Positions 1 to 64,000 of a stretch of DNA of 64,000 bases are shown in pieces. A program made the translations under genes and the position numbers. How positions within the stretch are numbered: position 1 is the stretch's first letter; every line of letters starts with the position of its first letter. The DNA comes from Vicinamibacteria bacterium (GTDB lineage Bacteria > Acidobacteriota > Vicinamibacteria > Fen-336 > JAGNNV01). A model generated the notes under the pieces. The model saw only the letters and a program-made list of their open reading frames with translations. It made no database searches and was not told the DNA's origin. The stretch covers positions 1,754-65,753 of the forward strand of contig JBGATM010000020.1 of the NCBI GenBank assembly GCA_044229175.1, given 5' to 3'.

Positions 1-1042
1 GTCCGCGGGGCCTCCGCTTGATCCACGCCCCCAGGCACAGGAGACCCGCGGCCTGGGCGCCGATGGTCGTCTTCAGCGCCAGGCAGGCCAGATAGAACCA
101 CCACCAGCCATTGGAGCCGGAGTGCCCGAACAGATAGGTCAGGTGTCCGCCTTCGCCATGAATCCACTGCAGAAGCAGGCCCGAGATCCAGGCGGAAAAT
201 GGCACGGGGCCAAAGGGCGGAAGCGCCGGGAAGAGGCCGGTGCCTCCGCACAGGCCGTTGGTCCGGACCTCCCCGTAGGAGAAGCCGTAGACCGCCCACA
301 GCGCGATCACGAAACCAACCGTCCCGCCGACCGCTCCCAGGGCCAGCGCGCCGATCGGGTTCCTCCCGCGCTCCCTCGCGGCGCGGACCAGGGCGGCTCC
401 CGCGACCACCGCGGCCACCGGCAGCATGCCAAGCGCCGTGACCTTGCAGGCGGCGGACAGACCGAGGGTCGCACCGAGTGCGGTGGTCCAGGCCAGACCC
501 GGCCGGCTCCAGAGGCGGAACGTCACCCAGATCACGAAGCAACAAAGAGAAGCAAGCCAGGCATCGAGGGTGGCCAGGGAACCCTGGGCGAGGATGGTGG
601 GTGAGAAGCACCAGAGGAAGTGGGTCACGAGGGCCGCCGGCTCTCCGAACCTGCGCGCGGCCGACCACAAGACCAGGCCTCCGATCACGGTGATCAGAAT
701 CGTCCCCCAGCGCGCGGCGAAGAGATTCAGGTGAGTGCGCTCGAGGGGCGGGCGCAGAGGGTCCGGTTCCTTGGCCTTGCCCCGCTTCACCCAGATCTCG
801 AAGAGTTCCGGATCGGCAAGGCGGAGGCCGAGGGCGATGCCCCACTTGGGCAGGGCCGGGGCTTCGCAGTTGCGGTCGAAGGCGAAGTTCGCGCCGCCGC
901 CCAGGGTCTTGGTCCATTGATGGACCGCGGCGCCCATGTAGGTCGGCTCGTCAATCGTGTCGGACTTGTCCCAGGCGGTTCGCAGGAGAAGAACCGCCTG
1001 CGCGCCGGCGAGGGCGAGCGCCAGGAACGGATAGAGCCTCAT
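1..1042 (-). CDS. GT-C fold membrane glycosyltransferase (family 39 / ArnT-PMT-like); C-terminus cut by window edge
   Basis: Absent from the ORF track because it has no stop in the window. My translation of the - strand from ATG at 1042 (MRLYPFLALALAGAQAVLLLRTAWDKSDTIDEPTYMGAAVHQW...) stays open to base 1. It has many hydrophobic spans and ...LFGHSGSNGWWWFYLACL... typical of ArnT/PMT-type enzymes. Confidence 0.6.
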   Translation of the reverse strand, partial: MRLYPFLALALAGAQAVLLLRTAWDKSDTIDEPTYMGAAVHQWTKTLGGGANFAFDRNCEAPALPKWGIALGLRLADPELFEIWVKRGKAKEPDPLRPPLERTHLNLFAARWGTILITVIGGLVLWSAARRFGEPAALVTHFLWCFSPTILAQGSLATLDAWLASLCCFVIWVTFRLWSRPGLAWTTALGATLGLSAACKVTALGMLPVAAVVAGAALVRAARERGRNPIGALALGAVGGTVGFVIALWAVYGFSYGEVRTNGLCGGTGLFPALPPFGPVPFSAWISGLLLQWIHGEGGHLTYLFGHSGSNGWWWFYLACLALKTTIGAQAAGLLCLGAWIKRRPRG

Positions 1043-1074
1043 GGTGCGGGGAGTCTAGTGGCGGCCTTGGCCAA

Positions 1075-2538
1075 TCAGGTGTCCGAATCGCGGGAGCCCC
1101 GCGAGCGCACCGCGCGGGCGAGCCACGTCCCCACGACCAGGACGTAGGCGGCGAGAGGGAGGAGGCTCGCGCGGCCGCGGAGACCGGCGACTTCGCCCAG
1201 ATTCCAGGCCTGGCGGACACTCTTCCCGCGACCGGTGGGCATGTCGATGGATTGAGTATTGATGGCCACCTGGTCGTTCAGGAAGGCGGGGAACAGGAAC
1301 GCCTGAAACGGCTGCTCGACCGCGCGCGGAACTTCCGGCTTCACCGCGGTGCCGACCAACATGAGAGCCATGGAGAAGCATGCTCCCAGACCGGCCGCCG
1401 CCGCGGCGAAGGTGCGCAGCCCGCGGGGAAGGTCCGCGGCGAAGACCGCGCCGACGCAGAGCACGAGAAAAGGAAGGATCGCGACCAGATGCCGCGGCCC
1501 GAGGCTCGCCCCGCCATGCCAGTCGGTCAAGGATGCGTTCGCCCAGAGGTAGGAGATCGCGATGGCGGCGCACGCCGCGCCTTCCGCCCGAAAGGCGCGG
1601 CCGCGAACCAGGAGGGCAGCCCCCGGCACGCCCAGCAGCAGCCAGGGCGAACCATAGAAGAGACCTCGATACTCATCGATGGTGAGGTAGTAGAGGGCTC
1701 GCAGCGAAGGCACGCCCAGGCCCATGAAGAAGCCACGATGCCGAGGCTCCTGTGTCGAGAAGGCATAGGGCAGGGTGAGCGGCCCTCCGAAGGCGAGTGC
1801 GTGATACCCAAGGAGGATCGCGACCGGCACCGCCGCGCCAAGAACCATCCAGAGCAGCCACCGGGCCGGTCGGACGCTCATCCAGGCGTACAGGCCGATC
1901 ACGGCCAGGGACAGCCCGGCGGTGTACTCGATGAGCACGGCCATGCCCAGACACGTTCCGGCAAGGAAGAGACGCCGAGGGCTTGGTTCCGAGACGCCAT
2001 GTCGAATGGAGAGCAGCAGGCCGAAGGCGATGAAGGCGAAGGCCGCGGCGCTCTGATGGCCGTAGAAGAGGGTGGAGTAGGGAAGTGCGATTGTGCCGAA
2101 CGAGTAGGCGACGGTCATCAAGGCGCTGGCGCCGGGACCCAGTCCGAAAATCTTTGCGGATTGATACAGCACGATCGCGGCCAGAGCCGACGGTAACGAA
2201 ACCGCCCAGAGAGTGCACAGATAGCTCGCGATACCCTGGAACCGGTCGGTCTCCCGCTGCTCTCCATCGATGGCGTGCGCGACGGCATAGACCGGAACGG
2301 AGAGGAGTGAAATGCCGGGCGCCTTGTCCGTGTAGTAGTGGGCGCCGCGTTTGGCCTTGTCTCCCGTGTTCTTCTCGAAGCGGTCGATCCGAAGCGTGCT
2401 CTGTTCGACGATCGACCGGACCAGATCGAAGCGCGTGTTCTGGTTCCAGCCGCCAGCCTGGTAGAAATACGCAAAGACGCCGAACACCAGCGAGAACAGC
2501 GCGATTTCAGGCCATCGGGCGCGAAGCGGTGCGCTCAC
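1075..2538 (-). CDS. polytopic integral membrane protein, probably GT-C-like glycosyltransferase (hypothetical)
   Basis: 487-aa ORF with more than 10 hydrophobic helices (FSLVFGVFAYFY, AAFAFIAFGLLL, LVAILPFLVLCVGAVF). Composition is protein-like, unlike the overlapping Arg-rich frames. Lies 32 nt upstream of the GT39-like gene on the same strand. Confidence 0.65.
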   Translation of the reverse strand: MSAPLRARWPEIALFSLVFGVFAYFYQAGGWNQNTRFDLVRSIVEQSTLRIDRFEKNTGDKAKRGAHYYTDKAPGISLLSVPVYAVAHAIDGEQRETDRFQGIASYLCTLWAVSLPSALAAIVLYQSAKIFGLGPGASALMTVAYSFGTIALPYSTLFYGHQSAAAFAFIAFGLLLSIRHGVSEPSPRRLFLAGTCLGMAVLIEYTAGLSLAVIGLYAWMSVRPARWLLWMVLGAAVPVAILLGYHALAFGGPLTLPYAFSTQEPRHRGFFMGLGVPSLRALYYLTIDEYRGLFYGSPWLLLGVPGAALLVRGRAFRAEGAACAAIAISYLWANASLTDWHGGASLGPRHLVAILPFLVLCVGAVFAADLPRGLRTFAAAAAGLGACFSMALMLVGTAVKPEVPRAVEQPFQAFLFPAFLNDQVAINTQSIDMPTGRGKSVRQAWNLGEVAGLRGRASLLPLAAYVLVVGTWLARAVRSRGSRDSDT

Positions 2539-2615
2539 CCTCTTTGTTCGACCGGGGTCATGGGCGTGACTCTACCGTAGCGTCTGGCTAAGCTCCCCCG
2601 GGCTCGGCGCCTCGA

Positions 2616-3446
2616 GTGGGCCCAGGTTCCCCCGTTCTGCGAGAGCCGCCAAAGAAGATGCCCCCACCCCTGTCCCAGAGAGCACCGGAAGCGCCCGGGG
2701 AGATCTTCCTGGGCGACATCACGGTGGAACTGATCCGGAAGAAGATCCGAAGCATTCGTCTGAGCGTCCGTCCGCCCGACGGCCGGGTACGGATGTCGGC
2801 GCCGCTCCGCGCGGGACTCGAAACCCTGCGGCGCTTCGCGCTCGGTAAGCTCGGCTGGATCCGCAAGCACCAGTCCCGTCTGCGGCAGGAGCCGCGGGAG
2901 GCGGCGCACCGTTACCTGGACGGCGAGCGCCACTTCGTGTGGGGGAAGCCCTATCTCTTGAGGGTTCAGGAGACGCCGGCTCCGCCCGCGGTGGAGCTCT
3001 TCTTCGCCGAACTGGTTCTTCGCGTTCGCCCCGGCGCCTCGGCGCGGAAACGAGAAGCCGTGATCGAGGCCTGGTATCACGAGAAGCTCAAGGAGGTGGC
3101 CTCGCCCCTGATCGCGAAGTGGCAGCCGGTCATAGGGGTAAAGGTGGGAAAGCTGTTCACGCAGCGAATGCGGACGCGCTGGGGAAGCTGCAACACCCGT
3201 TCCCACAGCATCCGTCTCAATACCGAGCTGGTCAGGAAGCCCGTGGCGTGCCTCGAGTACGTCATCGTGCACGAGATGACGCATCTGCTCGAGCCCAGTC
3301 ACGATCGCCGCTTCAAGGCCCTGATGACCCGCTTCATGCCCGATTGGACCGTCCATCGGCAGGCTCTTCGTCGCGCATCGACGAGCCACCCGGTTCTCTC
3401 CCCGCTAATCGCCCCGATCGTTCATCCGGGGATCGATCGTGAGTAG
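2616..3446 (+). CDS. YgjP/DUF45-type zinc metallohydrolase (M48-like)
   Basis: HEMTHL (HExxH) motif preceded by RWGSCNTRSHSIRLNTELVRKP, the DUF45/YgjP signature. Start is uncertain (2616 or ATG 2658). Confidence 0.8.
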   Translation: MGPGSPVLREPPKKMPPPLSQRAPEAPGEIFLGDITVELIRKKIRSIRLSVRPPDGRVRMSAPLRAGLETLRRFALGKLGWIRKHQSRLRQEPREAAHRYLDGERHFVWGKPYLLRVQETPAPPAVELFFAELVLRVRPGASARKREAVIEAWYHEKLKEVASPLIAKWQPVIGVKVGKLFTQRMRTRWGSCNTRSHSIRLNTELVRKPVACLEYVIVHEMTHLLEPSHDRRFKALMTRFMPDWTVHRQALRRASTSHPVLSPLIAPIVHPGIDRE

Positions 3447-3457
3447 ACTCGGGAGCC

Positions 3458-4267
3458 ATGAACACCCATCGACGGTGCGGCGCAAGCCGTTTCAGGGCGA
3501 TCCTGGCGGTGTGCCTCGCCGCACTCTCCGCATCGGCCGCGACCGCGCAGGAGGGAGGCGGCCAGAGCGTGCGCGTCTGCGCGTTCGCCGGCGCTGGTTT
3601 CTTCGCGCGTGACGCCGCAGGCGTCGCGTCGGGGTTCGAATACGATCTGCTGACCAGCTTCGCCGCGGCGGAAAAGCTCAAGGTCACCTTCGTCGACATG
3701 GCCCAGTTCGACCAGCTCCTGGCCGACACCGCGGGGGGGCGGTGCCAGATCGGCGCGGCCACGATCACCGTCACCGATGAGCGCAAGACGAAGCTCTCCT
3801 TCTCCGCTCCCTACTTCCCCAACCGCATCGTGGTCGTTCAGAAGACCACGAGCGCCTTCGTCCAGCCGACCGATCTCAAGGATCGGCGCGTGGCCGTGGT
3901 GAAGGGGACGGTCTCCGAGACCCTCGTAAGCAATATTCCCGGAGTCAAGGCGGTCCTGGTGGATGACGACGATTCCACGTTTCAGGCGCTGTTGAAGGGC
4001 ACGGCCGACGCGCTCGCCTGCGACTCCGCGGTGGTGCTTCACTATCTGAAGCAGCATGACGACCTGGCCATCGCCTTCCCCATGGGCGAGCGGTCGTTCT
4101 TCGCCTTCGCCCTTCCTCCGGGCTCGAAGCTCGTGGGCCCGCTCAACCACCATCTGAACTCCCTGCAGAAGTCGGGCGCGTTCACCAAGCTGCTCGCCAA
4201 GCACTTCGGCGAAGCGAACGCCCAGTTCCTCGCTGACGACGTGGCCAAAGCCGGCACGAAGCGCTAG
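3458..4267 (+). CDS. periplasmic amino-acid-type ABC substrate-binding protein (SBP_bac_3 family)
   Basis: N-terminal signal peptide (AILAVCLAALSASAATAQ). GFEYDLL..., ATITVTDERKTKLSFSAPYF and VAVVKGT blocks are typical of polar amino-acid binding proteins. Confidence 0.8.
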   Translation: MNTHRRCGASRFRAILAVCLAALSASAATAQEGGGQSVRVCAFAGAGFFARDAAGVASGFEYDLLTSFAAAEKLKVTFVDMAQFDQLLADTAGGRCQIGAATITVTDERKTKLSFSAPYFPNRIVVVQKTTSAFVQPTDLKDRRVAVVKGTVSETLVSNIPGVKAVLVDDDDSTFQALLKGTADALACDSAVVLHYLKQHDDLAIAFPMGERSFFAFALPPGSKLVGPLNHHLNSLQKSGAFTKLLAKHFGEANAQFLADDVAKAGTKR

Positions 4268-4399
4268 CGCGGCTGCGGACGTGGGCGGACTCCCGCTCCA
4301 GGACTGAGGGCGGCCGCCTCTCGGGTGACGAAACTCACCGGGGAGCCGGGTCGGGCGGCCTATCCTAGAGGGGTGAAGAGTTCCTATCCGGGCAAGGCG

Positions 4400-5047
4400 A
4401 TGCTCCGGGTTCTCATCTGCTCCCGGCGGGACCTGCGCCCGGAACTGGCGCAGACGCTCATCGGGCGTCAGGGCATCGAGGTCTACCGAGTCGAGAAGCT
4501 CGCCGACGCCCGGCTGGTGGGCTCGAGTCTCGGAGTCCAGGTGGTGCTGGTGGATCGGGACTTCCCGAATGCCGCCGACTTCATCCGCCAGTTGCGACAC
4601 GAGCCGGCCACGCGCGATCGCTCCATCGCCGTGCTCACCCGCCGATCGGCGCAGGGCGACCAGGAGATGATCGCCGCCGGCGCCAACGCGGTTCTTCGCC
4701 TTCCGCCGGACGCGGGATGGGACGAACGCTTCTCGAAACTCCTCACTGTGCCCGTGCGACAGCAGGCCCGGATGCTGATCCACATCGATGTGTCCACCGA
4801 GCCCGAGTATCCCGCCGCGATCCTGAACCTCAGCCCCGGGGGCATGCTCCTCGCCACCCACCGGGTCCTCCACAAGGGCGACGAGTTGATGTTCCGTTTC
4901 AGCCTGCCCGACAAGACCATGATCGTGGGTCGAGGGCGTGTGGCCAGGGAGGCTTTGCCCACGGGTTTCGGCGTGGAGTTTCTCGACCTGGGCCCGGACG
5001 GGGAGGAAGCGGTGACGAGCTTCCTGCGTTCGGCTCGATTGGGCTGA
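4400..5047 (+). CDS. degenerate receiver domain fused to PilZ (c-di-GMP binding) domain
   Basis: C-terminal PilZ motifs RQQAR (RxxxR) and NLSPGG (D/NxSxxG). The N-terminal CheY-like fold keeps VVLVDRDFP but lacks the acidic DD pocket (VLICSRRD). ATG at 4400 chosen over the GTG at 4325. Confidence 0.75.
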   Translation: MLRVLICSRRDLRPELAQTLIGRQGIEVYRVEKLADARLVGSSLGVQVVLVDRDFPNAADFIRQLRHEPATRDRSIAVLTRRSAQGDQEMIAAGANAVLRLPPDAGWDERFSKLLTVPVRQQARMLIHIDVSTEPEYPAAILNLSPGGMLLATHRVLHKGDELMFRFSLPDKTMIVGRGRVAREALPTGFGVEFLDLGPDGEEAVTSFLRSARLG

Positions 5048-5110
5048 GTTTCCCGCCCGTGAGTGACTTGCCTCACCGGTGCCGTCCCGCGTCGGCCCTA
5101 TCCTGCCGTC

Positions 5111-5587
5111 ATGGCAACCGTAAGCATTTCCTACGATCTCGCCAAGGATGACGAGGCCCAGGCGTTTCGAATCGCGGTGGCCGCCGAAGGCCTGTTCCGC
5201 GCCCTGATCGATTTCCATCGACTGGTGGTCGACCGGCGTGATCGGCGCGTGCGGTCCCAACCCTCGCACGTCCTTCGAGCGCTCCTTCGCGAACGGCTGA
5301 CCCAGCGCACCGCGGCTTGGACGCTCAAGGCCAATGCCTTGAAGCCGAGGCGCTGGCGGCGGCCCTTGCGCCCGGCCACCCTGACCGTCGAGGTCGGATT
5401 CCCCTACGTGGCCCTCTTGAATGCCGACGGCATCTTCGCCGCGGTTCGCGCGATCGACGCGTCCTTCAAGCCGGACGATTCGCCGATGCCGTGGAAGGAA
5501 ATGGCCGCGATCAACCTCGCGAAGCTCGAGGAGAACGGCGTGGCCGCCGCGTTCCTGAACGAGGTCGAGGCGCGCCGCGGCGAGTAG
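5111..5587 (+). CDS. hypothetical protein
   Basis: 158-aa ORF from ATG 5111 with G/C-rich third positions and no family recognised. Lies directly upstream (43 nt) of the pduS-like gene. Confidence 0.5.
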   Translation: MATVSISYDLAKDDEAQAFRIAVAAEGLFRALIDFHRLVVDRRDRRVRSQPSHVLRALLRERLTQRTAAWTLKANALKPRRWRRPLRPATLTVEVGFPYVALLNADGIFAAVRAIDASFKPDDSPMPWKEMAAINLAKLEENGVAAAFLNEVEARRGE

Positions 5588-5630
5588 AACCCCCTCGAGC
5601 CCGGAGGTTGGGGCTTAGAGTACGGCCTCC

Positions 5631-6944
5631 ATGTCCCTGATCGAGCAGACGCGGAAGGCCGGAGTGGTGGGCGCGGGCGGCGGCGGTTTCCCCGCCCACG
5701 TGAAGTTCGCCACCACCGCGGAAATCGTGATCGGGAACGGAGCCGAGTGCGAGCCGCTGCTCCACAAGGACGCGGCCGTGATCGAGCACCGCGCCCGCGA
5801 GGTGGTGCGCGGGATCGAACGGGTCATGGATGCGGTGGGCGCGCGCGAGGGCGTGCTCGGGATCAAGGAGAAGAAGAAGGCGGTGGTCGCGGCCGCGCAG
5901 GACGCGTGCGCGGGAAGCCGGGTGCGCGTCCATCTCCTCGGCGACTACTACCCGGCCGGCGACGAATACGATCTCGTCTTCGCGGTAACGGGGAAACTGA
6001 TTCCCCCGCAGGGCTTGCCCCTGCACGTGGGCGCGGTGGTGAGCAACGTGGAGACCCTGGCCCAGGTCGCGGCGGCTTTCGAGGGCCGTCCGGTCACGCA
6101 CAAGATGGTGACCATCGCGGGCGCGGTCGCGAATCCCTCGACCTTCGAAGTCCCGCTCGGCGCCAGTTATCGCGACCTCATCGCCGCGGCGGGGGGTGCC
6201 ATCTGCGCCGACCCCGTGCTGCAGATCGGCGGCATGATGATGGGCCGCACCAGTGAGTCGCTCGATGTTCCCATCACCAAGACCGACGCGGGGGCCATCG
6301 TGCTGCCCCGGGAGCACAAGAGCGTCGAGCGCAAGCTCCGACCGAAGGCGGCGCAGGCGCGGATCGGGCGCTCGGCCTGCGACCAGTGCCGCTATTGCAC
6401 CGAGTTCTGTCCGCGGTTTCTGCTCGGTTACGCGGTCGAACCGCACCAGGTCATGCGCGGCCTCGGCTTCTCCACCGCCGGTTCAGCCCAATGGAATCCC
6501 TGGGCGTCGCTTTGCTGCTCGTGCGGCCTGTGCACGCTCTACGCGTGTCCCGAAGACCTGTATCCGAAGGAGGCCTGCGACGACGCGAAGATCGAACTGC
6601 GCGCCGCCGGCTTCAAGTGGACGGGACCGGCGCCTGCGAAACCGCATCCGTTTCACGACGGCCGCCGCGTGCCTATCGACCGGCTGGTGAGCAAGCTCGG
6701 CATCGGGGCCTGGGACAAGCCGGCGCCCCTGCGCCCGCTGCCCAACGCGCTCACGCGTCTGGTGCTGCCGCTCAAGCAGTCGGCGGGTGTCGCCGTGGTT
6801 CCGGGGGTGCGCGAGGGGCAGAAGGTGAAGGCGGGCGAGGTCCTCGGCGAACCCCCCGAGGGCGCCCTGGGCGCGCGGCTTCATGCGCCGGTCGACGCCC
6901 GGGTCGAATCGGTGAGCGACGCTATCGTCCTGGTGAAAGCATGA
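5631..6944 (+). CDS. pduS: PduS-like / RnfC-like flavo-iron-sulfur oxidoreductase (SLBB + 2x[4Fe-4S])
   Basis: N-terminal AGVVGAGGGGFPAHVKF nucleotide/FMN site as in PduS/RnfC/Nqo1. Two ferredoxin Cys clusters (CDQCRYCTEFCP and CCSCGLCTLYACP). 437 aa, similar in length to PduS. Confidence 0.85.
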   Translation: MSLIEQTRKAGVVGAGGGGFPAHVKFATTAEIVIGNGAECEPLLHKDAAVIEHRAREVVRGIERVMDAVGAREGVLGIKEKKKAVVAAAQDACAGSRVRVHLLGDYYPAGDEYDLVFAVTGKLIPPQGLPLHVGAVVSNVETLAQVAAAFEGRPVTHKMVTIAGAVANPSTFEVPLGASYRDLIAAAGGAICADPVLQIGGMMMGRTSESLDVPITKTDAGAIVLPREHKSVERKLRPKAAQARIGRSACDQCRYCTEFCPRFLLGYAVEPHQVMRGLGFSTAGSAQWNPWASLCCSCGLCTLYACPEDLYPKEACDDAKIELRAAGFKWTGPAPAKPHPFHDGRRVPIDRLVSKLGIGAWDKPAPLRPLPNALTRLVLPLKQSAGVAVVPGVREGQKVKAGEVLGEPPEGALGARLHAPVDARVESVSDAIVLVKA

Positions 6945-7489
6945 ACAACTGCATCGGCCTGATCGAGCTCACCTCCATCGCCTCCGGTTTCGAAGCCGGA
7001 GACGCCATGATCAAGGCGGCCTCCATCGAGCTTCTCCTTGCCCGCAGCATCTGCTCGGGGAAGTACATGGTCCTGATCGGCGGGGAGGTCGCGAACGTCG
7101 AGGCGTCGATCGAAGCCGGGGCGGCCATCGCGCAGGGCTGCCTGATCGACCGGTTCGTTATCCCCAACATCCACCCTGACGTGTTCCGCGCCATCAGCCG
7201 CACCGAGATCCCGCCGCTCGAAGGAGCTCTCGGCATCCTCGAGTCGTTCAACGTCGCCACCCTTATCGAAGCCGCGGATGTCGCGGTGAAGGCCGCGGCG
7301 GTAAGGCTCCTCGAGGTGCGCCTCGCCATGGCCATGGGCGGCAAGGCCTTCTGCACGATGACCGGCGACGTGGCCGCGGTGCAGGCCGCCGTCGCGGCGG
7401 GACGCGCGGTGATCGCGAAGCGCGGTCTGCTCGTCAACGCGGTCGTGATTCCACGACCGTCACCGGAGTTGTACCGGGAACTCGTCTAA
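6941..7489 (+). CDS. pduT: PduT-like tandem-BMC-domain (BMC-T) microcompartment shell protein
   Basis: MNNCIGLIELTSIASGFEAGDAMIKAASIELLLARSICSGKYMVLIGG... aligns from memory along its length with Salmonella PduT ([42 protein letters not shown]...). The pore FeS Cys (SIC-SGK) and the second BMC repeat (GILESFNVATLIEAADVAVKAA) are both present. ATGA overlap with pduS. Confidence 0.85.
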   Translation: MNNCIGLIELTSIASGFEAGDAMIKAASIELLLARSICSGKYMVLIGGEVANVEASIEAGAAIAQGCLIDRFVIPNIHPDVFRAISRTEIPPLEGALGILESFNVATLIEAADVAVKAAAVRLLEVRLAMAMGGKAFCTMTGDVAAVQAAVAAGRAVIAKRGLLVNAVVIPRPSPELYRELV

Positions 7490-7494
7490 ACGCC

Positions 7495-7516
7495 GGATTC
7501 CCCCGGGCGGGAATCC
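7495..7516. terminator. GC-rich hairpin between convergent genes (possible bidirectional terminator)
   Basis: Perfect 8-bp stem GGATTCCC/GGGAATCC with loop CCGGGC, lying between the pduT stop (7489) and the CBS gene stop (7521). No U-tract. Confidence 0.45.
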
Positions 7517-7520
7517 TGTC

Positions 7521-8036
7521 TCACATCGGAAGGTTTCGCGGCTCCTGCGCCTGGGCTTCGGCCCGCCGCCGCGGCTTCCGCGCGGGCGGCGGAGCGGTCC
7601 AGGGCCGACCGATCGCGGCCAGGGTCCGGGTGACTTCCTTGTCGAGTCCGTTTCCCCGTACCGAGGCTGCGTGCCGGGCCAGGTCGTTGAGCGAAAGCAC
7701 GCCCAGCGGCCGGCCTGCGGCATCGAGCACGGGAATGCGCCGGACCTTCCGCTCGCGCATCAGGCGCTCGGCCGCGTCCAGCGATGCGTCCGCGCGACAG
7801 GACGCGACCTCCCAGGCCATTGCGCTCGACACCTGGATCGCCGGCAACGGGGTTCCCTGCGTGTAGGCGGACATGCAGATATCCCGATCGGTGATCATGC
7901 CGACCACGCTGCCGTCATCGTTCACGACCGGCAGGGCCCCGCAATCGTGCTGCCACATCAGTTGGGCAGCCGTATTGAGAGTGTCGCCGGCCCGGCAGAC
8001 CGCCGCCGGCTTGCTCATGATGTCCTTGACCTTCAT
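7521..8036 (-). CDS. CBS-pair domain protein
   Basis: From ATG 8036 (RBS GGAGAAG upstream): MKVKDIMSKPAAVCRAGDTLNTAAQLMWQHDCGALPVV...GMITDRDI...RIPVLD..., two CBS motifs. The long N-terminal extension in the ORF track (to 8414) is Arg-rich junk overlapping hsp20. Confidence 0.85.
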   Translation of the reverse strand: MKVKDIMSKPAAVCRAGDTLNTAAQLMWQHDCGALPVVNDDGSVVGMITDRDICMSAYTQGTPLPAIQVSSAMAWEVASCRADASLDAAERLMRERKVRRIPVLDAAGRPLGVLSLNDLARHAASVRGNGLDKEVTRTLAAIGRPWTAPPPARKPRRRAEAQAQEPRNLPM

Positions 8037-8098
8037 GGTCTTCTCCTCACCGTGATTCCGTGGGAACGAACGCCGTGGCGGCGCCTTCGGGCGTCGGA

Positions 8099-8563
8099 TC
8101 AGTGGACGGCGATCTGCTTGGCGGTCGGGGCCTTCGCTTTCGTCTTCCCGATGACGACGTTGAGCATGCCGTCCTTGAAGGTCGCGTCGACCTTGGCCGG
8201 GTCCGTATCGTCCGGCATGGTGAAGCGACGCAGGAAGTGGCCGTAAGAGAGCTCGCGGCGATGGAACTTCTCGTCCTTCTCTTCCTTCTCCTCGCGCCGG
8301 TCGCCCTGGATGGTGAGGACGCCGTCGTCGAGGGTGACCTTGACGTCTTCCTTCTTCACACTGGGAAGTTCGGCGTGGATCCGATACTCGGTGTCTGTCT
8401 CGCTGATGTCGCACGAGGGAGCCCAGTCGCTCGTGGCCAGCAACTCCCGCTCGCCGTTGCCCGCGAAGCGAGTGAGGCCGAAGAGACGATTCATGCGGGT
8501 CGAGAGGTCTTCCATCTCACGAAACGGGTCCCAGGTGTCTTGTCGTCGAATGAGCGGCATCAT
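8099..8563 (-). CDS. Hsp20/alpha-crystallin small heat-shock protein
   Basis: Alpha-crystallin core ...DISETDTEYRIHAELPSVKKEDVKVTLDDGVLTIQGDRREE...SYGHFLRRFTMPDDTDPAKVDATFKDGMLNVVIGK. ATG 8563 lies 7 nt after AAAGGAG. Confidence 0.92.
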   Translation of the reverse strand: MMPLIRRQDTWDPFREMEDLSTRMNRLFGLTRFAGNGERELLATSDWAPSCDISETDTEYRIHAELPSVKKEDVKVTLDDGVLTIQGDRREEKEEKDEKFHRRELSYGHFLRRFTMPDDTDPAKVDATFKDGMLNVVIGKTKAKAPTAKQIAVH

Positions 8564-8619
8564 TGTCAATCTCCTTTGGATGGCCCGGGGAGTCCCGGGC
8601 GACGTCTCGCATGGGGTCC

Positions 8620-9158
8620 AGCGGCGAGGACGCCGTTCCCGAGTGGAGCAGGTTCCCGCTTTCAGTACTCAGGAGATCGAGCGGAGCAGGGGGCCCGGGG
8701 AAAGGGAATCCCGCTGCACGCCTCTCTTGGGGTTGGCCGGGATCTCGAAGTCTTCTGGGTCGCTGAGAGCCCGATTCATTGGTTTCTCGGGGTGGACCGC
8801 CTGGCTTCCTCGTATTCAAGGCCAGGTTACGATCGCTCTCCAGCGCCGTCCGCCGCGCATCTTCCGCGCGGTTTCATCCTTCCTCGTCCCGCCTCCTCTT
8901 CGGAGTTCCTTCGCTCATCCTCCCGCCCCTCTTGGCTGGGGCTCTGCCTGATACGGGTTTTCAGCCCTCTTCGCGGCACCGCCGAGAGCGTCCACTTTTT
9001 GCGAGGGCGTCCGACCCCCGCTTTCGTTCCGTCCCCGGGTTTTCCAAAACCCCTCGACGGCTTGCTCCGCTTTCGGTTCCGCCGGCTTGTCTCGTCCGGC
9101 TGCCACGTCCAGGGTTCTTGCTGCTCGGCTCGGGAGACCATCTCTCAGCCGCTGGACT
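8620..9158 (-). ncRNA. candidate long structured RNA or unusually long 5' leader of hsp20 (unclassified)
   Basis: No credible ORF in any frame. The - strand is purine-rich. Many local hairpins: 8800-8826, 8853-8871, 8964-9008 enclosing CGGC-GGU-GCCG, and 9037-9052. The motif GAAAGCGG occurs 3 times (8656-8663, 9018-9025, 9067-9074). A sigma54-type promoter sits at its 5' end. Confidence 0.3.
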
Positions 9159-9169
9159 CTGCCGGCCGC

Positions 9170-16544: not shown

Positions 16545-18059
16545 CTACATCTTGCGCAGTTTGCCCCGGTCGATCTTGCCGAGGTGGGTCCTCGGCATGC
16601 TCTCGAGGACCACGACCTGGCGCGGCGCCTTGAAGGGCTCGAGCCGCTCGAGCGCGAAGGCGCGCAGGTCCTCTGCGAACGAGGCCCGGGCCTCGGGGGG
16701 GCACGACCGCGCCACCACGTAGGCCCACGGCTTGACCAGGCCCTGCGCGTCGGCGACGCCCACTACCGCCACCTCGGCCACGTTCGAGTGCTCCTGCAGG
16801 CAGTTCTCGACCTCGGCGGGAGTGAGCCAGCGTCCGCCCACCTTCAGCATGTCGTCGTCGCGGCCGCAGTAGTAGAAGTAGCCCTCCGCGTCCTGGCGGA
16901 CCATGTCCCGCGAGGCGTACCACTCTCCGCGGAAGACCTGCTGGGTCTTGTCCATCTCGTGCCAGTAGGCGATGGCGCGGGACGCCCCTCTCACCCAGAG
17001 GAACCCGGTCTCCCCGCGGGGAAGCTCCCGGCCCTCTTCGTCGCACACCTTGACATCGAACCCGGGTACGGCGAGGCCGAGGCTGCCCGGCTGGGTATGG
17101 GCGAAGGTGTTGGTCAGGAAGATGTGCCACATCTCGGCCGTCCCCAGTCCGTCGAGGAGTGGAACCCCGAACAAATGCTGCCACCGGCGATAGAGCTCCT
17201 CGCTCAACGCCTCGCCCGCCGAGGTGGTCGCGCGGATGCAGGTCAGGTCCTGGGCGGCGGCGTCGGGATGCGACGTCATCTGGTGCACCATGGTGGGCAC
17301 GTTGATCAGGAAGGTCGGCCGGTGCCTGGCGATCTGATCGAAGAGGGCGTCCGGCGTGCACTTGGCCGCGAAGAGCACCGAGGTGGCGCCCACCGAGAAG
17401 GGAAAGATCAGGTTCGATCCGGTGGCGTAGCCGAAGTAGAGCTTGGGCACGGACAGCGTGATGTCGTTCTCCGTGTAGCCCATGGCCCCCTTGGCGTAGA
17501 GCTCGGTGGTGTTGACGAAGGAGCCATGGGTCTGGATGACCCCCTTCGGCCGACCGGTGGTCCCGCCGGAGAAGAGCCAGATCGCCGCGTCGTCCCGATG
17601 ACTTCGGAAGGTCGCGAAGATCTCGCTGGTGGAGGCGAGGCGCTTCTCGAGGCCGGCGTCGCCGCGCACCAGGACCTCACGAAGCGAGGAAACGGAAGCG
17701 CCCGCTTCGCGAAAGACCGCGGCGGAATCGCCTTCGGTCACCACCACCTTGGCCCGCGTGTATTCGAGGAAGTACTCGATCTCGTCCTTCTTCAGGCCCG
17801 GGTTCGCCATGACCACAGCCGCCCCGAGTTTCAAGGTCCCGAAGAATGCCGCCACCCAGTCGAGGCTGTCGTGGAGGGCGAGGAGGACACGTTGTTCCGG
17901 CTCCACCCCGGACGAGCGCAGGACATGGGCGAAGCGGTTCGCGCGCCGTTGCACCTCGGCATAGGTGTAGACCCCGTCATCCGTGATCAGCGCGCGTCTT
18001 TCGCCGCGGCCCTCCTGAACCCGCGCGTCGAGGCAGTAGTCCGCCAGGTTCACGTACAT
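16545..18059 (-). CDS. aryl-CoA ligase, benzoate/2-aminobenzoate-CoA ligase family (AMP-dependent synthetase)
   Basis: MYVNLADYCLDARV...YTYAEVQRRANRFAHVL is the N-terminus typical of benzoate-CoA ligases. Has the AMP motif FSGGTTGRPKGV, plus YFGYATG and a C-terminal PRTHLGKIDRGKLR. ATG 18059 chosen. Confidence 0.88.
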   Translation of the reverse strand: MYVNLADYCLDARVQEGRGERRALITDDGVYTYAEVQRRANRFAHVLRSSGVEPEQRVLLALHDSLDWVAAFFGTLKLGAAVVMANPGLKKDEIEYFLEYTRAKVVVTEGDSAAVFREAGASVSSLREVLVRGDAGLEKRLASTSEIFATFRSHRDDAAIWLFSGGTTGRPKGVIQTHGSFVNTTELYAKGAMGYTENDITLSVPKLYFGYATGSNLIFPFSVGATSVLFAAKCTPDALFDQIARHRPTFLINVPTMVHQMTSHPDAAAQDLTCIRATTSAGEALSEELYRRWQHLFGVPLLDGLGTAEMWHIFLTNTFAHTQPGSLGLAVPGFDVKVCDEEGRELPRGETGFLWVRGASRAIAYWHEMDKTQQVFRGEWYASRDMVRQDAEGYFYYCGRDDDMLKVGGRWLTPAEVENCLQEHSNVAEVAVVGVADAQGLVKPWAYVVARSCPPEARASFAEDLRAFALERLEPFKAPRQVVVLESMPRTHLGKIDRGKLRKM

Positions 18060-18139
18060 GGAAATATTCGGTGTCACCGGCGGTTCTTCTCCGTTTTGTC
18101 CCCTGGTCCTTGCGAGAATACGGGAGGAACCTCCAGTCA

Positions 18140-18901
18140 ATGAAATATCTGGCCGAGATGACTTTCGCGGAAGTGAGGGAGATGGGCGAGGACGCGGTGG
18201 TCATCCTGCCCGTCGGAGCCATCGAGGCGCACGGCCCGCACCTGCCCCTGCAGACCGACGTGATCATCGCGCGCGGCATGGCCGCGGCCGGGGCGCGGGC
18301 CCTGGAGGCGAGCGGTTTCAAGGACGTGGTGATCGCCCCTCTGCTCCAGTGGACTTCCGCGGGATTCGCCGCGGGATTCGCGGGGACCCTGTCGCTCTCG
18401 CCCGCCACCGTGACCGCGATCCTGGCCGATGCGGCCCTCAGCCTGCATCGAGCGGGCTTCGCGCACATCGTCCTCGCCAATTCTCACCTCGATCCCGCGC
18501 ACACCGCCTCGTTGCACGAGGGTGTGCGGCTGGCGAAGGAGAGGCACGGTGTAGTCGTCACCTTCCCGGACATCACCCGGAAGCCGTGGGCCCTTCGCCT
18601 CACCCCCGAGTTCAAGAGCGGGGCGTGCCACGCCGGCCAGTTCGAGACCTCGATCGTGATGGCCGAGCGACCCGACCTGGTGCGCGAATCCATCCGCGTC
18701 ACCCTCGAGCCCAATCCGGTTTCCCTCTCGCAGGCCATCCGGGACGGGAAGAAGACCTTCGAAGAGGCGGGAGGGCCGTCCGCCTACTTCGGGTTCCCCC
18801 GGGACGCGTCCGAGGCCGAGGGCCGGGAGAGCGTGGCCGCGCTGGGAGCGATTCTGGCGGACGCCCTGGTAGCCGCTCGAACGCCGGGCAGAGGAGAATG
18901 A
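18140..18901 (+). CDS. creatininase-family amidohydrolase (creatinine amidohydrolase/MftE-like)
   Basis: AVVILPVGAIEAHGPHLPLQTD, ...LANSHLDPAH... and HAGQFETS metal-ligand motifs of the creatininase fold. RBS GGGAGGA lies before ATG 18140. Confidence 0.82.
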   Translation: MKYLAEMTFAEVREMGEDAVVILPVGAIEAHGPHLPLQTDVIIARGMAAAGARALEASGFKDVVIAPLLQWTSAGFAAGFAGTLSLSPATVTAILADAALSLHRAGFAHIVLANSHLDPAHTASLHEGVRLAKERHGVVVTFPDITRKPWALRLTPEFKSGACHAGQFETSIVMAERPDLVRESIRVTLEPNPVSLSQAIRDGKKTFEEAGGPSAYFGFPRDASEAEGRESVAALGAILADALVAARTPGRGE

Positions 18902-18904
18902 AGC

Positions 18905-19681
18905 ATGAAATTCACGGGTAAGGTGGCGCTCGTCACCGGCGGCGGCCGCGGCATCGGGGCCGAGATCGCCCGGAACCTCGCCCGCGACGGAGCCAGCATC
19001 GCGGTCAGCGCGCGGACGGAATCCGAGGTCAAGGCAGTGGCGGACGAGATCGTGAAGGCGGGCGGGCGCGCCCGGTACTTCATCGCCGATCTCTCCCTGG
19101 CCGACCAGGCGCCTGCCCTGGTGTCGAGCGTCCTGGCCGAGCTTGGCCCCATCGACTTCCTCATCAACAACGCGGGCGTCGCCTCGTCCGCTCCGGTGGC
19201 GAAGATCTCCCTCGAGGAGTGGAATCGGATCTTCGCGATCAACGTCACCGCCACGTTCCTGTGCACCCAGGCCGCGCTGCCGAAGATGATCGAGCGGGGT
19301 TCCGGCCGCATCGTGAACATCGCCTCGGTGGCCGCGCGTTTCGGCGCCCGCTACATCGCGGCCTACGCGGCGTCCAAGCACGCGGTGCTTGGCTTCACGC
19401 GGTGTGTCGCGGCCGAAGTGGCGGCGTTTGGCATCACCGCGAACGCGGTCTGCCCCGGCTTCGTGGACACCGAGATGGTTTCGGAGAGCGTCTCCCGCAT
19501 CGTCGCGAAGACCGGCATGCCCTCCGAGCAGGCGCTCGACACCATCAAGAACCAGTCGCCGCAGAAGCGCCTCCTCACCACTCCCGAGGTTGCAGCCATG
19601 GTCTCCCTGCTCTGTTCCGAGGAGGGCCGCGGCATCAACGGCCAGGCCCTGGTCCTCGATGGCGGCGGTCTGCTCGCATGA
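18905..19681 (+). CDS. SDR-family oxidoreductase (3-hydroxyacyl-CoA / 3-oxoacyl reductase-like)
   Basis: TGGGRGIG cofactor motif, NNAG, and the catalytic YAASK. Confidence 0.9.
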   Translation: MKFTGKVALVTGGGRGIGAEIARNLARDGASIAVSARTESEVKAVADEIVKAGGRARYFIADLSLADQAPALVSSVLAELGPIDFLINNAGVASSAPVAKISLEEWNRIFAINVTATFLCTQAALPKMIERGSGRIVNIASVAARFGARYIAAYAASKHAVLGFTRCVAAEVAAFGITANAVCPGFVDTEMVSESVSRIVAKTGMPSEQALDTIKNQSPQKRLLTTPEVAAMVSLLCSEEGRGINGQALVLDGGGLLA

Positions 19682-20088
19682 GCGTCGATCCCATCAACCC
19701 GCCGGATCTCGGCCCCACGCCGGGATACGCGAACGGCATGCTGGGCCGCGAAGGCGGTCGGGTTCTCTTCGTCGCCGGACAGATCGGGCTTGTCCCGGGC
19801 GAAACCGGGGCCCCCGAGGTTCTCCTGCCCGCGCAGTTCGGGGAGGCCCTGCGCCGGATCGCGGTGGTGATCGCGGCCGCGGGCGGGAAGCCCTCCGACG
19901 TGGGTCGGATGACCGCCTACGTGACCGACATCGCCCTGTATCGGAGGTGTCGCAAAGCCATCGGCCCGGTCTGGCGCGCCCACTTTGGAACTCACTATCC
20001 CGCGATGGCGCTCGTCGAGGTCAAGGCGTTGCTCGACGAGGGGGCGCTCGTCGAGATCGAAGCCACCGCGGTCATTGGAGGCAGGTAG
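19678..20088 (+). CDS. RidA/YjgF-family enamine/imine deaminase-like protein
   Basis: 136 aa with ...FVAGQIGL..., ...MTAYVTD... and ...ALVEIEATAVI, typical of RidA. ATGA overlap with the SDR stop. Confidence 0.8.
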   Translation: MSVDPINPPDLGPTPGYANGMLGREGGRVLFVAGQIGLVPGETGAPEVLLPAQFGEALRRIAVVIAAAGGKPSDVGRMTAYVTDIALYRRCRKAIGPVWRAHFGTHYPAMALVEVKALLDEGALVEIEATAVIGGR

Positions 20089-20089
20089 C

Positions 20090-20890
20090 GTGGCCCTCGA
20101 ACCGAAGTCTTTCCTGTACGAGCTCGATGCCGGGACCGGAGTCGCCACCCTCACCCTCAATCGACCCGAACGGCTCAATGCCCTGACCTTCGAGGTGTAC
20201 CGGGAGCTGGCGGCGACCTTCCGGGCCCTCGACACCGAGCCCGGGGTGCGCGCGATCGTCATCACCGGGAAGGGCCGCGCCTTCTGCACCGGCGGCGACG
20301 TGGAGGACATCATCGGCGCGCTGCTCGGCAAGCCGATCGAGGATCTGCTTGCCTTCACGAGGATCACCTGCGAACTCATCCTGTCGATACGCGAGTGCCG
20401 CCGGCCCGTGGTGGCGGCCCTCAACGGCACGGTCGCGGGAGCAGGCGCGGTGATCGCCGCGGCCGCCGACTTCCGCGTGGCCTCCTCCAGCGCCAAGATC
20501 GCGTTCCTCTTCACGAAGGTGGGACTCACCGGCGCCGACATGGGGGCGGGCTGGCTGCTGCCGCGACTTGTGGGTGAGGCGCAGGCGCGAAGGCTGCTCC
20601 TGCTCGGAGATTTCATCAGCGCCGCGGAGGCGCTCTCCATCGGCCTCTACACCAGCGTCTTCGAAGCCGAACAGGCTGCAGCCGAGGCGAAGGCCCTGGC
20701 CACGCGCCTCGCGAAGGGGCCGTCGTTCGCGCTGGGCGTCACCAAGCAGGCGCTCAACCGCGAGGCCGCCCTCGACCTGCGCACTGCCCTCGACAACGAA
20801 GCCGAACTCCAGGCCATCTGCATGCAGAGTCCCAACTTCACCGAGGCGCATCGCGCCTTCCTCGAGAAGCGCGAACCGAAATTCGAATGA
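20090..20890 (+). CDS. enoyl-CoA hydratase/isomerase (crotonase) family protein
   Basis: GTG start 20090 after GGAGG. Has LTLNRPERLNAL, VITGKGRAFCTGGDV and AALNGTVAGAGAVIA, the crotonase oxyanion-hole motifs. Confidence 0.88.
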   Translation: MALEPKSFLYELDAGTGVATLTLNRPERLNALTFEVYRELAATFRALDTEPGVRAIVITGKGRAFCTGGDVEDIIGALLGKPIEDLLAFTRITCELILSIRECRRPVVAALNGTVAGAGAVIAAAADFRVASSSAKIAFLFTKVGLTGADMGAGWLLPRLVGEAQARRLLLLGDFISAAEALSIGLYTSVFEAEQAAAEAKALATRLAKGPSFALGVTKQALNREAALDLRTALDNEAELQAICMQSPNFTEAHRAFLEKREPKFE

Positions 20891-22032
20891 GCGTCGACCT
20901 TCAGCCGGTCCGGGCTTTTCTCGATCCGTCGCACGCCGCCCTGCTCGACAAGGCGAAGGCCTTCGGCCGCGACGTCCTCGCCTTGCGCAAGCCGCCCGAG
21001 AACGATGTCGACGGCCGGAGCGAGGCCCGGGCTCTCCTGAGGCTCATGGGTGAGGCCGGGCTCTTCGAGCCGATCCAGGCCCGCGACTATCGCGGCTGCT
21101 GCCTCTTGCGCGAGGAACTCGCATTCCACTCGCCCCTCGCGGATGCCGTCTTCGCCCTTCAGGCTCTCGGCGCCACCCCGATCCTCCTCTCCGGCACGCC
21201 CCTTCACATGGCGCAGGCCCACGAGGCCATCGCGGGGCGGAAGATGGGGGCGTTCGCCATGACCGAGCCCGAGGCGGGCTCCGACGCGCACGGCATCGCC
21301 TGCCTGGCCCGGCGCGATGGCGACGCCTACGTCCTGAACGGGGTGAAGACGCTGATCTCGAACGGAGGCCTCGCGGATTTCTACGTGGTCTTCGCCGCGA
21401 TCGAGCGAGGGAACCCGAAATCGATCACCGCCTTCCTCGTCGAGGCCCGCGCCGCGGGACTCGAGTTCGTGCGGCCGCTGGTCATGTCGGCCCCGCACCC
21501 TCTCGGTGAGATCGCGTTTCGAGATTGCCGGGTCGCGGAGTCGGCGCGGATCGGCAAGGAAGGCGAAGGTCTCAAGCTCGCGCTTTCGACCCTCGATCGA
21601 CTGCGCGCCACCGTAGGGGCAGCCGCCTGCGGCATGGCCGCGCGGGCCCTGTCGGAGGCCATCGGGCACGCGCAGGCCCGCCGCCAGTTCGGCAAGCCGC
21701 TCGCCGATCTTCAACTCATCCAGGAGAAGATCGCGCGCATGGCCATCCGCCTGCGGGCCTCCCGCCTGCTCGTCTACGAGGCGGCCTGGGAAAAGGACAA
21801 GGGCGCCGAGCGGGTGACCCTGGAGTCGGGCATGGCCAAGGCCTTCGCGACGGAGAGCGCGCAGTCCATCGTCGACGACGCCGTCCAGATCCTCGGGGGC
21901 CGCGGCGTCCTCAAGGAGTCGATGGTGGACCTGCTCTATCGCTCCGTCCGCGCCCTGCGCATCTACGAGGGCACCACGGAGATCCAGCATCTGCTCGTGG
22001 CCGCTCAGCTTCTGAAAGCGGTGAAGGCATGA
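20887..22032 (+). CDS. acyl-CoA dehydrogenase
   Basis: Has FAMTEPEAGSDA, ...LISNGG..., QFGKPLADLQLIQEKIA and a C-terminal YEGTTEIQ. ATGA overlap with the upstream gene. Confidence 0.92.
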   Translation: MSVDLQPVRAFLDPSHAALLDKAKAFGRDVLALRKPPENDVDGRSEARALLRLMGEAGLFEPIQARDYRGCCLLREELAFHSPLADAVFALQALGATPILLSGTPLHMAQAHEAIAGRKMGAFAMTEPEAGSDAHGIACLARRDGDAYVLNGVKTLISNGGLADFYVVFAAIERGNPKSITAFLVEARAAGLEFVRPLVMSAPHPLGEIAFRDCRVAESARIGKEGEGLKLALSTLDRLRATVGAAACGMAARALSEAIGHAQARRQFGKPLADLQLIQEKIARMAIRLRASRLLVYEAAWEKDKGAERVTLESGMAKAFATESAQSIVDDAVQILGGRGVLKESMVDLLYRSVRALRIYEGTTEIQHLLVAAQLLKAVKA

Positions 22033-24335
22033 GAGTCGTGGGCGTCGGCGCCGGCCCCGCGGCCCTGTACCTCGCCATCCTTCTCAAGAAGAAGGATGCG
22101 TCGCACTCCGTGACCCTGTTCGAGCGGCACCATCCGGGCGAGTCGTTCGGCTTCGGGGTCGTCTTCTCCGACGCGACCATGGACAACCTGGCGCATGCCG
22201 ATCCTTCCACCATCGACCGGCTGAAGGAGAGCTTCCACCACTGGGACGACATCGAGGTCCATTACCGCGGCGAGCTCCTGCGGTCTACCGGCCACGGCTT
22301 CAGCGGGGTGGCCCGCTCCACCCTGTTGAGAATTCTGCGCAACGAGGCGTTGCGCCTCGGGGTCGAGATCCGGAACGGGGTCGAGATCCACTCGCGCGCC
22401 GACCTCCCTCCCGCGGACCTCATCGTCGCCGCGGACGGGGTAGCGAGCTTCCTGCGAACGGAGTCGGCGGCCCGGTTCGGGACGCGGATCGACGAGCGGA
22501 AGAATCGCTTCGTATGGCTCGGCACCACGCGGAGGTTTCCCGCGTTCACCTTCTACTTCAAGCACAACGAGCACGGCCTGTTCCGCGTGCACGCCTACCA
22601 GTACGAGACCCATCCAAGCGGCGAGAATCCCTGCTCGACCTTCATCGTGGAAGCCACCGACGAGACCTTCCGCCGGGCCGGACTCTCCGAGACGGACGAA
22701 GCGAAGACCGTCGCTTACTGCGAGGCTCTCTTCCGCGAGCAACTGCAGGGCGAGAAGCTCATTCCCAACCGTTCGATCTGGCGCCGCTTTCCCACCGTGG
22801 TCAACGAGCACTGGCACGACGGCTCGATGGTCCTGATCGGAGACGCCGCGCACACCGCGCATTTCTCGGTCGGCTCCGGCACCAAGCTCGCCATGGAGGA
22901 TTCGATCGCTCTCGCCGCGGCTCTTTCGGAGGGGAGCGAGATCCCCGAGGCCCTGGCCCGGTATGAGAGCGAGCGCCGGGCGCCGGTGGAGAGCCTGCAG
23001 CGCGCCGCCCAGGCGAGCCTCGAGTGGTTCGAGGACACCGAGCGCTACATGGGGACGCCGCCGATCCAGTTCGGCTTCAACCTCGTGACCCGGAGCCTGC
23101 GCATCACTCACGAGGACCTGCGCAAGCGCGATCCCGGATACATCGCCAAGATCGACGCCTGGTTCGCGGTCGAGTCGGAAGCGCAGGCCGGGGTCATCGC
23201 GCCCCTGCTGGACCTCGTCGAGCGCGACTCCCGGGGCGGCACGCGTCGCATCGCGCCTCCCTTCCTCACCCCGTTCAAGATGCGCGATCTCGTGCTCGAA
23301 AACCGTATCGTGGTCTCCTCGATGTGCCAGTACTCGGCGGCGGACGGGATGCCCGACGACTGGCACCTCGTCCACCTCGGCAGCCGGGCCATCGGCGGCG
23401 CGGGCCTGGTGATGGCGGAGATGACCGATGTCACCCCGGGCGGGCGGATCACCCTGGGCTGCACCGGGCTCTACGACGACAAGCAGGTCAAGCCCTGGAA
23501 GCAGATCGTCGAGTTCGTTCACAAGCACAGCGCGGCGAAGATCGGGATCCAGCTGGGCCACGCCGGCCGCAAAGGCGCTTCCACGCCGGAGTGGGAGGGC
23601 GACCTTGCCCTTCCGCCCGAGCAGTCCTGGGATCTTCTGGCCCCCTCGGCGATTCCGTGGTCGAAAGCCAAGCGCGTTCCCCGGGAGATGACCGCCGAGG
23701 ACATGGCGGAGGTGAAGGGTCACTTCGCCCAGGCCGCGAGGCGGGCGCGCAAGGCGGGCTTCGATCTGCTCGAACTCCACTGCGCCCACGGTTACCTGCT
23801 CGCGAGCTTCCTTTCGCCCCTCACCAACCATCGCTCCGACGACTACGGCGGATCTCTGGCGAACCGCCTCCGCTATCCGCTCGAAGTGTTCGACGCGGTC
23901 CGCGGGGCGTGGCCCGCGGAGAAGCCGCTCACCGTGCGTATCTCCGCCACCGACTGGGTGGACGGCGGCATCGTGGCCGAGGAGGCGGTGGCCATCGCGA
24001 AGGCTTTCAAGGAGCACGGTTGCGATCTCATCGACGCGTCCGCGGGTCAGACCGTGCCCGAACAGCGGCCTCGCTACGGACGCCTGTTCCAGACTCCCTT
24101 CGCGGACCGTATCCGGCACGAAGCGGGGATCGCGACCATGGCGGTGGGCGCGATCTCATCGTACGCCGACGCGAACACCATTCTCGCCGCGGGCCGCGCC
24201 GACCTCGTGGCCCTTGCGCGCGCGCACCTGTACGACCCCTATTGGACCCGGCATGCCGCTCAGGAATTCGGTGTCCGCCTGCCCTGGCCGGATCCGTATT
24301 CGTCGATCAACCGCTACACGCCCCGGTTCCGCTAG
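22029..24335 (+). CDS. bifunctional aryl-CoA monooxygenase/reductase: FAD aromatic hydroxylase fused to Old-Yellow-Enzyme FMN reductase (2-aminobenzoyl-CoA monooxygenase/reductase or salicylyl-CoA 5-hydroxylase type)
   Basis: N-terminus MRVVGVGAGPAALYLA (GxGxxG), with later VLIGDAAHTAHFSVGSGTKLAMED (FAD hydroxylase). The C-terminal half has ...VSSMCQY...HLGSRAIGGAGLV...LELHCAHGYLLASFLSPLTNHRSDDYGGSLANR (OYE). 768 aa from ATG 22029, with an ATGA overlap. Confidence 0.88.
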   Translation: MRVVGVGAGPAALYLAILLKKKDASHSVTLFERHHPGESFGFGVVFSDATMDNLAHADPSTIDRLKESFHHWDDIEVHYRGELLRSTGHGFSGVARSTLLRILRNEALRLGVEIRNGVEIHSRADLPPADLIVAADGVASFLRTESAARFGTRIDERKNRFVWLGTTRRFPAFTFYFKHNEHGLFRVHAYQYETHPSGENPCSTFIVEATDETFRRAGLSETDEAKTVAYCEALFREQLQGEKLIPNRSIWRRFPTVVNEHWHDGSMVLIGDAAHTAHFSVGSGTKLAMEDSIALAAALSEGSEIPEALARYESERRAPVESLQRAAQASLEWFEDTERYMGTPPIQFGFNLVTRSLRITHEDLRKRDPGYIAKIDAWFAVESEAQAGVIAPLLDLVERDSRGGTRRIAPPFLTPFKMRDLVLENRIVVSSMCQYSAADGMPDDWHLVHLGSRAIGGAGLVMAEMTDVTPGGRITLGCTGLYDDKQVKPWKQIVEFVHKHSAAKIGIQLGHAGRKGASTPEWEGDLALPPEQSWDLLAPSAIPWSKAKRVPREMTAEDMAEVKGHFAQAARRARKAGFDLLELHCAHGYLLASFLSPLTNHRSDDYGGSLANRLRYPLEVFDAVRGAWPAEKPLTVRISATDWVDGGIVAEEAVAIAKAFKEHGCDLIDASAGQTVPEQRPRYGRLFQTPFADRIRHEAGIATMAVGAISSYADANTILAAGRADLVALARAHLYDPYWTRHAAQEFGVRLPWPDPYSSINRYTPRFR

Positions 24336-24685
24336 ACGTCGCTCCACACCGCGAGTTCGTTGCCCGCGGGGTCGGTGAAGTGGAACCGCCGGCCGCCGGG
24401 AAAGTCGAAGATCTCCGCCACGATCTTTCCGCCGGAGAAGACCACGGCGTCCCGGATCTCTTCGAGTGCTTTCGCGTAGATCACCACCAGGGCCCCGCCC
24501 CGCGCGCCCGTCTTGCCGCCGTGAAACCCGCCGGTGAGGCGGCCATCCTCGAAGCTCGCGTAGTCCTCTCCGTAGTCGGTGAACTTCCAGCCGAACACCG
24601 AGCCGTAGAAGGTCTTCGCCACACCCACGTCGTCGACGGGGAGTTCGATGTAGTCGATACGCCGGTCGTGATCGGTCTGGGCCAT
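24332..24685 (-). CDS. VOC/glyoxalase-bleomycin-resistance family protein
   Basis: 117 aa: IDYIELPVDDVGVAKTFYGSVFGWKF...HFTDPAGNELAVW, the typical VOC beta-alpha-beta-beta-beta module. Confidence 0.85.
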   Translation of the reverse strand: MAQTDHDRRIDYIELPVDDVGVAKTFYGSVFGWKFTDYGEDYASFEDGRLTGGFHGGKTGARGGALVVIYAKALEEIRDAVVFSGGKIVAEIFDFPGGRRFHFTDPAGNELAVWSDV

Positions 24686-24735
24686 GACCGAAAGCTAGTC
24701 CCGTTGGTGAGGCGAGGGCAAGTGACCGGTCCGAC

Positions 24736-25365
24736 TCAGCCGGCGACGACCCCGGCCCGCGCCGCCGCTTTCCTCGCGCTGGCCATCGCCGATTCGAGCG
24801 CCCACTCCCACATCGCCCGTTCTTCGCCTTCACGCGAGGTCAGGAAGGGAGACCGCCGGATCTCCTCGTACCACTCGAGTTCGACCCGATACGCCTCGGC
24901 CTCCTCGATGGCCCCATCGAGATGCGCGAGTTCGTGGCGCATGGCCCCGCCGAGACTGAGCCAGGCGAAGGCGATCTGGTGGCCGGCGGGCAGGTCGATG
25001 GCGCCTTGCGGGTAGAGGTGAAGGCGCGGGTTGATCAGGGCCACCCGCCGGATGTAGATGCGCCGCACCAGGCCGAGCGACTCCACGTAAGCGGCCCAGC
25101 GGTCGGGTCCGAGGCCGGGCGCGACCCACAGCTCCTTCTTCTCTCGAAGCTCCTCGAGCCGGTCGGCGAACGCGGTCTGCCCGAAAGTCACGAGCTGCCC
25201 GCGCAATCTCTGGAAGGCGGCGAGATCCTCGGGCCGGCTTTGGTCGAGGGGCGTTCCGAGCGAGCCCACCGCGGCATCGCACTTGGCCTCGGCTATGCGC
25301 AGCACCCCGTAGTACGTGGCGATCGCGAGGACCGCGGCTCCGATCAGTTGTTCCCGCGCTCGCAT
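24736..25365 (-). CDS. hypothetical membrane-anchored protein with HExxH (HELAH) motif
   Basis: 209-aa ORF with an N-terminal TM helix (LIGAAVLAIATYYGVL) and MRHELAHLDGAIEEAEAY, a possible minimal zincin. No family recognised. Confidence 0.55.
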   Translation of the reverse strand: MRAREQLIGAAVLAIATYYGVLRIAEAKCDAAVGSLGTPLDQSRPEDLAAFQRLRGQLVTFGQTAFADRLEELREKKELWVAPGLGPDRWAAYVESLGLVRRIYIRRVALINPRLHLYPQGAIDLPAGHQIAFAWLSLGGAMRHELAHLDGAIEEAEAYRVELEWYEEIRRSPFLTSREGEERAMWEWALESAMASARKAAARAGVVAG

Positions 25366-25386
25366 CTCCGGGCGCCAGGAGTCCGC

Positions 25387-26739
25387 TCAGCCGCCGATGA
25401 TGCCGAGGGGCGGGCGGCTCTTCCACCGGCCGCGGGTGAAGTCGGGGACGTCGACCGCCTTCGATCGCGACGCGGTGGAGGTGGCGGTCAGCTCGACCAT
25501 GCAACTCCACGCCGCCGCGTCGTAGACGTCGTAGTCGGTGGGCAGGCCCTGCTGGAGGCATTCCATGAGGCGCAGGTCTTCGAGGAAGTCCATGCCGCCG
25601 TGTCCGTTCTTCGCGTTGATCACGCGGTCGGCCTTCCACAACGGATGGTCCCACTGCGCCGCGAAGTCCTCCAGGGGCGCGTACCGGTGGGCCGGCTTCT
25701 GCCCGTCGAAGTAGAACCGCGGCGGAAAACCGGAGTAGATGCCCTTGCTGCCCTGGAAGACGTTGTAGCGAGCGTAGGGCCGGGGCAGGTTCGTATCGTG
25801 GACGAGGTAGATGGTCTTGCCGAGCTTCGTCCTGATCATCGCGGTATGGACATCGCCAAGAACGTAGCGTTCCTTCCGTCGCGGATCGTCTTCGGGCAGA
25901 TGCTCGCGCTGAAAGTCCTGGAGCCCGCGCGAATTGCCGGCCATGGCCACGAGATAGTCGAATTGATCGCCGCGATTCACCCCCATGGCCTGGGCCGCGG
26001 GGCCGAGGCCGTGGGTGGGATACAGGTTCGCGTTGAGTCGCGTGGCGTGAGCGCGCCGCCACAGCCCTTCGTCGCGATTCTCGAACTTGATCTCGCGCAG
26101 ATCGTGCTGATAGCCGACCTCGGCGTGCATGGCCTCGCCGAAGAGTCCCTTGCGCAGCATGTGAAGGACCATCATCTCGGGCCGGTCGTAGCAGCAGTTC
26201 TCCATGAGGACGCAGTGCTTCTGCAGCTTCTCGGAGGTTTCGACGAGCTTCCAGCAATCCTCGACGGTCTGGGCCGCGGGGACTTCGGTGGCCGCGTGCT
26301 TCCCGTGGTTCATGGCCGCGAGCATGACCGGCACGTGCCACTCCCATGGGGTCGCGGTGTAGACGAGGTCGAGATCCTCCTCGGCGCACAGGCGCTCGAA
26401 GTCACGCGGTCCCCGGGTGTAGGCCCTGGGCTCGCGCTTCCCCGCGTCCTTCGCGAGCTTCTGCGCCCGCTCGGTCTTCTCGGGAACGATGTCGCACACC
26501 GCCCTCAACTCGACGCCTTCGATGTCGAGCAGATTCTTGATGTGCTCCGTGCCCTGCAGGCCGCAGCCCACGAACCCCACCCGCACCAGGGGTAGAGGGG
26601 CGACCTTGAAGAAGTCCGTCGCGTGCTCCGCTGGCGAAGCCTGGGCGGCGTTCGCGGCGGCAGCGCCCAGGGTCGTCACCGCCGAGGCGGCGGCGCTTGC
26701 TTCGATGAACTTCCGGCGGGTGATGCTGTGGTCGGTCAT
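25387..26739 (-). CDS. TAT-exported Gfo/Idh/MocA oxidoreductase (GH109-like)
   Basis: Twin-arginine leader ITRRKFIEASAAASAV. Rossmann VRVGFVGCGLQGTEHI, and the overall pattern of NAD-dependent GH109/Gfo-Idh-MocA proteins. Confidence 0.85.
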   Translation of the reverse strand: MTDHSITRRKFIEASAAASAVTTLGAAAANAAQASPAEHATDFFKVAPLPLVRVGFVGCGLQGTEHIKNLLDIEGVELRAVCDIVPEKTERAQKLAKDAGKREPRAYTRGPRDFERLCAEEDLDLVYTATPWEWHVPVMLAAMNHGKHAATEVPAAQTVEDCWKLVETSEKLQKHCVLMENCCYDRPEMMVLHMLRKGLFGEAMHAEVGYQHDLREIKFENRDEGLWRRAHATRLNANLYPTHGLGPAAQAMGVNRGDQFDYLVAMAGNSRGLQDFQREHLPEDDPRRKERYVLGDVHTAMIRTKLGKTIYLVHDTNLPRPYARYNVFQGSKGIYSGFPPRFYFDGQKPAHRYAPLEDFAAQWDHPLWKADRVINAKNGHGGMDFLEDLRLMECLQQGLPTDYDVYDAAAWSCMVELTATSTASRSKAVDVPDFTRGRWKSRPPLGIIGG

Positions 26740-26766
26740 GGGTGTCAGAGGTTCCTCCGCCCGAGT

Positions 26767-27480
26767 CTAGAACGGCGAGTACTGGCGGGCCGCGGGGACG
26801 CTCGCGAACGCGTCGTCCTCCGCGATCCACGCGGTGAGGCGTCCGCCCCAGACGCATCCGGTGTCGAGACCGCGAAGGCCCGGGCGCTTGACCAGGCCGG
26901 GCCGCGCCCAGTGCCCGAAAACGATGGTCTCCTTGAACCGGCCCTCGACATGCTCATGCCAGGGCCGGTAGCCGGGGCCGCGAGGCGGATCGGTCTCGGG
27001 CCGGGGCATGTTGCCCTTCTCGTCGCACCACCGGAGCCGGGTGGCTATGTCGATATTGGGATGCCGCACCTCCGGGTTCAGCCCCGAAAGCTCCTTCACC
27101 GGATCCGTCCAGGCCGGGCTCAGTCCGGCGTGCACGAGGATGACTCCGGGCCAGGTCCTGATGAAAGGCTTCGCTCGCAGCCAGGCCAGAAGCTCGTCGC
27201 AGTCGGGCGCGGCGAGCAGGGGATCGAGGGTGTCTCCCGGCTTCTGCCGTCTCTCGCCCCGGCGCGCGGCCAGGAGGTGGAGGTCGTGGTTGCCGAGGAC
27301 GCCGCCGGCGCCGAGCGACTTCAGGAGGCGCAGGGTGCCGAGCGAATCGGGGCCTCGATTGACGAAGTCGCCCACGGGCTCGAGCCGGTCCTTCGCGGGG
27401 TCGAACCGCAGAACCGCGAGCAGGCGCTCGAGTTCGTCGCGGCATCCCTGAATGTCACCGATGAAGATGCGTCGGCTCAT
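26767..27480 (-). CDS. apaH: symmetrical bis(5'-nucleosyl)-tetraphosphatase
   Basis: MSRRIFIGDIQGCRDELERLL, GDFVNRGPDS, GNHDLHLL and VHAG: calcineurin-like metallophosphatase motifs in ApaH order. Confidence 0.88.
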   Translation of the reverse strand: MSRRIFIGDIQGCRDELERLLAVLRFDPAKDRLEPVGDFVNRGPDSLGTLRLLKSLGAGGVLGNHDLHLLAARRGERRQKPGDTLDPLLAAPDCDELLAWLRAKPFIRTWPGVILVHAGLSPAWTDPVKELSGLNPEVRHPNIDIATRLRWCDEKGNMPRPETDPPRGPGYRPWHEHVEGRFKETIVFGHWARPGLVKRPGLRGLDTGCVWGGRLTAWIAEDDAFASVPAARQYSPF

Positions 27481-27516
27481 GGGAAGGGAGGCTACACGCC
27501 GGGAACGAGAAAGGGC

Positions 27517-28431
27517 TCAGCGCCTCGTGGAGCGCAGGCTGCGGCCCTTCGCGGCGTACATCACCTGGTCGGCGCGGGACAAGGCGGTGGCGATGTCCTC
27601 GCCGGGCAGGCGCAGGGCTACGCCGAAGTTGAACGCGGCCGGGCTGTCGCGCTTCGCCGCCTCGATGATGCGATCCACGATGGGATGCCCATCGTTGTGC
27701 GAGGCGGTCCTGATGAAGAGGGCGAACTCGTCGCCTCCCAGGCGGACCAGGATGTCTCCGCTGCGGTGGAGGCGAAGCAGGAAATGAGCGAAGGCCTGAA
27801 GCACCCGATCTCCCTCTTCATGACCATAGGTGTCGTTGATGACCTTGAAACCGGTGAGATCGAACACCAGGCACGCCCAGTGGGCCCCCTCCTGCTCGAG
27901 TTCCGCGCGCCGTCTTTCCAGAAAGCGGCGATTGAAGCAGCCGGTGAGGGGGTCGCGGAGGCTCAGCTCCTCGAGTTTCGCCTCCATCTCCCGGCGGGCG
28001 GTGATGTCGCGCACGATCGTCCGCATGCGATAGGGGCGGCCGGTCGTGTCTAGAACGAAGGTCGAGTGGGTCTCGGCGGGGAAGTGCGAGCCATCCTTCC
28101 GCCGCATGGTGAACTCACGGAGATCCTGGGACTTTGTGCGCACGTAGACCTTGCCCCCGCCCTCCCGGAAGCCCTGCTCGATGCGCTCACGGGTCTCGGC
28201 CTGGGCCCGCTGGTACTCGCCCTCGGCGAAGATGTCCCTCGCGGTCATGGCCAGGGCTTCCTCGGGCGAACAGCGGAAGATCTGACAGGCCAGGCGATTC
28301 ATGAAGAGCACGCGCTCGGTCGCGATGTCTCCTTCGAGGAGGGCGTCCGGAAACTCGAGGCGGAGATTCTCGAGATCCTGCCGCAGGGCGGCGAGTTCGG
28401 CTTTGAGAGCTTCGATCTCCGTCATGGGCAT
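27517..28431 (-). CDS. PAS-GGDEF diguanylate cyclase
   Basis: From ATG 28431: a coiled N-terminus, a PAS region, then [11 protein letters not shown] and LGGDEFALF (GGDEF). The track ORF's extension to 28830 overlaps pdxJ antisense and is rejected. Confidence 0.85.
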
Positions 28432-28519
28432 GCCTCGAACAATTTTCAGAGTATAGGCGGCGTTCCCCGAGTCGGCGGCCCTCCGCTGGCCCGCCCGCTC
28501 ATCGGATAATGAGCCACCG

Positions 28520-29278
28520 ATGGCCATCGCACTTTCCGTGAATCTCAACAAAGTGGCGCTCCTCCGCAATTCCCGGGGCGGCTCCAACCCCGCGCCCCGG
28601 ATCGCGGCCGAGACCTGCCTCGAGGCCGGCGCTTCCGGGATCACCCTGCACTGGCGCCGGGACAGCCGGCACACTCGCGAGTCGGACGTGCGCGACCTTC
28701 GCGCCTTGTGCGGGGAACGTCGCGCGGAGTTCAACCTCGAAGGCGATCTGCGGAAGGAGTTGATCGACCTGGCCTGCGAGATCCGGGTGGACCAGTGCAC
28801 CCTGGTGCCGGTGACGCCGGGCGAGATCACGAGCGATCACGGCTTCTCGCTGCCCGGGGAGGCGCCCGCGATCATGCCCGCCATCGCGCGGTTGAACGAC
28901 CGGGGGATCCGCACCTCGATCTTCGTGGATGCGAACGCGAGCATGATGGAGGAAGCCGCGAAGACGGGGGCCCGGAGGATCGAGATCTACACCGGTCCGT
29001 ACGCCGAGGCCCAGGGGACCGCGACCGCCGAGGCCGAGTTCATCCGCGTGCGCGACACCGCCCGCGCCGCGGTGGCGTGCGGCCTGGGAGTCAACGCCGG
29101 GCACGATCTCGATCTGCGCAACCTCCCGCGCCTCGCGCGCGAGGTGCCGGAGATCGACGAGACCTCGATCGGCCACGCCATCATCGCCGATGCGCTGTAC
29201 CTCGGCCTCGCCGAAACGATCCGTCGCTACCTCGCCGCCTGCCGCGGGGAGATGGTCGAGGCCCCCACCACGCATTGA
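28520..29278 (+). CDS. pdxJ: pyridoxine 5'-phosphate synthase
   Basis: [36 protein letters not shown] and EIYTGPYA blocks are characteristic of PdxJ. Confidence 0.92.
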
Positions 29279-29294
29279 CGCCGCGCGGCCGCGG

Positions 29295-31012
29295 TCAGCG
29301 GTCGGGGGTGACGATCCGCGGTCGCAGCAATCTCACCCGCATGTCCCCGTACTTGCTCGGCCCGTCCCGGTCGAAGCACACATCGTAGTCTTCGGGCACG
29401 CGATACCCGGCGATCGCCAAATCGCCGAGCCGGAGCGCGTGGTCGTTCAGGAGCACGAAACTTCTGCGAAGGCGCGACTCGGGCACGTGCGACAGCGCGA
29501 ACGTGATCGCCTCCCTGACCCGGTTGCCGTCGCGCGGAAAGAACGACGTCGCGGGCGAAACTCCTCCCAGGGCGAAGACGAAGCCGGGCATCTCCAGCAG
29601 GCCGATGATGTCCTGTCCCGGCGAGAACCCGCATTCCCGGGCCGCGGTCCCCAGCCGTCCTAGGAAACGCGCGGTTTGCCGATCGGTGAGGATCGACGTC
29701 GGGGTCTGTCCCATGGTGATCTTCACGGTCTGTTCCGAGAAGGGCGCGGTGAGCCCGTAGGGACTGGTGAAGGGAGCGGTGGTCGATGCGAAGGCCGCGA
29801 GCAGTGCCGGGACGGCGCAGCGGAGCAGGCGCTCCGCGCCCCCGAACCGGGAATTGGACATGCAGACGGGGACGAGCACGAACCAGGGCATCATGTAGAA
29901 GGCGAGCGCCGCTGAGAGATTCTTGTTGGTTCCCAGGGCGCCCACGAAGGGCAGGGCCAGCCCGGCGAGAAGGATCGGCCAGCGGTCGCGCCGGAACATC
30001 CGGGCAACGAGGTCGCGGCTCGGACCCGCGGCCACGATGATCGCCGAAAGGATGGCCGCCGTGGTTTGCCCTCCTCGCGCTGCGGACCTCCCGCCCAGCA
30101 GGGCGTTTTCGAATTGCAGCACCAGGAGAAGCACGAGGAGGGGAAGAAGCGAGGCGATCGCGCGCGGTCGGAACCTTCGACACAGGAGAGCCGTGAGAAG
30201 CGGCAGAGCTGCGTAGGCGGCAGTCTGGCCGGCCGCCCGAGCGCTCTGGACCGCGTAGCGCCCGAGCGCCGCTGCAGGAGCGTAGCCGGACCCCCTCAGT
30301 TTCACTTCCTCCAGGCCGCTGGTCAGCACTTCGTAGATCTCGCGTGGCGAATGGACCGTGAGCGGCACCAGGCCGGCAATTGCCGCGCCCGACAGAAGCC
30401 AGAAGACGCTTCGAGCCGACCGGCGAGCCGTTCCGACCCAGATCACGGCCGCGCCCAGGGCCAGAATCGCGGGCGGCTTCGAGGCCGCCGCGACCGCCAG
30501 CGAAAAGCCGGCTCCCAGCAGGGCCAGCCGGCCGGGCCCGCCCCCGGGCGAAAGGGCCACGAGCAGGAGGCCGAAACCCATGGCGAGGCCCCATGGGGTC
30601 AGGTGGTCGTAGGTGGGGACCGACATACCGTACGTGTAATTGATCAGCGCGCCCATGGCCATGACCGGGAACAGACTCGCCGCCCCCGGTCCATCCTCTT
30701 CCCGAAGCCATCGCGCGACCCCCGTGGCCAGGGCCCAGGCGGCGGCCATGAGCAGAGCGAGGCCCAGGTGCCGCATGTTGGCGATATCGCCTCCGGCCAG
30801 GGCGAAGAGAGGGGCGGTGAAGTCGAAGAAGAGCGACGGAAACACCCGCATCTCCGCGGGATTGGCGGAGGCCAGGAGGGAAAAGCCTTCGTCGGTGAAG
30901 TCGAGGCCCCGTCCCCCGATGGAGACGCGGAACGCCACCGCCGCGAACAAGGCGGCCCACAGGCAACTCTGCAGGACGCGCTGGGCCTTCGAGGTCTGAA
31001 GACCCGCCGGCA

Positions 31013-31013
<1 letters not shown>
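29295..31013 (-). CDS. large polytopic membrane protein (hypothetical; GT-C-like topology)
   Basis: 572 aa with more than 10 hydrophobic segments followed by a soluble C-terminal ~150 aa. Its start overlaps the gltA stop (ATGA). Confidence 0.65.
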
Positions 31014-32311
<1,298 letters not shown>

Positions 32312-32383
32312 GTCTTTGTCTCGCGGCTCCCTTGACCGCCTTGTCCACACGCGAGGCTAGCAAAGGTCGCTCGGGACTGAAAA

Positions 32384-34015
32384 TCAGACGGCGGCGCGGG
32401 TGGACAGGGTGAAGCACACCGTGGTCCCCAGGCCGCGCCCGGGCGATTCCACCCAGAGCTTTCCGCCATGAACCTCCACGACCCGCTTCACGATGGCGAG
32501 CCCCACTCCCGTCCCCCGGCTTCGATCGTCGAGCTTCTCGAAGAGCCCGACCATCCGGCCGAGATTCTCGGGAGCGACCCCCTCGCCGTTGTCCTGGACG
32601 AAGAACACGGGACGGCCATCCGAGGCTCCGGGTCGCCACCCCACGACGATCCGGGGATTCTTCTGGCTGCCGAAAAACTTGGCCGAGTTGTCGAGGAGGT
32701 TCAGCAGGACCTGAACGAGGCGCGATCGATCTCCGTACACATCGGGGAGGTCGTCCTGGATCTGCACCCGGGCGTGGGCTTCGTCCAGCCGTCCGCGAAC
32801 CAGGTCCATCGCCTCCTGGACGAGGTCCGCGAAGGCCAGGCGTTCCGGACGGTGGACGGTCCGCCCGATCAGGGACAGTTTCAGGAGCTCCTCGAGGAGG
32901 GTCTGCATTCTCGCGGTCGCGGTCAGGATCCGCTGCACATCCACGCCGAGGCGATCGTAGCGGCCGTCCTTGACGTCCCTCTCGATGGAGCCGAGGAAGC
33001 CGCGGACGGTGATGAGGGGGCTCTTCAGGTCATGGGACACCGTGTAGGTGAAGCGCTCGAGTTCCGCGTTCTTCTGCTCGAGCTCCTGGATGAGCCGGTC
33101 CCGCTCGGCTTCCGCGAGCCTTCGGTCGGTGACGTCCACCACCGTGCCGTTGACGCGTCGACCGGGGCCGTGGCGTCTGGTGGAGCGCCCCTGAACCTGG
33201 ACCCAGTGGATCGACCCGTCGGCCCAGACCACGCGGTGGAGAATCTCGAAGTCGTCCCGGACGCCCGAGAGGACCTCGCCCAGCGCCTTCCCGACCGCGG
33301 CGAGGTCCTCGGGGTGGACCCTGCGAAGGTATTCGGCCTGGGAGCCGTCGGAGGTCCTTTCCGGCAGTCCGAAGATCGCCTGCGCGCGTTCGGACGAGTG
33401 CACCACGCGCGAGGCGGTGTCCCACTCCCAGATGCCCATGTGTGAAGCGTCGAGGGCCAGGAGCAGACGCTCCTCGCTGGTCCGCAGGGCCTCCTGCCGG
33501 TCCCGCTCCAGTTCGTCGCGGTGGATCATGAGCATGATCGCGAGACCGCTGCCGATGGCCACGAGCGTGAGGGGGAGGGTGATCGCGGTCAGGTCGGGAA
33601 CTCGCGTGGGGATGAGCCAGGGAGTCAGGAGAAGGAAGGCGAAACAGCCCGCGTCGAAGAGGATGGCGCCCCGGCGGCTGAGCAGGAGGGTCGAGGCCAG
33701 GACTCCGATGATCAGGTACGAGAAGGTAACGGCGGGGCCGGCGCCCGAGAGCACGGTGACCAGCGTGACCATGGGGAACATCAGCAGGGTCATGGTCGCC
33801 GCCACCGAATAGTGCCCCATGCGGTTCAGGGCGGCGGCCGAGAACAGGAAGGCGTATCCATACCAGGGCAGCTTGTAGCCGGGCTGGGTGAGCACCGAGA
33901 CGAGGTCGGTGCTGCCGAACACCCCGGTCATCAGCAGCAGAAAGGTCGACAGCAGCCTGGTACGGCGCCGGGTTTCCGGGTCCGGCGCGGTATGCGCGTA
34001 GCTGCCCGGGGTCAC
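32384..34015 (-). CDS. membrane sensor histidine kinase (TM region - PAS - HisKA - HATPase)
   Basis: Six hydrophobic helices, a PAS region (GIWEWD...VHPEDL), the H-box FTYTVSHDLKSPL, an N box (LLNLLDNSAKF), and G boxes DNGEGV / GTGVGLAIV. Confidence 0.88.
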   Translation of the reverse strand: MTPGSYAHTAPDPETRRRTRLLSTFLLLMTGVFGSTDLVSVLTQPGYKLPWYGYAFLFSAAALNRMGHYSVAATMTLLMFPMVTLVTVLSGAGPAVTFSYLIIGVLASTLLLSRRGAILFDAGCFAFLLLTPWLIPTRVPDLTAITLPLTLVAIGSGLAIMLMIHRDELERDRQEALRTSEERLLLALDASHMGIWEWDTASRVVHSSERAQAIFGLPERTSDGSQAEYLRRVHPEDLAAVGKALGEVLSGVRDDFEILHRVVWADGSIHWVQVQGRSTRRHGPGRRVNGTVVDVTDRRLAEAERDRLIQELEQKNAELERFTYTVSHDLKSPLITVRGFLGSIERDVKDGRYDRLGVDVQRILTATARMQTLLEELLKLSLIGRTVHRPERLAFADLVQEAMDLVRGRLDEAHARVQIQDDLPDVYGDRSRLVQVLLNLLDNSAKFFGSQKNPRIVVGWRPGASDGRPVFFVQDNGEGVAPENLGRMVGLFEKLDDRSRGTGVGLAIVKRVVEVHGGKLWVESPGRGLGTTVCFTLSTRAAV

Positions 34016-34223
34016 GGCGCCGTGGTTCGCCGGTGTGTGGAGTCGGAAGCCGAGACGGTGTTCGTCACTGACTGGATTCTAGATCCCATCAAAAAGGCCT
34101 GCGGTGGCGCGTGTTCCCATATCCGCAAAGGCCGCGTTCGGAAACGAACATCCGCGGCCTTCATTTTCCCCGCCCGCCTGCGTTCTCCGGAGGTGCGCAG
34201 GTCCATTTCCTCCCGTGCAGGAG

Positions 34224-34239
34224 TGGCACGGCCATTGCA
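34224..34239 (+). promoter_or_regulatory. sigma54 (-24/-12) promoter, perfect consensus
   Basis: TGGCACGgccaTTGCA equals TGGCACG-N4-TTGCA. The predicted +1 is near 34250, only ~4 nt before the permease ATG at 34254. Confidence 0.55.
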
Positions 34240-34253
34240 AACCAGCAGCCCTC

Positions 34254-36686
34254 ATGTCGCTCATCTCGAACCTTCGCCTGGCCCTGCGGTCCCTGCTGAA
34301 GCATCGGGCTTTCAGCGGCATGGCCGTGCTCATCCTGGCCCTCGGCATCGGGGCCAACACCGCGATCTTCAGCGTGGTGAGCGCGGTGCTGATCCGTTCG
34401 CTGCCCTACGGAGACCCGGCCTCCCTGGTGACCGTGTTCGGGGATGGGGTGGCGCGCGGCCAGGGGGGCCGCCTGCCGGTGACCGCGGGCGACTTCGCCT
34501 GGTGGCGAGAACGGGCCCGGGCGTTCAGCGGCCTCGCGGCGCTTCGCAACGAGAGCCGGCGCATCACCAGCGTGGAGACCCCGGTGGTTCCCCTGGTTCA
34601 CGCGGTGAGCGCGAACTATTTCGATGTCCTCGGCGCCCCCCCCGCCCTCGGCCGCGGTTTCCGCCCCGGGGAGGACGAACCGGGGCACACCAACGTCGTG
34701 GTCCTCGGCTATGGAATCTGGCAGACCGTCTACGGCGGCGATCCCTCGGTGATCGGGCGAAGCATCGACCTGGACGGCCAGCCGCACACGGTGGTGGGCG
34801 TGATGGGCCGCGACTTCTTCTCCGCGCACCAGTTCTCGAACGTGCAGCCGGGGCTCTTCCTTCCCAAGGCGTTCTCGCTGCTGCGCGACGAGCACGCGAC
34901 GCGCGACATCCTGGTCTATGGCCGCGTGGCCCCGGGCCAGACCCTGGCCGCGGCCCAGGCCGAGATGACCGCGATCACCGCGGATCTCGCGCGGCAGCAT
35001 CCGGACACCAACGATCGCTGGGGTGCTTCGGTCGTGCCCATCCGGGAGCTCGCGGTGGGGCAGTTCGGGCCCACCGGCGTCATCCTGCTCGCCGCGGTCT
35101 CGCTCGTGCTCCTGATCGCGTGCGCCAACGTCGCGAACCTCACCCTCAGCCGCGCGAGCGAGCGCTCGCGCGAGGTGGCGCTTCGCGTGGCGCTCGGGGG
35201 CAGCCGCGGCCGGATCGTCTCCCAGTTGCTCACGGAGAGCCTGCTGCTCTCCCTCACCGGCGGCGCGCTCGGCGCATTGATCGCGTTCCTGGCTGCCGAT
35301 CCGCTGGCCCGAATGATCCCGGCCCAGGCGGGCGTGCCTTTCCTCGACCGCGTGGGCGTCGACGGGCCGGTGCTCGCCTTCACTCTTCTCATCTCCGTGG
35401 CCTCGGGTCTGCTCTTCGGCCTCTTCCCCGCGCGCGAGGCCACTCGCGTGGATCTCGTCGATGTCCTGCGCGAGGGCGGCCGCAGTCAGGTCTCCTCGAG
35501 GGGCCGGCGGTTCCGCAACGGCCTCGTAGTGGCCGAGGTCGGTCTCGCCGTGGTGGTGGCGGCCGCGGCCGGCCTGATGGTCCGCAGCTTCGACGGTCTT
35601 CAGGGAGTTTCGCCCGGCTTCGATGCCGAGCGCGTCCTCACCCTGCGCACTTCGCTTCGCGGCGAGGAGTTCGCGACACCCGCATCCCGGGTGGCGCACT
35701 TCGAGGAACTGAAGCGTCGTCTCGAAGCGATCCCCGGGATTGCCCGGGTCACGGCCACGAGCTTCGAGCCGCCCATGCCCGCCGCCGGCGTGTTCGGGGG
35801 TGCGAGGTTGTCGCTTCCCGGGGCGCCGGATGATGCGGCCTCGGCCCCTTCCGCGGTCGCGAGCATCGTCATGCCCGACTTCTTCGAAACTCTGGGCGTG
35901 CCCGTCATCAAGGGACGGGGCATCACCGCCGACGACCGGTCGGACGCGCGACGGGTGGTGGTCATCAATCGCGCGATGGCCGACAAGTACTTCCCCGGCG
36001 TCGATCCGCTCGGACGCACGTTTGCCCTCTACGGCCCAAACGCTCCGCAGATGCAGATCGTGGGGGTGGTGGGCGACGTGATGAGCGCAGGGACCGACCC
36101 CACGCCCCGGCCGGTCTTCTACACCCCGTACGCGCAGAATCCCCTTCCGGTGATGACCGTGCTGATGCGGGTGCCCCAGGGGAACCCCATGGCGGTGGCG
36201 CGCGAGGCCGAGGTCGCTGCGTGGTCCCTGTCGCGTTCCACGAACGTGTACTTCGTCCAGACCCTCGCCCGGAAAATCGAAGACCTCAACTGGCGTCCCC
36301 GGCTCGGCGCCTCGCTCCTCGGCGCTTTCGCCGTCCTTGCCCTGATCCTGGGCGCGGTGGGCATCTACGCGGTGATCTCGTACACCGTGCTGCAACGACA
36401 GACCGAGATCGGCCTGCGCATGGCGCTCGGCGCGCGGGCCTCCGGGGTGCTGGCCATGGTGTTGCGCGGGGGCCTCGGCCTCACCGCGCAGGGTGTCCTT
36501 GGCGGTCTCGTCGCCTCTCTCCTCGTCACTCGCGGCCTCAAGGGGTTCTTGTACGGCGTTTCTCCCGGCGATCCGCTGACCCTCGCCGGGGTGTCTCTGA
36601 TCCTGCTCCTCGTGGCCTCCGTCGCGTGTCTCATCCCCGCCTATCGAGCGAGCCGGCTGAACCCGGGCGTGGTGCTGAAAGAGTAG
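34254..36686 (+). CDS. ADOP-family duplicated FtsX/MacB-type ABC permease
   Basis: MSLISNLRLALRSLLKHRAFSGMAVLILALGIGANTAIFSVV is the typical N-terminus. There are two MacB-PCD/FtsX repeats, and a C-terminal ...AYRASRLNPGVVLKE. 810 aa. Confidence 0.9.
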   Translation: MSLISNLRLALRSLLKHRAFSGMAVLILALGIGANTAIFSVVSAVLIRSLPYGDPASLVTVFGDGVARGQGGRLPVTAGDFAWWRERARAFSGLAALRNESRRITSVETPVVPLVHAVSANYFDVLGAPPALGRGFRPGEDEPGHTNVVVLGYGIWQTVYGGDPSVIGRSIDLDGQPHTVVGVMGRDFFSAHQFSNVQPGLFLPKAFSLLRDEHATRDILVYGRVAPGQTLAAAQAEMTAITADLARQHPDTNDRWGASVVPIRELAVGQFGPTGVILLAAVSLVLLIACANVANLTLSRASERSREVALRVALGGSRGRIVSQLLTESLLLSLTGGALGALIAFLAADPLARMIPAQAGVPFLDRVGVDGPVLAFTLLISVASGLLFGLFPAREATRVDLVDVLREGGRSQVSSRGRRFRNGLVVAEVGLAVVVAAAAGLMVRSFDGLQGVSPGFDAERVLTLRTSLRGEEFATPASRVAHFEELKRRLEAIPGIARVTATSFEPPMPAAGVFGGARLSLPGAPDDAASAPSAVASIVMPDFFETLGVPVIKGRGITADDRSDARRVVVINRAMADKYFPGVDPLGRTFALYGPNAPQMQIVGVVGDVMSAGTDPTPRPVFYTPYAQNPLPVMTVLMRVPQGNPMAVAREAEVAAWSLSRSTNVYFVQTLARKIEDLNWRPRLGASLLGAFAVLALILGAVGIYAVISYTVLQRQTEIGLRMALGARASGVLAMVLRGGLGLTAQGVLGGLVASLLVTRGLKGFLYGVSPGDPLTLAGVSLILLLVASVACLIPAYRASRLNPGVVLKE

Positions 36687-36740
36687 CCGCCGCGCGCGGC
36701 GCCTCCCGCCGCGATTAGAGTTCCTTCTTTGGAGGATCTC

Positions 36741-38081
36741 ATGCGGCAACCGACTCGACTCATCTGGCTCCCAACTCTGGTGGCGCTCTTCGCGTCGGGC
36801 GACGCCCTCGCGCAGAAGCGGGCGGTCGCCGCCGTCTCCAACCCCGCGTCCCTTCAGGCCGCCATCGACAAGGCGGCCGACGCCATCCTCCCGAAGGTGG
36901 TGGCGTGGCGTCGCGACTTTCATGAGCATCCCGAACTTGGCAACCGCGAGGTCCGCACCGCGAAGATCGTGGCCGACGAGCTGCGGTCTCTCGGCTTCGA
37001 GGTAAAGACCGGAGTCGCGAAGACCGGCGTGGTCGGACTTCTGCGCGGAGCGAAGCCCGGTCCCGTGGTGGCGCTGCGCTCGGACATGGATGGCCTTCCC
37101 GTCGCCGAGGAGGTCGATCTGCCCTTCAAGTCGAAGGAGACCACAGAGTGGGCGGGGCAGAAGACCGGGGTCATGCACGCCTGCGGTCACGACAATCACC
37201 TCGCCATCCTGCTCGGAACCGCGCACGTCCTGGCCGATCTCAAGCCGCAACTCGCGGGGAGCGTGAAGTTCATCTTCCAGCCCGCCGAGGAAGGACCTCC
37301 GCCTGGCGAAGAGGGTGGCGCGGCCTTGATGGTGAAAGAGGGCGTGCTGGAAAACCCCAAGGTCGATGCGATCTTCGGGCTCCATGTTTTCCCCTACGAG
37401 ACCGGTACCCTGGCCTGGCGCGCGCGCGGCATCATGGCCGCCGGCGACACGATCGAGATCGTGGTGAAGGGACGGCAGACCCACGGCGCTCAGCCCTGGG
37501 CGGGTGTCGACCCCATCGTGGTGGGGTCGCAGATCGTGCTCGGTCTCCAGACCCTGGTGTCGCGACAGATCGACCAGACCGTTGCCCCGGCCATCGTGAC
37601 CATCGGCGCCTTCAACGGGGGCAACCGCCACAACATCATTCCCAACGAAGTGAAGATGATCGGGACCCTTCGCACCTACGACAAGCCGATGCGAGAGCTG
37701 CTGATGGAGCGGATCCAAAGGACCGCGACCATGATCGCGCAGAGCGCGGGGGCGTCGGCCGAGGTCTCGTTCGGTCAGGGCCTCCCCGTCACCTACAACG
37801 ATCCCGCCCTCACCGCGAGAATGGACGCGACGCTGCGGCGGGTGGGCGGGGCGAAGGCCGTCCCCGACATGAACCCGGTGACGCCCTCCGAAGACTTCTC
37901 GTTCTTCCAGGAGAAAGTGCCCGGCGTCTTCTTCTTCCTCGGCGTCACCCCGAAGGGCACGCCGCCCGCCGACATCTACGCGAACCACTCCCCGCGCTTC
38001 TTCGCGGATGAAGCGGCGCTCATCACCGGCGTGCGGGCCATGTCGAACATGGCCGTCGACTATCTGACACCTAGGAATTGA
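36741..38081 (+). CDS. secreted M20D-family amidohydrolase (aminoacylase/carboxypeptidase-like)
   Basis: Signal peptide, then FHEHPELGNRE, MHACGHDNH, QPAEEG and GSEDFSFF-like (PSEDFSFF) motifs of M20D. RBS GGAGGA lies before ATG 36741. Confidence 0.88.
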   Translation: MRQPTRLIWLPTLVALFASGDALAQKRAVAAVSNPASLQAAIDKAADAILPKVVAWRRDFHEHPELGNREVRTAKIVADELRSLGFEVKTGVAKTGVVGLLRGAKPGPVVALRSDMDGLPVAEEVDLPFKSKETTEWAGQKTGVMHACGHDNHLAILLGTAHVLADLKPQLAGSVKFIFQPAEEGPPPGEEGGAALMVKEGVLENPKVDAIFGLHVFPYETGTLAWRARGIMAAGDTIEIVVKGRQTHGAQPWAGVDPIVVGSQIVLGLQTLVSRQIDQTVAPAIVTIGAFNGGNRHNIIPNEVKMIGTLRTYDKPMRELLMERIQRTATMIAQSAGASAEVSFGQGLPVTYNDPALTARMDATLRRVGGAKAVPDMNPVTPSEDFSFFQEKVPGVFFFLGVTPKGTPPADIYANHSPRFFADEAALITGVRAMSNMAVDYLTPRN

Positions 38082-38652
38082 GTCGGCTCGTGGTCTCGAT
38101 CAACTGACGGACCACGGTGAGGACCGACTTCTGCTGCCAGGCCTGGACGAGCGAGCCGTCATCGGCGAAGGCCTGGTCGGCCTTGGGAAGCGGGAACTGA
38201 TCCGCGATTACGTGGGCCAGGAGCTTGCTGAGCGAATGGCGCAGGTGGGTCAGGCAGACCACGCCGCCGAAGGCGCCCGGTGAGGCGGACATCAGGGCGA
38301 TGACCTTGCCCCGGTAGGGTTCGAGGCCGCTGCGTCCGTCGACATCGCGGCTCAGCCAGTCGATCGCGTTCTTGAGCAGCGAGGGGATGGTGCCGTTGTT
38401 CTCCGGCGAGACGATGAGGAAGGCCGGGTGCGATACGAACAGTTCGCGGAGTTTGCGGGCGAAGGGCGGCATGCCCTCGCGGGCCTCGAGATCGCCCTCG
38501 TAGATCGGCATGGGGTAGTCGCGCAGGTCGATGAAGGTGGCCTCGCCCCCGTTGTCATCGATGGCCTTCGCGGCCGCCCGCGCGAGCTTCTTGTTGAGGG
38601 AGGCTTCCCGGGCGCTGCCCGCGAACACGAGGATCTTCGGCTTTGGGGTCAT
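38071..38652 (-). CDS. NAD(P)H-dependent FMN reductase
   Basis: KILVFAGSAREASLNKKLA and SPENNGTIPSLLKNAIDWLS are characteristic of the FMN_red family. Confidence 0.88.
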   Translation of the reverse strand: MTPKPKILVFAGSAREASLNKKLARAAAKAIDDNGGEATFIDLRDYPMPIYEGDLEAREGMPPFARKLRELFVSHPAFLIVSPENNGTIPSLLKNAIDWLSRDVDGRSGLEPYRGKVIALMSASPGAFGGVVCLTHLRHSLSKLLAHVIADQFPLPKADQAFADDGSLVQAWQQKSVLTVVRQLIETTSRLNS

Positions 38653-38664
38653 GGCGAATCTCCG

Positions 38665-39813
38665 TCAGAGGTGGGTGATAAGGGTCTCGACATCGGCCGA
38701 GTCGTGGTACATGCCGAATCCGAAGCGAAGGCGATCCCCCCGGTGATCCACGATGACGTTCCTGGCCGCGAGTCGCTCCGCGATCGTGGCCGCGTCGGAC
38801 CGGCGGAAGGTCAGGAAATGGCCGAGGCCGGAAACGCCGTCATGGGGCGCGATCAGATCCTCCGCTGCGAGGACGGCGCCCTTCTTCTCGCGCAGGAGAT
38901 CGAGGAAGAGCCTTTGCAGCGCCTTGACGTGGTCGTCGACCGCCGCGATGGTGATGCCACGGGACTCGAACAGGCGAGCCACCGCGTTGAAGCGGTAGAG
39001 GCCCACGGGGTCGAAGGTGGCGCCCATGAAACGGAAGCCGTCGTTCGAGAAGGGAACCCGATTGAAGTCACCGCCCTCGAGCGCTCCGAACCCGGCGAAC
39101 CACCCGGTGTTGAGCGGCCGGTCCTCGAAGCCGCGGGGCACGCTCAGGAAGCAGACGCCCTCGCCGCTCTGCGCGTACTTGTAGCCGCCGGCGAGGAAGA
39201 AGGCGCGGTCCGCGATCTTGCGGAGGCTCACAGGGAGCGCGAAGAAGGCGTGGTAGCCGTCGATCACGACCATCGACCCGGGCGCCGGAGCGCTCACGAT
39301 GGCCTCGATCTCCTTGACCACGAAACCGGAATTGAAGAACACCTGGCTGAAGAAGACGAGGTCGTTGTCGGGTTCGCCCGCGGCCTCGATGAAGCGCGCG
39401 GTGAAGGAGGAGAAAGGCTCGGCGGGCACGCGGACGACTTTCACCAGCTGCTCCTCCTCCAGGCGGGCGATCTGTCTCGAGAAGCTCAGGAACTCGGAAT
39501 CGGTGGTCACCACCTTGAGCTTCCGCCCGGGCGGGAAGCAGGAAAGGAGGCGTATCACGAACTCGTGGGTGTTGGGCGCGAATGCGATCTGCCCCGCCTC
39601 GGGCAGGTCGAGGACCCGCGCGATATGGCTTTGGGCCTCGGTCGCCACGGAGCCGAACACCCGGTCCCACTTCAGATCGGCGAGCCGCGCCGCGTCCTCC
39701 CAGGCCTCGATCTGGGCATCGCGCGTCACGTCCGGCCAGGGGTGATGCGAGTGCGCGGCGAAGTGCAGCCGTCCGGGCGCGGCCTGAAAGAACCGGGAAT
39801 AGTGGCTCTTCAT
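38665..39813 (-). CDS. kynureninase-like class V-fold PLP-dependent enzyme
   Basis: GGYKYAQSG (compare the kynureninase CTYKYLNGG PLP-Lys), NTGWFAG (compare SGWFGH), and C-terminal HFLTFR...RNVIVDHRGDRLRFGF (compare SHVSFEH...GVIGDYREPRIMRFGF), all from memory of Pseudomonas KynU. Shorter (382 aa) than canonical KynU. Confidence 0.7.
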   Translation of the reverse strand: MKSHYSRFFQAAPGRLHFAAHSHHPWPDVTRDAQIEAWEDAARLADLKWDRVFGSVATEAQSHIARVLDLPEAGQIAFAPNTHEFVIRLLSCFPPGRKLKVVTTDSEFLSFSRQIARLEEEQLVKVVRVPAEPFSSFTARFIEAAGEPDNDLVFFSQVFFNSGFVVKEIEAIVSAPAPGSMVVIDGYHAFFALPVSLRKIADRAFFLAGGYKYAQSGEGVCFLSVPRGFEDRPLNTGWFAGFGALEGGDFNRVPFSNDGFRFMGATFDPVGLYRFNAVARLFESRGITIAAVDDHVKALQRLFLDLLREKKGAVLAAEDLIAPHDGVSGLGHFLTFRRSDAATIAERLAARNVIVDHRGDRLRFGFGMYHDSADVETLITHL

Positions 39814-39855
39814 GCGCGGCGCGGGTGACTCGATGCGATGATCCAGGGAGCCTTC

Positions 39856-40680
39856 ATGCGTTGGTCAATTCTCCCCTTATTCCTCGTCCCTCTCGCAATC
39901 GCCGGTTGCGGCGGGAAGGCGGATGTGGTCGAAACGGACTCGCCGCTGGCCTCGGAACTGAAGCTGCTGGAGCGGCAGGTGTCGTCTCTGCGCGCCGCCG
40001 TCTCGGACGCGAAGAAGGGCCAACTGTTCGCGCCCGGCGACCTGGCCGTGAGCGTGTCCGACGAGGTGGTGCAGAAAGCGTTGTCCCAGGCCCTTCCCAT
40101 CGAGCGCCCGTTGAACGCCGAATTCCGGGCGCGCATCGACCGCGCCCTCATGTCCTTCCGTTCCATGCAGGGCTCGGTGCGGCTCGAGGGCCGCGTGTGG
40201 GCGGTCAAGGACCCCGGGACCTCGGCCGATCTCGTCCTCCTGGGCGGCATTCACGAGGTCGAGGTGGACCGGGCGAGCGGCAGCCTCACCGCGGAGATCG
40301 TCCTCGATGGCTGGGATGTCCAGCGCGCGTCCGCGGCCGGCGCGGAGATGGATTGGATCAAGCCCCTGGTCCGGCTTCTGGGCCAGCGGGGAATCGCCGC
40401 TCTTCGCGATCTCGTGCCCGCCGTTCACATTCCCGTGCGAATCGAGAGAGAGATCGATCTTCCCGGAGTTTCCGGCGGTGTCGTGACCATCCCGGCGGGG
40501 CGGCTGCCCCTCGACGCCAGAGTCTCGCGCGTCCTTCCGCTGTCCGAGCGCCTGTGGGCGATGATCCACCTCACGACCACGGGATGGGAGCCTGCCCCCG
40601 CGGCCGCGGCGGCGTCCGCCGGTTCGGGGCGCGCAGGAGCGGGCCGCGGGAGTGGGGCGCCGGAGAGGCTAAAAAGGTGA
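39856..40680 (+). CDS. hypothetical lipoprotein
   Basis: Lipobox LAIAGC, a coiled segment (ELKLLERQVSSLRAAVSDAKKG), then a beta-rich domain. No family recognised. Confidence 0.6.
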   Translation: MRWSILPLFLVPLAIAGCGGKADVVETDSPLASELKLLERQVSSLRAAVSDAKKGQLFAPGDLAVSVSDEVVQKALSQALPIERPLNAEFRARIDRALMSFRSMQGSVRLEGRVWAVKDPGTSADLVLLGGIHEVEVDRASGSLTAEIVLDGWDVQRASAAGAEMDWIKPLVRLLGQRGIAALRDLVPAVHIPVRIEREIDLPGVSGGVVTIPAGRLPLDARVSRVLPLSERLWAMIHLTTTGWEPAPAAAAASAGSGRAGAGRGSGAPERLKR

Positions 40681-41699
40681 GGGGCCCCCGTCTTCTCTTG
40701 AGCGCCGCCTTCGCGGCCATGGCCTCGGGGACAGGTCCGCGCCCCGCCGCGCCCATGACCGAGGAGGCCACGCGGCAGCGGATCGAGGCGCTCAAGGCCG
40801 AGCGACTGAAGCTCCAGGACGACCTGCGCTCCCTGCTCCCCGCCGAGGCGAGGCTCAACGATGCCCCGCAAGGAGATGTCCTCATCGGCGCGCCTTCGAT
40901 TCTCGTCGAGTCCATTGTATCGGAAGCGCTTCTCGGTCCGCTTCGGAACGTGCGCCTCACTCTCAGGAACGTGGCGAAGGTCGAACTCGCGGACGAGGTC
41001 CGGACGAAGACCTTTGTGGGCGTGATCACGCTCGGAACCTACGCCCTGACCGTCAACGTCCTCGAGGCGAACGCGGTCATGAAGCCGAAGACGCCGAAGC
41101 TCAGCTTCGGCTCGAACCGCATCGCCGTCGATCTGCCGGTGAGCGTCGAGGCGGGCCAGGTCAAGGCGAAGCTCACCTTCAAGTGGGATGGCCGGAATCT
41201 CGCGGGAGTGGTTTGCGGCGACCTGAGCGCCGAGCACGAGATGCAGGCGACGATCCCTCCCGTCCTCGTGCACCTCCGCGGCCGGTTCGACGTGCAGGCG
41301 CGGGAGGAACAGCTCATCGTCAAGCCGCGCATCGCGCCCATCGACATCGCTTTCAAGGTCGAGCCGCCGCAGCGAACCTGGGACTTCATCGACAAGCTGA
41401 TCGCGAGCAAGAACGCGGTCTGCGAGGCCGCGCTGCGCAAGGCCGAGGTCTCCCGGAAGGTGAAGGATCTGATCTCCCACGGCTTCAGGATTGCCGTGCC
41501 CATGCACTGGCTCCACGAAACCGCCCTGCCCGCGTCCTTCCGCGACACCCTCGAGGTTGAGGGTGCGAGCGCGGGCCTCGCCATCACTCCGAGCGGGGTT
41601 TCCATTACGAAGACGCGAATCTGGTACGGGGCGAACGTGACCATCAGGAAACAGAAGGCGAGGAAGACTCTTCGCCCCAGCACGCCGGACCGAGAGTGA
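40677..41699 (+). CDS. hypothetical secreted protein, distant paralogue of the upstream lipoprotein
   Basis: GTG 40677 overlaps the upstream stop (GTGA). Has a hydrophobic N-terminus, a coiled segment (RQRIEALKAERLKLQDDLRSL), then GDVLIGAPSILVESIVSEALLGP, which parallels GDLAVSVSDEVVQKALSQALP of the neighbour. Confidence 0.55.
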   Translation: MRGPRLLLSAAFAAMASGTGPRPAAPMTEEATRQRIEALKAERLKLQDDLRSLLPAEARLNDAPQGDVLIGAPSILVESIVSEALLGPLRNVRLTLRNVAKVELADEVRTKTFVGVITLGTYALTVNVLEANAVMKPKTPKLSFGSNRIAVDLPVSVEAGQVKAKLTFKWDGRNLAGVVCGDLSAEHEMQATIPPVLVHLRGRFDVQAREEQLIVKPRIAPIDIAFKVEPPQRTWDFIDKLIASKNAVCEAALRKAEVSRKVKDLISHGFRIAVPMHWLHETALPASFRDTLEVEGASAGLAITPSGVSITKTRIWYGANVTIRKQKARKTLRPSTPDRE

Positions 41700-43224
41700 A
41701 GAGGAACGTGGCGCCGGACCGAAGACCGGAAGACTCGGTCCAGATTCGTCCGCCGTGGGCCTCCACGATGCGCTTGGCCAGGGAGAGTCCCACCCCCGTG
41801 CCCTCGGCCTTGGGGTCGAGCTTCTCGAAGATATTGAAGATGCGCTCGGCGTAGGCCGGGTCGATGCCCAGGCCGTTGTCGCGAACGAAGAACGCCGGAT
41901 CCGCGCCCGGACGGAGGCCGATCTCGACGAGCGGCGGCCGGCCGGGGACCACGAACTTGCACGCGTTCTCCAGGAGGTTCTGGACCACCTCCAGAAGACG
42001 CCGGCGGTCCACCTTCACCGTGGGCAGGCCCTCTTCGATCCGCACCACCACGCCCTTCTCCGTCAACTGGCCCTGGAGAAGTTCGACCGCCTCCCGGGCC
42101 AGGTCTCCCAAGGCCACGGTCTCGGCCGGGTTCACGATGCGTCCCACTCGCGAGAGCTGGAGCAGGTCGGTGAGGAGGCTCTGCATCTTCTCGGTGGCCC
42201 CGGAGATGCGCGCGAGATCGCGCCGGACCTGCTCGGGCGCGTTCGGGCCGAGGTCGGTGGCGATCATCCCGGTGAAGCCCCGAATGGTGACGAGCGGGCT
42301 CTTGAGATCGTGCGACACCGTGTAGGTGAATCGCTCCAGTTCGGCGTTCTTGCGGCCGAGGTCGGCGAGGAGCTCGCTGCGTTCCGCCTCCGCTCGCCGC
42401 AGGCGCGCGGTTTCCTCCTGCAGGGCGGCCTGGTGGTTGCGCACGTTCAGGGACATGGTCCGAAGGGCCCGGGCGAGCTCCCCGAGTTCGTCGGTCGACT
42501 CGGTGGGGAGCGGGTATTCGAGATTGCCCTCGGCGAAGGCCCGGGCCGCGCGGCTCATCTCGGCGAGGGGCTGACCGAGGGAGCGGGAGAGCCGGACGCT
42601 CGTGATGACTCCGAGGGCCAGGGAGAAAGCGAAGGCGATGATGAACAGGGCCAGCAGGGAGGTCCGATGAGAGGCCCAGAGGTTGGAGGTCTGTTCGTCG
42701 ATCCGGCGCAATCCGGCCTGCGACGGATCCTCCGCGAAGGTAACCGCCGCGAAGCCGGCGAGAGTGCCTCCGGACTGAATGGCGAAGCGGACCTGGCGCT
42801 TGCCGTTCTCGTCGGTCATCAGCACCGCGCCCGAGTCGATGGACGGCCACACCCCCTCGATGACGTTTCCGAAATTCAACTTGGCGTCCGTCCCGTCGGT
42901 CATGACCCGGTGGGACGTATCCACCACCACGAAGTCCCGCACCGGCAGCCAGCGCCGAACCCGCTCTATCTCTTCATCGATGCGCTCGACGTCGAAGCGA
43001 AAGACCGGGTTGAACATCCGGCCGGCGAGGTATTGCGCGGTCCCCCGCAGCCGCTCGTCTTCGTTGGCGCTTTGCACCGTGGTGATGGCGTCGCGGATCT
43101 GCCGCTGCAGGGTGTTGGCCTGACGGAACGCGATGAGACCCGCGGCGGCCAGAGCGAGAGTGATGCTCACCAGGGTGAACGCGGACAGATAGACCGCGTA
43201 GCGCCGGCCCAGGCCGATCTGCAT
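41644..43224 (-). CDS. membrane sensor histidine kinase (periplasmic domain - HAMP - HisKA - HATPase)
   Basis: Two TM helices flank a ~170-aa periplasmic region. Has a HAMP domain (LGQPLAEMSRAARAFAEGNLEYPL), the H-box FTYTVSHDLKSPL, and DNGLGI / GTGVGLSLA. Confidence 0.88.
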   Translation of the reverse strand: MQIGLGRRYAVYLSAFTLVSITLALAAAGLIAFRQANTLQRQIRDAITTVQSANEDERLRGTAQYLAGRMFNPVFRFDVERIDEEIERVRRWLPVRDFVVVDTSHRVMTDGTDAKLNFGNVIEGVWPSIDSGAVLMTDENGKRQVRFAIQSGGTLAGFAAVTFAEDPSQAGLRRIDEQTSNLWASHRTSLLALFIIAFAFSLALGVITSVRLSRSLGQPLAEMSRAARAFAEGNLEYPLPTESTDELGELARALRTMSLNVRNHQAALQEETARLRRAEAERSELLADLGRKNAELERFTYTVSHDLKSPLVTIRGFTGMIATDLGPNAPEQVRRDLARISGATEKMQSLLTDLLQLSRVGRIVNPAETVALGDLAREAVELLQGQLTEKGVVVRIEEGLPTVKVDRRRLLEVVQNLLENACKFVVPGRPPLVEIGLRPGADPAFFVRDNGLGIDPAYAERIFNIFEKLDPKAEGTGVGLSLAKRIVEAHGGRIWTESSGLRSGATFLFTLGPACWGEESSSPSVS

Positions 43225-43239
43225 GGCGTTAGGGTGTGG

Positions 43240-44178
43240 TCACCTGGGGGGGGAAGCGCCCTTGAGGGCGAGCCGCCACTCCCCGATGTCGGCGAGATCC
43301 TTGGCGGTGAGCCGCTCGAACCGCGTGATCCCCGCGGCGCTGGCCAGAGCGCTCTGGCCGGCGGCGTCCTTGTGCATGGCCAGCAGAACATCCTCGCACG
43401 CGTGCTCCACTTCGGGGTCGAGGCCGACGCGGAGAGACAGAGCGCCTCGCAGGAGCGGGCGGGTTTCGTGGAAGATCACCAGCTCGTTCCGGACCTTCTC
43501 CGGCAGGCGCGCCCAGTCGCTGTCGTTGAAAGCCCCGGCGTCGCCCTTCCCGTTGAGGACCCAGATGGCCTGGTTCAACTCGGCGCCGGCCAGAAGGTAG
43601 AACGCCTCGCCCTTGCGGCCCGCGGCCTGGCCCGAAGGCACGAGCCCGATCCCGCGGCGGGCCAGCTCGGCCCGCGGCACGGCGAAGGCCGAGGTGGAGC
43701 GTTCGGCCTGGAGAACCAGGGTTCGTCCCCGGAGATCCTCCAGGGTCTTGATGGCGCCGTTCCGGCGGGCGAAGAAGACGCTGTGGTACTCGCGCTGATC
43801 GCGCCTCACGATCGCCAGATGAGGCATCAGCTTCTGACCGCTCCGCTCCTGCAGTTCGAGGGTGGGAAACACGCTTTCGATCACCATGTCCACCTCGCCC
43901 TGTCTCAGGCGCTGCGTCAGTTCGGTGAGATCCCTGGTGATCACGAGAGGCGCCACGTTTATTCCCCTGGGGGCCAGGCGCTTCCGCATCTCGGCCAGCA
44001 GATCGGCGAAGACCCGCAGCATGTGATCGGGCTCGTTCGCCTCTTCCGCGATGACTCCGAACCGCAGTTCCCTCGTGATCGAGGGGGCGGCGCGCAGCGG
44101 GAGCGCGTTCGCGCTCAGGATGAAGAGCAGGAGACAGGCCTTCGCGAACCGCTCGCGCCAGGGCCGGGACGCACTCAT
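43240..44178 (-). CDS. PhnD-like periplasmic binding-protein-fold protein (sensor accessory)
   Basis: Signal/anchor LLLFILSANALPLRA. LRFGVIAEE... and LRGRTLVLQAERSTSAF... are typical of the phosphonate/PhnD-type PBP fold. Its ATG 44178 overlaps the upstream response regulator's stop (ATGA). Confidence 0.65.
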   Translation of the reverse strand: MSASRPWRERFAKACLLLFILSANALPLRAAPSITRELRFGVIAEEANEPDHMLRVFADLLAEMRKRLAPRGINVAPLVITRDLTELTQRLRQGEVDMVIESVFPTLELQERSGQKLMPHLAIVRRDQREYHSVFFARRNGAIKTLEDLRGRTLVLQAERSTSAFAVPRAELARRGIGLVPSGQAAGRKGEAFYLLAGAELNQAIWVLNGKGDAGAFNDSDWARLPEKVRNELVIFHETRPLLRGALSLRVGLDPEVEHACEDVLLAMHKDAAGQSALASAAGITRFERLTAKDLADIGEWRLALKGASPPR

Positions 44179-44645
44179 GCGGGAAGGACCGGCGCGGCCG
44201 GGCGCACTCGGGGCCGTGCGTTCCATACCGTCCAGTACTGACTCAGGGCCCGCATCAGCCGGCTGAAGTGATCGAAGGAAACGGGCTTGGCCAGATAGCT
44301 GTTGGCGTGGAGATGATAGGCGCGGGCGATGTCCGAGGGCGCGCTCGAGGTGGTGAGGACTACGACCGGAACCGGCCGCAGGCTTTGGACTTCCTTGATT
44401 CTCCGGAGCACGTCGAGGCCGTCGATCCTGGGCAGGCGGAGGTCGAGGAGCACGAGGCCGGGGGTTTCGTTTCTCTCCCGGCCGGCCGAAGCGCTCGACA
44501 GCCCGAGATAGTCGAGGGCGGCCTCTCCGTCGCGGGCGTGCACGACCCTGACCTGGTCGGAGGCCTCGCGAAGAGTCCGCTTGAGCAGCTCCGCGTGGTC
44601 TTCATTGTCTTCGACCAGCAGCACCAGCACGGGTTCTCGACTCAT
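44175..44645 (-). CDS. single-domain response regulator (Rcp1/phytochrome-associated type)
   Basis: VLLVEDNEDHAELL, LVLLDLRLPRIDG, VVVLTTS and ANSYLAKP. ATG 44645 overlaps the upstream stop. Confidence 0.88.
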   Translation of the reverse strand: MSREPVLVLLVEDNEDHAELLKRTLREASDQVRVVHARDGEAALDYLGLSSASAGRERNETPGLVLLDLRLPRIDGLDVLRRIKEVQSLRPVPVVVLTTSSAPSDIARAYHLHANSYLAKPVSFDHFSRLMRALSQYWTVWNARPRVRPAAPVLPA

Positions 44646-45856
44646 GACCGGGTGTCGGCGGGGTTTGCCGTCTTCCCCGTCCCCTCTTCCGAGTGAGCCC
44701 CGCGGACGCTGCCCGGCGCCTTCGGCTTTCCGCAGAGGAAGCCCTGGAGGAAATCGCAGCCGAGCTCGACGAGGACCGCCTTCTCGGCTTCGGTCTCGAC
44801 GCCCTCGGCCACGAGGGGAATGCCGAAGTCCCGGCACATCGCGGTCATCGAACGGACGAGGGTGCGCCGATAGGGATCGGAATCGATTCCCCGGACGATG
44901 GCCATGTCCAGCTTGACGATGTCCGGACGCAGCGCGGCGAAGCTGTTGAGCCCGGCGTAGCCCGCGCCCATGTCGTCTACCGCGATCCAGAAACCGAGTT
45001 CACGGAGCAGAGCGATCTTCTCCTTGAGATTCTTCACCTGATCGATGGAGTGCCGCTCCGTGATCTCGAAGATCACCTTGGAGCCGATGCCGCGCAGCGG
45101 GTTCTTCTCGGAATACAGATCCTCATCATCGAGTTCGAGGCTGTGAAGATTGATGAAGAGCGCGTGATCCTTGGAGATATCGGCGGTGGAGGCGACCTGG
45201 CGGACCCGGCGACCGAAACCGATGACCTTCCCCAGCTTCTCCGCGGCCTCGACCAGCATGGTGACGCTGGTGAAGCGGGTGGAAATGGACCGGGCCAGAA
45301 GCTCCACTCCGAAGATCACCCCATCCCGGGCGCCCACGATGGGCTGGGCGGCGAGCCACAAGCCGCCGAGGGCCTCTTCAAACGCAATCTCCATGCTCGC
45401 GCGATCGCCCACGAACTGGGAAGTCGGCCGGGTGATGGCCAGGGCGTCGCGCCGCCAGCGCGCGAGCCGCCCGAGCCGGACCGCCTGGTCCATGGTCTCG
45501 ATGATCTCCGCGGTGGCCGCGGGCTTGCGCAGATACCGGAGAGCGCCGCCCTCCACCGCCTCGATCGCGGTCTCCAGGCTCGGGCGCCCGGTCAGGAGGA
45601 CCACGGGGACATCGAGGTCGCGGGCCCGGATCATGCGCAGCATCTCCACTCCGGACAGTCCCGGCATGGAGATGTCGCTGATCACCGCCTCGGCTCCGCC
45701 CGGGACCAGTTTCTCGAGCGCTATCTCGCCGGTCTCCGCCTCTTCGACCTTGAAGCCAGCCTTCCGGAGGGTGTCCGCGACCACGAACCGGACATCGTTG
45801 TCATCGTCGACGACTAGAACCGTTCCGCGGTCCCGGGTGGCACCCTGTTCGGACAT
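44642..45856 (-). CDS. response regulator receiver + EAL c-di-GMP phosphodiesterase
   Basis: Receiver (VLVVDDDNDV, AVISDISMPGLSG, LLTG, KP). EAL domain motifs ELLAR, FINLH, FEITER, DDMGAGY, KLD, EGVE and QGF. Confidence 0.9.
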   Translation of the reverse strand: MSEQGATRDRGTVLVVDDDNDVRFVVADTLRKAGFKVEEAETGEIALEKLVPGGAEAVISDISMPGLSGVEMLRMIRARDLDVPVVLLTGRPSLETAIEAVEGGALRYLRKPAATAEIIETMDQAVRLGRLARWRRDALAITRPTSQFVGDRASMEIAFEEALGGLWLAAQPIVGARDGVIFGVELLARSISTRFTSVTMLVEAAEKLGKVIGFGRRVRQVASTADISKDHALFINLHSLELDDEDLYSEKNPLRGIGSKVIFEITERHSIDQVKNLKEKIALLRELGFWIAVDDMGAGYAGLNSFAALRPDIVKLDMAIVRGIDSDPYRRTLVRSMTAMCRDFGIPLVAEGVETEAEKAVLVELGCDFLQGFLCGKPKAPGSVRGAHSEEGTGKTANPADTRS

Positions 45857-45895
45857 AAAACCAGTATATGCGCTCGACCCGCGGACTTACGGGGG

Positions 45896-47472
<1,577 letters not shown>

Positions 47473-47497
<25 letters not shown>

Positions 47498-47925
47498 GTA
47501 AACCAGTAGAGCCCGAGTTCCTTCATCAACCCCTCGAAACTCACGAGGTCGAGGGGCTTGACGAGGTAACTGTTGGCGTGGCGAAGGTAGGCCTGGTTGA
47601 CGTCGGGATCGGCGTCGGAGCTGGTGAGCACCACCACGGGGATGGTCTGCAGCAAGGGGGCCGACTTGATGTCGGAGAGCACGGTGATGCCGTCGATCCT
47701 GGGCAGGCGCAGATCGAGCAGGACGAGATCGGGCCGGGGCGAGGACTCCGGGCTCGCGTACGCGCCCCGGCGGTGGAGGTAGTCGAGGGCGGCCTCGCCG
47801 TTGTTCACGTGGTTGATCCGGCAGCGGACCGACTGGCCCGTCAGGTTACGGCGGACGAGCTCCGCGTGATCCTCGTCGTCCTCGACGAGCAGGACCTCGA
47901 TGGGGTCGGGTAGGGGTGCAGTCAA
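47473..47925 (-). CDS. single-domain response regulator (Rcp1 type), paralogue of 44175-44645
   Basis: VLLVEDDEDHAELV, LVLLDLRLPRIDG, VVVLTSS and ANSYLVKP. TTG start 47925 follows GAGG. Confidence 0.85.
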
Positions 47926-48023
47926 CGTGGCCTCGGGAAAAAAGATCGTAGCACAGGCGAATTTCTCGCCTTCTTGACGTGATGTCTAGCTGACTACCAG
48001 GTGAACAGTCCGGGGATGATCGT

Positions 48024-49040
48024 TCAGGAGGCCTCGAACAACGCCTTCAAAGCGAGGTCGCTCACCCCCGCCGCGAGCGCCACCATCAGGAGGATCCGCG
48101 CCTTCTGGCCCACCAGGTCGCCGCCGAGGATGCAGCCCATCTTCTGGAGCTGCGCGCCGCCGCCGTCGTACCCGTAGAGCGGGGCCACGGATCCGGCACC
48201 GCACCGTGAGGTGATGACCACGGGAACGCCGGCCTTGATCGCATCCTGGATCGCGGGCACCGCGAGCGGAGGGACGTTTCCAGCCCCCGTCCCCTCGATC
48301 ACCAGGCCCCGAGCTCCCCGGGCCAGGGAGGCGCGAAGGAGCCCGTCATCCGAACCGGTGGCCATGACGTGCAGGTCGACCCGCGGATCGATGGAGCCGG
48401 TCTTCACGAATCGGCGTCGGACCGCGCCGCGAACGAAGCGAACCCCGTTCCGGTCCAGGATGGCGAGGGGGCCGATCCCGCTCTTGAAGGCGCCGAGGCT
48501 CTGCGTGTGCGTCTTCACCGCCTCGCCCGCGGCGAGGATCTCCTCCCCGACCGCGATGAGAACGCCGTGGCCGCGGGCGTCGCGATTGGCCGCGGTCTGC
48601 ACCGCGATCAGCAGGTTGCTGGGACCGTCGGACCCGGGTTCGCCCAGGGTTCGCATGGCCCCGCAGAAGACCACCGGCTTGCTCGTCTCCGTGGTCAGGT
48701 CGACCAGGAACGCGGTTTCCTCGATGGTGTCGGTCCCGTGCGTCACCACCACTCCGTCGATCCGCGGATCGGCGAGGTGGGTCTCGATCCGCTGTTTGAG
48801 CCCCCACATCCATCGTGGAGTCACGTGGGGGCCGGGCAGCTGCGCGTAGTCCTCGAGAGTCAGCCGGGCCGCCCGCCTCAGCCCCGGAACCTGGGAGACG
48901 ATGTCCCGGCCGGAAAGGGCGGGGATCGCGGCCGCGGTCAGGGGATCGATCTTCATGGAGATCGTCCCGCCCGTGAACATCACGAGGACGTGCGGCTTGG
49001 AGGTCCGCTTCGCGTTTCGCTTCACGGCCTTTGGGGCCAT
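48024..49040 (-). CDS. L-asparaginase
   Basis: Has VMFTGGTISM (TGGTI), VVTHGTDT (HGTDT) and GTGAGN. Confidence 0.9.
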   Translation of the reverse strand: MAPKAVKRNAKRTSKPHVLVMFTGGTISMKIDPLTAAAIPALSGRDIVSQVPGLRRAARLTLEDYAQLPGPHVTPRWMWGLKQRIETHLADPRIDGVVVTHGTDTIEETAFLVDLTTETSKPVVFCGAMRTLGEPGSDGPSNLLIAVQTAANRDARGHGVLIAVGEEILAAGEAVKTHTQSLGAFKSGIGPLAILDRNGVRFVRGAVRRRFVKTGSIDPRVDLHVMATGSDDGLLRASLARGARGLVIEGTGAGNVPPLAVPAIQDAIKAGVPVVITSRCGAGSVAPLYGYDGGGAQLQKMGCILGGDLVGQKARILLMVALAAGVSDLALKALFEAS

Positions 49041-49094
49041 CAGGAATGGATCCTGGCTTCCGTCGGGATACGCAGGATGTCTTTCAACATCCTG

Positions 49095-50270
49095 CTAACC
49101 GTTCCAGAGCGGCTTCATGTTCTCCACGTACTTGAACCCGGTGCCGGTGTTGAAGATGACCACGGAGTCGTCGGGGGAGAGATGACCGGAGGACTTGAGC
49201 TTCATGGCCGCGGTCACGCAGGCCCCGCCCTCGGGGGAAACGAACAGGCCCTCGGTCCGCGCGATGAGCTTGACCCCCTGGATGATCTCTTCCTCGCTCA
49301 CCGCGATCGCGGCGCCGTGGCTCTCCCGCAGCGCGCGCAGGATCAGGAAATCGCCGATGGCCTTGGGAACCCGCAGGCCGTGGGCCAGAGTAGTGGCGCC
49401 TTCCCACATGGGGGCGGAGTCCTTGCCCTCCTGGAAGGCCTTGACGATGGGCGCGCAGCCGTCCGCCTGCACCGTGTACATGCGCGGTCGCTTGCTGCCG
49501 ATGAAGCCCATGGCCTCCATCTCCTCGAAGGCCTTCCACATGCCGATGATGCCGGTGCCGCCGCCCGTCGGGTAGAGGATCGCGTCGGGCAGGGTCCAGT
49601 CGAGCTGTTCCGCGATCTCATAGCCCATGGTCTTCTTGCCTTCGACCCGGAAGGGCTCCTTCAGGGTGGCGCACTCGTACCAGCCGTGCTCCTTGGCGAG
49701 GCCCGCGCAGATCTTCCCGGCGTCGGTGATGAGGCCGTCGACGGTCTCGACATGCGCGCCGTACGACAGGGTTTCCATGAGGAAGACCTCGGCGATGTCC
49801 TTCGGCACGAAGACATGGGCCTTCATGCCGCCGCGCGCCGCGTAGGCGGCGAGCGCGCTGCCCGCGTTGCCCGCGGAAGGCAGGCACACATCGGTGGCCC
49901 CGAGTGCCTTGGCCATGGAGACGGCAAGGGCCAGACCCCGCGCCTTGAAGGAACCGGTGGGATTCCCGCCCTCTTCCTTGACCAGGGCCTTGGGCAGGCC
50001 GATGGCCTTTCCCAGAGCGGGAGTCTCGAGAAGCGGAGTCATGCCCTCGCCCAGGCAGAGCTTGTGGTCGGGGTTCTCCACGGGCAGAACCTCCTTGTAG
50101 CGCCACAGCGTCTTCTCTCGCAGCTCGAGGTGCCCCGGCCGCATGTTGATGGCCGCGGCCTTGAGGTCGTAGCGGGCGAACAGAGGCGCGCCGCACACGC
50201 AGAGGTTCCAGACCTTGCCCTTCTCGTAGGTGGCGTCGCACTTCGTGCAGGCGAGGTGAGTGAAACTCAT
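49095..50270 (-). CDS. thrC: threonine synthase
   Basis: N-terminal Zn-ribbon-like LACTKCDATYEKGKVWNLCVCGAPL, the PLP-Lys context NPTGSFKARG, and PTGGGTGIIG. Its start overlaps the frr stop (ATGA). Confidence 0.9.
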   Translation of the reverse strand: MSFTHLACTKCDATYEKGKVWNLCVCGAPLFARYDLKAAAINMRPGHLELREKTLWRYKEVLPVENPDHKLCLGEGMTPLLETPALGKAIGLPKALVKEEGGNPTGSFKARGLALAVSMAKALGATDVCLPSAGNAGSALAAYAARGGMKAHVFVPKDIAEVFLMETLSYGAHVETVDGLITDAGKICAGLAKEHGWYECATLKEPFRVEGKKTMGYEIAEQLDWTLPDAILYPTGGGTGIIGMWKAFEEMEAMGFIGSKRPRMYTVQADGCAPIVKAFQEGKDSAPMWEGATTLAHGLRVPKAIGDFLILRALRESHGAAIAVSEEEIIQGVKLIARTEGLFVSPEGGACVTAAMKLKSSGHLSPDDSVVIFNTGTGFKYVENMKPLWNG

Positions 50271-50830
50271 ACGTGGAGGACTTCGGCTTCCTTCTTCTTG
50301 AGCATGTCGTCCACCCGCGCGATGGCCGCGTCGGTCAGCTTCTGGGTCTCCGCCTCCGCGTGCTTCTCGTCGTCCTCGGAGATCTCCGAGGCCTTCTTCA
50401 TCTTCTTGATGTGGTCGTTGGCGTCGCGGCGGACATTGCGGATGGCGACCTTGCCTTCTTCCGCGGCCTTGTGCGCGATCTTCACCAGGGCCTTGCGCCG
50501 CTCCTCGGTGGGGGAGGGGATGGGGATGCGGATGAGCTTCCCGTCGGTGGCGGGATTGAGGTCGAGGCCGGAGGTGCGGATGGCCTTCTCGATCACCGCG
50601 ACCATGGCGGCATCCCAGGGCTGGATGGTGATGAGCGCGGGGTCGGGGACCGCGATGTTGCCCACCTGGTTCAAGGGGGTCATGGTGCCGTAATAGTCGA
50701 CCTTCACCGAGTCGAGCATCGAGGCGTTGGCCCGGCCCGCGCGCAGGGATGCGAGCTCTTTCCGGACGGTCTCGATCGCGCTGTCCATGCGGTGCCTGGC
50801 GTTTTCGATCGTCTCTTTCACTGTCGGCAT
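50267..50830 (-). CDS. frr: ribosome recycling factor
   Basis: 187 aa with LASLRAGRANASMLD, IQPWD and RNVRRDAND. Confidence 0.95.
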   Translation of the reverse strand: MPTVKETIENARHRMDSAIETVRKELASLRAGRANASMLDSVKVDYYGTMTPLNQVGNIAVPDPALITIQPWDAAMVAVIEKAIRTSGLDLNPATDGKLIRIPIPSPTEERRKALVKIAHKAAEEGKVAIRNVRRDANDHIKKMKKASEISEDDEKHAEAETQKLTDAAIARVDDMLKKKEAEVLHV

Positions 50831-50870
50831 GTTCGAAAGCCTCTCCTTCGGTCTTATGAAACGGTCGCGG

Positions 50871-51677
50871 CTAGTCGCAGACGAGGGTTCCCATCTTCTC
50901 GCCCATGAGGACGCGTTTCAAGAAGCCCTTCTTCTTGATGTTGTAGACGATGATGGGGAGCTTGTTCTCCATGGCCAGCGAGATCGCGGTCTTGTCCATG
51001 ACCTTGAGGCCGCGCTGGATCACGTCGATGTACTTGATCTCCGCGAACTTCTTCGCCTGCGGGAACTTGAGGGGGTCCATGTCGTAGACCCCGTCGACCC
51101 GCGTGCCCTTGAGGATGACCTCGGCCTTGATCTCGGTGGCGCGCAGGGCGGCGGCGGTATCCGTGGAGAAATAGGGGTTTCCGGTGCCGGCCGCGAAGAT
51201 CGCGATGCGACCCTTCTCGATGTGCCGGATGGCCCGGCGCCTTATGAAGGGCTCGGCGACCTGCCGCATCTCGATGGCGGAGAGCACGCGGGTGGCGAGG
51301 CCGGCCCGCTCCATGGCGTCCTGGAGAGCGAGGCCGTTGATCACGGTGGCGAGCATGCCCATGTGGTCGGCGGACACCCGGTCCATTCCATAGGCCGCGT
51401 CGGACACGCCGCGGAAGATGTTGCCTCCCCCGACCACGATCCCCATTTCGACGCCGAGGGCGTGGGCCTCACGGATTTCCTCCGCGAGATAGTCGGCGAA
51501 GGCGCGGTCGATTCCGAAAGTCTTGGCCCCGAGGAGGGCTTCTCCCGAGAGTTTCAGCAGAACCCGCCGAAAGGCCGGCTTCCTTGGGGCGTTTCGTTCC
51601 GATTCGCCGGTTCTCGATTCCGCGGAGGCCGGCCCGCCCTCCGACTTGGATGATCGGGCAGGACTTTTCTTCGCCAT
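50871..51677 (-). CDS. pyrH: UMP kinase
   Basis: Has [41 protein letters not shown] and GVYDMDP. It carries a ~30-aa basic/Ser-rich N-terminal extension, so the true start may be internal (non-ATG). Confidence 0.9.
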
Positions 51678-51687
51678 GCCCCTAAGG

Positions 51688-52305
51688 CTACTCGGTTGGA
51701 CTGCTCGGTGTCGCGTCGCCCACGCGGAAACGCGCGAAGCGGCGGACCAGGATGTTCTCCTTGATCACCGCCACCTTCTCCTGGATGAGCTGGCCGATGG
51801 TGATCTTCGGATCCTTGACGAAGGCCTGCTCGAGGAGGACCTGGGTGGCGTAGAAATCCTTCAACTTGCCTTCGGCGATCTTGTCCGCCACCGCCTCCGG
51901 CTTGCCCGCGCCCATGGCCTGGGCCCGGTAGATTTCCTTTTCCTTGTCCACGATCGCCTGGGGGACTTCTTCCTTGGTCACGTAGTTCGGAGAGGCGGCC
52001 GCGATGTGCATGGCGATGTCGCGGACCATGGCCTGGAAGTCCTCGTTCTTCGCGACGAAGTCGGTCTCGCAGTTGACCTCGACCAGAACGCCCACCTTGG
52101 CTCCGGGGTGGATGTAGTGGCCGATCATGCCTTCGCTGGCGGTGCGGCCCGCGCGCTTGGCCGCGGCGGCGAGGCCCTTCTTGCGAAGGACTTCCTGCGC
52201 CTTGTTCATGTCGCCCTGGGCTTCGACGAGGGCGCTCTTGCAGTCCATCATTCCGGCTCCGGTCTGTTCGCGGAGGACTCGGACGGATTCAGCGGTGATG
52301 TTCAT
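51688..52305 (-). CDS. tsf: elongation factor Ts (short form)
   Basis: Has [19 protein letters not shown] (UBA/EF-Ts N domain) and [16 protein letters not shown]. Confidence 0.93.
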
Positions 52306-52490
52306 GGGTCTCCTGCCTTGGCCTCGCCTTCAAAGACCCCTGGAGGATCCTCGGACGAGTGGTTTTTGAAAGTTGGAAATCGATGCCCCCTGTTGGATTC
52401 CGGAGACGGTGTCTCTCCGAAACTCAAAGGGGGCGTTTTCCCGACATCGATGGGGGGCGTTGAAGCGCCTGCCCCTTTTCGCTTTGAGGG

Positions 52491-53339
52491 CTAAACGGTG
52501 GCTTCGATCGCGGGGGCCGCTGCGGCTGCGGCCTTGGCCTCGGCCGCCGCGGCGTTGCGGGCCCGCGCGGTCGCGGTCATCTCGGCCGACTTGGCCTCAC
52601 GAAGGCTGCGTCCCGCGATGACCGCGTCGGCCATCTTGCTGGCGAAGAGCCGGATGGAGCGCAGCGCGTCGTCGTTTCCGGGGATCACGTAATCCACGAA
52701 GTCGGGGTTGCAGTTGGTGTCGACGATGCCCACCACGGGGATGCGGAGCTTGCGGGCCTCGGCCACCGCGATCGCTTCGTTCTTCGTGTCGACCACGAAG
52801 ATGACGTCGGGCAGGTTCTTCATGTTGCGGATGCCCTTGAGGTTCTTGTCGAGTTTTACCTGCTCCTTGGCGAGGCCGGCGAACTCCTTCTTGGTGAGGC
52901 GGTCCTGACGGCCCTCGGCGAGCATCATCTCGATCTGCTTGAGACGGTCGATGCTCTTCTTCACCGTGGTGAAGTTGGTGAGGAGGCCGCCGAGCCAGCG
53001 CTCGTTGACGAAGGGCGAACCGGAGCGAACCGCTTCCTCGGCCACCACGTCCTGGGCCTGGCGCTTGGTGCCCACGAACAGGACCACGCCGCCGGAAGCC
53101 GCCACGTCGTGGACGTAGCGGAGAGCTTCCCCGAACATCGCCTGGGTCTTCTGCAGGTCGACGATATAGATGCCGTTGCGCTCGCCGAAGATGTATTCGC
53201 GCATCTTGGGATCCCAGCGACGGGTCTGGTGTCCGAAATGGACGCCGGCTTCGAGGAGGTCTTTGATGTCCACCATTGAGATGGAGGGCACGGAGATCGC
53301 CGGCACGGGAATCTGGGGAACGGACGGAGTGGTTTCCAT
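52491..53339 (-). CDS. rpsB: 30S ribosomal protein S2
   Basis: Has [34 protein letters not shown] and VDTNCNPD. The start may be ATG 53276 (MVDIKDLL...) rather than 53339. Confidence 0.93.
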
Positions 53340-53349
53340 AAACTTCTTT

Positions 53350-53751
53350 CTAACGCTTCGAGAACTGGAATCGGGCGCGGGCGCCCTTCTGGCCGTACTT
53401 CTTGCGTTCCTTGATGCGCGAATCGCGCGTCAGGAGGCCTTCCTTGCGGAGGCGGGCTCGGAATTCCTCGTTCAGATCGAGGAGGGCGCGGGCGATGCCA
53501 TGACGGATGGCGCCCGCGCGGGCGGCGACGCCGCCGCCGTCGACCGTGGCGATGACGTCGAACTTTTCGATGGTCTCGGTGGCCACGAAGGGCTGGCGCA
53601 CGATCATCTTGAGGGTCTCGTGGCCGCCGAAGAACTCGTCGAGGCTCTGGTCGTTGAGGGAGAACGCACCCTTGCCGGGGCGGAGGTGCACGCGGGCGAC
53701 GGCGGTCTTGCGTTTGCCGGTGCCGAGATTTTCAGTGATTGCTGTAGCCAA
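53350..53751 (-). CDS. rpsI: 30S ribosomal protein S9
   Basis: Has [33 protein letters not shown] and a C-terminal [10 protein letters not shown] infer a TTG start at 53751 ([15 protein letters not shown]); the upstream part of the track ORF overlaps rplM. Confidence 0.85.
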
Positions 53752-53788
53752 GATGATTCTCTTTTGTTCGCTTATTACGGGGGCGGCG

Positions 53789-54226
53789 TTACTTCGACTT
53801 GAGGGTGATGGTCTGCGGACGCTGCGCGGCATGACGATGCGCGCTGCCCGCGTAGACCTTGAGCTTGGTGTACATCTGGTTCCCGAGTTTGGTCTTCGGA
53901 AGCATGCCCTTGATCGCTTCTTCCACCGCCTTGATCGGCCGCTTGGCCAGCAGGTCCTTGGCGGGGGTCTCGGTCAGGCCGCCCATGTAGCCGGAGTGGC
54001 GCCGGTAGAGCTTGCCTTCGAGCTTCCGGCCGGTGAACGCCACCTTGGCCGCGTTCACGATGATCACGTGATCGCCGGTGTCCAGGAAGGTGGTGTAGGT
54101 GGGCTTGTGCTTGCCCGCGAGGAGGCGCGCCGCCGTGGTCGCGAGGCGGCCGATGACGACGTTCTCGCCGTCCAGGAGGAACCAGTCGCGCTTGATGTCT
54201 TTTGCGGAAGGGACGAAGGTCGCCAT
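53789..54226 (-). CDS. rplM: 50S ribosomal protein L13
   Basis: Has [37 protein letters not shown] and MLPK. Confidence 0.95.
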
Positions 54227-54355
54227 TTCAGTGATTCTTGGGGTCTTTGAAGGTTCGAGAGGGTAGGTGCGAAGTGAGCGGAGGACCCAGTAGCCTCGAG
54301 CGACAGGCTGGATCTCGCGGGAACTTGCGACTTTAGGTGAGCGGTCTTGGGCTTG

Positions 54356-55390
54356 TCAAACCGGGAGGGTCGAAAGCTCGAGGCCTCGGGCGCTCATCCG
54401 GTCCTTGTATCGGCGCAGCGTCAGTTCGACGTCCACGACGAGCATTTCCGTGGTGCTTTCCAGCTGATCGAGAACGCGATGCTGCTGGGTGAAATCGGGC
54501 TTGTCGACCTCGCGGGAATCGGCGAGCATTTCGAGGCGCGCCCCCCACTCCATGAGACCCTGAAGGCTCGCTTCGGAGTGGGTGTCGAGGTGCGACGGTT
54601 CGGTCTTGCCGAGGTCGAGGCCGCGCATGAAGGCCCCGATCTCGCGTCGGCGCGCCCGGGCCCGCTCGACCAGGCTCGCGAAGGTCCGCTTGGTGGGGAT
54701 CACCCGGTTGGGCGGCGCGGCTTCGATGGCGCCCCGGAAGCGCTCCTCGGCGGTACGCGCAAGCTCGAGGAGCTCCCGTTCGGAGGGCGCGGGCTGGAGT
54801 TTCTCTGACTTGGCCCGGATCTCCGCCGCGGCGACGTCGAGCGACTCCCGGACGCAGGCCACCGCGCCGCGGAAGAGGTACTGGATCTCTTCGCGGGACT
54901 TGAACCCGTCGGGCAGGAACACGGTGCCGGGAGGGAACTGGGGGCCCTTGGTGGGCTTGGGCGTCTTCGCCTTGCGGCCGGGCTTTTCCGCCTTCAGCTT
55001 GCCCTTGGGCGCCACGAGGAGATTGAGGCCCTTGCCCTTGCCGCCGTTCCCTTCGGGGAGGGCGCCTCCCGCCGCTTCCCGCATCTTGCGCTTGAGGGCC
55101 AGCTTCGCTTCCTTGGCGAGTGCTTTGGCCGCGATCTTGGCCTCGAGCTTGGCCTTGGCCTTCTCGATCTTCAGGAGTTTCTTCTGAGCCTTGAGGGCGG
55201 CCTTGGCTGCGGCCCGCTCGGCGGGCGTGGGCCTGGGCGCCTTCTTCTCGACCGCTTTCACCGCCTTCGCCTTGGCGGCTTTAGGCTTGCCCGCCTTGGC
55301 CTTGGCCTTCATCGACTTGGCGGCGGCCTTCTTGACCGCGGCTTTGGCGGCAGGCTTTTGAGCAGCTTTGGATTTTGTCTTGTTGGGCAT
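54356..55390 (-). CDS. histone-H1-like Lys/Ala-rich N-terminal domain + uncharacterised helical C-terminal domain (putative partner of Top6A homologue)
   Basis: 344 aa. The first ~150 aa are AKKA/KAKA low-complexity (MPNKTKSKAAQKPAAKAAVKKAAAKSMKAKAKAGKPKAAKAKA...). The C-terminal ~190 aa (FLPDGFKSREEIQYLFRGAVACV...LVVDVELTLRRYKDRM) has ordinary composition and no GHKL motifs. It starts 18 nt after the top6A-like stop. Confidence 0.75.
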   Translation of the reverse strand: MPNKTKSKAAQKPAAKAAVKKAAAKSMKAKAKAGKPKAAKAKAVKAVEKKAPRPTPAERAAAKAALKAQKKLLKIEKAKAKLEAKIAAKALAKEAKLALKRKMREAAGGALPEGNGGKGKGLNLLVAPKGKLKAEKPGRKAKTPKPTKGPQFPPGTVFLPDGFKSREEIQYLFRGAVACVRESLDVAAAEIRAKSEKLQPAPSERELLELARTAEERFRGAIEAAPPNRVIPTKRTFASLVERARARRREIGAFMRGLDLGKTEPSHLDTHSEASLQGLMEWGARLEMLADSREVDKPDFTQQHRVLDQLESTTEMLVVDVELTLRRYKDRMSARGLELSTLPV

Positions 55391-55408
55391 CGCTTTGATG
55401 GCTTTTCT

Positions 55409-56515
55409 CTAGGGAAGGAACGACTTCGGGTTCTTGAGCTTCGCGGGCAGGTAGTCGTCCATGACGAAGTTCAAGGCATGCTTGGCGAAGGCCTGTTGCT
55501 CGGCGCGCTTGCCCATCTTGAGCAGCAGCTCGAACGCCTTGGCCCACTCCGGATAATGCTGGAAGAAGGGGTCGTTCTTGAGGGCGTCCTTCGCCCGCTT
55601 GATGTCCACTTCTTTGAGGGGATGGGTCGGCAGGTCGTAGTCGATGATGTCCTGCGGGGTCACCCCGAGGAACCGCGCCTGGGGCACGCAGAAGTACTCG
55701 TTCAAATGGGCGTTGTTCCCCGACCCGACCTTCAGCGTCCGGTAGATGTTGGCGATTCCGTACGGGTCGCAGTCGACGAAGACGTAGACCGGGATCTTCT
55801 TCTCGTCCGCCAGCCTTCGCACGAAGCGACGGACCGCGCGGGTGGGAACGCCGGCCATCGACACCAGGATGCAATCGGCCTTGGCCCAGTACTGGTGCCG
55901 GTTGAGCCGGTCGAAGATACCGCCGGTCTCGATGGCCAGGATGAACTTCGCCTTGGTCTTGAACTGGAGGTGCTCGACTTCCGGCGGGATGCCGTAGGAC
56001 CCCGAGCCGAACTTGGTGCAGTCGATCTCGATGGTCTTCGTGGAGCCCGGCTCTTCGCGGTCGACCACGGTCAGCTCGCCGGCCACCAGCCCCCCGTGCT
56101 CGTCGGGGGTGAAGCAGAGCTGCTCCTTGTTGACGCCGAAGAGAGCCTCGACGTCGTCGAGGATGGTGTCCGACTCCGTCTGCTCGTCGCAGCGGGCGTC
56201 GCCCCAGTTCTTGGTCTGGTAGTAGGCGTCTCGTTTGGTCGCGCGCTCGTCGGTCTCGATCATCTGCTTCGAGAGCGAGATCATCCGCATGGTCTGGGCG
56301 AAGCTCTTGACCGTGGAGACCGCGAGCGTCCTCTCCTTCTTCTTCCCGAGCATCTCGAAGTGGCCCTTCTTGGCCGAATAGCGCACGTTCGAGAGGTTGC
56401 GCAACGGAAACTTCATCTCGGGCTTCTTGAGACCGTTGATCTTGGTCTCGACGGCCCGAGCGGTATCGACGATCTGGGAGATGACGGGCGAGACAGCCTC
56501 GCCGGACTTAGCCAT
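55409..56515 (-). CDS. DNA topoisomerase VI subunit A / Spo11-family protein (5Y-CAP + Toprim)
   Basis: Catalytic-Tyr motif ATKRDAYYQ (compare R-D/E-I-Y-Y). Toprim Glu block FILAIETGGIFDRL and the DxD block VFVDCDPYGIANIY. 368 aa, the same size as archaeal Top6A. Confidence 0.85.
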   Translation of the reverse strand: MAKSGEAVSPVISQIVDTARAVETKINGLKKPEMKFPLRNLSNVRYSAKKGHFEMLGKKKERTLAVSTVKSFAQTMRMISLSKQMIETDERATKRDAYYQTKNWGDARCDEQTESDTILDDVEALFGVNKEQLCFTPDEHGGLVAGELTVVDREEPGSTKTIEIDCTKFGSGSYGIPPEVEHLQFKTKAKFILAIETGGIFDRLNRHQYWAKADCILVSMAGVPTRAVRRFVRRLADEKKIPVYVFVDCDPYGIANIYRTLKVGSGNNAHLNEYFCVPQARFLGVTPQDIIDYDLPTHPLKEVDIKRAKDALKNDPFFQHYPEWAKAFELLLKMGKRAEQQAFAKHALNFVMDDYLPAKLKNPKSFLP

Positions 56516-56550
56516 TCTTCATGGGCCTCAGGACTGGAGCGTAACTACAT

Positions 56551-56586
56551 GTCAAAAAAGTAAAATCCCCGCGTTACGCGGGGATT
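56551..56586 (-). terminator. rho-independent terminator (downstream of ytxH-like gene)
   Basis: The - strand has a perfect 10-bp stem AATCCCCGCG-TAA-CGCGGGGATT followed by TTACTTTTTTGA. Confidence 0.8.
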
Positions 56587-56638
56587 CGTCTGCGATGAGA
56601 CTAAAGGTCGCGGAACGGGGCTTCGGGGCGGAGTGTAG

Positions 56639-56683
56639 CACGGGAGGGGAAGCCGTCCCCCTGGAGCGGAATCCCCTCCCGTG
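56639..56683 (-). other. 12-bp perfect inverted repeat / hairpin in 3' region of ytxH-like gene
   Basis: CACGGGAGGGGA-(21 nt)-TCCCCTCCCGTG, located between the CDS stop (56708) and the terminator. Confidence 0.6.
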
Positions 56684-56707
56684 CGCCTTCGCGGCCGCCC
56701 CTTTGGC

Positions 56708-56923
56708 CTAGGCGGAGATCACGGAATACGGATAGCCCTCTTCGCGTCGCGGATCCCGCCGCAGGCGCTTCAGGAATTCATCCCGTTCGGACTGGATCCG
56801 GTCCGAGATCAGCTTCCTGGTTTCCGCCCCGGAGGCCGGCGCGATCAGAATGCCGATGGCCGCTCCCACCGCACCTCCCGCGATCGCGAGCCCGGCGTAC
56901 TTCAGTGTCTTGTCGAGTGTCAT
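56708..56923 (-). CDS. YtxH-domain small stress protein
   Basis: 71 aa: a Gly/Ala-rich TM-like segment (AGLAIAGGAVGAAIGILIAPASGAETRK) followed by an amphipathic helix, which is the YtxH pattern. RBS GGAGA. Confidence 0.75.
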   Translation of the reverse strand: MTLDKTLKYAGLAIAGGAVGAAIGILIAPASGAETRKLISDRIQSERDEFLKRLRRDPRREEGYPYSVISA

Positions 56924-56978
56924 GTGTCTCCTCTGCCCCTTTCATCCGGCCTGATTGGTTTCTTCAAGCGGATTAACG

Positions 56979-56994
56979 AGCATGGAACGTGCCA
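56979..56994 (-). promoter_or_regulatory. sigma54 (-24/-12) type promoter upstream of ytxH-like gene
   Basis: The - strand reads TGGCACG-ttcc-ATGCT. It has the same one-mismatch variant (ATGC) and exact spacing as the site at 9170-9185, and lies ~57 nt upstream of ATG 56923. Confidence 0.45.
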
Positions 56995-57212
56995 GGTTTC
57001 CTGTCTTTGTGATGGCCGTCATGTTTCGTGCCTCCCACACTCTTTGTGGCCCTTCGATGTTGTGTTGTGGCGAAGCCGCCACGACGGCGCCATTCTGACC
57101 GCGATGTGATCTAAGTCGCTTGGTCGATTCAGTTAACCGAAGTCCTCATTCAACCCGTTGAAGCGGCGGATTCAGGCCCCTCGGCGGGAGGCAACAGCGC
57201 TAAGATGAGTTC

Positions 57213-57581
57213 ATGGCTCAAGAACCTGGTCGAACGTTCATCGACGCGGAGACCTCAATCGACGGAAAGATCCACGGCAAGGACGCGACGATTGCCGGGA
57301 AGTTCAAGGGGGAAGTCAATCTCACCGGCACGCTGGTGCTGAATCCCACCGCGAACGTGGACGCGACGGTCCAGGCCGAACTGGTCGAGGTCGGGGGGGC
57401 CTTCTCCGGCAAACTCACGGCGCGGAAGGTCGTGGTTCTGGAGACCGGCAGGGTCACGGGCACTCTCGATGCCGGTCAGCTGGTGGTCCGCGAGGGCGCC
57501 GTCCTGAACGGGCCGGTGGCCGCGGGGAAGGCGGTCTCGGGGGGAGCCATCGCACCGGCCGCGCCGGCCGCCAAGTCTTGA
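57213..57581 (+). CDS. bactofilin (DUF583) cytoskeletal protein
   Basis: Repetitive beta-helix pattern ...IDGKIHGKDATIAGKFKGEVNLTGTLVLNPTANVDATVQAELVEVGGAFSGKLTARKVVVLETGRVTGTL.. followed by an Ala/Pro tail. Confidence 0.82.
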   Translation: MAQEPGRTFIDAETSIDGKIHGKDATIAGKFKGEVNLTGTLVLNPTANVDATVQAELVEVGGAFSGKLTARKVVVLETGRVTGTLDAGQLVVREGAVLNGPVAAGKAVSGGAIAPAAPAAKS

Positions 57582-58633
57582 AGGTCGCGGATCTCGCCCT
57601 CCGCCTTGGAGGGGAGGTTAGAGGCGACGCGCAGGTCGAAGTCACCCGCGTCTCGCCCCTCGAATCGGCCGCGCCGGGCTCGATCTCGTTCCTCTCCAGC
57701 GCCAAGTATCGCTCCCAGCTTCTCTCCTGCCGGGCCTCGGCCCTGATCGTGAGCGATCCGGCGCTCGTCGCCCCCCAGACCGGGCTCCCGGCCTTCTCCG
57801 CCCTCGTGGTGGTGAAGGATGCCTATGTGGCCTATGCCCAGGCCGCGGCCATACTCCATCCGAACGTCGTCGAAGCTCCAGGGATCCATCCCACCGCGGT
57901 GGTGCATCCGGGGGCGCGCGTGGATCCATCCGCGCACGTGGGCCCCCTGGTCACCGTGGGTGAAGGGGCGACGATCGGGGCTCGGGTGACCCTGCACCCT
58001 CACGTTGCCATCTACCGCGACGTCTCGGTGGGCGACGACACCGTCCTGCATGCCGGAGTCTCGGTTCGGGAGGGTTGCCGGATCGGCCGCAGGGTGATCG
58101 TTCACAACAACGCGGTCATCGGGGCCGACGGCTTCGGGTTCGCCAAGGACGCGGCGGGGAAGTACGTGAAGATTCCTCAGGTGGGCATCGTTGAGATCGA
58201 GGACGACGTGGAGATCGGGGCTGTGTCCGCGGTCGATCGGGCGTCCATGGGGGTCACGCGGATCCGGCGAGGCACGAAGCTCGACAACTTCGTGCAGGTC
58301 GGCCACAGCGTCTCGATCGGTGAAGACGGCGTGATCTGCGCGCACGTGGGCATCGCGGGAAGCACCAAGGTCGGCGACCGCGTCATCCTGGCCGGCCAGG
58401 TCGGGGTGGCCGACCACGCCTCCATCGGCAACGACGTGATCGTGAGCGCCCAGTCGGGACTGCATGGAGAGGTTCCCGATGGATCCCGGGTGGCGGGGAG
58501 TCCCGCCTACGACGCGCGAACCTGGCTGAAGGTCAGTGGCGGACTGAAGCAGCTTCCCGACCTCATCAAGCGAGTGCGCGACCTCGAAGAGCGGCTTCTC
58601 GCCGCGGAATCGACGGCCGCTTCGAAGAAGTGA
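57578..58633 (+). CDS. lpxD: UDP-3-O-acylglucosamine N-acyltransferase
   Basis: N-terminus MKVADLALRLGGEVRGD, hexapeptide repeats, ...GADGFGF... and a C-terminal coiled coil. The TTG start overlaps the bactofilin stop (TTGA). Confidence 0.9.
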   Translation: MKVADLALRLGGEVRGDAQVEVTRVSPLESAAPGSISFLSSAKYRSQLLSCRASALIVSDPALVAPQTGLPAFSALVVVKDAYVAYAQAAAILHPNVVEAPGIHPTAVVHPGARVDPSAHVGPLVTVGEGATIGARVTLHPHVAIYRDVSVGDDTVLHAGVSVREGCRIGRRVIVHNNAVIGADGFGFAKDAAGKYVKIPQVGIVEIEDDVEIGAVSAVDRASMGVTRIRRGTKLDNFVQVGHSVSIGEDGVICAHVGIAGSTKVGDRVILAGQVGVADHASIGNDVIVSAQSGLHGEVPDGSRVAGSPAYDARTWLKVSGGLKQLPDLIKRVRDLEERLLAAESTAASKK

Positions 58634-59460
58634 CCGCAGCGCCTCCTCCCTCTCCGGCCGATCGGCTCTCTCGGCTGGTGAAACGCGAGGCGCTGGGCGG
58701 GGCCTATGCGCTCCTGACCTTCGAACACGCGGAGATCTCGCGCGCGAATGCCGGCCAGTTCGCGATGATCCAACCCGACGAAACGCGCGACCTCATTCTC
58801 CGGCGCCCATTCTCGATCATGGATACCGATCCGGAGGCTTCCCGGTTCACGATCTTCCTCAAGGCCGTAGGGCCGGGCTCGAAAGCCGTCTTCGATCTCC
58901 GCGAGGGCGAGAACGCGCGCGTGCTCGGTCCTCTCGGTCACGGTTTCACCCGACCCTCGTCCGGCGAACGCGTGCTCCTGGTCGGAGGGGGATATGGCGT
59001 GGCGCCCTTCGCCCTGTTCTCCCGGACCCTCCACGAGACCGGGGTGGCCTTTCAGCTCTTCTATGGAGGCCGCAGCGCTACTGAGCTTCCCCTGGTCGAG
59101 GAATTGGAGCGCCGGGGCATCCCCCTGACCCTGTCCACCGACGACGGAACCCGCGGCGAGCGGGGAAGGGTCACCGCTCCATTGATCGCGGCTCTCTCCG
59201 CGGAGGAGAACGGGACGCGCCTCTACGCCTGCGGGCCCGAGGCCATGATGCACGCGGTGGCGAAGATCGCGGCCGAGAAGGATCTTCCCTGCGAGGTGAG
59301 TCTCGATCCCTGGATGGGGTGTGGCCTCGGCACCTGTCTCGGCTGCGTGGTGAAGATCCAGGATCCGGGCGAACTCCGGCCGAAGAACCGTCCCGCGTGT
59401 ACCGAAGGTCCGGTGTTCGACTCGAAACGGGTGGTCTGGCCAGCGGAGGACCGGTCATGA
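58630..59460 (+). CDS. pyrK: dihydroorotate dehydrogenase (class 1B) electron-transfer subunit
   Basis: FAD/NAD ferredoxin-reductase fold (RPFSIM, LLVGGGYGVAPF) and a C-terminal 2Fe-2S motif CGLGTCLGCVV...C. The GTG start overlaps the lpxD stop. Confidence 0.88.
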   Translation: MTAAPPPSPADRLSRLVKREALGGAYALLTFEHAEISRANAGQFAMIQPDETRDLILRRPFSIMDTDPEASRFTIFLKAVGPGSKAVFDLREGENARVLGPLGHGFTRPSSGERVLLVGGGYGVAPFALFSRTLHETGVAFQLFYGGRSATELPLVEELERRGIPLTLSTDDGTRGERGRVTAPLIAALSAEENGTRLYACGPEAMMHAVAKIAAEKDLPCEVSLDPWMGCGLGTCLGCVVKIQDPGELRPKNRPACTEGPVFDSKRVVWPAEDRS

Positions 59461-60380
59461 CCGCTCCCGCGCTCGGCGTCCAGATCGGTTCCCTCAAGCT
59501 CAAGAACCCGCTCCTCGCCGCGTCGGGCACCTGCGGCTACGGGGTCGAGATCGCGGGGGTGGTCGATCTGAACACCCTCGGCGGCATCGTGACCAAGGGC
59601 CTCTACATGGCCGCGCGCGATGGCTGCGAGGTGCCCCGGATCGCGGAAACGCCCGCCGGACTGCTGAATGCCATCGGCCTCCAGGGCGTCGGGATCCGCG
59701 CCTTCGTGGAGAGGGTGCTGCCCCAACTGCGCGCCTTCGACACCGCGGTGATCGTCAACGTCTGCGGAGAGACGGTGGAGGAATACGCGGAGGTCTCGCG
59801 GATCGCGAGCGAGGCCGAGGGCGTGCACGCGCTCGAGATCAACATCTCCTGCCCCAACGTCAAGACCGGCGGTATCGCCTTCGGGACCGACCCGCTGATG
59901 ACCCACGAAGTGGTCGCGGCGGTGCGCAAGTCGAGCCGCCTCCCCGTCATCCCGAAGCTGTCGCCGAACGTCACCGACATCACCGTCCTCGCCCGCGCCT
60001 GCGAAGAAGCGGGGGCCGACGCGATCTCCTGCGTCAACACCTTCCTCGGCCTCGCCATCGACGTGGAGACGCGCAAGCCGAAGCTGGCCTTCGGCACCGG
60101 AGGGCTGTCCGGTCCGGCGATCCGGCCTCTCGCGGTGCGCATGACCTGGCAGGCGGCGCGCGCGGTGAAGATCCCCATCATCGGAATCGGCGGCATCGCC
60201 TCCGCGAGCGATGCGCTCGAGTTCTTCATCGCCGGGGCGTCCGCGGTGCAGGTGGGGACGCTCAACTTTTCGCGTCCGACCGTCTACGGCGAGATCGAGG
60301 CGGGCCTCGTCGATTACCTGACCCGCCACGGGATGGGAAGCATCCGCGACCTGGTCGGGACCATCCGCTACCCGCGCTGA
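59457..60380 (+). CDS. pyrD: dihydroorotate dehydrogenase (class 1B) catalytic subunit
   Basis: Has LKNPLLAASGTCGYG, EINISCPNVK, PKLSPNV and GGLSGPAIRP...IGIGGI. ATGA overlap with pyrK. Confidence 0.93.
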   Translation: MTAPALGVQIGSLKLKNPLLAASGTCGYGVEIAGVVDLNTLGGIVTKGLYMAARDGCEVPRIAETPAGLLNAIGLQGVGIRAFVERVLPQLRAFDTAVIVNVCGETVEEYAEVSRIASEAEGVHALEINISCPNVKTGGIAFGTDPLMTHEVVAAVRKSSRLPVIPKLSPNVTDITVLARACEEAGADAISCVNTFLGLAIDVETRKPKLAFGTGGLSGPAIRPLAVRMTWQAARAVKIPIIGIGGIASASDALEFFIAGASAVQVGTLNFSRPTVYGEIEAGLVDYLTRHGMGSIRDLVGTIRYPR

Positions 60381-60606
60381 ACGAAGACCCGCTCCGCGGC
60401 GATCCCCTGCCGTCTCCGTTTGCCCCGAATCCGGCAATTGCGCGAAAGACGATTGCGTGTGCGGTGGGGACGGCGTAAGACCTTCACCAACAAAGTCGGA
60501 TGGTCCCACTGATCGACAGCGAAGGCCCGCAACCCTGCGTCGGCTCTCCGCGAGCCCGGCTGCCCGGGTCCACTCATCACCCCAATCCGTGAACGAGGTT
60601 CGAACC

Positions 60607-63441
60607 ATGAAGCTCCTCAATCGATTCGCCGTCCTGCTCGCGGCCGTCTATCTCGTGATGCTCGGTCCCCCGGCCCGGGCCCAGGTCCAGACCGGCAGCA
60701 TCCTGGTCAAGGTCCAGGACAGCAGCGGGGCGGCATTGCCGGGAGCCACCGTCACTCTGACCAGCCCGGTCCTGATCGGGCCCATGATCGCGGTCACCGA
60801 CGGGGCGGGCGCGCATCGTTTCCTCTCCCTCCAGCCGGGCAACTACACGGTGAAGACCGCGATGGCGGGCTTTCAAACCACGGCCCGGGAGAATGTGCCG
60901 GTGAACGTCGGCGGCACCACCTCTCTCGACTTCTCTCTCTCGGTCAAGACGATGTCGGACGAAATCACGGTCAGCGCGGAGGCGCCCGTGGTCGACACCA
61001 CCACCGCGAACGTGAGCACGGTCCTTTCCCAGGAACTGCTGCAGAAGACCCCGGGCGGACGAGACATCTGGTCGCTCGTCGAGTACAAGGTTCCCGGCCT
61101 CATCACGAACCGGCCCGACGTGGGCGGTAGCTCTGGCGGCCTCCAGGCCTCGTTCAGCGCGCGCGGCACACCCAACAGCCAGAACGTCCAGTTCCTGAAC
61201 GGCATCAACGTCGGCGACCCCTCGGCCATCGGCTTCACCGGCTTCTATTACGACTACGACGCGTTCGATCAGATCCAGGTCTCCACCGGCGCCAACGACA
61301 TCTCCGTCCCCTCCTCCGGCGTCTTCCTGAACATGGTGACGAAGACGGGAGGCGACAAGTGGAACGGCAAGGCGTCGGCTTTCTGGGAGGGCGAACCGAC
61401 TCAGGGCCAGAACGTGGACGCCAATCTCCAAAGCTACGGTTTCCGCCCGGATGCCGGAGCGGTCAAGAAGGTCTCCGACTTTGCCGTGGCCATCGGCGGA
61501 CCGCTGGTCAAGGACAAGCTTCGCCTCTACACCTCGGTCCGCGACTGGCGCGTCCATGTGAACGTCCCCGGCTTCCCGGAGATCGAGAACACCGACATGA
61601 CCTCCGGCCTCGTGAACCTCACCTGGCAGCTCGATTCCAAGAACCGGGTGACCCTCTACGGGAGCCGGCAGTACTACAACAAGCCGAATCGGGCGGCCGC
61701 GGCCACCAACGAGCCCCTATCCGTCTTCCACGAGGATGACCACTTCACCCTGGCCCAGGGCCTCTGGAACTCGGTGCTTTCCCAGCGGGCCTTCCTGGAC
61801 GCCCGGATCAGCTACCTCAACATCTACTTCCCCCTGTTCCAGAAGGGCACCGATCAGTCTCTCCTCAACACCACCACCGGCTTCCTGTCGCGGGCTGCCC
61901 AGAACGAGCAGATCTTCATTCGCGAACGGCTGCAGGCGAGCCTGAATCTCCAGTATGCCGTGCCCGAAGCGCTGGGTGGTCGTCACGAGATGCGGTTCGG
62001 CCTGGACTTCTCCCACATGCCCACCACCACCGCCGTTCATCGTATCGACGACCTGAATCTGTTCTGCACCGGCGCCGCCACCGCGACCCAGCCATGCGCT
62101 CGTGGTTCGCAGGTCCAGTTCTTCAACTCGCCGGTCAACTCCGCCTCCAACGTCCGGGTGATGACCGCCTTCGCCCAGGACAGCTACCAGCGGGACTCGC
62201 TGACCATCACCGGCGGGGTGAGGCTCGAGAGCGTGGAGGGATATCTGCCCGAGCAGTCGAGTCCCCCCTCCCGCTGGTTCCCGACCGCGACCCGGACGTT
62301 CTCCAAGATCAGCGACTCCCCGAAGTGGAAGACCATTTCGCCGAGGTTGAGTTTTGCCTACGACCTGGGCGGCAACGGCCGCACGGCCCTGAAGGTCGCC
62401 GCCGGCCGCTACCACTACACCCTGGCCACGGGCACCGCGAACAGCATCAATCCGAACTTCAACGTCTCCGAGACCTATGTCTGGAACGACCTCAACGGCG
62501 ACTTCAAGTATCAGGATGGGGAGCGGGGCGCCCTGCAGTCCCGCGCGGGGGCGCTGGTGACCTCGATGGATCCAAACCTCAAGCGGCCCTACACCGACGA
62601 ACTAATCTTCAGCGTGGACCAGGAACTCGGCCACAATCTCAAGATCTCGGGAGACGTATCGTGGCGGCGAGAGCGCGACGTGTTCGGCAACAAGGAGATC
62701 GCGGTCCCGCTCGACGCCTTCCAGCCGGTCGTAAGGACCGAGAACGGCCCCGACGGCGTAGCCGGAACCGCCGACGATCGCCCCATCACCGTCTACAACC
62801 AGAGCGCTTCGACCATCGGCACCAACCGCTTCCTCGTCACCAACAGTCCGAAGCTGAACCAGGACTACCGAGGGTTCCAGCTCAGCATCACCAAGAGGAT
62901 GTCGGACAACTGGCAGATGCTCGCGAGCTATGCCTACGGGAAGACCACGGTCAAGGCCGACGCGTTCGCGAACCCGAACCAGCTGATCAACAGCGAAGGT
63001 CCGGTCTTCTTCAATCGGCCTCACACGGTCAAGGTCTCGGGCACATACCTGCTGCCGAAAGACGTCGAACTGAGCGTCAATTTCCGCACGCAGAGCGGGG
63101 TTCAGCTCACGAGGACCGCGACCTTTGCCCTGAACCAGGGCAACGTCACGGTCAACGTGGAGCCGCGCGGCTCCACCAAGCTGGACATGCTGACCACCCT
63201 CGACGCCCGTCTCGCTCATACCTTCAAGATGAGCGGCTCCAAGGAAGTCGAGGTGGTGGTGGACGGCTACAACCTGCTGAACGCGAATACGGTCTGGGAC
63301 GCGCGAACCCTGTCGACGGTCACGAACTTCCGGCCGGCCGGCGACCCGACCGCCACGCCCGTGCCCAAGCCGACTTATCTTTCGCCCCTTTCGATTCTCG
63401 GTCCGCGAATCTTCCGGATCGGGGCCGCGTTCCGGTTCTAG
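60607..63441 (+). CDS. TonB-dependent receptor-like outer-membrane protein with N-terminal CarboxypepD_reg domain
   Basis: Signal peptide, then GSILVKVQDSSGAALPGATVTL...TDGAGAHRFLSLQPGNYTV (carboxypeptidase-regulatory fold). A long beta-rich body ends in the aromatic ...IGAAFRF. Confidence 0.85.
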   Translation: MKLLNRFAVLLAAVYLVMLGPPARAQVQTGSILVKVQDSSGAALPGATVTLTSPVLIGPMIAVTDGAGAHRFLSLQPGNYTVKTAMAGFQTTARENVPVNVGGTTSLDFSLSVKTMSDEITVSAEAPVVDTTTANVSTVLSQELLQKTPGGRDIWSLVEYKVPGLITNRPDVGGSSGGLQASFSARGTPNSQNVQFLNGINVGDPSAIGFTGFYYDYDAFDQIQVSTGANDISVPSSGVFLNMVTKTGGDKWNGKASAFWEGEPTQGQNVDANLQSYGFRPDAGAVKKVSDFAVAIGGPLVKDKLRLYTSVRDWRVHVNVPGFPEIENTDMTSGLVNLTWQLDSKNRVTLYGSRQYYNKPNRAAAATNEPLSVFHEDDHFTLAQGLWNSVLSQRAFLDARISYLNIYFPLFQKGTDQSLLNTTTGFLSRAAQNEQIFIRERLQASLNLQYAVPEALGGRHEMRFGLDFSHMPTTTAVHRIDDLNLFCTGAATATQPCARGSQVQFFNSPVNSASNVRVMTAFAQDSYQRDSLTITGGVRLESVEGYLPEQSSPPSRWFPTATRTFSKISDSPKWKTISPRLSFAYDLGGNGRTALKVAAGRYHYTLATGTANSINPNFNVSETYVWNDLNGDFKYQDGERGALQSRAGALVTSMDPNLKRPYTDELIFSVDQELGHNLKISGDVSWRRERDVFGNKEIAVPLDAFQPVVRTENGPDGVAGTADDRPITVYNQSASTIGTNRFLVTNSPKLNQDYRGFQLSITKRMSDNWQMLASYAYGKTTVKADAFANPNQLINSEGPVFFNRPHTVKVSGTYLLPKDVELSVNFRTQSGVQLTRTATFALNQGNVTVNVEPRGSTKLDMLTTLDARLAHTFKMSGSKEVEVVVDGYNLLNANTVWDARTLSTVTNFRPAGDPTATPVPKPTYLSPLSILGPRIFRIGAAFRF

Positions 63442-63571
63442 AGTTGGCCCAAGCCTCCGGGGACGTTTTGGTTCCCGGTGGATTGCGATCGCACCAGGCG
63501 CGCGGGCGACCGCTCTCCTGGCCCTTTTCGAATGTGCGCAGGACCTGCGCCTCCTGCTTCCGGAGAACCCG

Positions 63572-64000
63572 ATGCTGAAGAACCGACGCCGGTGGGCCGC
63601 ACCGCTCACCCTCCTCCTATCCTTCGCGGCCAACGCCGGCGCGGCGCTCACCATCGAGCAGCTGATCGAGATAAAGCATCCGAGCAATCCGATCTTCTCG
63701 CCCGACGGCGCGAACGTGGCCTTCCTCTGGGATCGGGCCGGCGTCACCAACCTCTATGTCGCCGGCGCCAGCGGGGGTGAGAAGCCGCGGGCGGTCACGA
63801 GCCTGAAGGAGGGCCAGCCCGGCGGCGTGTTCTGGAGCGCGGACGGCGCGTCGTTGTACTACTCGTTCGGCGGCGACCTCTGGCAGGCGCCCATCGCATC
63901 CGGCGGCGAAAGCCATCCGGTGTGGCGCACCCCGGCGAGCGAGACCGGCATCACGCCCTCTCCCGATCTCAGCCGTGTGGCCTACATGCGCTCCGCGGAG
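63572..64000 (+). CDS. secreted beta-propeller protein, probably S9 (prolyl oligopeptidase/DPP) family peptidase, N-terminal fragment
   Basis: ATG 63572. A signal peptide (LTLLLSFAANAGAA) followed by ...PIFSPDGANVAFLWDRAGVTNLYV...WSADGASLYY...SPDLSRVAYM, which are TolB/DPP-type propeller repeats. Runs off the window. Confidence 0.55.
   Translation, partial: MLKNRRRWAAPLTLLLSFAANAGAALTIEQLIEIKHPSNPIFSPDGANVAFLWDRAGVTNLYVAGASGGEKPRAVTSLKEGQPGGVFWSADGASLYYSFGGDLWQAPIASGGESHPVWRTPASETGITPSPDLSRVAYMRSAE

What the first reader, a model, noticed from the sequence alone, without database searches (positions are those of the whole stretch)
5111..7489. Orphan PduS-PduT redox module: a microcompartment shell protein with no microcompartment nearby
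The ORFs 5631-6944 and 6941-7489 (ATGA-coupled) encode a PduS-like flavo-FeS oxidoreductase and a PduT-like tandem-BMC (BMC-T) shell protein. The PduS-like protein has GAGGGGFP and two ferredoxin Cys clusters. The PduT-like protein retains the pore Cys (RSIC-SGKY against Salmonella KTIC-PGKF, from memory) that ligates a [4Fe-4S] cluster at the trimer centre. In 1,2-propanediol metabolosomes this pair is thought to pass electrons across the shell. Here there is no BMC-H hexamer, no BMC-P pentamer and no signature enzyme (aldehyde dehydrogenase, diol dehydratase, etc.) anywhere in the 64 kb. The neighbours are a hypothetical protein (5111-5587), a pseudo-receiver-PilZ protein and a convergent CBS/Hsp20 stress pair. 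This is either a satellite locus of a distant BMC or a shell-independent use of a BMC-T/PduS electron relay.
Basis: partly seen in the sequence, partly recalled or inferred. Interest (0 to 1): 0.62.

Follow-up and report, generated by a model that had tools for sequence, protein, structure and literature searches.

The report
Known satellite redox pair of a microcompartment
The two genes are a real PduS-like/PduT-like electron-relay pair, but this is the already published "MNdh/BMC-T(SE)" module, which usually sits apart from the other organelle genes, and close relatives carry the missing shell genes on another contig, so the finding is ordinary.

Summary
Window 5631-6944 encodes a PduS-like flavo-FeS protein. 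Window 6941-7489, joined by an ATGA overlap, encodes a tandem-BMC shell protein whose pore Cys38 aligns with PduT Cys38. No other shell, aldehyde dehydrogenase or aldolase gene lies in the 64 kb.

The "orphan" reading is not supported. The organism is a wastewater Vicinamibacteria (Acidobacteriota subdivision 6). Sutter et al. 2021 describe the ACI microcompartment of exactly this group and note that PduS/PduT homologues occur as pairs in a satellite location. Sutter et al. 2024 renamed the pair MNdh/BMC-T(SE). They showed that it passes electrons from NADH out through the shell, and they counted it in satellites in 5 of 7 ACI cases and 18 of 20 PVM cases.

Two congeneric MAGs have the syntenic pair on one contig. 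On another contig they have an operon of BMC-H, three BMC-P and the ACI-typical small cysteine protein. In three metagenomes that hold the window organism, one contig with that BMC-H matches the window's depth (11.3/18.3/15.1 against about 12.5/16-21/15.0). It is absent from a control run that lacks the organism.

Both genes are under strong purifying selection.

Verdict: an ordinary satellite of a fragmented ACI-type microcompartment, already known, of low interest.

The parts
5631..6944 (+). MNdh (PduS-like metabolosome NADH dehydrogenase), 437 aa. It has an FMN/NADH domain, SLBB, a 2x[4Fe-4S] dicluster domain, and an RnfC_N-type barrel at the C-terminus (circularly permuted relative to RnfC).
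   Evidence: Pfam. RnfC 7zc6_C aligns in two pieces: query 4-308 to RnfC 124-416, and query 376-430 to RnfC 32-85. The 8 FeS Cys and AGVVGAGGxGFP are invariant or at least 95% conserved in 77 sequences. dN/dS is 0.08-0.14 against relatives at 86-91% aa identity.
6941..7489 (+). BMC-T(SE) (PduT-like single-layer tandem-BMC shell protein), 182 aa, with pore Cys38 in the motif I-C-S-G-K-Y.
   Evidence: Pfam 2x PF00936. Full-length PDB matches are 3nwg (E 2e-51) and PduT 3pac/3n79 (E about 1e-42), with the Cys aligned. The motif is invariant in 121/121. The edge residues K25, K117, IPNIHP and IPRP are conserved. dN/dS is 0.03-0.14 against the same relatives.
7495..7516 (.). Perfect 8-bp inverted repeat (GGATTCCC-N6-GGGAATCC), starting 6 bases after the BMC-T stop, between the convergent BMC-T and CBS genes. 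It is a possible shared transcript end with no T-run.
   Evidence: Read directly from the sequence. The consensus terminator scan did not call it.
5111..5587 (+). Genus-restricted hypothetical protein (158 aa) upstream of the pair. It is a real gene but not part of the conserved module.
   Evidence: No Pfam or NCBIfam hit. Only 8 representatives exist in 1.84 billion proteins. It is present in the congeners L013 and L014 (91% aa, dN/dS 0.07) but absent next to the pair in more distant Vicinamibacteria. There the upstream gene is a Ser/Thr kinase or a cold-shock gene.

Best explanation
The pair is the MNdh/BMC-T(SE) cofactor-recycling module of a bacterial microcompartment. It is encoded as a satellite locus of a fragmented ACI-type (Acidobacteria) metabolosome whose shell operon lies elsewhere in the genome.

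Proposed working, taken from the published characterisation of homologues and inferred for this protein:
1. Inside the compartment the aldehyde dehydrogenase reduces NAD+ to NADH.
2. MNdh docks on the lumen-facing side of the BMC-T(SE) trimer and oxidises NADH at its FMN.
3. It passes the electrons over its two [4Fe-4S] clusters to a [4Fe-4S] cluster held by the three Cys38 residues at the trimer pore.
4. From there the electrons leave to an unidentified cytoplasmic or membrane acceptor. This regenerates NAD+ without making an alcohol by-product.

Shown here: the domain architecture, all cofactor ligands, the pairing of the two genes, purifying selection, and a shell operon in the same assemblies as the syntenic pair in two congeners.

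Inferred: cluster binding, encapsulation, the direction of electron flow, and that the co-abundant shell contig belongs to this very genome.
For: Architecture and ligands.

The two genes travel as a pair with changing neighbours across Vicinamibacteria, Verrucomicrobiota and Planctomycetes. The genome scan adds Ignavibacteria and Latescibacterota.

In 12 of 80 species loci, all Verrucomicrobiota, the pair lies within 10 kb of other shell genes, and 9 of the 12 have both BMC-H and BMC-P. Of the 30 loci with at least 8 kb on both sides, 6 have a full shell set (3 BMC-H + 2-3 BMC-P) and 24 have none.

Literature:
- ACI type in Acidobacteria subdivisions 4 and 6, with PduS/PduT pairs in a satellite location.
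- Experimental MNdh/BMC-T(SE) mechanism and satellite statistics.

Main shell operon:
- GCA_035432945.1 has the pair on DAORUA010000006.1 (L013: 97% aa identity to the window's BMC-T, 86% nt and syntenic with the window). It has BMC-H + 3 BMC-P + a 77-aa EP/3-Cys protein on DAORUA010000004.1 (L226).
- GCA_019694155.1 has the pair on JAIBCN010000252.1 (L014) and the shell operon on JAIBCN010000113.1 (L235).

Co-abundance: a contig with BMC-H and BMC-P pieces has depth 11.3/18.3/15.1 in runs X1/X2/X3 and is absent from X21. Window contigs have depth 10.3-15.6 / 15.9-20.7 / 15.0 / 0 in the same runs.

The BMC-H reconstructed from that contig equals P0394, which a source names EutM of Vicinamibacteria.

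dN/dS is 0.03-0.14 for both genes against relatives at 86-97% aa identity.
Against: The complete genome of the window organism was not available. The shell operon in this very genome is therefore inferred from depth covariation in three runs and from two congeners (about 85% nt identity), not read directly.

MAG binning could in principle have put contigs together wrongly, although two independent MAGs agree.

The shell operon of this genus lacks the adjacent class II aldolase and 2-hydroxyacid dehydrogenase that define ACI main loci. No aldehyde dehydrogenase was located. The metabolic core that would feed NADH to MNdh is therefore unseen.

The pore motif is C-S-G-K, not the C-P-(G/S)-K printed in the 2024 paper.

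No expression data: the one 'RNA' run has flat, DNA-like depth.
Confidence: 0.88

Rival explanations
1. A true orphan: the organism has no microcompartment shell, and the BMC-T trimer plus the PduS-like enzyme work as a free-standing, shell-independent electron relay.
For: No other BMC gene lies in 64 kb. Most relatives also show the pair isolated within +/-10 kb. The genome of this exact organism was not read.
Against: Two congeneric MAGs with the syntenic pair carry a BMC-H + 3 BMC-P operon. A shell contig tracks the window's depth in three runs and is absent from the control. The residues that tile BMC proteins into a shell (K25, K117, IPNIHP, IPRP) stay conserved. The published catalogues find MNdh only in genomes with aldehyde-dehydrogenase BMCs.
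Confidence: 0.04
2. Classical PduS/PduT of a 1,2-propanediol (PDU) system: PduS acts as a cobalamin reductase that recycles coenzyme B12 for a diol dehydratase.
For: Full-length similarity to Salmonella/Citrobacter PduT (E about 1e-42) and the PduS-like architecture.
Against: The PduT equivalog model TIGR02526 scores 120 bits against a cut-off of 250. There are no pdu genes in the window or next to the shell operon of relatives. The clade is the one shared by the ACI and PVM satellites, and neither type uses B12.
Confidence: 0.03
3. A decaying or unused remnant acquired by horizontal transfer, with no present function.
For: The module is clearly mobile. Neighbours differ in nearly every lineage, and the closest non-Acidobacteria relatives are Verrucomicrobiota at 67-72% identity.
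Against: The ORFs are intact and the coupling is kept in all relatives. dN/dS is 0.03-0.14, and every cofactor ligand is invariant.
Confidence: 0.03
4. An RnfC subunit of an Rnf ion-translocating complex, with the BMC gene unrelated.
For: The best NCBIfam and PDB matches of the enzyme are RnfC.
Against: The score is below the RnfC cut-off (216.8 against 245.95). The RnfC_N domain is at the C-terminus, not the N-terminus. There are no rnfA/B/D/E/G genes nearby. The gene is translationally coupled to the BMC-T in every relative.
Confidence: 0.01

Closest known systems
MNdh / BMC-T(SE) module (Sutter, Kerfeld and co-workers, PNAS 2024, PMC11626177)
   Same: The four-domain enzyme has the same C-terminal, permuted RnfC_N domain. 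The adjacent single-layer BMC-T has a pore cysteine. The pair occurs as a two-gene unit, mostly in satellite loci of PVM and ACI types.
   Different: The pore motif here is C-S-G-K (invariant in this clade) rather than the printed C-P-(G/S)-K. The characterised protein was from Clostridium botulinum (GRM1). Nothing biochemical is known for this clade.
ACI-type microcompartment of Acidobacteria (Sutter et al. 2021, PMC8217296)
   Same: The phylum and class match (subdivision 6). Congeners carry a BMC-H, a BMC-P triplet, and the roughly 80-aa protein with an N-terminal encapsulation-peptide-like helix and three cysteines. The PduS/PduT pair is in a satellite position.
   Different: In this genus the shell operon has no adjacent class II aldolase or 2-hydroxyacid dehydrogenase, so the locus is more fragmented than the type description. 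Soil relatives such as L113 do have them.
Salmonella/Citrobacter PduS and PduT
   Same: The fold matches, Cys38 is at the trimer pore, and the flavin and two ferredoxin-type clusters are present.
   Different: This pair is not in a pdu operon, has no B12 context, and scores below the equivalog cut-off for PduT. The function proposed now is NAD+ regeneration, not corrin reduction.
RnfC (Rnf complex, e.g. 7zc6 chain C)
   Same: Homologous FMN/NADH and dicluster domains, and the same linear electron path.
   Different: The protein is circularly permuted, soluble and has no Rnf partners. It delivers electrons to a shell protein instead of to RnfB/D/G.
PVM microcompartment satellites of Verrucomicrobiota and Planctomycetes
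   Same: The same BMC-T clade (67-72% identity, same ICSGKY motif). In some genomes the pair sits 2.5-7 kb from the full shell cluster or directly before rhamnose genes.
   Different: A different phylum and a different main locus. PVM has three BMC-H and two or three BMC-P with aldolase, AldDh and PTAC.

Membership tests
BMC-T(SE) (Fe-S PduT-like shell protein) | Two tandem PF00936 domains in a protein of about 180 aa (single-layer BMC-T) | tested here: met
   Pfam 2 stretches, E 5e-45. Full-length alignment to 3nwg, 3pac and 3n79.
BMC-T(SE) (Fe-S PduT-like shell protein) | Pore cysteine homologous to PduT Cys38 | tested here: met
   Cys38 aligns with the Cys of KTICPGKF and KPVCPGKY. It is invariant in 121/121.
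BMC-T(SE) (Fe-S PduT-like shell protein) | Literal motif C-P-(G/S)-K as printed in PMC11626177 | tested here: inconclusive
   The sequence is C-S-G-K. Cys, Gly and Lys are kept, and Pro is replaced by Ser in the whole clade. The same clade ('mud', T_pvm) is listed as ACI and PVM satellites in the 2021 catalogue.
BMC-T(SE) (Fe-S PduT-like shell protein) | Gene adjacent to an MNdh gene | tested here: met
   ATGA overlap. The pairing is kept in every relative examined.
BMC-T(SE) (Fe-S PduT-like shell protein) | Binds a [4Fe-4S] cluster at the trimer centre | not testable with these tools
   Needs purification and EPR or UV-visible spectroscopy.
MNdh (PduS-like) | Complex1_51K + SLBB + 4Fe-4S dicluster + C-terminal PF13375 domain | tested here: met
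   Pfam. Two-piece alignment to RnfC.
MNdh (PduS-like) | Gly-rich nucleotide motif and eight cluster cysteines | tested here: met
   AGVVGAGGxGFP and Cys 250/253/256/260 and 295-296/298/301/306 are invariant in 77/77.
MNdh (PduS-like) | NADH oxidation with electron transfer to BMC-T(SE) | not testable with these tools
   Shown only for the C. botulinum homologue.
PduT equivalog (NCBIfam TIGR02526) | Score at or above the curated cut-off of 250.3 bits | tested here: not met
   120.4 bits.
RnfC (NCBIfam TIGR01945) | Score at or above 245.95 bits, N-terminal RnfC_N domain, rnf operon context | tested here: not met
   216.8 bits. The RnfC_N domain is C-terminal. There are no rnf genes nearby.
Satellite BMC locus (Axen 2014; Sutter 2021) | Holds only one class of shell Pfam and is distal from any BMC-H + BMC-P locus | tested here: met
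   There is one PF00936 gene and no PF03319 in 64 kb.
Satellite BMC locus (Axen 2014; Sutter 2021) | [quoted passage not shown] | tested here: inconclusive
   Met in two congeneric MAGs (L226 with L013; L235 with L014). For this genome there is only depth covariation of a shell contig.
ACI-type BMC | Acidobacteria; BMC-H plus a BMC-P triplet; a roughly 80-aa protein with an N-terminal EP and three Cys | tested here: met
   Seen in the congeners L226 and L235 and in many same-genus contigs. Sources name the proteins as Vicinamibacteria.
ACI-type BMC | Class II aldolase with a C-terminal EP and a 2-hydroxyacid dehydrogenase in the main locus | tested here: not met
   Neither is present within the +/-3-10 kb retrieved around the shell operon in this genus. 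Soil loci such as L113 do have both.
ACI-type BMC | Aldehyde dehydrogenase on a satellite locus | not tested
There is none in the window.

The most novel reading that the evidence does not exclude
In this wastewater Vicinamibacteria genus the organelle genes are unusually scattered. The shell operon is stripped of its signature enzymes, and the redox pair sits alone among signalling and stress genes. The most novel reading still open is that the BMC-T(SE)/MNdh pair also, or only, works outside a shell as a soluble trimeric Fe-S relay to cytoplasmic or membrane acceptors.
Probability: 0.04. Interest if true: 0.6.

Novelty: already known. Interest (0 to 1): 0.14.

Why it matters
It matters little beyond correct annotation. 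The pair should be named MNdh/BMC-T(SE), a satellite of an ACI-type microcompartment. It should not be called RnfC/EutM or treated as an orphan.

Two minor points may interest microcompartment specialists:
- This genus shows a more fragmented ACI layout than the type description. The shell operon has no aldolase or hydroxyacid dehydrogenase next to it.
- In a sister lineage the pair is followed by a membrane polyferredoxin (Fer4_5). That protein is a candidate for the still unknown external electron acceptor.

Tried and rejected
1. I searched the protein database with the Haliangium BMC-H (sequence verified against PDB) to find the organism's hexamer. Every top hit that carried an organism name was Myxococcota or unclassified Proteobacteria, so the search was useless for this purpose.

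2. I looked up more PduT relatives hoping for one embedded in an Acidobacteria main locus. A Planctomycete locus and one of unknown taxon were both isolated pairs.

3. Laying the metagenome contigs on two soil ACI loci at 80% likeness was very noisy, because dozens of BMC-H genes from other organisms also aligned. Only the depth signature of one contig was usable.

4. None of the 120 metagenome loci matched that contig's BMC-H.

It was then found through the cluster look-up.

6. The run labelled RNA (X12) has flat depth over genes and spacers alike, so it gives no expression evidence.

7. Rfam found nothing in the window. The promoter scan found nothing, and the terminator-like matches were no more numerous than in shuffled sequence.

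8. The idea that the upstream hypothetical gene belongs to the module was rejected, because the gene is confined to this genus. No convincing encapsulation-peptide pattern was seen by eye, and this was not tested formally.

They served only as search probes.
Full report
**1. Observation.**
The two ORFs exist as described. The stop of 5631-6944 and the start of 6941-7489 overlap as ATGA.

Pfam gives Complex1_51K, SLBB, a 4Fe-4S dicluster domain and a C-terminal RnfC_N domain for the first protein. It gives two BMC (PF00936) domains for the second.

Against the PDB, the second protein aligns over its full length with the Desulfitobacterium BMC-T 3nwg (E 2e-51) and with PduT (3pac, 3n79; E about 1e-42). 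Its Cys38 (RSICSGKY) lies on the cluster-ligating Cys of PduT (KTICPGKF).

The first protein matches RnfC in two pieces. Residues 4-308 align to RnfC 124-416, and residues 376-430 align to RnfC 32-85. It is therefore circularly permuted.

I annotated all 53 called genes of the window with Pfam. I also scanned all six frames with BMC-H and BMC-P probes. There is no second PF00936 gene, no PF03319, no aldehyde dehydrogenase and no class II aldolase.

The window is ordinary chromosomal core: rpsB, tsf, pyrH, frr, rpsI, rplM, lpxD, citrate synthase and many signalling genes.

**2. Whose genome.**
The closest named relatives of the BMC-T are from Vicinamibacteria. Identical proteins sit on wastewater, bioreactor and sludge metagenome contigs with the same gene order.

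The nearest species genomes in the GTDB set are two Vicinamibacteria MAGs. Both have 97% amino-acid identity in the BMC-T, about 85% nucleotide identity, and synteny with window 5061-18319.

**3. The pair is a mobile two-gene unit.**
In every relative the two genes are adjacent, but their neighbours change:
- a Ser/Thr kinase and a Fer4_5 protein;
- a cold-shock gene and GH127;
- rhamnose genes rhaA-rhaT-FGGY in a 6.5-Mb chromosome;
- Planctomycete genes.

Among 80 species loci, 12 have the pair within 10 kb of other shell genes, and all 12 are Verrucomicrobiota. Nine of the 12 have both BMC-H and BMC-P. Of the 30 loci with at least 8 kb on both sides, 6 have a full shell cluster (three BMC-H, two or three BMC-P) within 10 kb and 24 have none.

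All cofactor ligands are invariant: the eight cluster cysteines and the Gly-rich motif in 77/77, and ICSGKY in 121/121. dN/dS against relatives at 86-97% amino-acid identity is 0.03-0.14 for both genes. The positions that BMC proteins use to tile into a shell (K25, K117, IPNIHP, IPRP) are conserved as well.

**4. What is already published.**
Sutter et al. 2021 (PMC8217296) define the ACI microcompartment. It is found only in Acidobacteria, mainly subdivisions 4 and 6. That subdivision 6 is the class Vicinamibacteria is my own knowledge of the taxonomy.

The ACI main locus has a class II aldolase, a 2-hydroxyacid dehydrogenase, one BMC-H, a BMC-P triplet and a roughly 80-aa protein with an encapsulation peptide and three cysteines. 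The aldehyde dehydrogenase is on a satellite. [quoted passage not shown] Its BMC-Ts tree lists ACI and PVM satellite proteins together in one clade.

The 2024 PNAS paper (PMC11626177) renames the pair MNdh and BMC-T(SE). It describes the C-terminal permuted PF13375 domain. By modelling, footprinting, EPR and electrochemistry it shows NADH-driven electron transfer through FMN and three 4Fe-4S clusters to the outside of the shell. It reports that the module is in satellites in 18 of 20 PVM and 5 of 7 ACI occurrences.

**5. Direct test for a main locus.**
A search with the Haliangium BMC-H returned only Myxococcota among its named hits.

I then scanned the metagenome collection for a GC-rich HVIPRPH pattern. 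Thirteen of the 120 loci showed the full order aldolase, BMC-H, then BMC-P genes, and a further ten showed BMC-H followed directly by BMC-P genes. The BMC-H proteins of these loci form a tight family, mostly at least 90% identical to one another. L113 also has the small Cys protein and a 2-hydroxyacid-dehydrogenase-like gene, so it is a canonical ACI locus.

I laid the contigs of three runs that hold the window organism, and of one control run from the same sample that lacks it, on two of these loci. This singled out one contig with BMC-H and BMC-P pieces. Its depth is 11.3, 18.3 and 15.1 in X1, X2 and X3, and it is absent from X21. The window's own contigs have depth 10.3-15.6, 15.9-20.7, 15.0 and 0 in the same runs.

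I reconstructed that contig's BMC-H from the reported differences and loose ends and used it as a probe. I identified it through the cluster members as P0394, which sources name EutM of Vicinamibacteria.

Its encoding contigs all carry the same operon: BMC-H, three BMC-P, and a 75-86-aa protein with an amphipathic N-terminus and the motif GSPC...C...C..GH.

One of these contigs is DAORUA010000004.1 of GCA_035432945.1. This is the same assembly whose contig DAORUA010000006.1 carries the syntenic PduS/PduT pair. A second case is GCA_019694155.1, with the shell operon on JAIBCN010000113.1 and the pair on JAIBCN010000252.1.

Depth covariation makes it very probable for the window organism itself.

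**6. Mechanism and its status.**
The most likely function is NAD+ regeneration for an aldehyde-oxidising metabolosome. NADH is oxidised at the FMN of MNdh. Electrons then cross two clusters in MNdh and the pore cluster of the BMC-T(SE) trimer to reach an outside acceptor.

The parts list and ligands are shown here. The activity is taken from the characterised homologue and is inferred for this protein.

Open points:
- The enzymes of the core (aldolase, hydroxyacid dehydrogenase, aldehyde dehydrogenase) are not next to the shell operon in this genus and were not located.
- The pore motif has Ser where the paper prints Pro.
- There are no usable expression data.

**7. Rivals.**
- A shell-independent relay is not excluded for this exact genome. 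However, it conflicts with the congeners, the co-abundant shell contig and the conserved tiling residues.
- A classical PDU role is contradicted by the missing pdu and B12 context and the sub-threshold PduT equivalog score.
- A decaying remnant is contradicted by the selection data.
- An Rnf subunit is contradicted by the permutation, the missing partners and the sub-threshold score.

**8. Verdict.**
This is a correctly read pair of genes, but an already described arrangement. It is a satellite MNdh/BMC-T(SE) module of a fragmented ACI-type microcompartment. Interest is low.

Noticed in passing
L226:6001-7420; L235:3001-4416; also L215-L234: In this Vicinamibacteria genus the shell operon is BMC-H, three BMC-P and a small Cys protein. 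It is flanked by an ABC transporter, a metallophosphoesterase and a TonB receptor. The class II aldolase and 2-hydroxyacid dehydrogenase that define ACI main loci in soil relatives (L113) are not adjacent. The ACI system here is more fragmented than the published type.
   Followed up: partly
L226:7187-7420 (and the equivalent ORFs in L215-L235; L113:4284-4496): A conserved 71-86-aa protein lies after the BMC-P triplet. Its amphipathic N-terminus (MDDAKIDLIAREVLxSLKK) resembles an encapsulation peptide. In the 11 same-genus operons the C-terminus carries the motif GSPC-x8-C-x6-C-R-x-[FL]-GH, while the soil locus L113 has a different cysteine spacing ending in YGH. The protein has no Pfam hit. 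It fits the unnamed ACI protein of Sutter et al. 2021. Its function is unknown, possibly metal binding.
   Followed up: partly
L007/L008/L019:10612-11715, L009:3845-4948, L020:12344-14041: In a sister lineage (86-89% identical BMC-T) a 367-aa membrane polyferredoxin (Pfam Fer4_5, NapH/MauN-like) lies downstream of the pair: directly after it in L007-L009 and L019, and about 1.8 kb downstream in L020. It is a candidate for the unknown acceptor of the electrons that leave the shell. It is absent from the window and from the other loci.
   Followed up: partly
L010:10708-14670 (= L058, OW818681.1): In a 6.5-Mb chromosome the pair sits directly upstream of rhaA, rhaT and an FGGY kinase. This fits the rhamnose/fucose role of PVM-type compartments.
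   Followed up: no
window 6941-7489 and its 120 listed relatives: The whole clade has the pore motif I-C-S-G-K-Y, with Ser where Salmonella PduT and the 2024 consensus have Pro.
   Followed up: yes
L215-L234: Two exact BMC-H sequences (P0381 and P0394, which differ at one residue) are each encoded by shell operons that differ by up to 22-27% at the nucleotide level. This points to extreme purifying selection on the hexamer.
   Followed up: partly
window 55409-56515 (-) and 54356-55390 (-): There is a Topo VI subunit A / Spo11-type gene (TP6A_N + Toprim, E 3e-60) in a bacterium. The gene next to it (344 aa) has no Pfam hit and is too short for a typical subunit B.
   Followed up: no
window 8570-9364: A roughly 800-bp stretch without a convincing gene lies between Hsp20 and the STAS gene. 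The 8-10 kb composition window that contains it has a negative AT skew of -0.21. There is no Rfam match. Gene callers also left the stretch empty on the same-species contig L001.
   Followed up: partly
window 21525-24335 (+): A 936-aa fusion of an FAD monooxygenase-type domain (FAD_binding_3) with an Old-Yellow-Enzyme domain (Oxidored_FMN). It lies downstream of acyl-CoA ligase, SDR and enoyl-CoA hydratase genes.
   Followed up: no
run X12 on window 3000-10000: A run labelled RNA-Seq (source 'METAGENOMIC') covers genes and spacers at a flat depth of about 7-9. It behaves like DNA and should not be used as expression evidence.
   Followed up: yes
window 5111-5587 (+): The upstream hypothetical gene is real (dN/dS 0.07 against congeners). 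It belongs to a tiny family, with 8 representatives among 1.84 billion proteins.
   Followed up: yes
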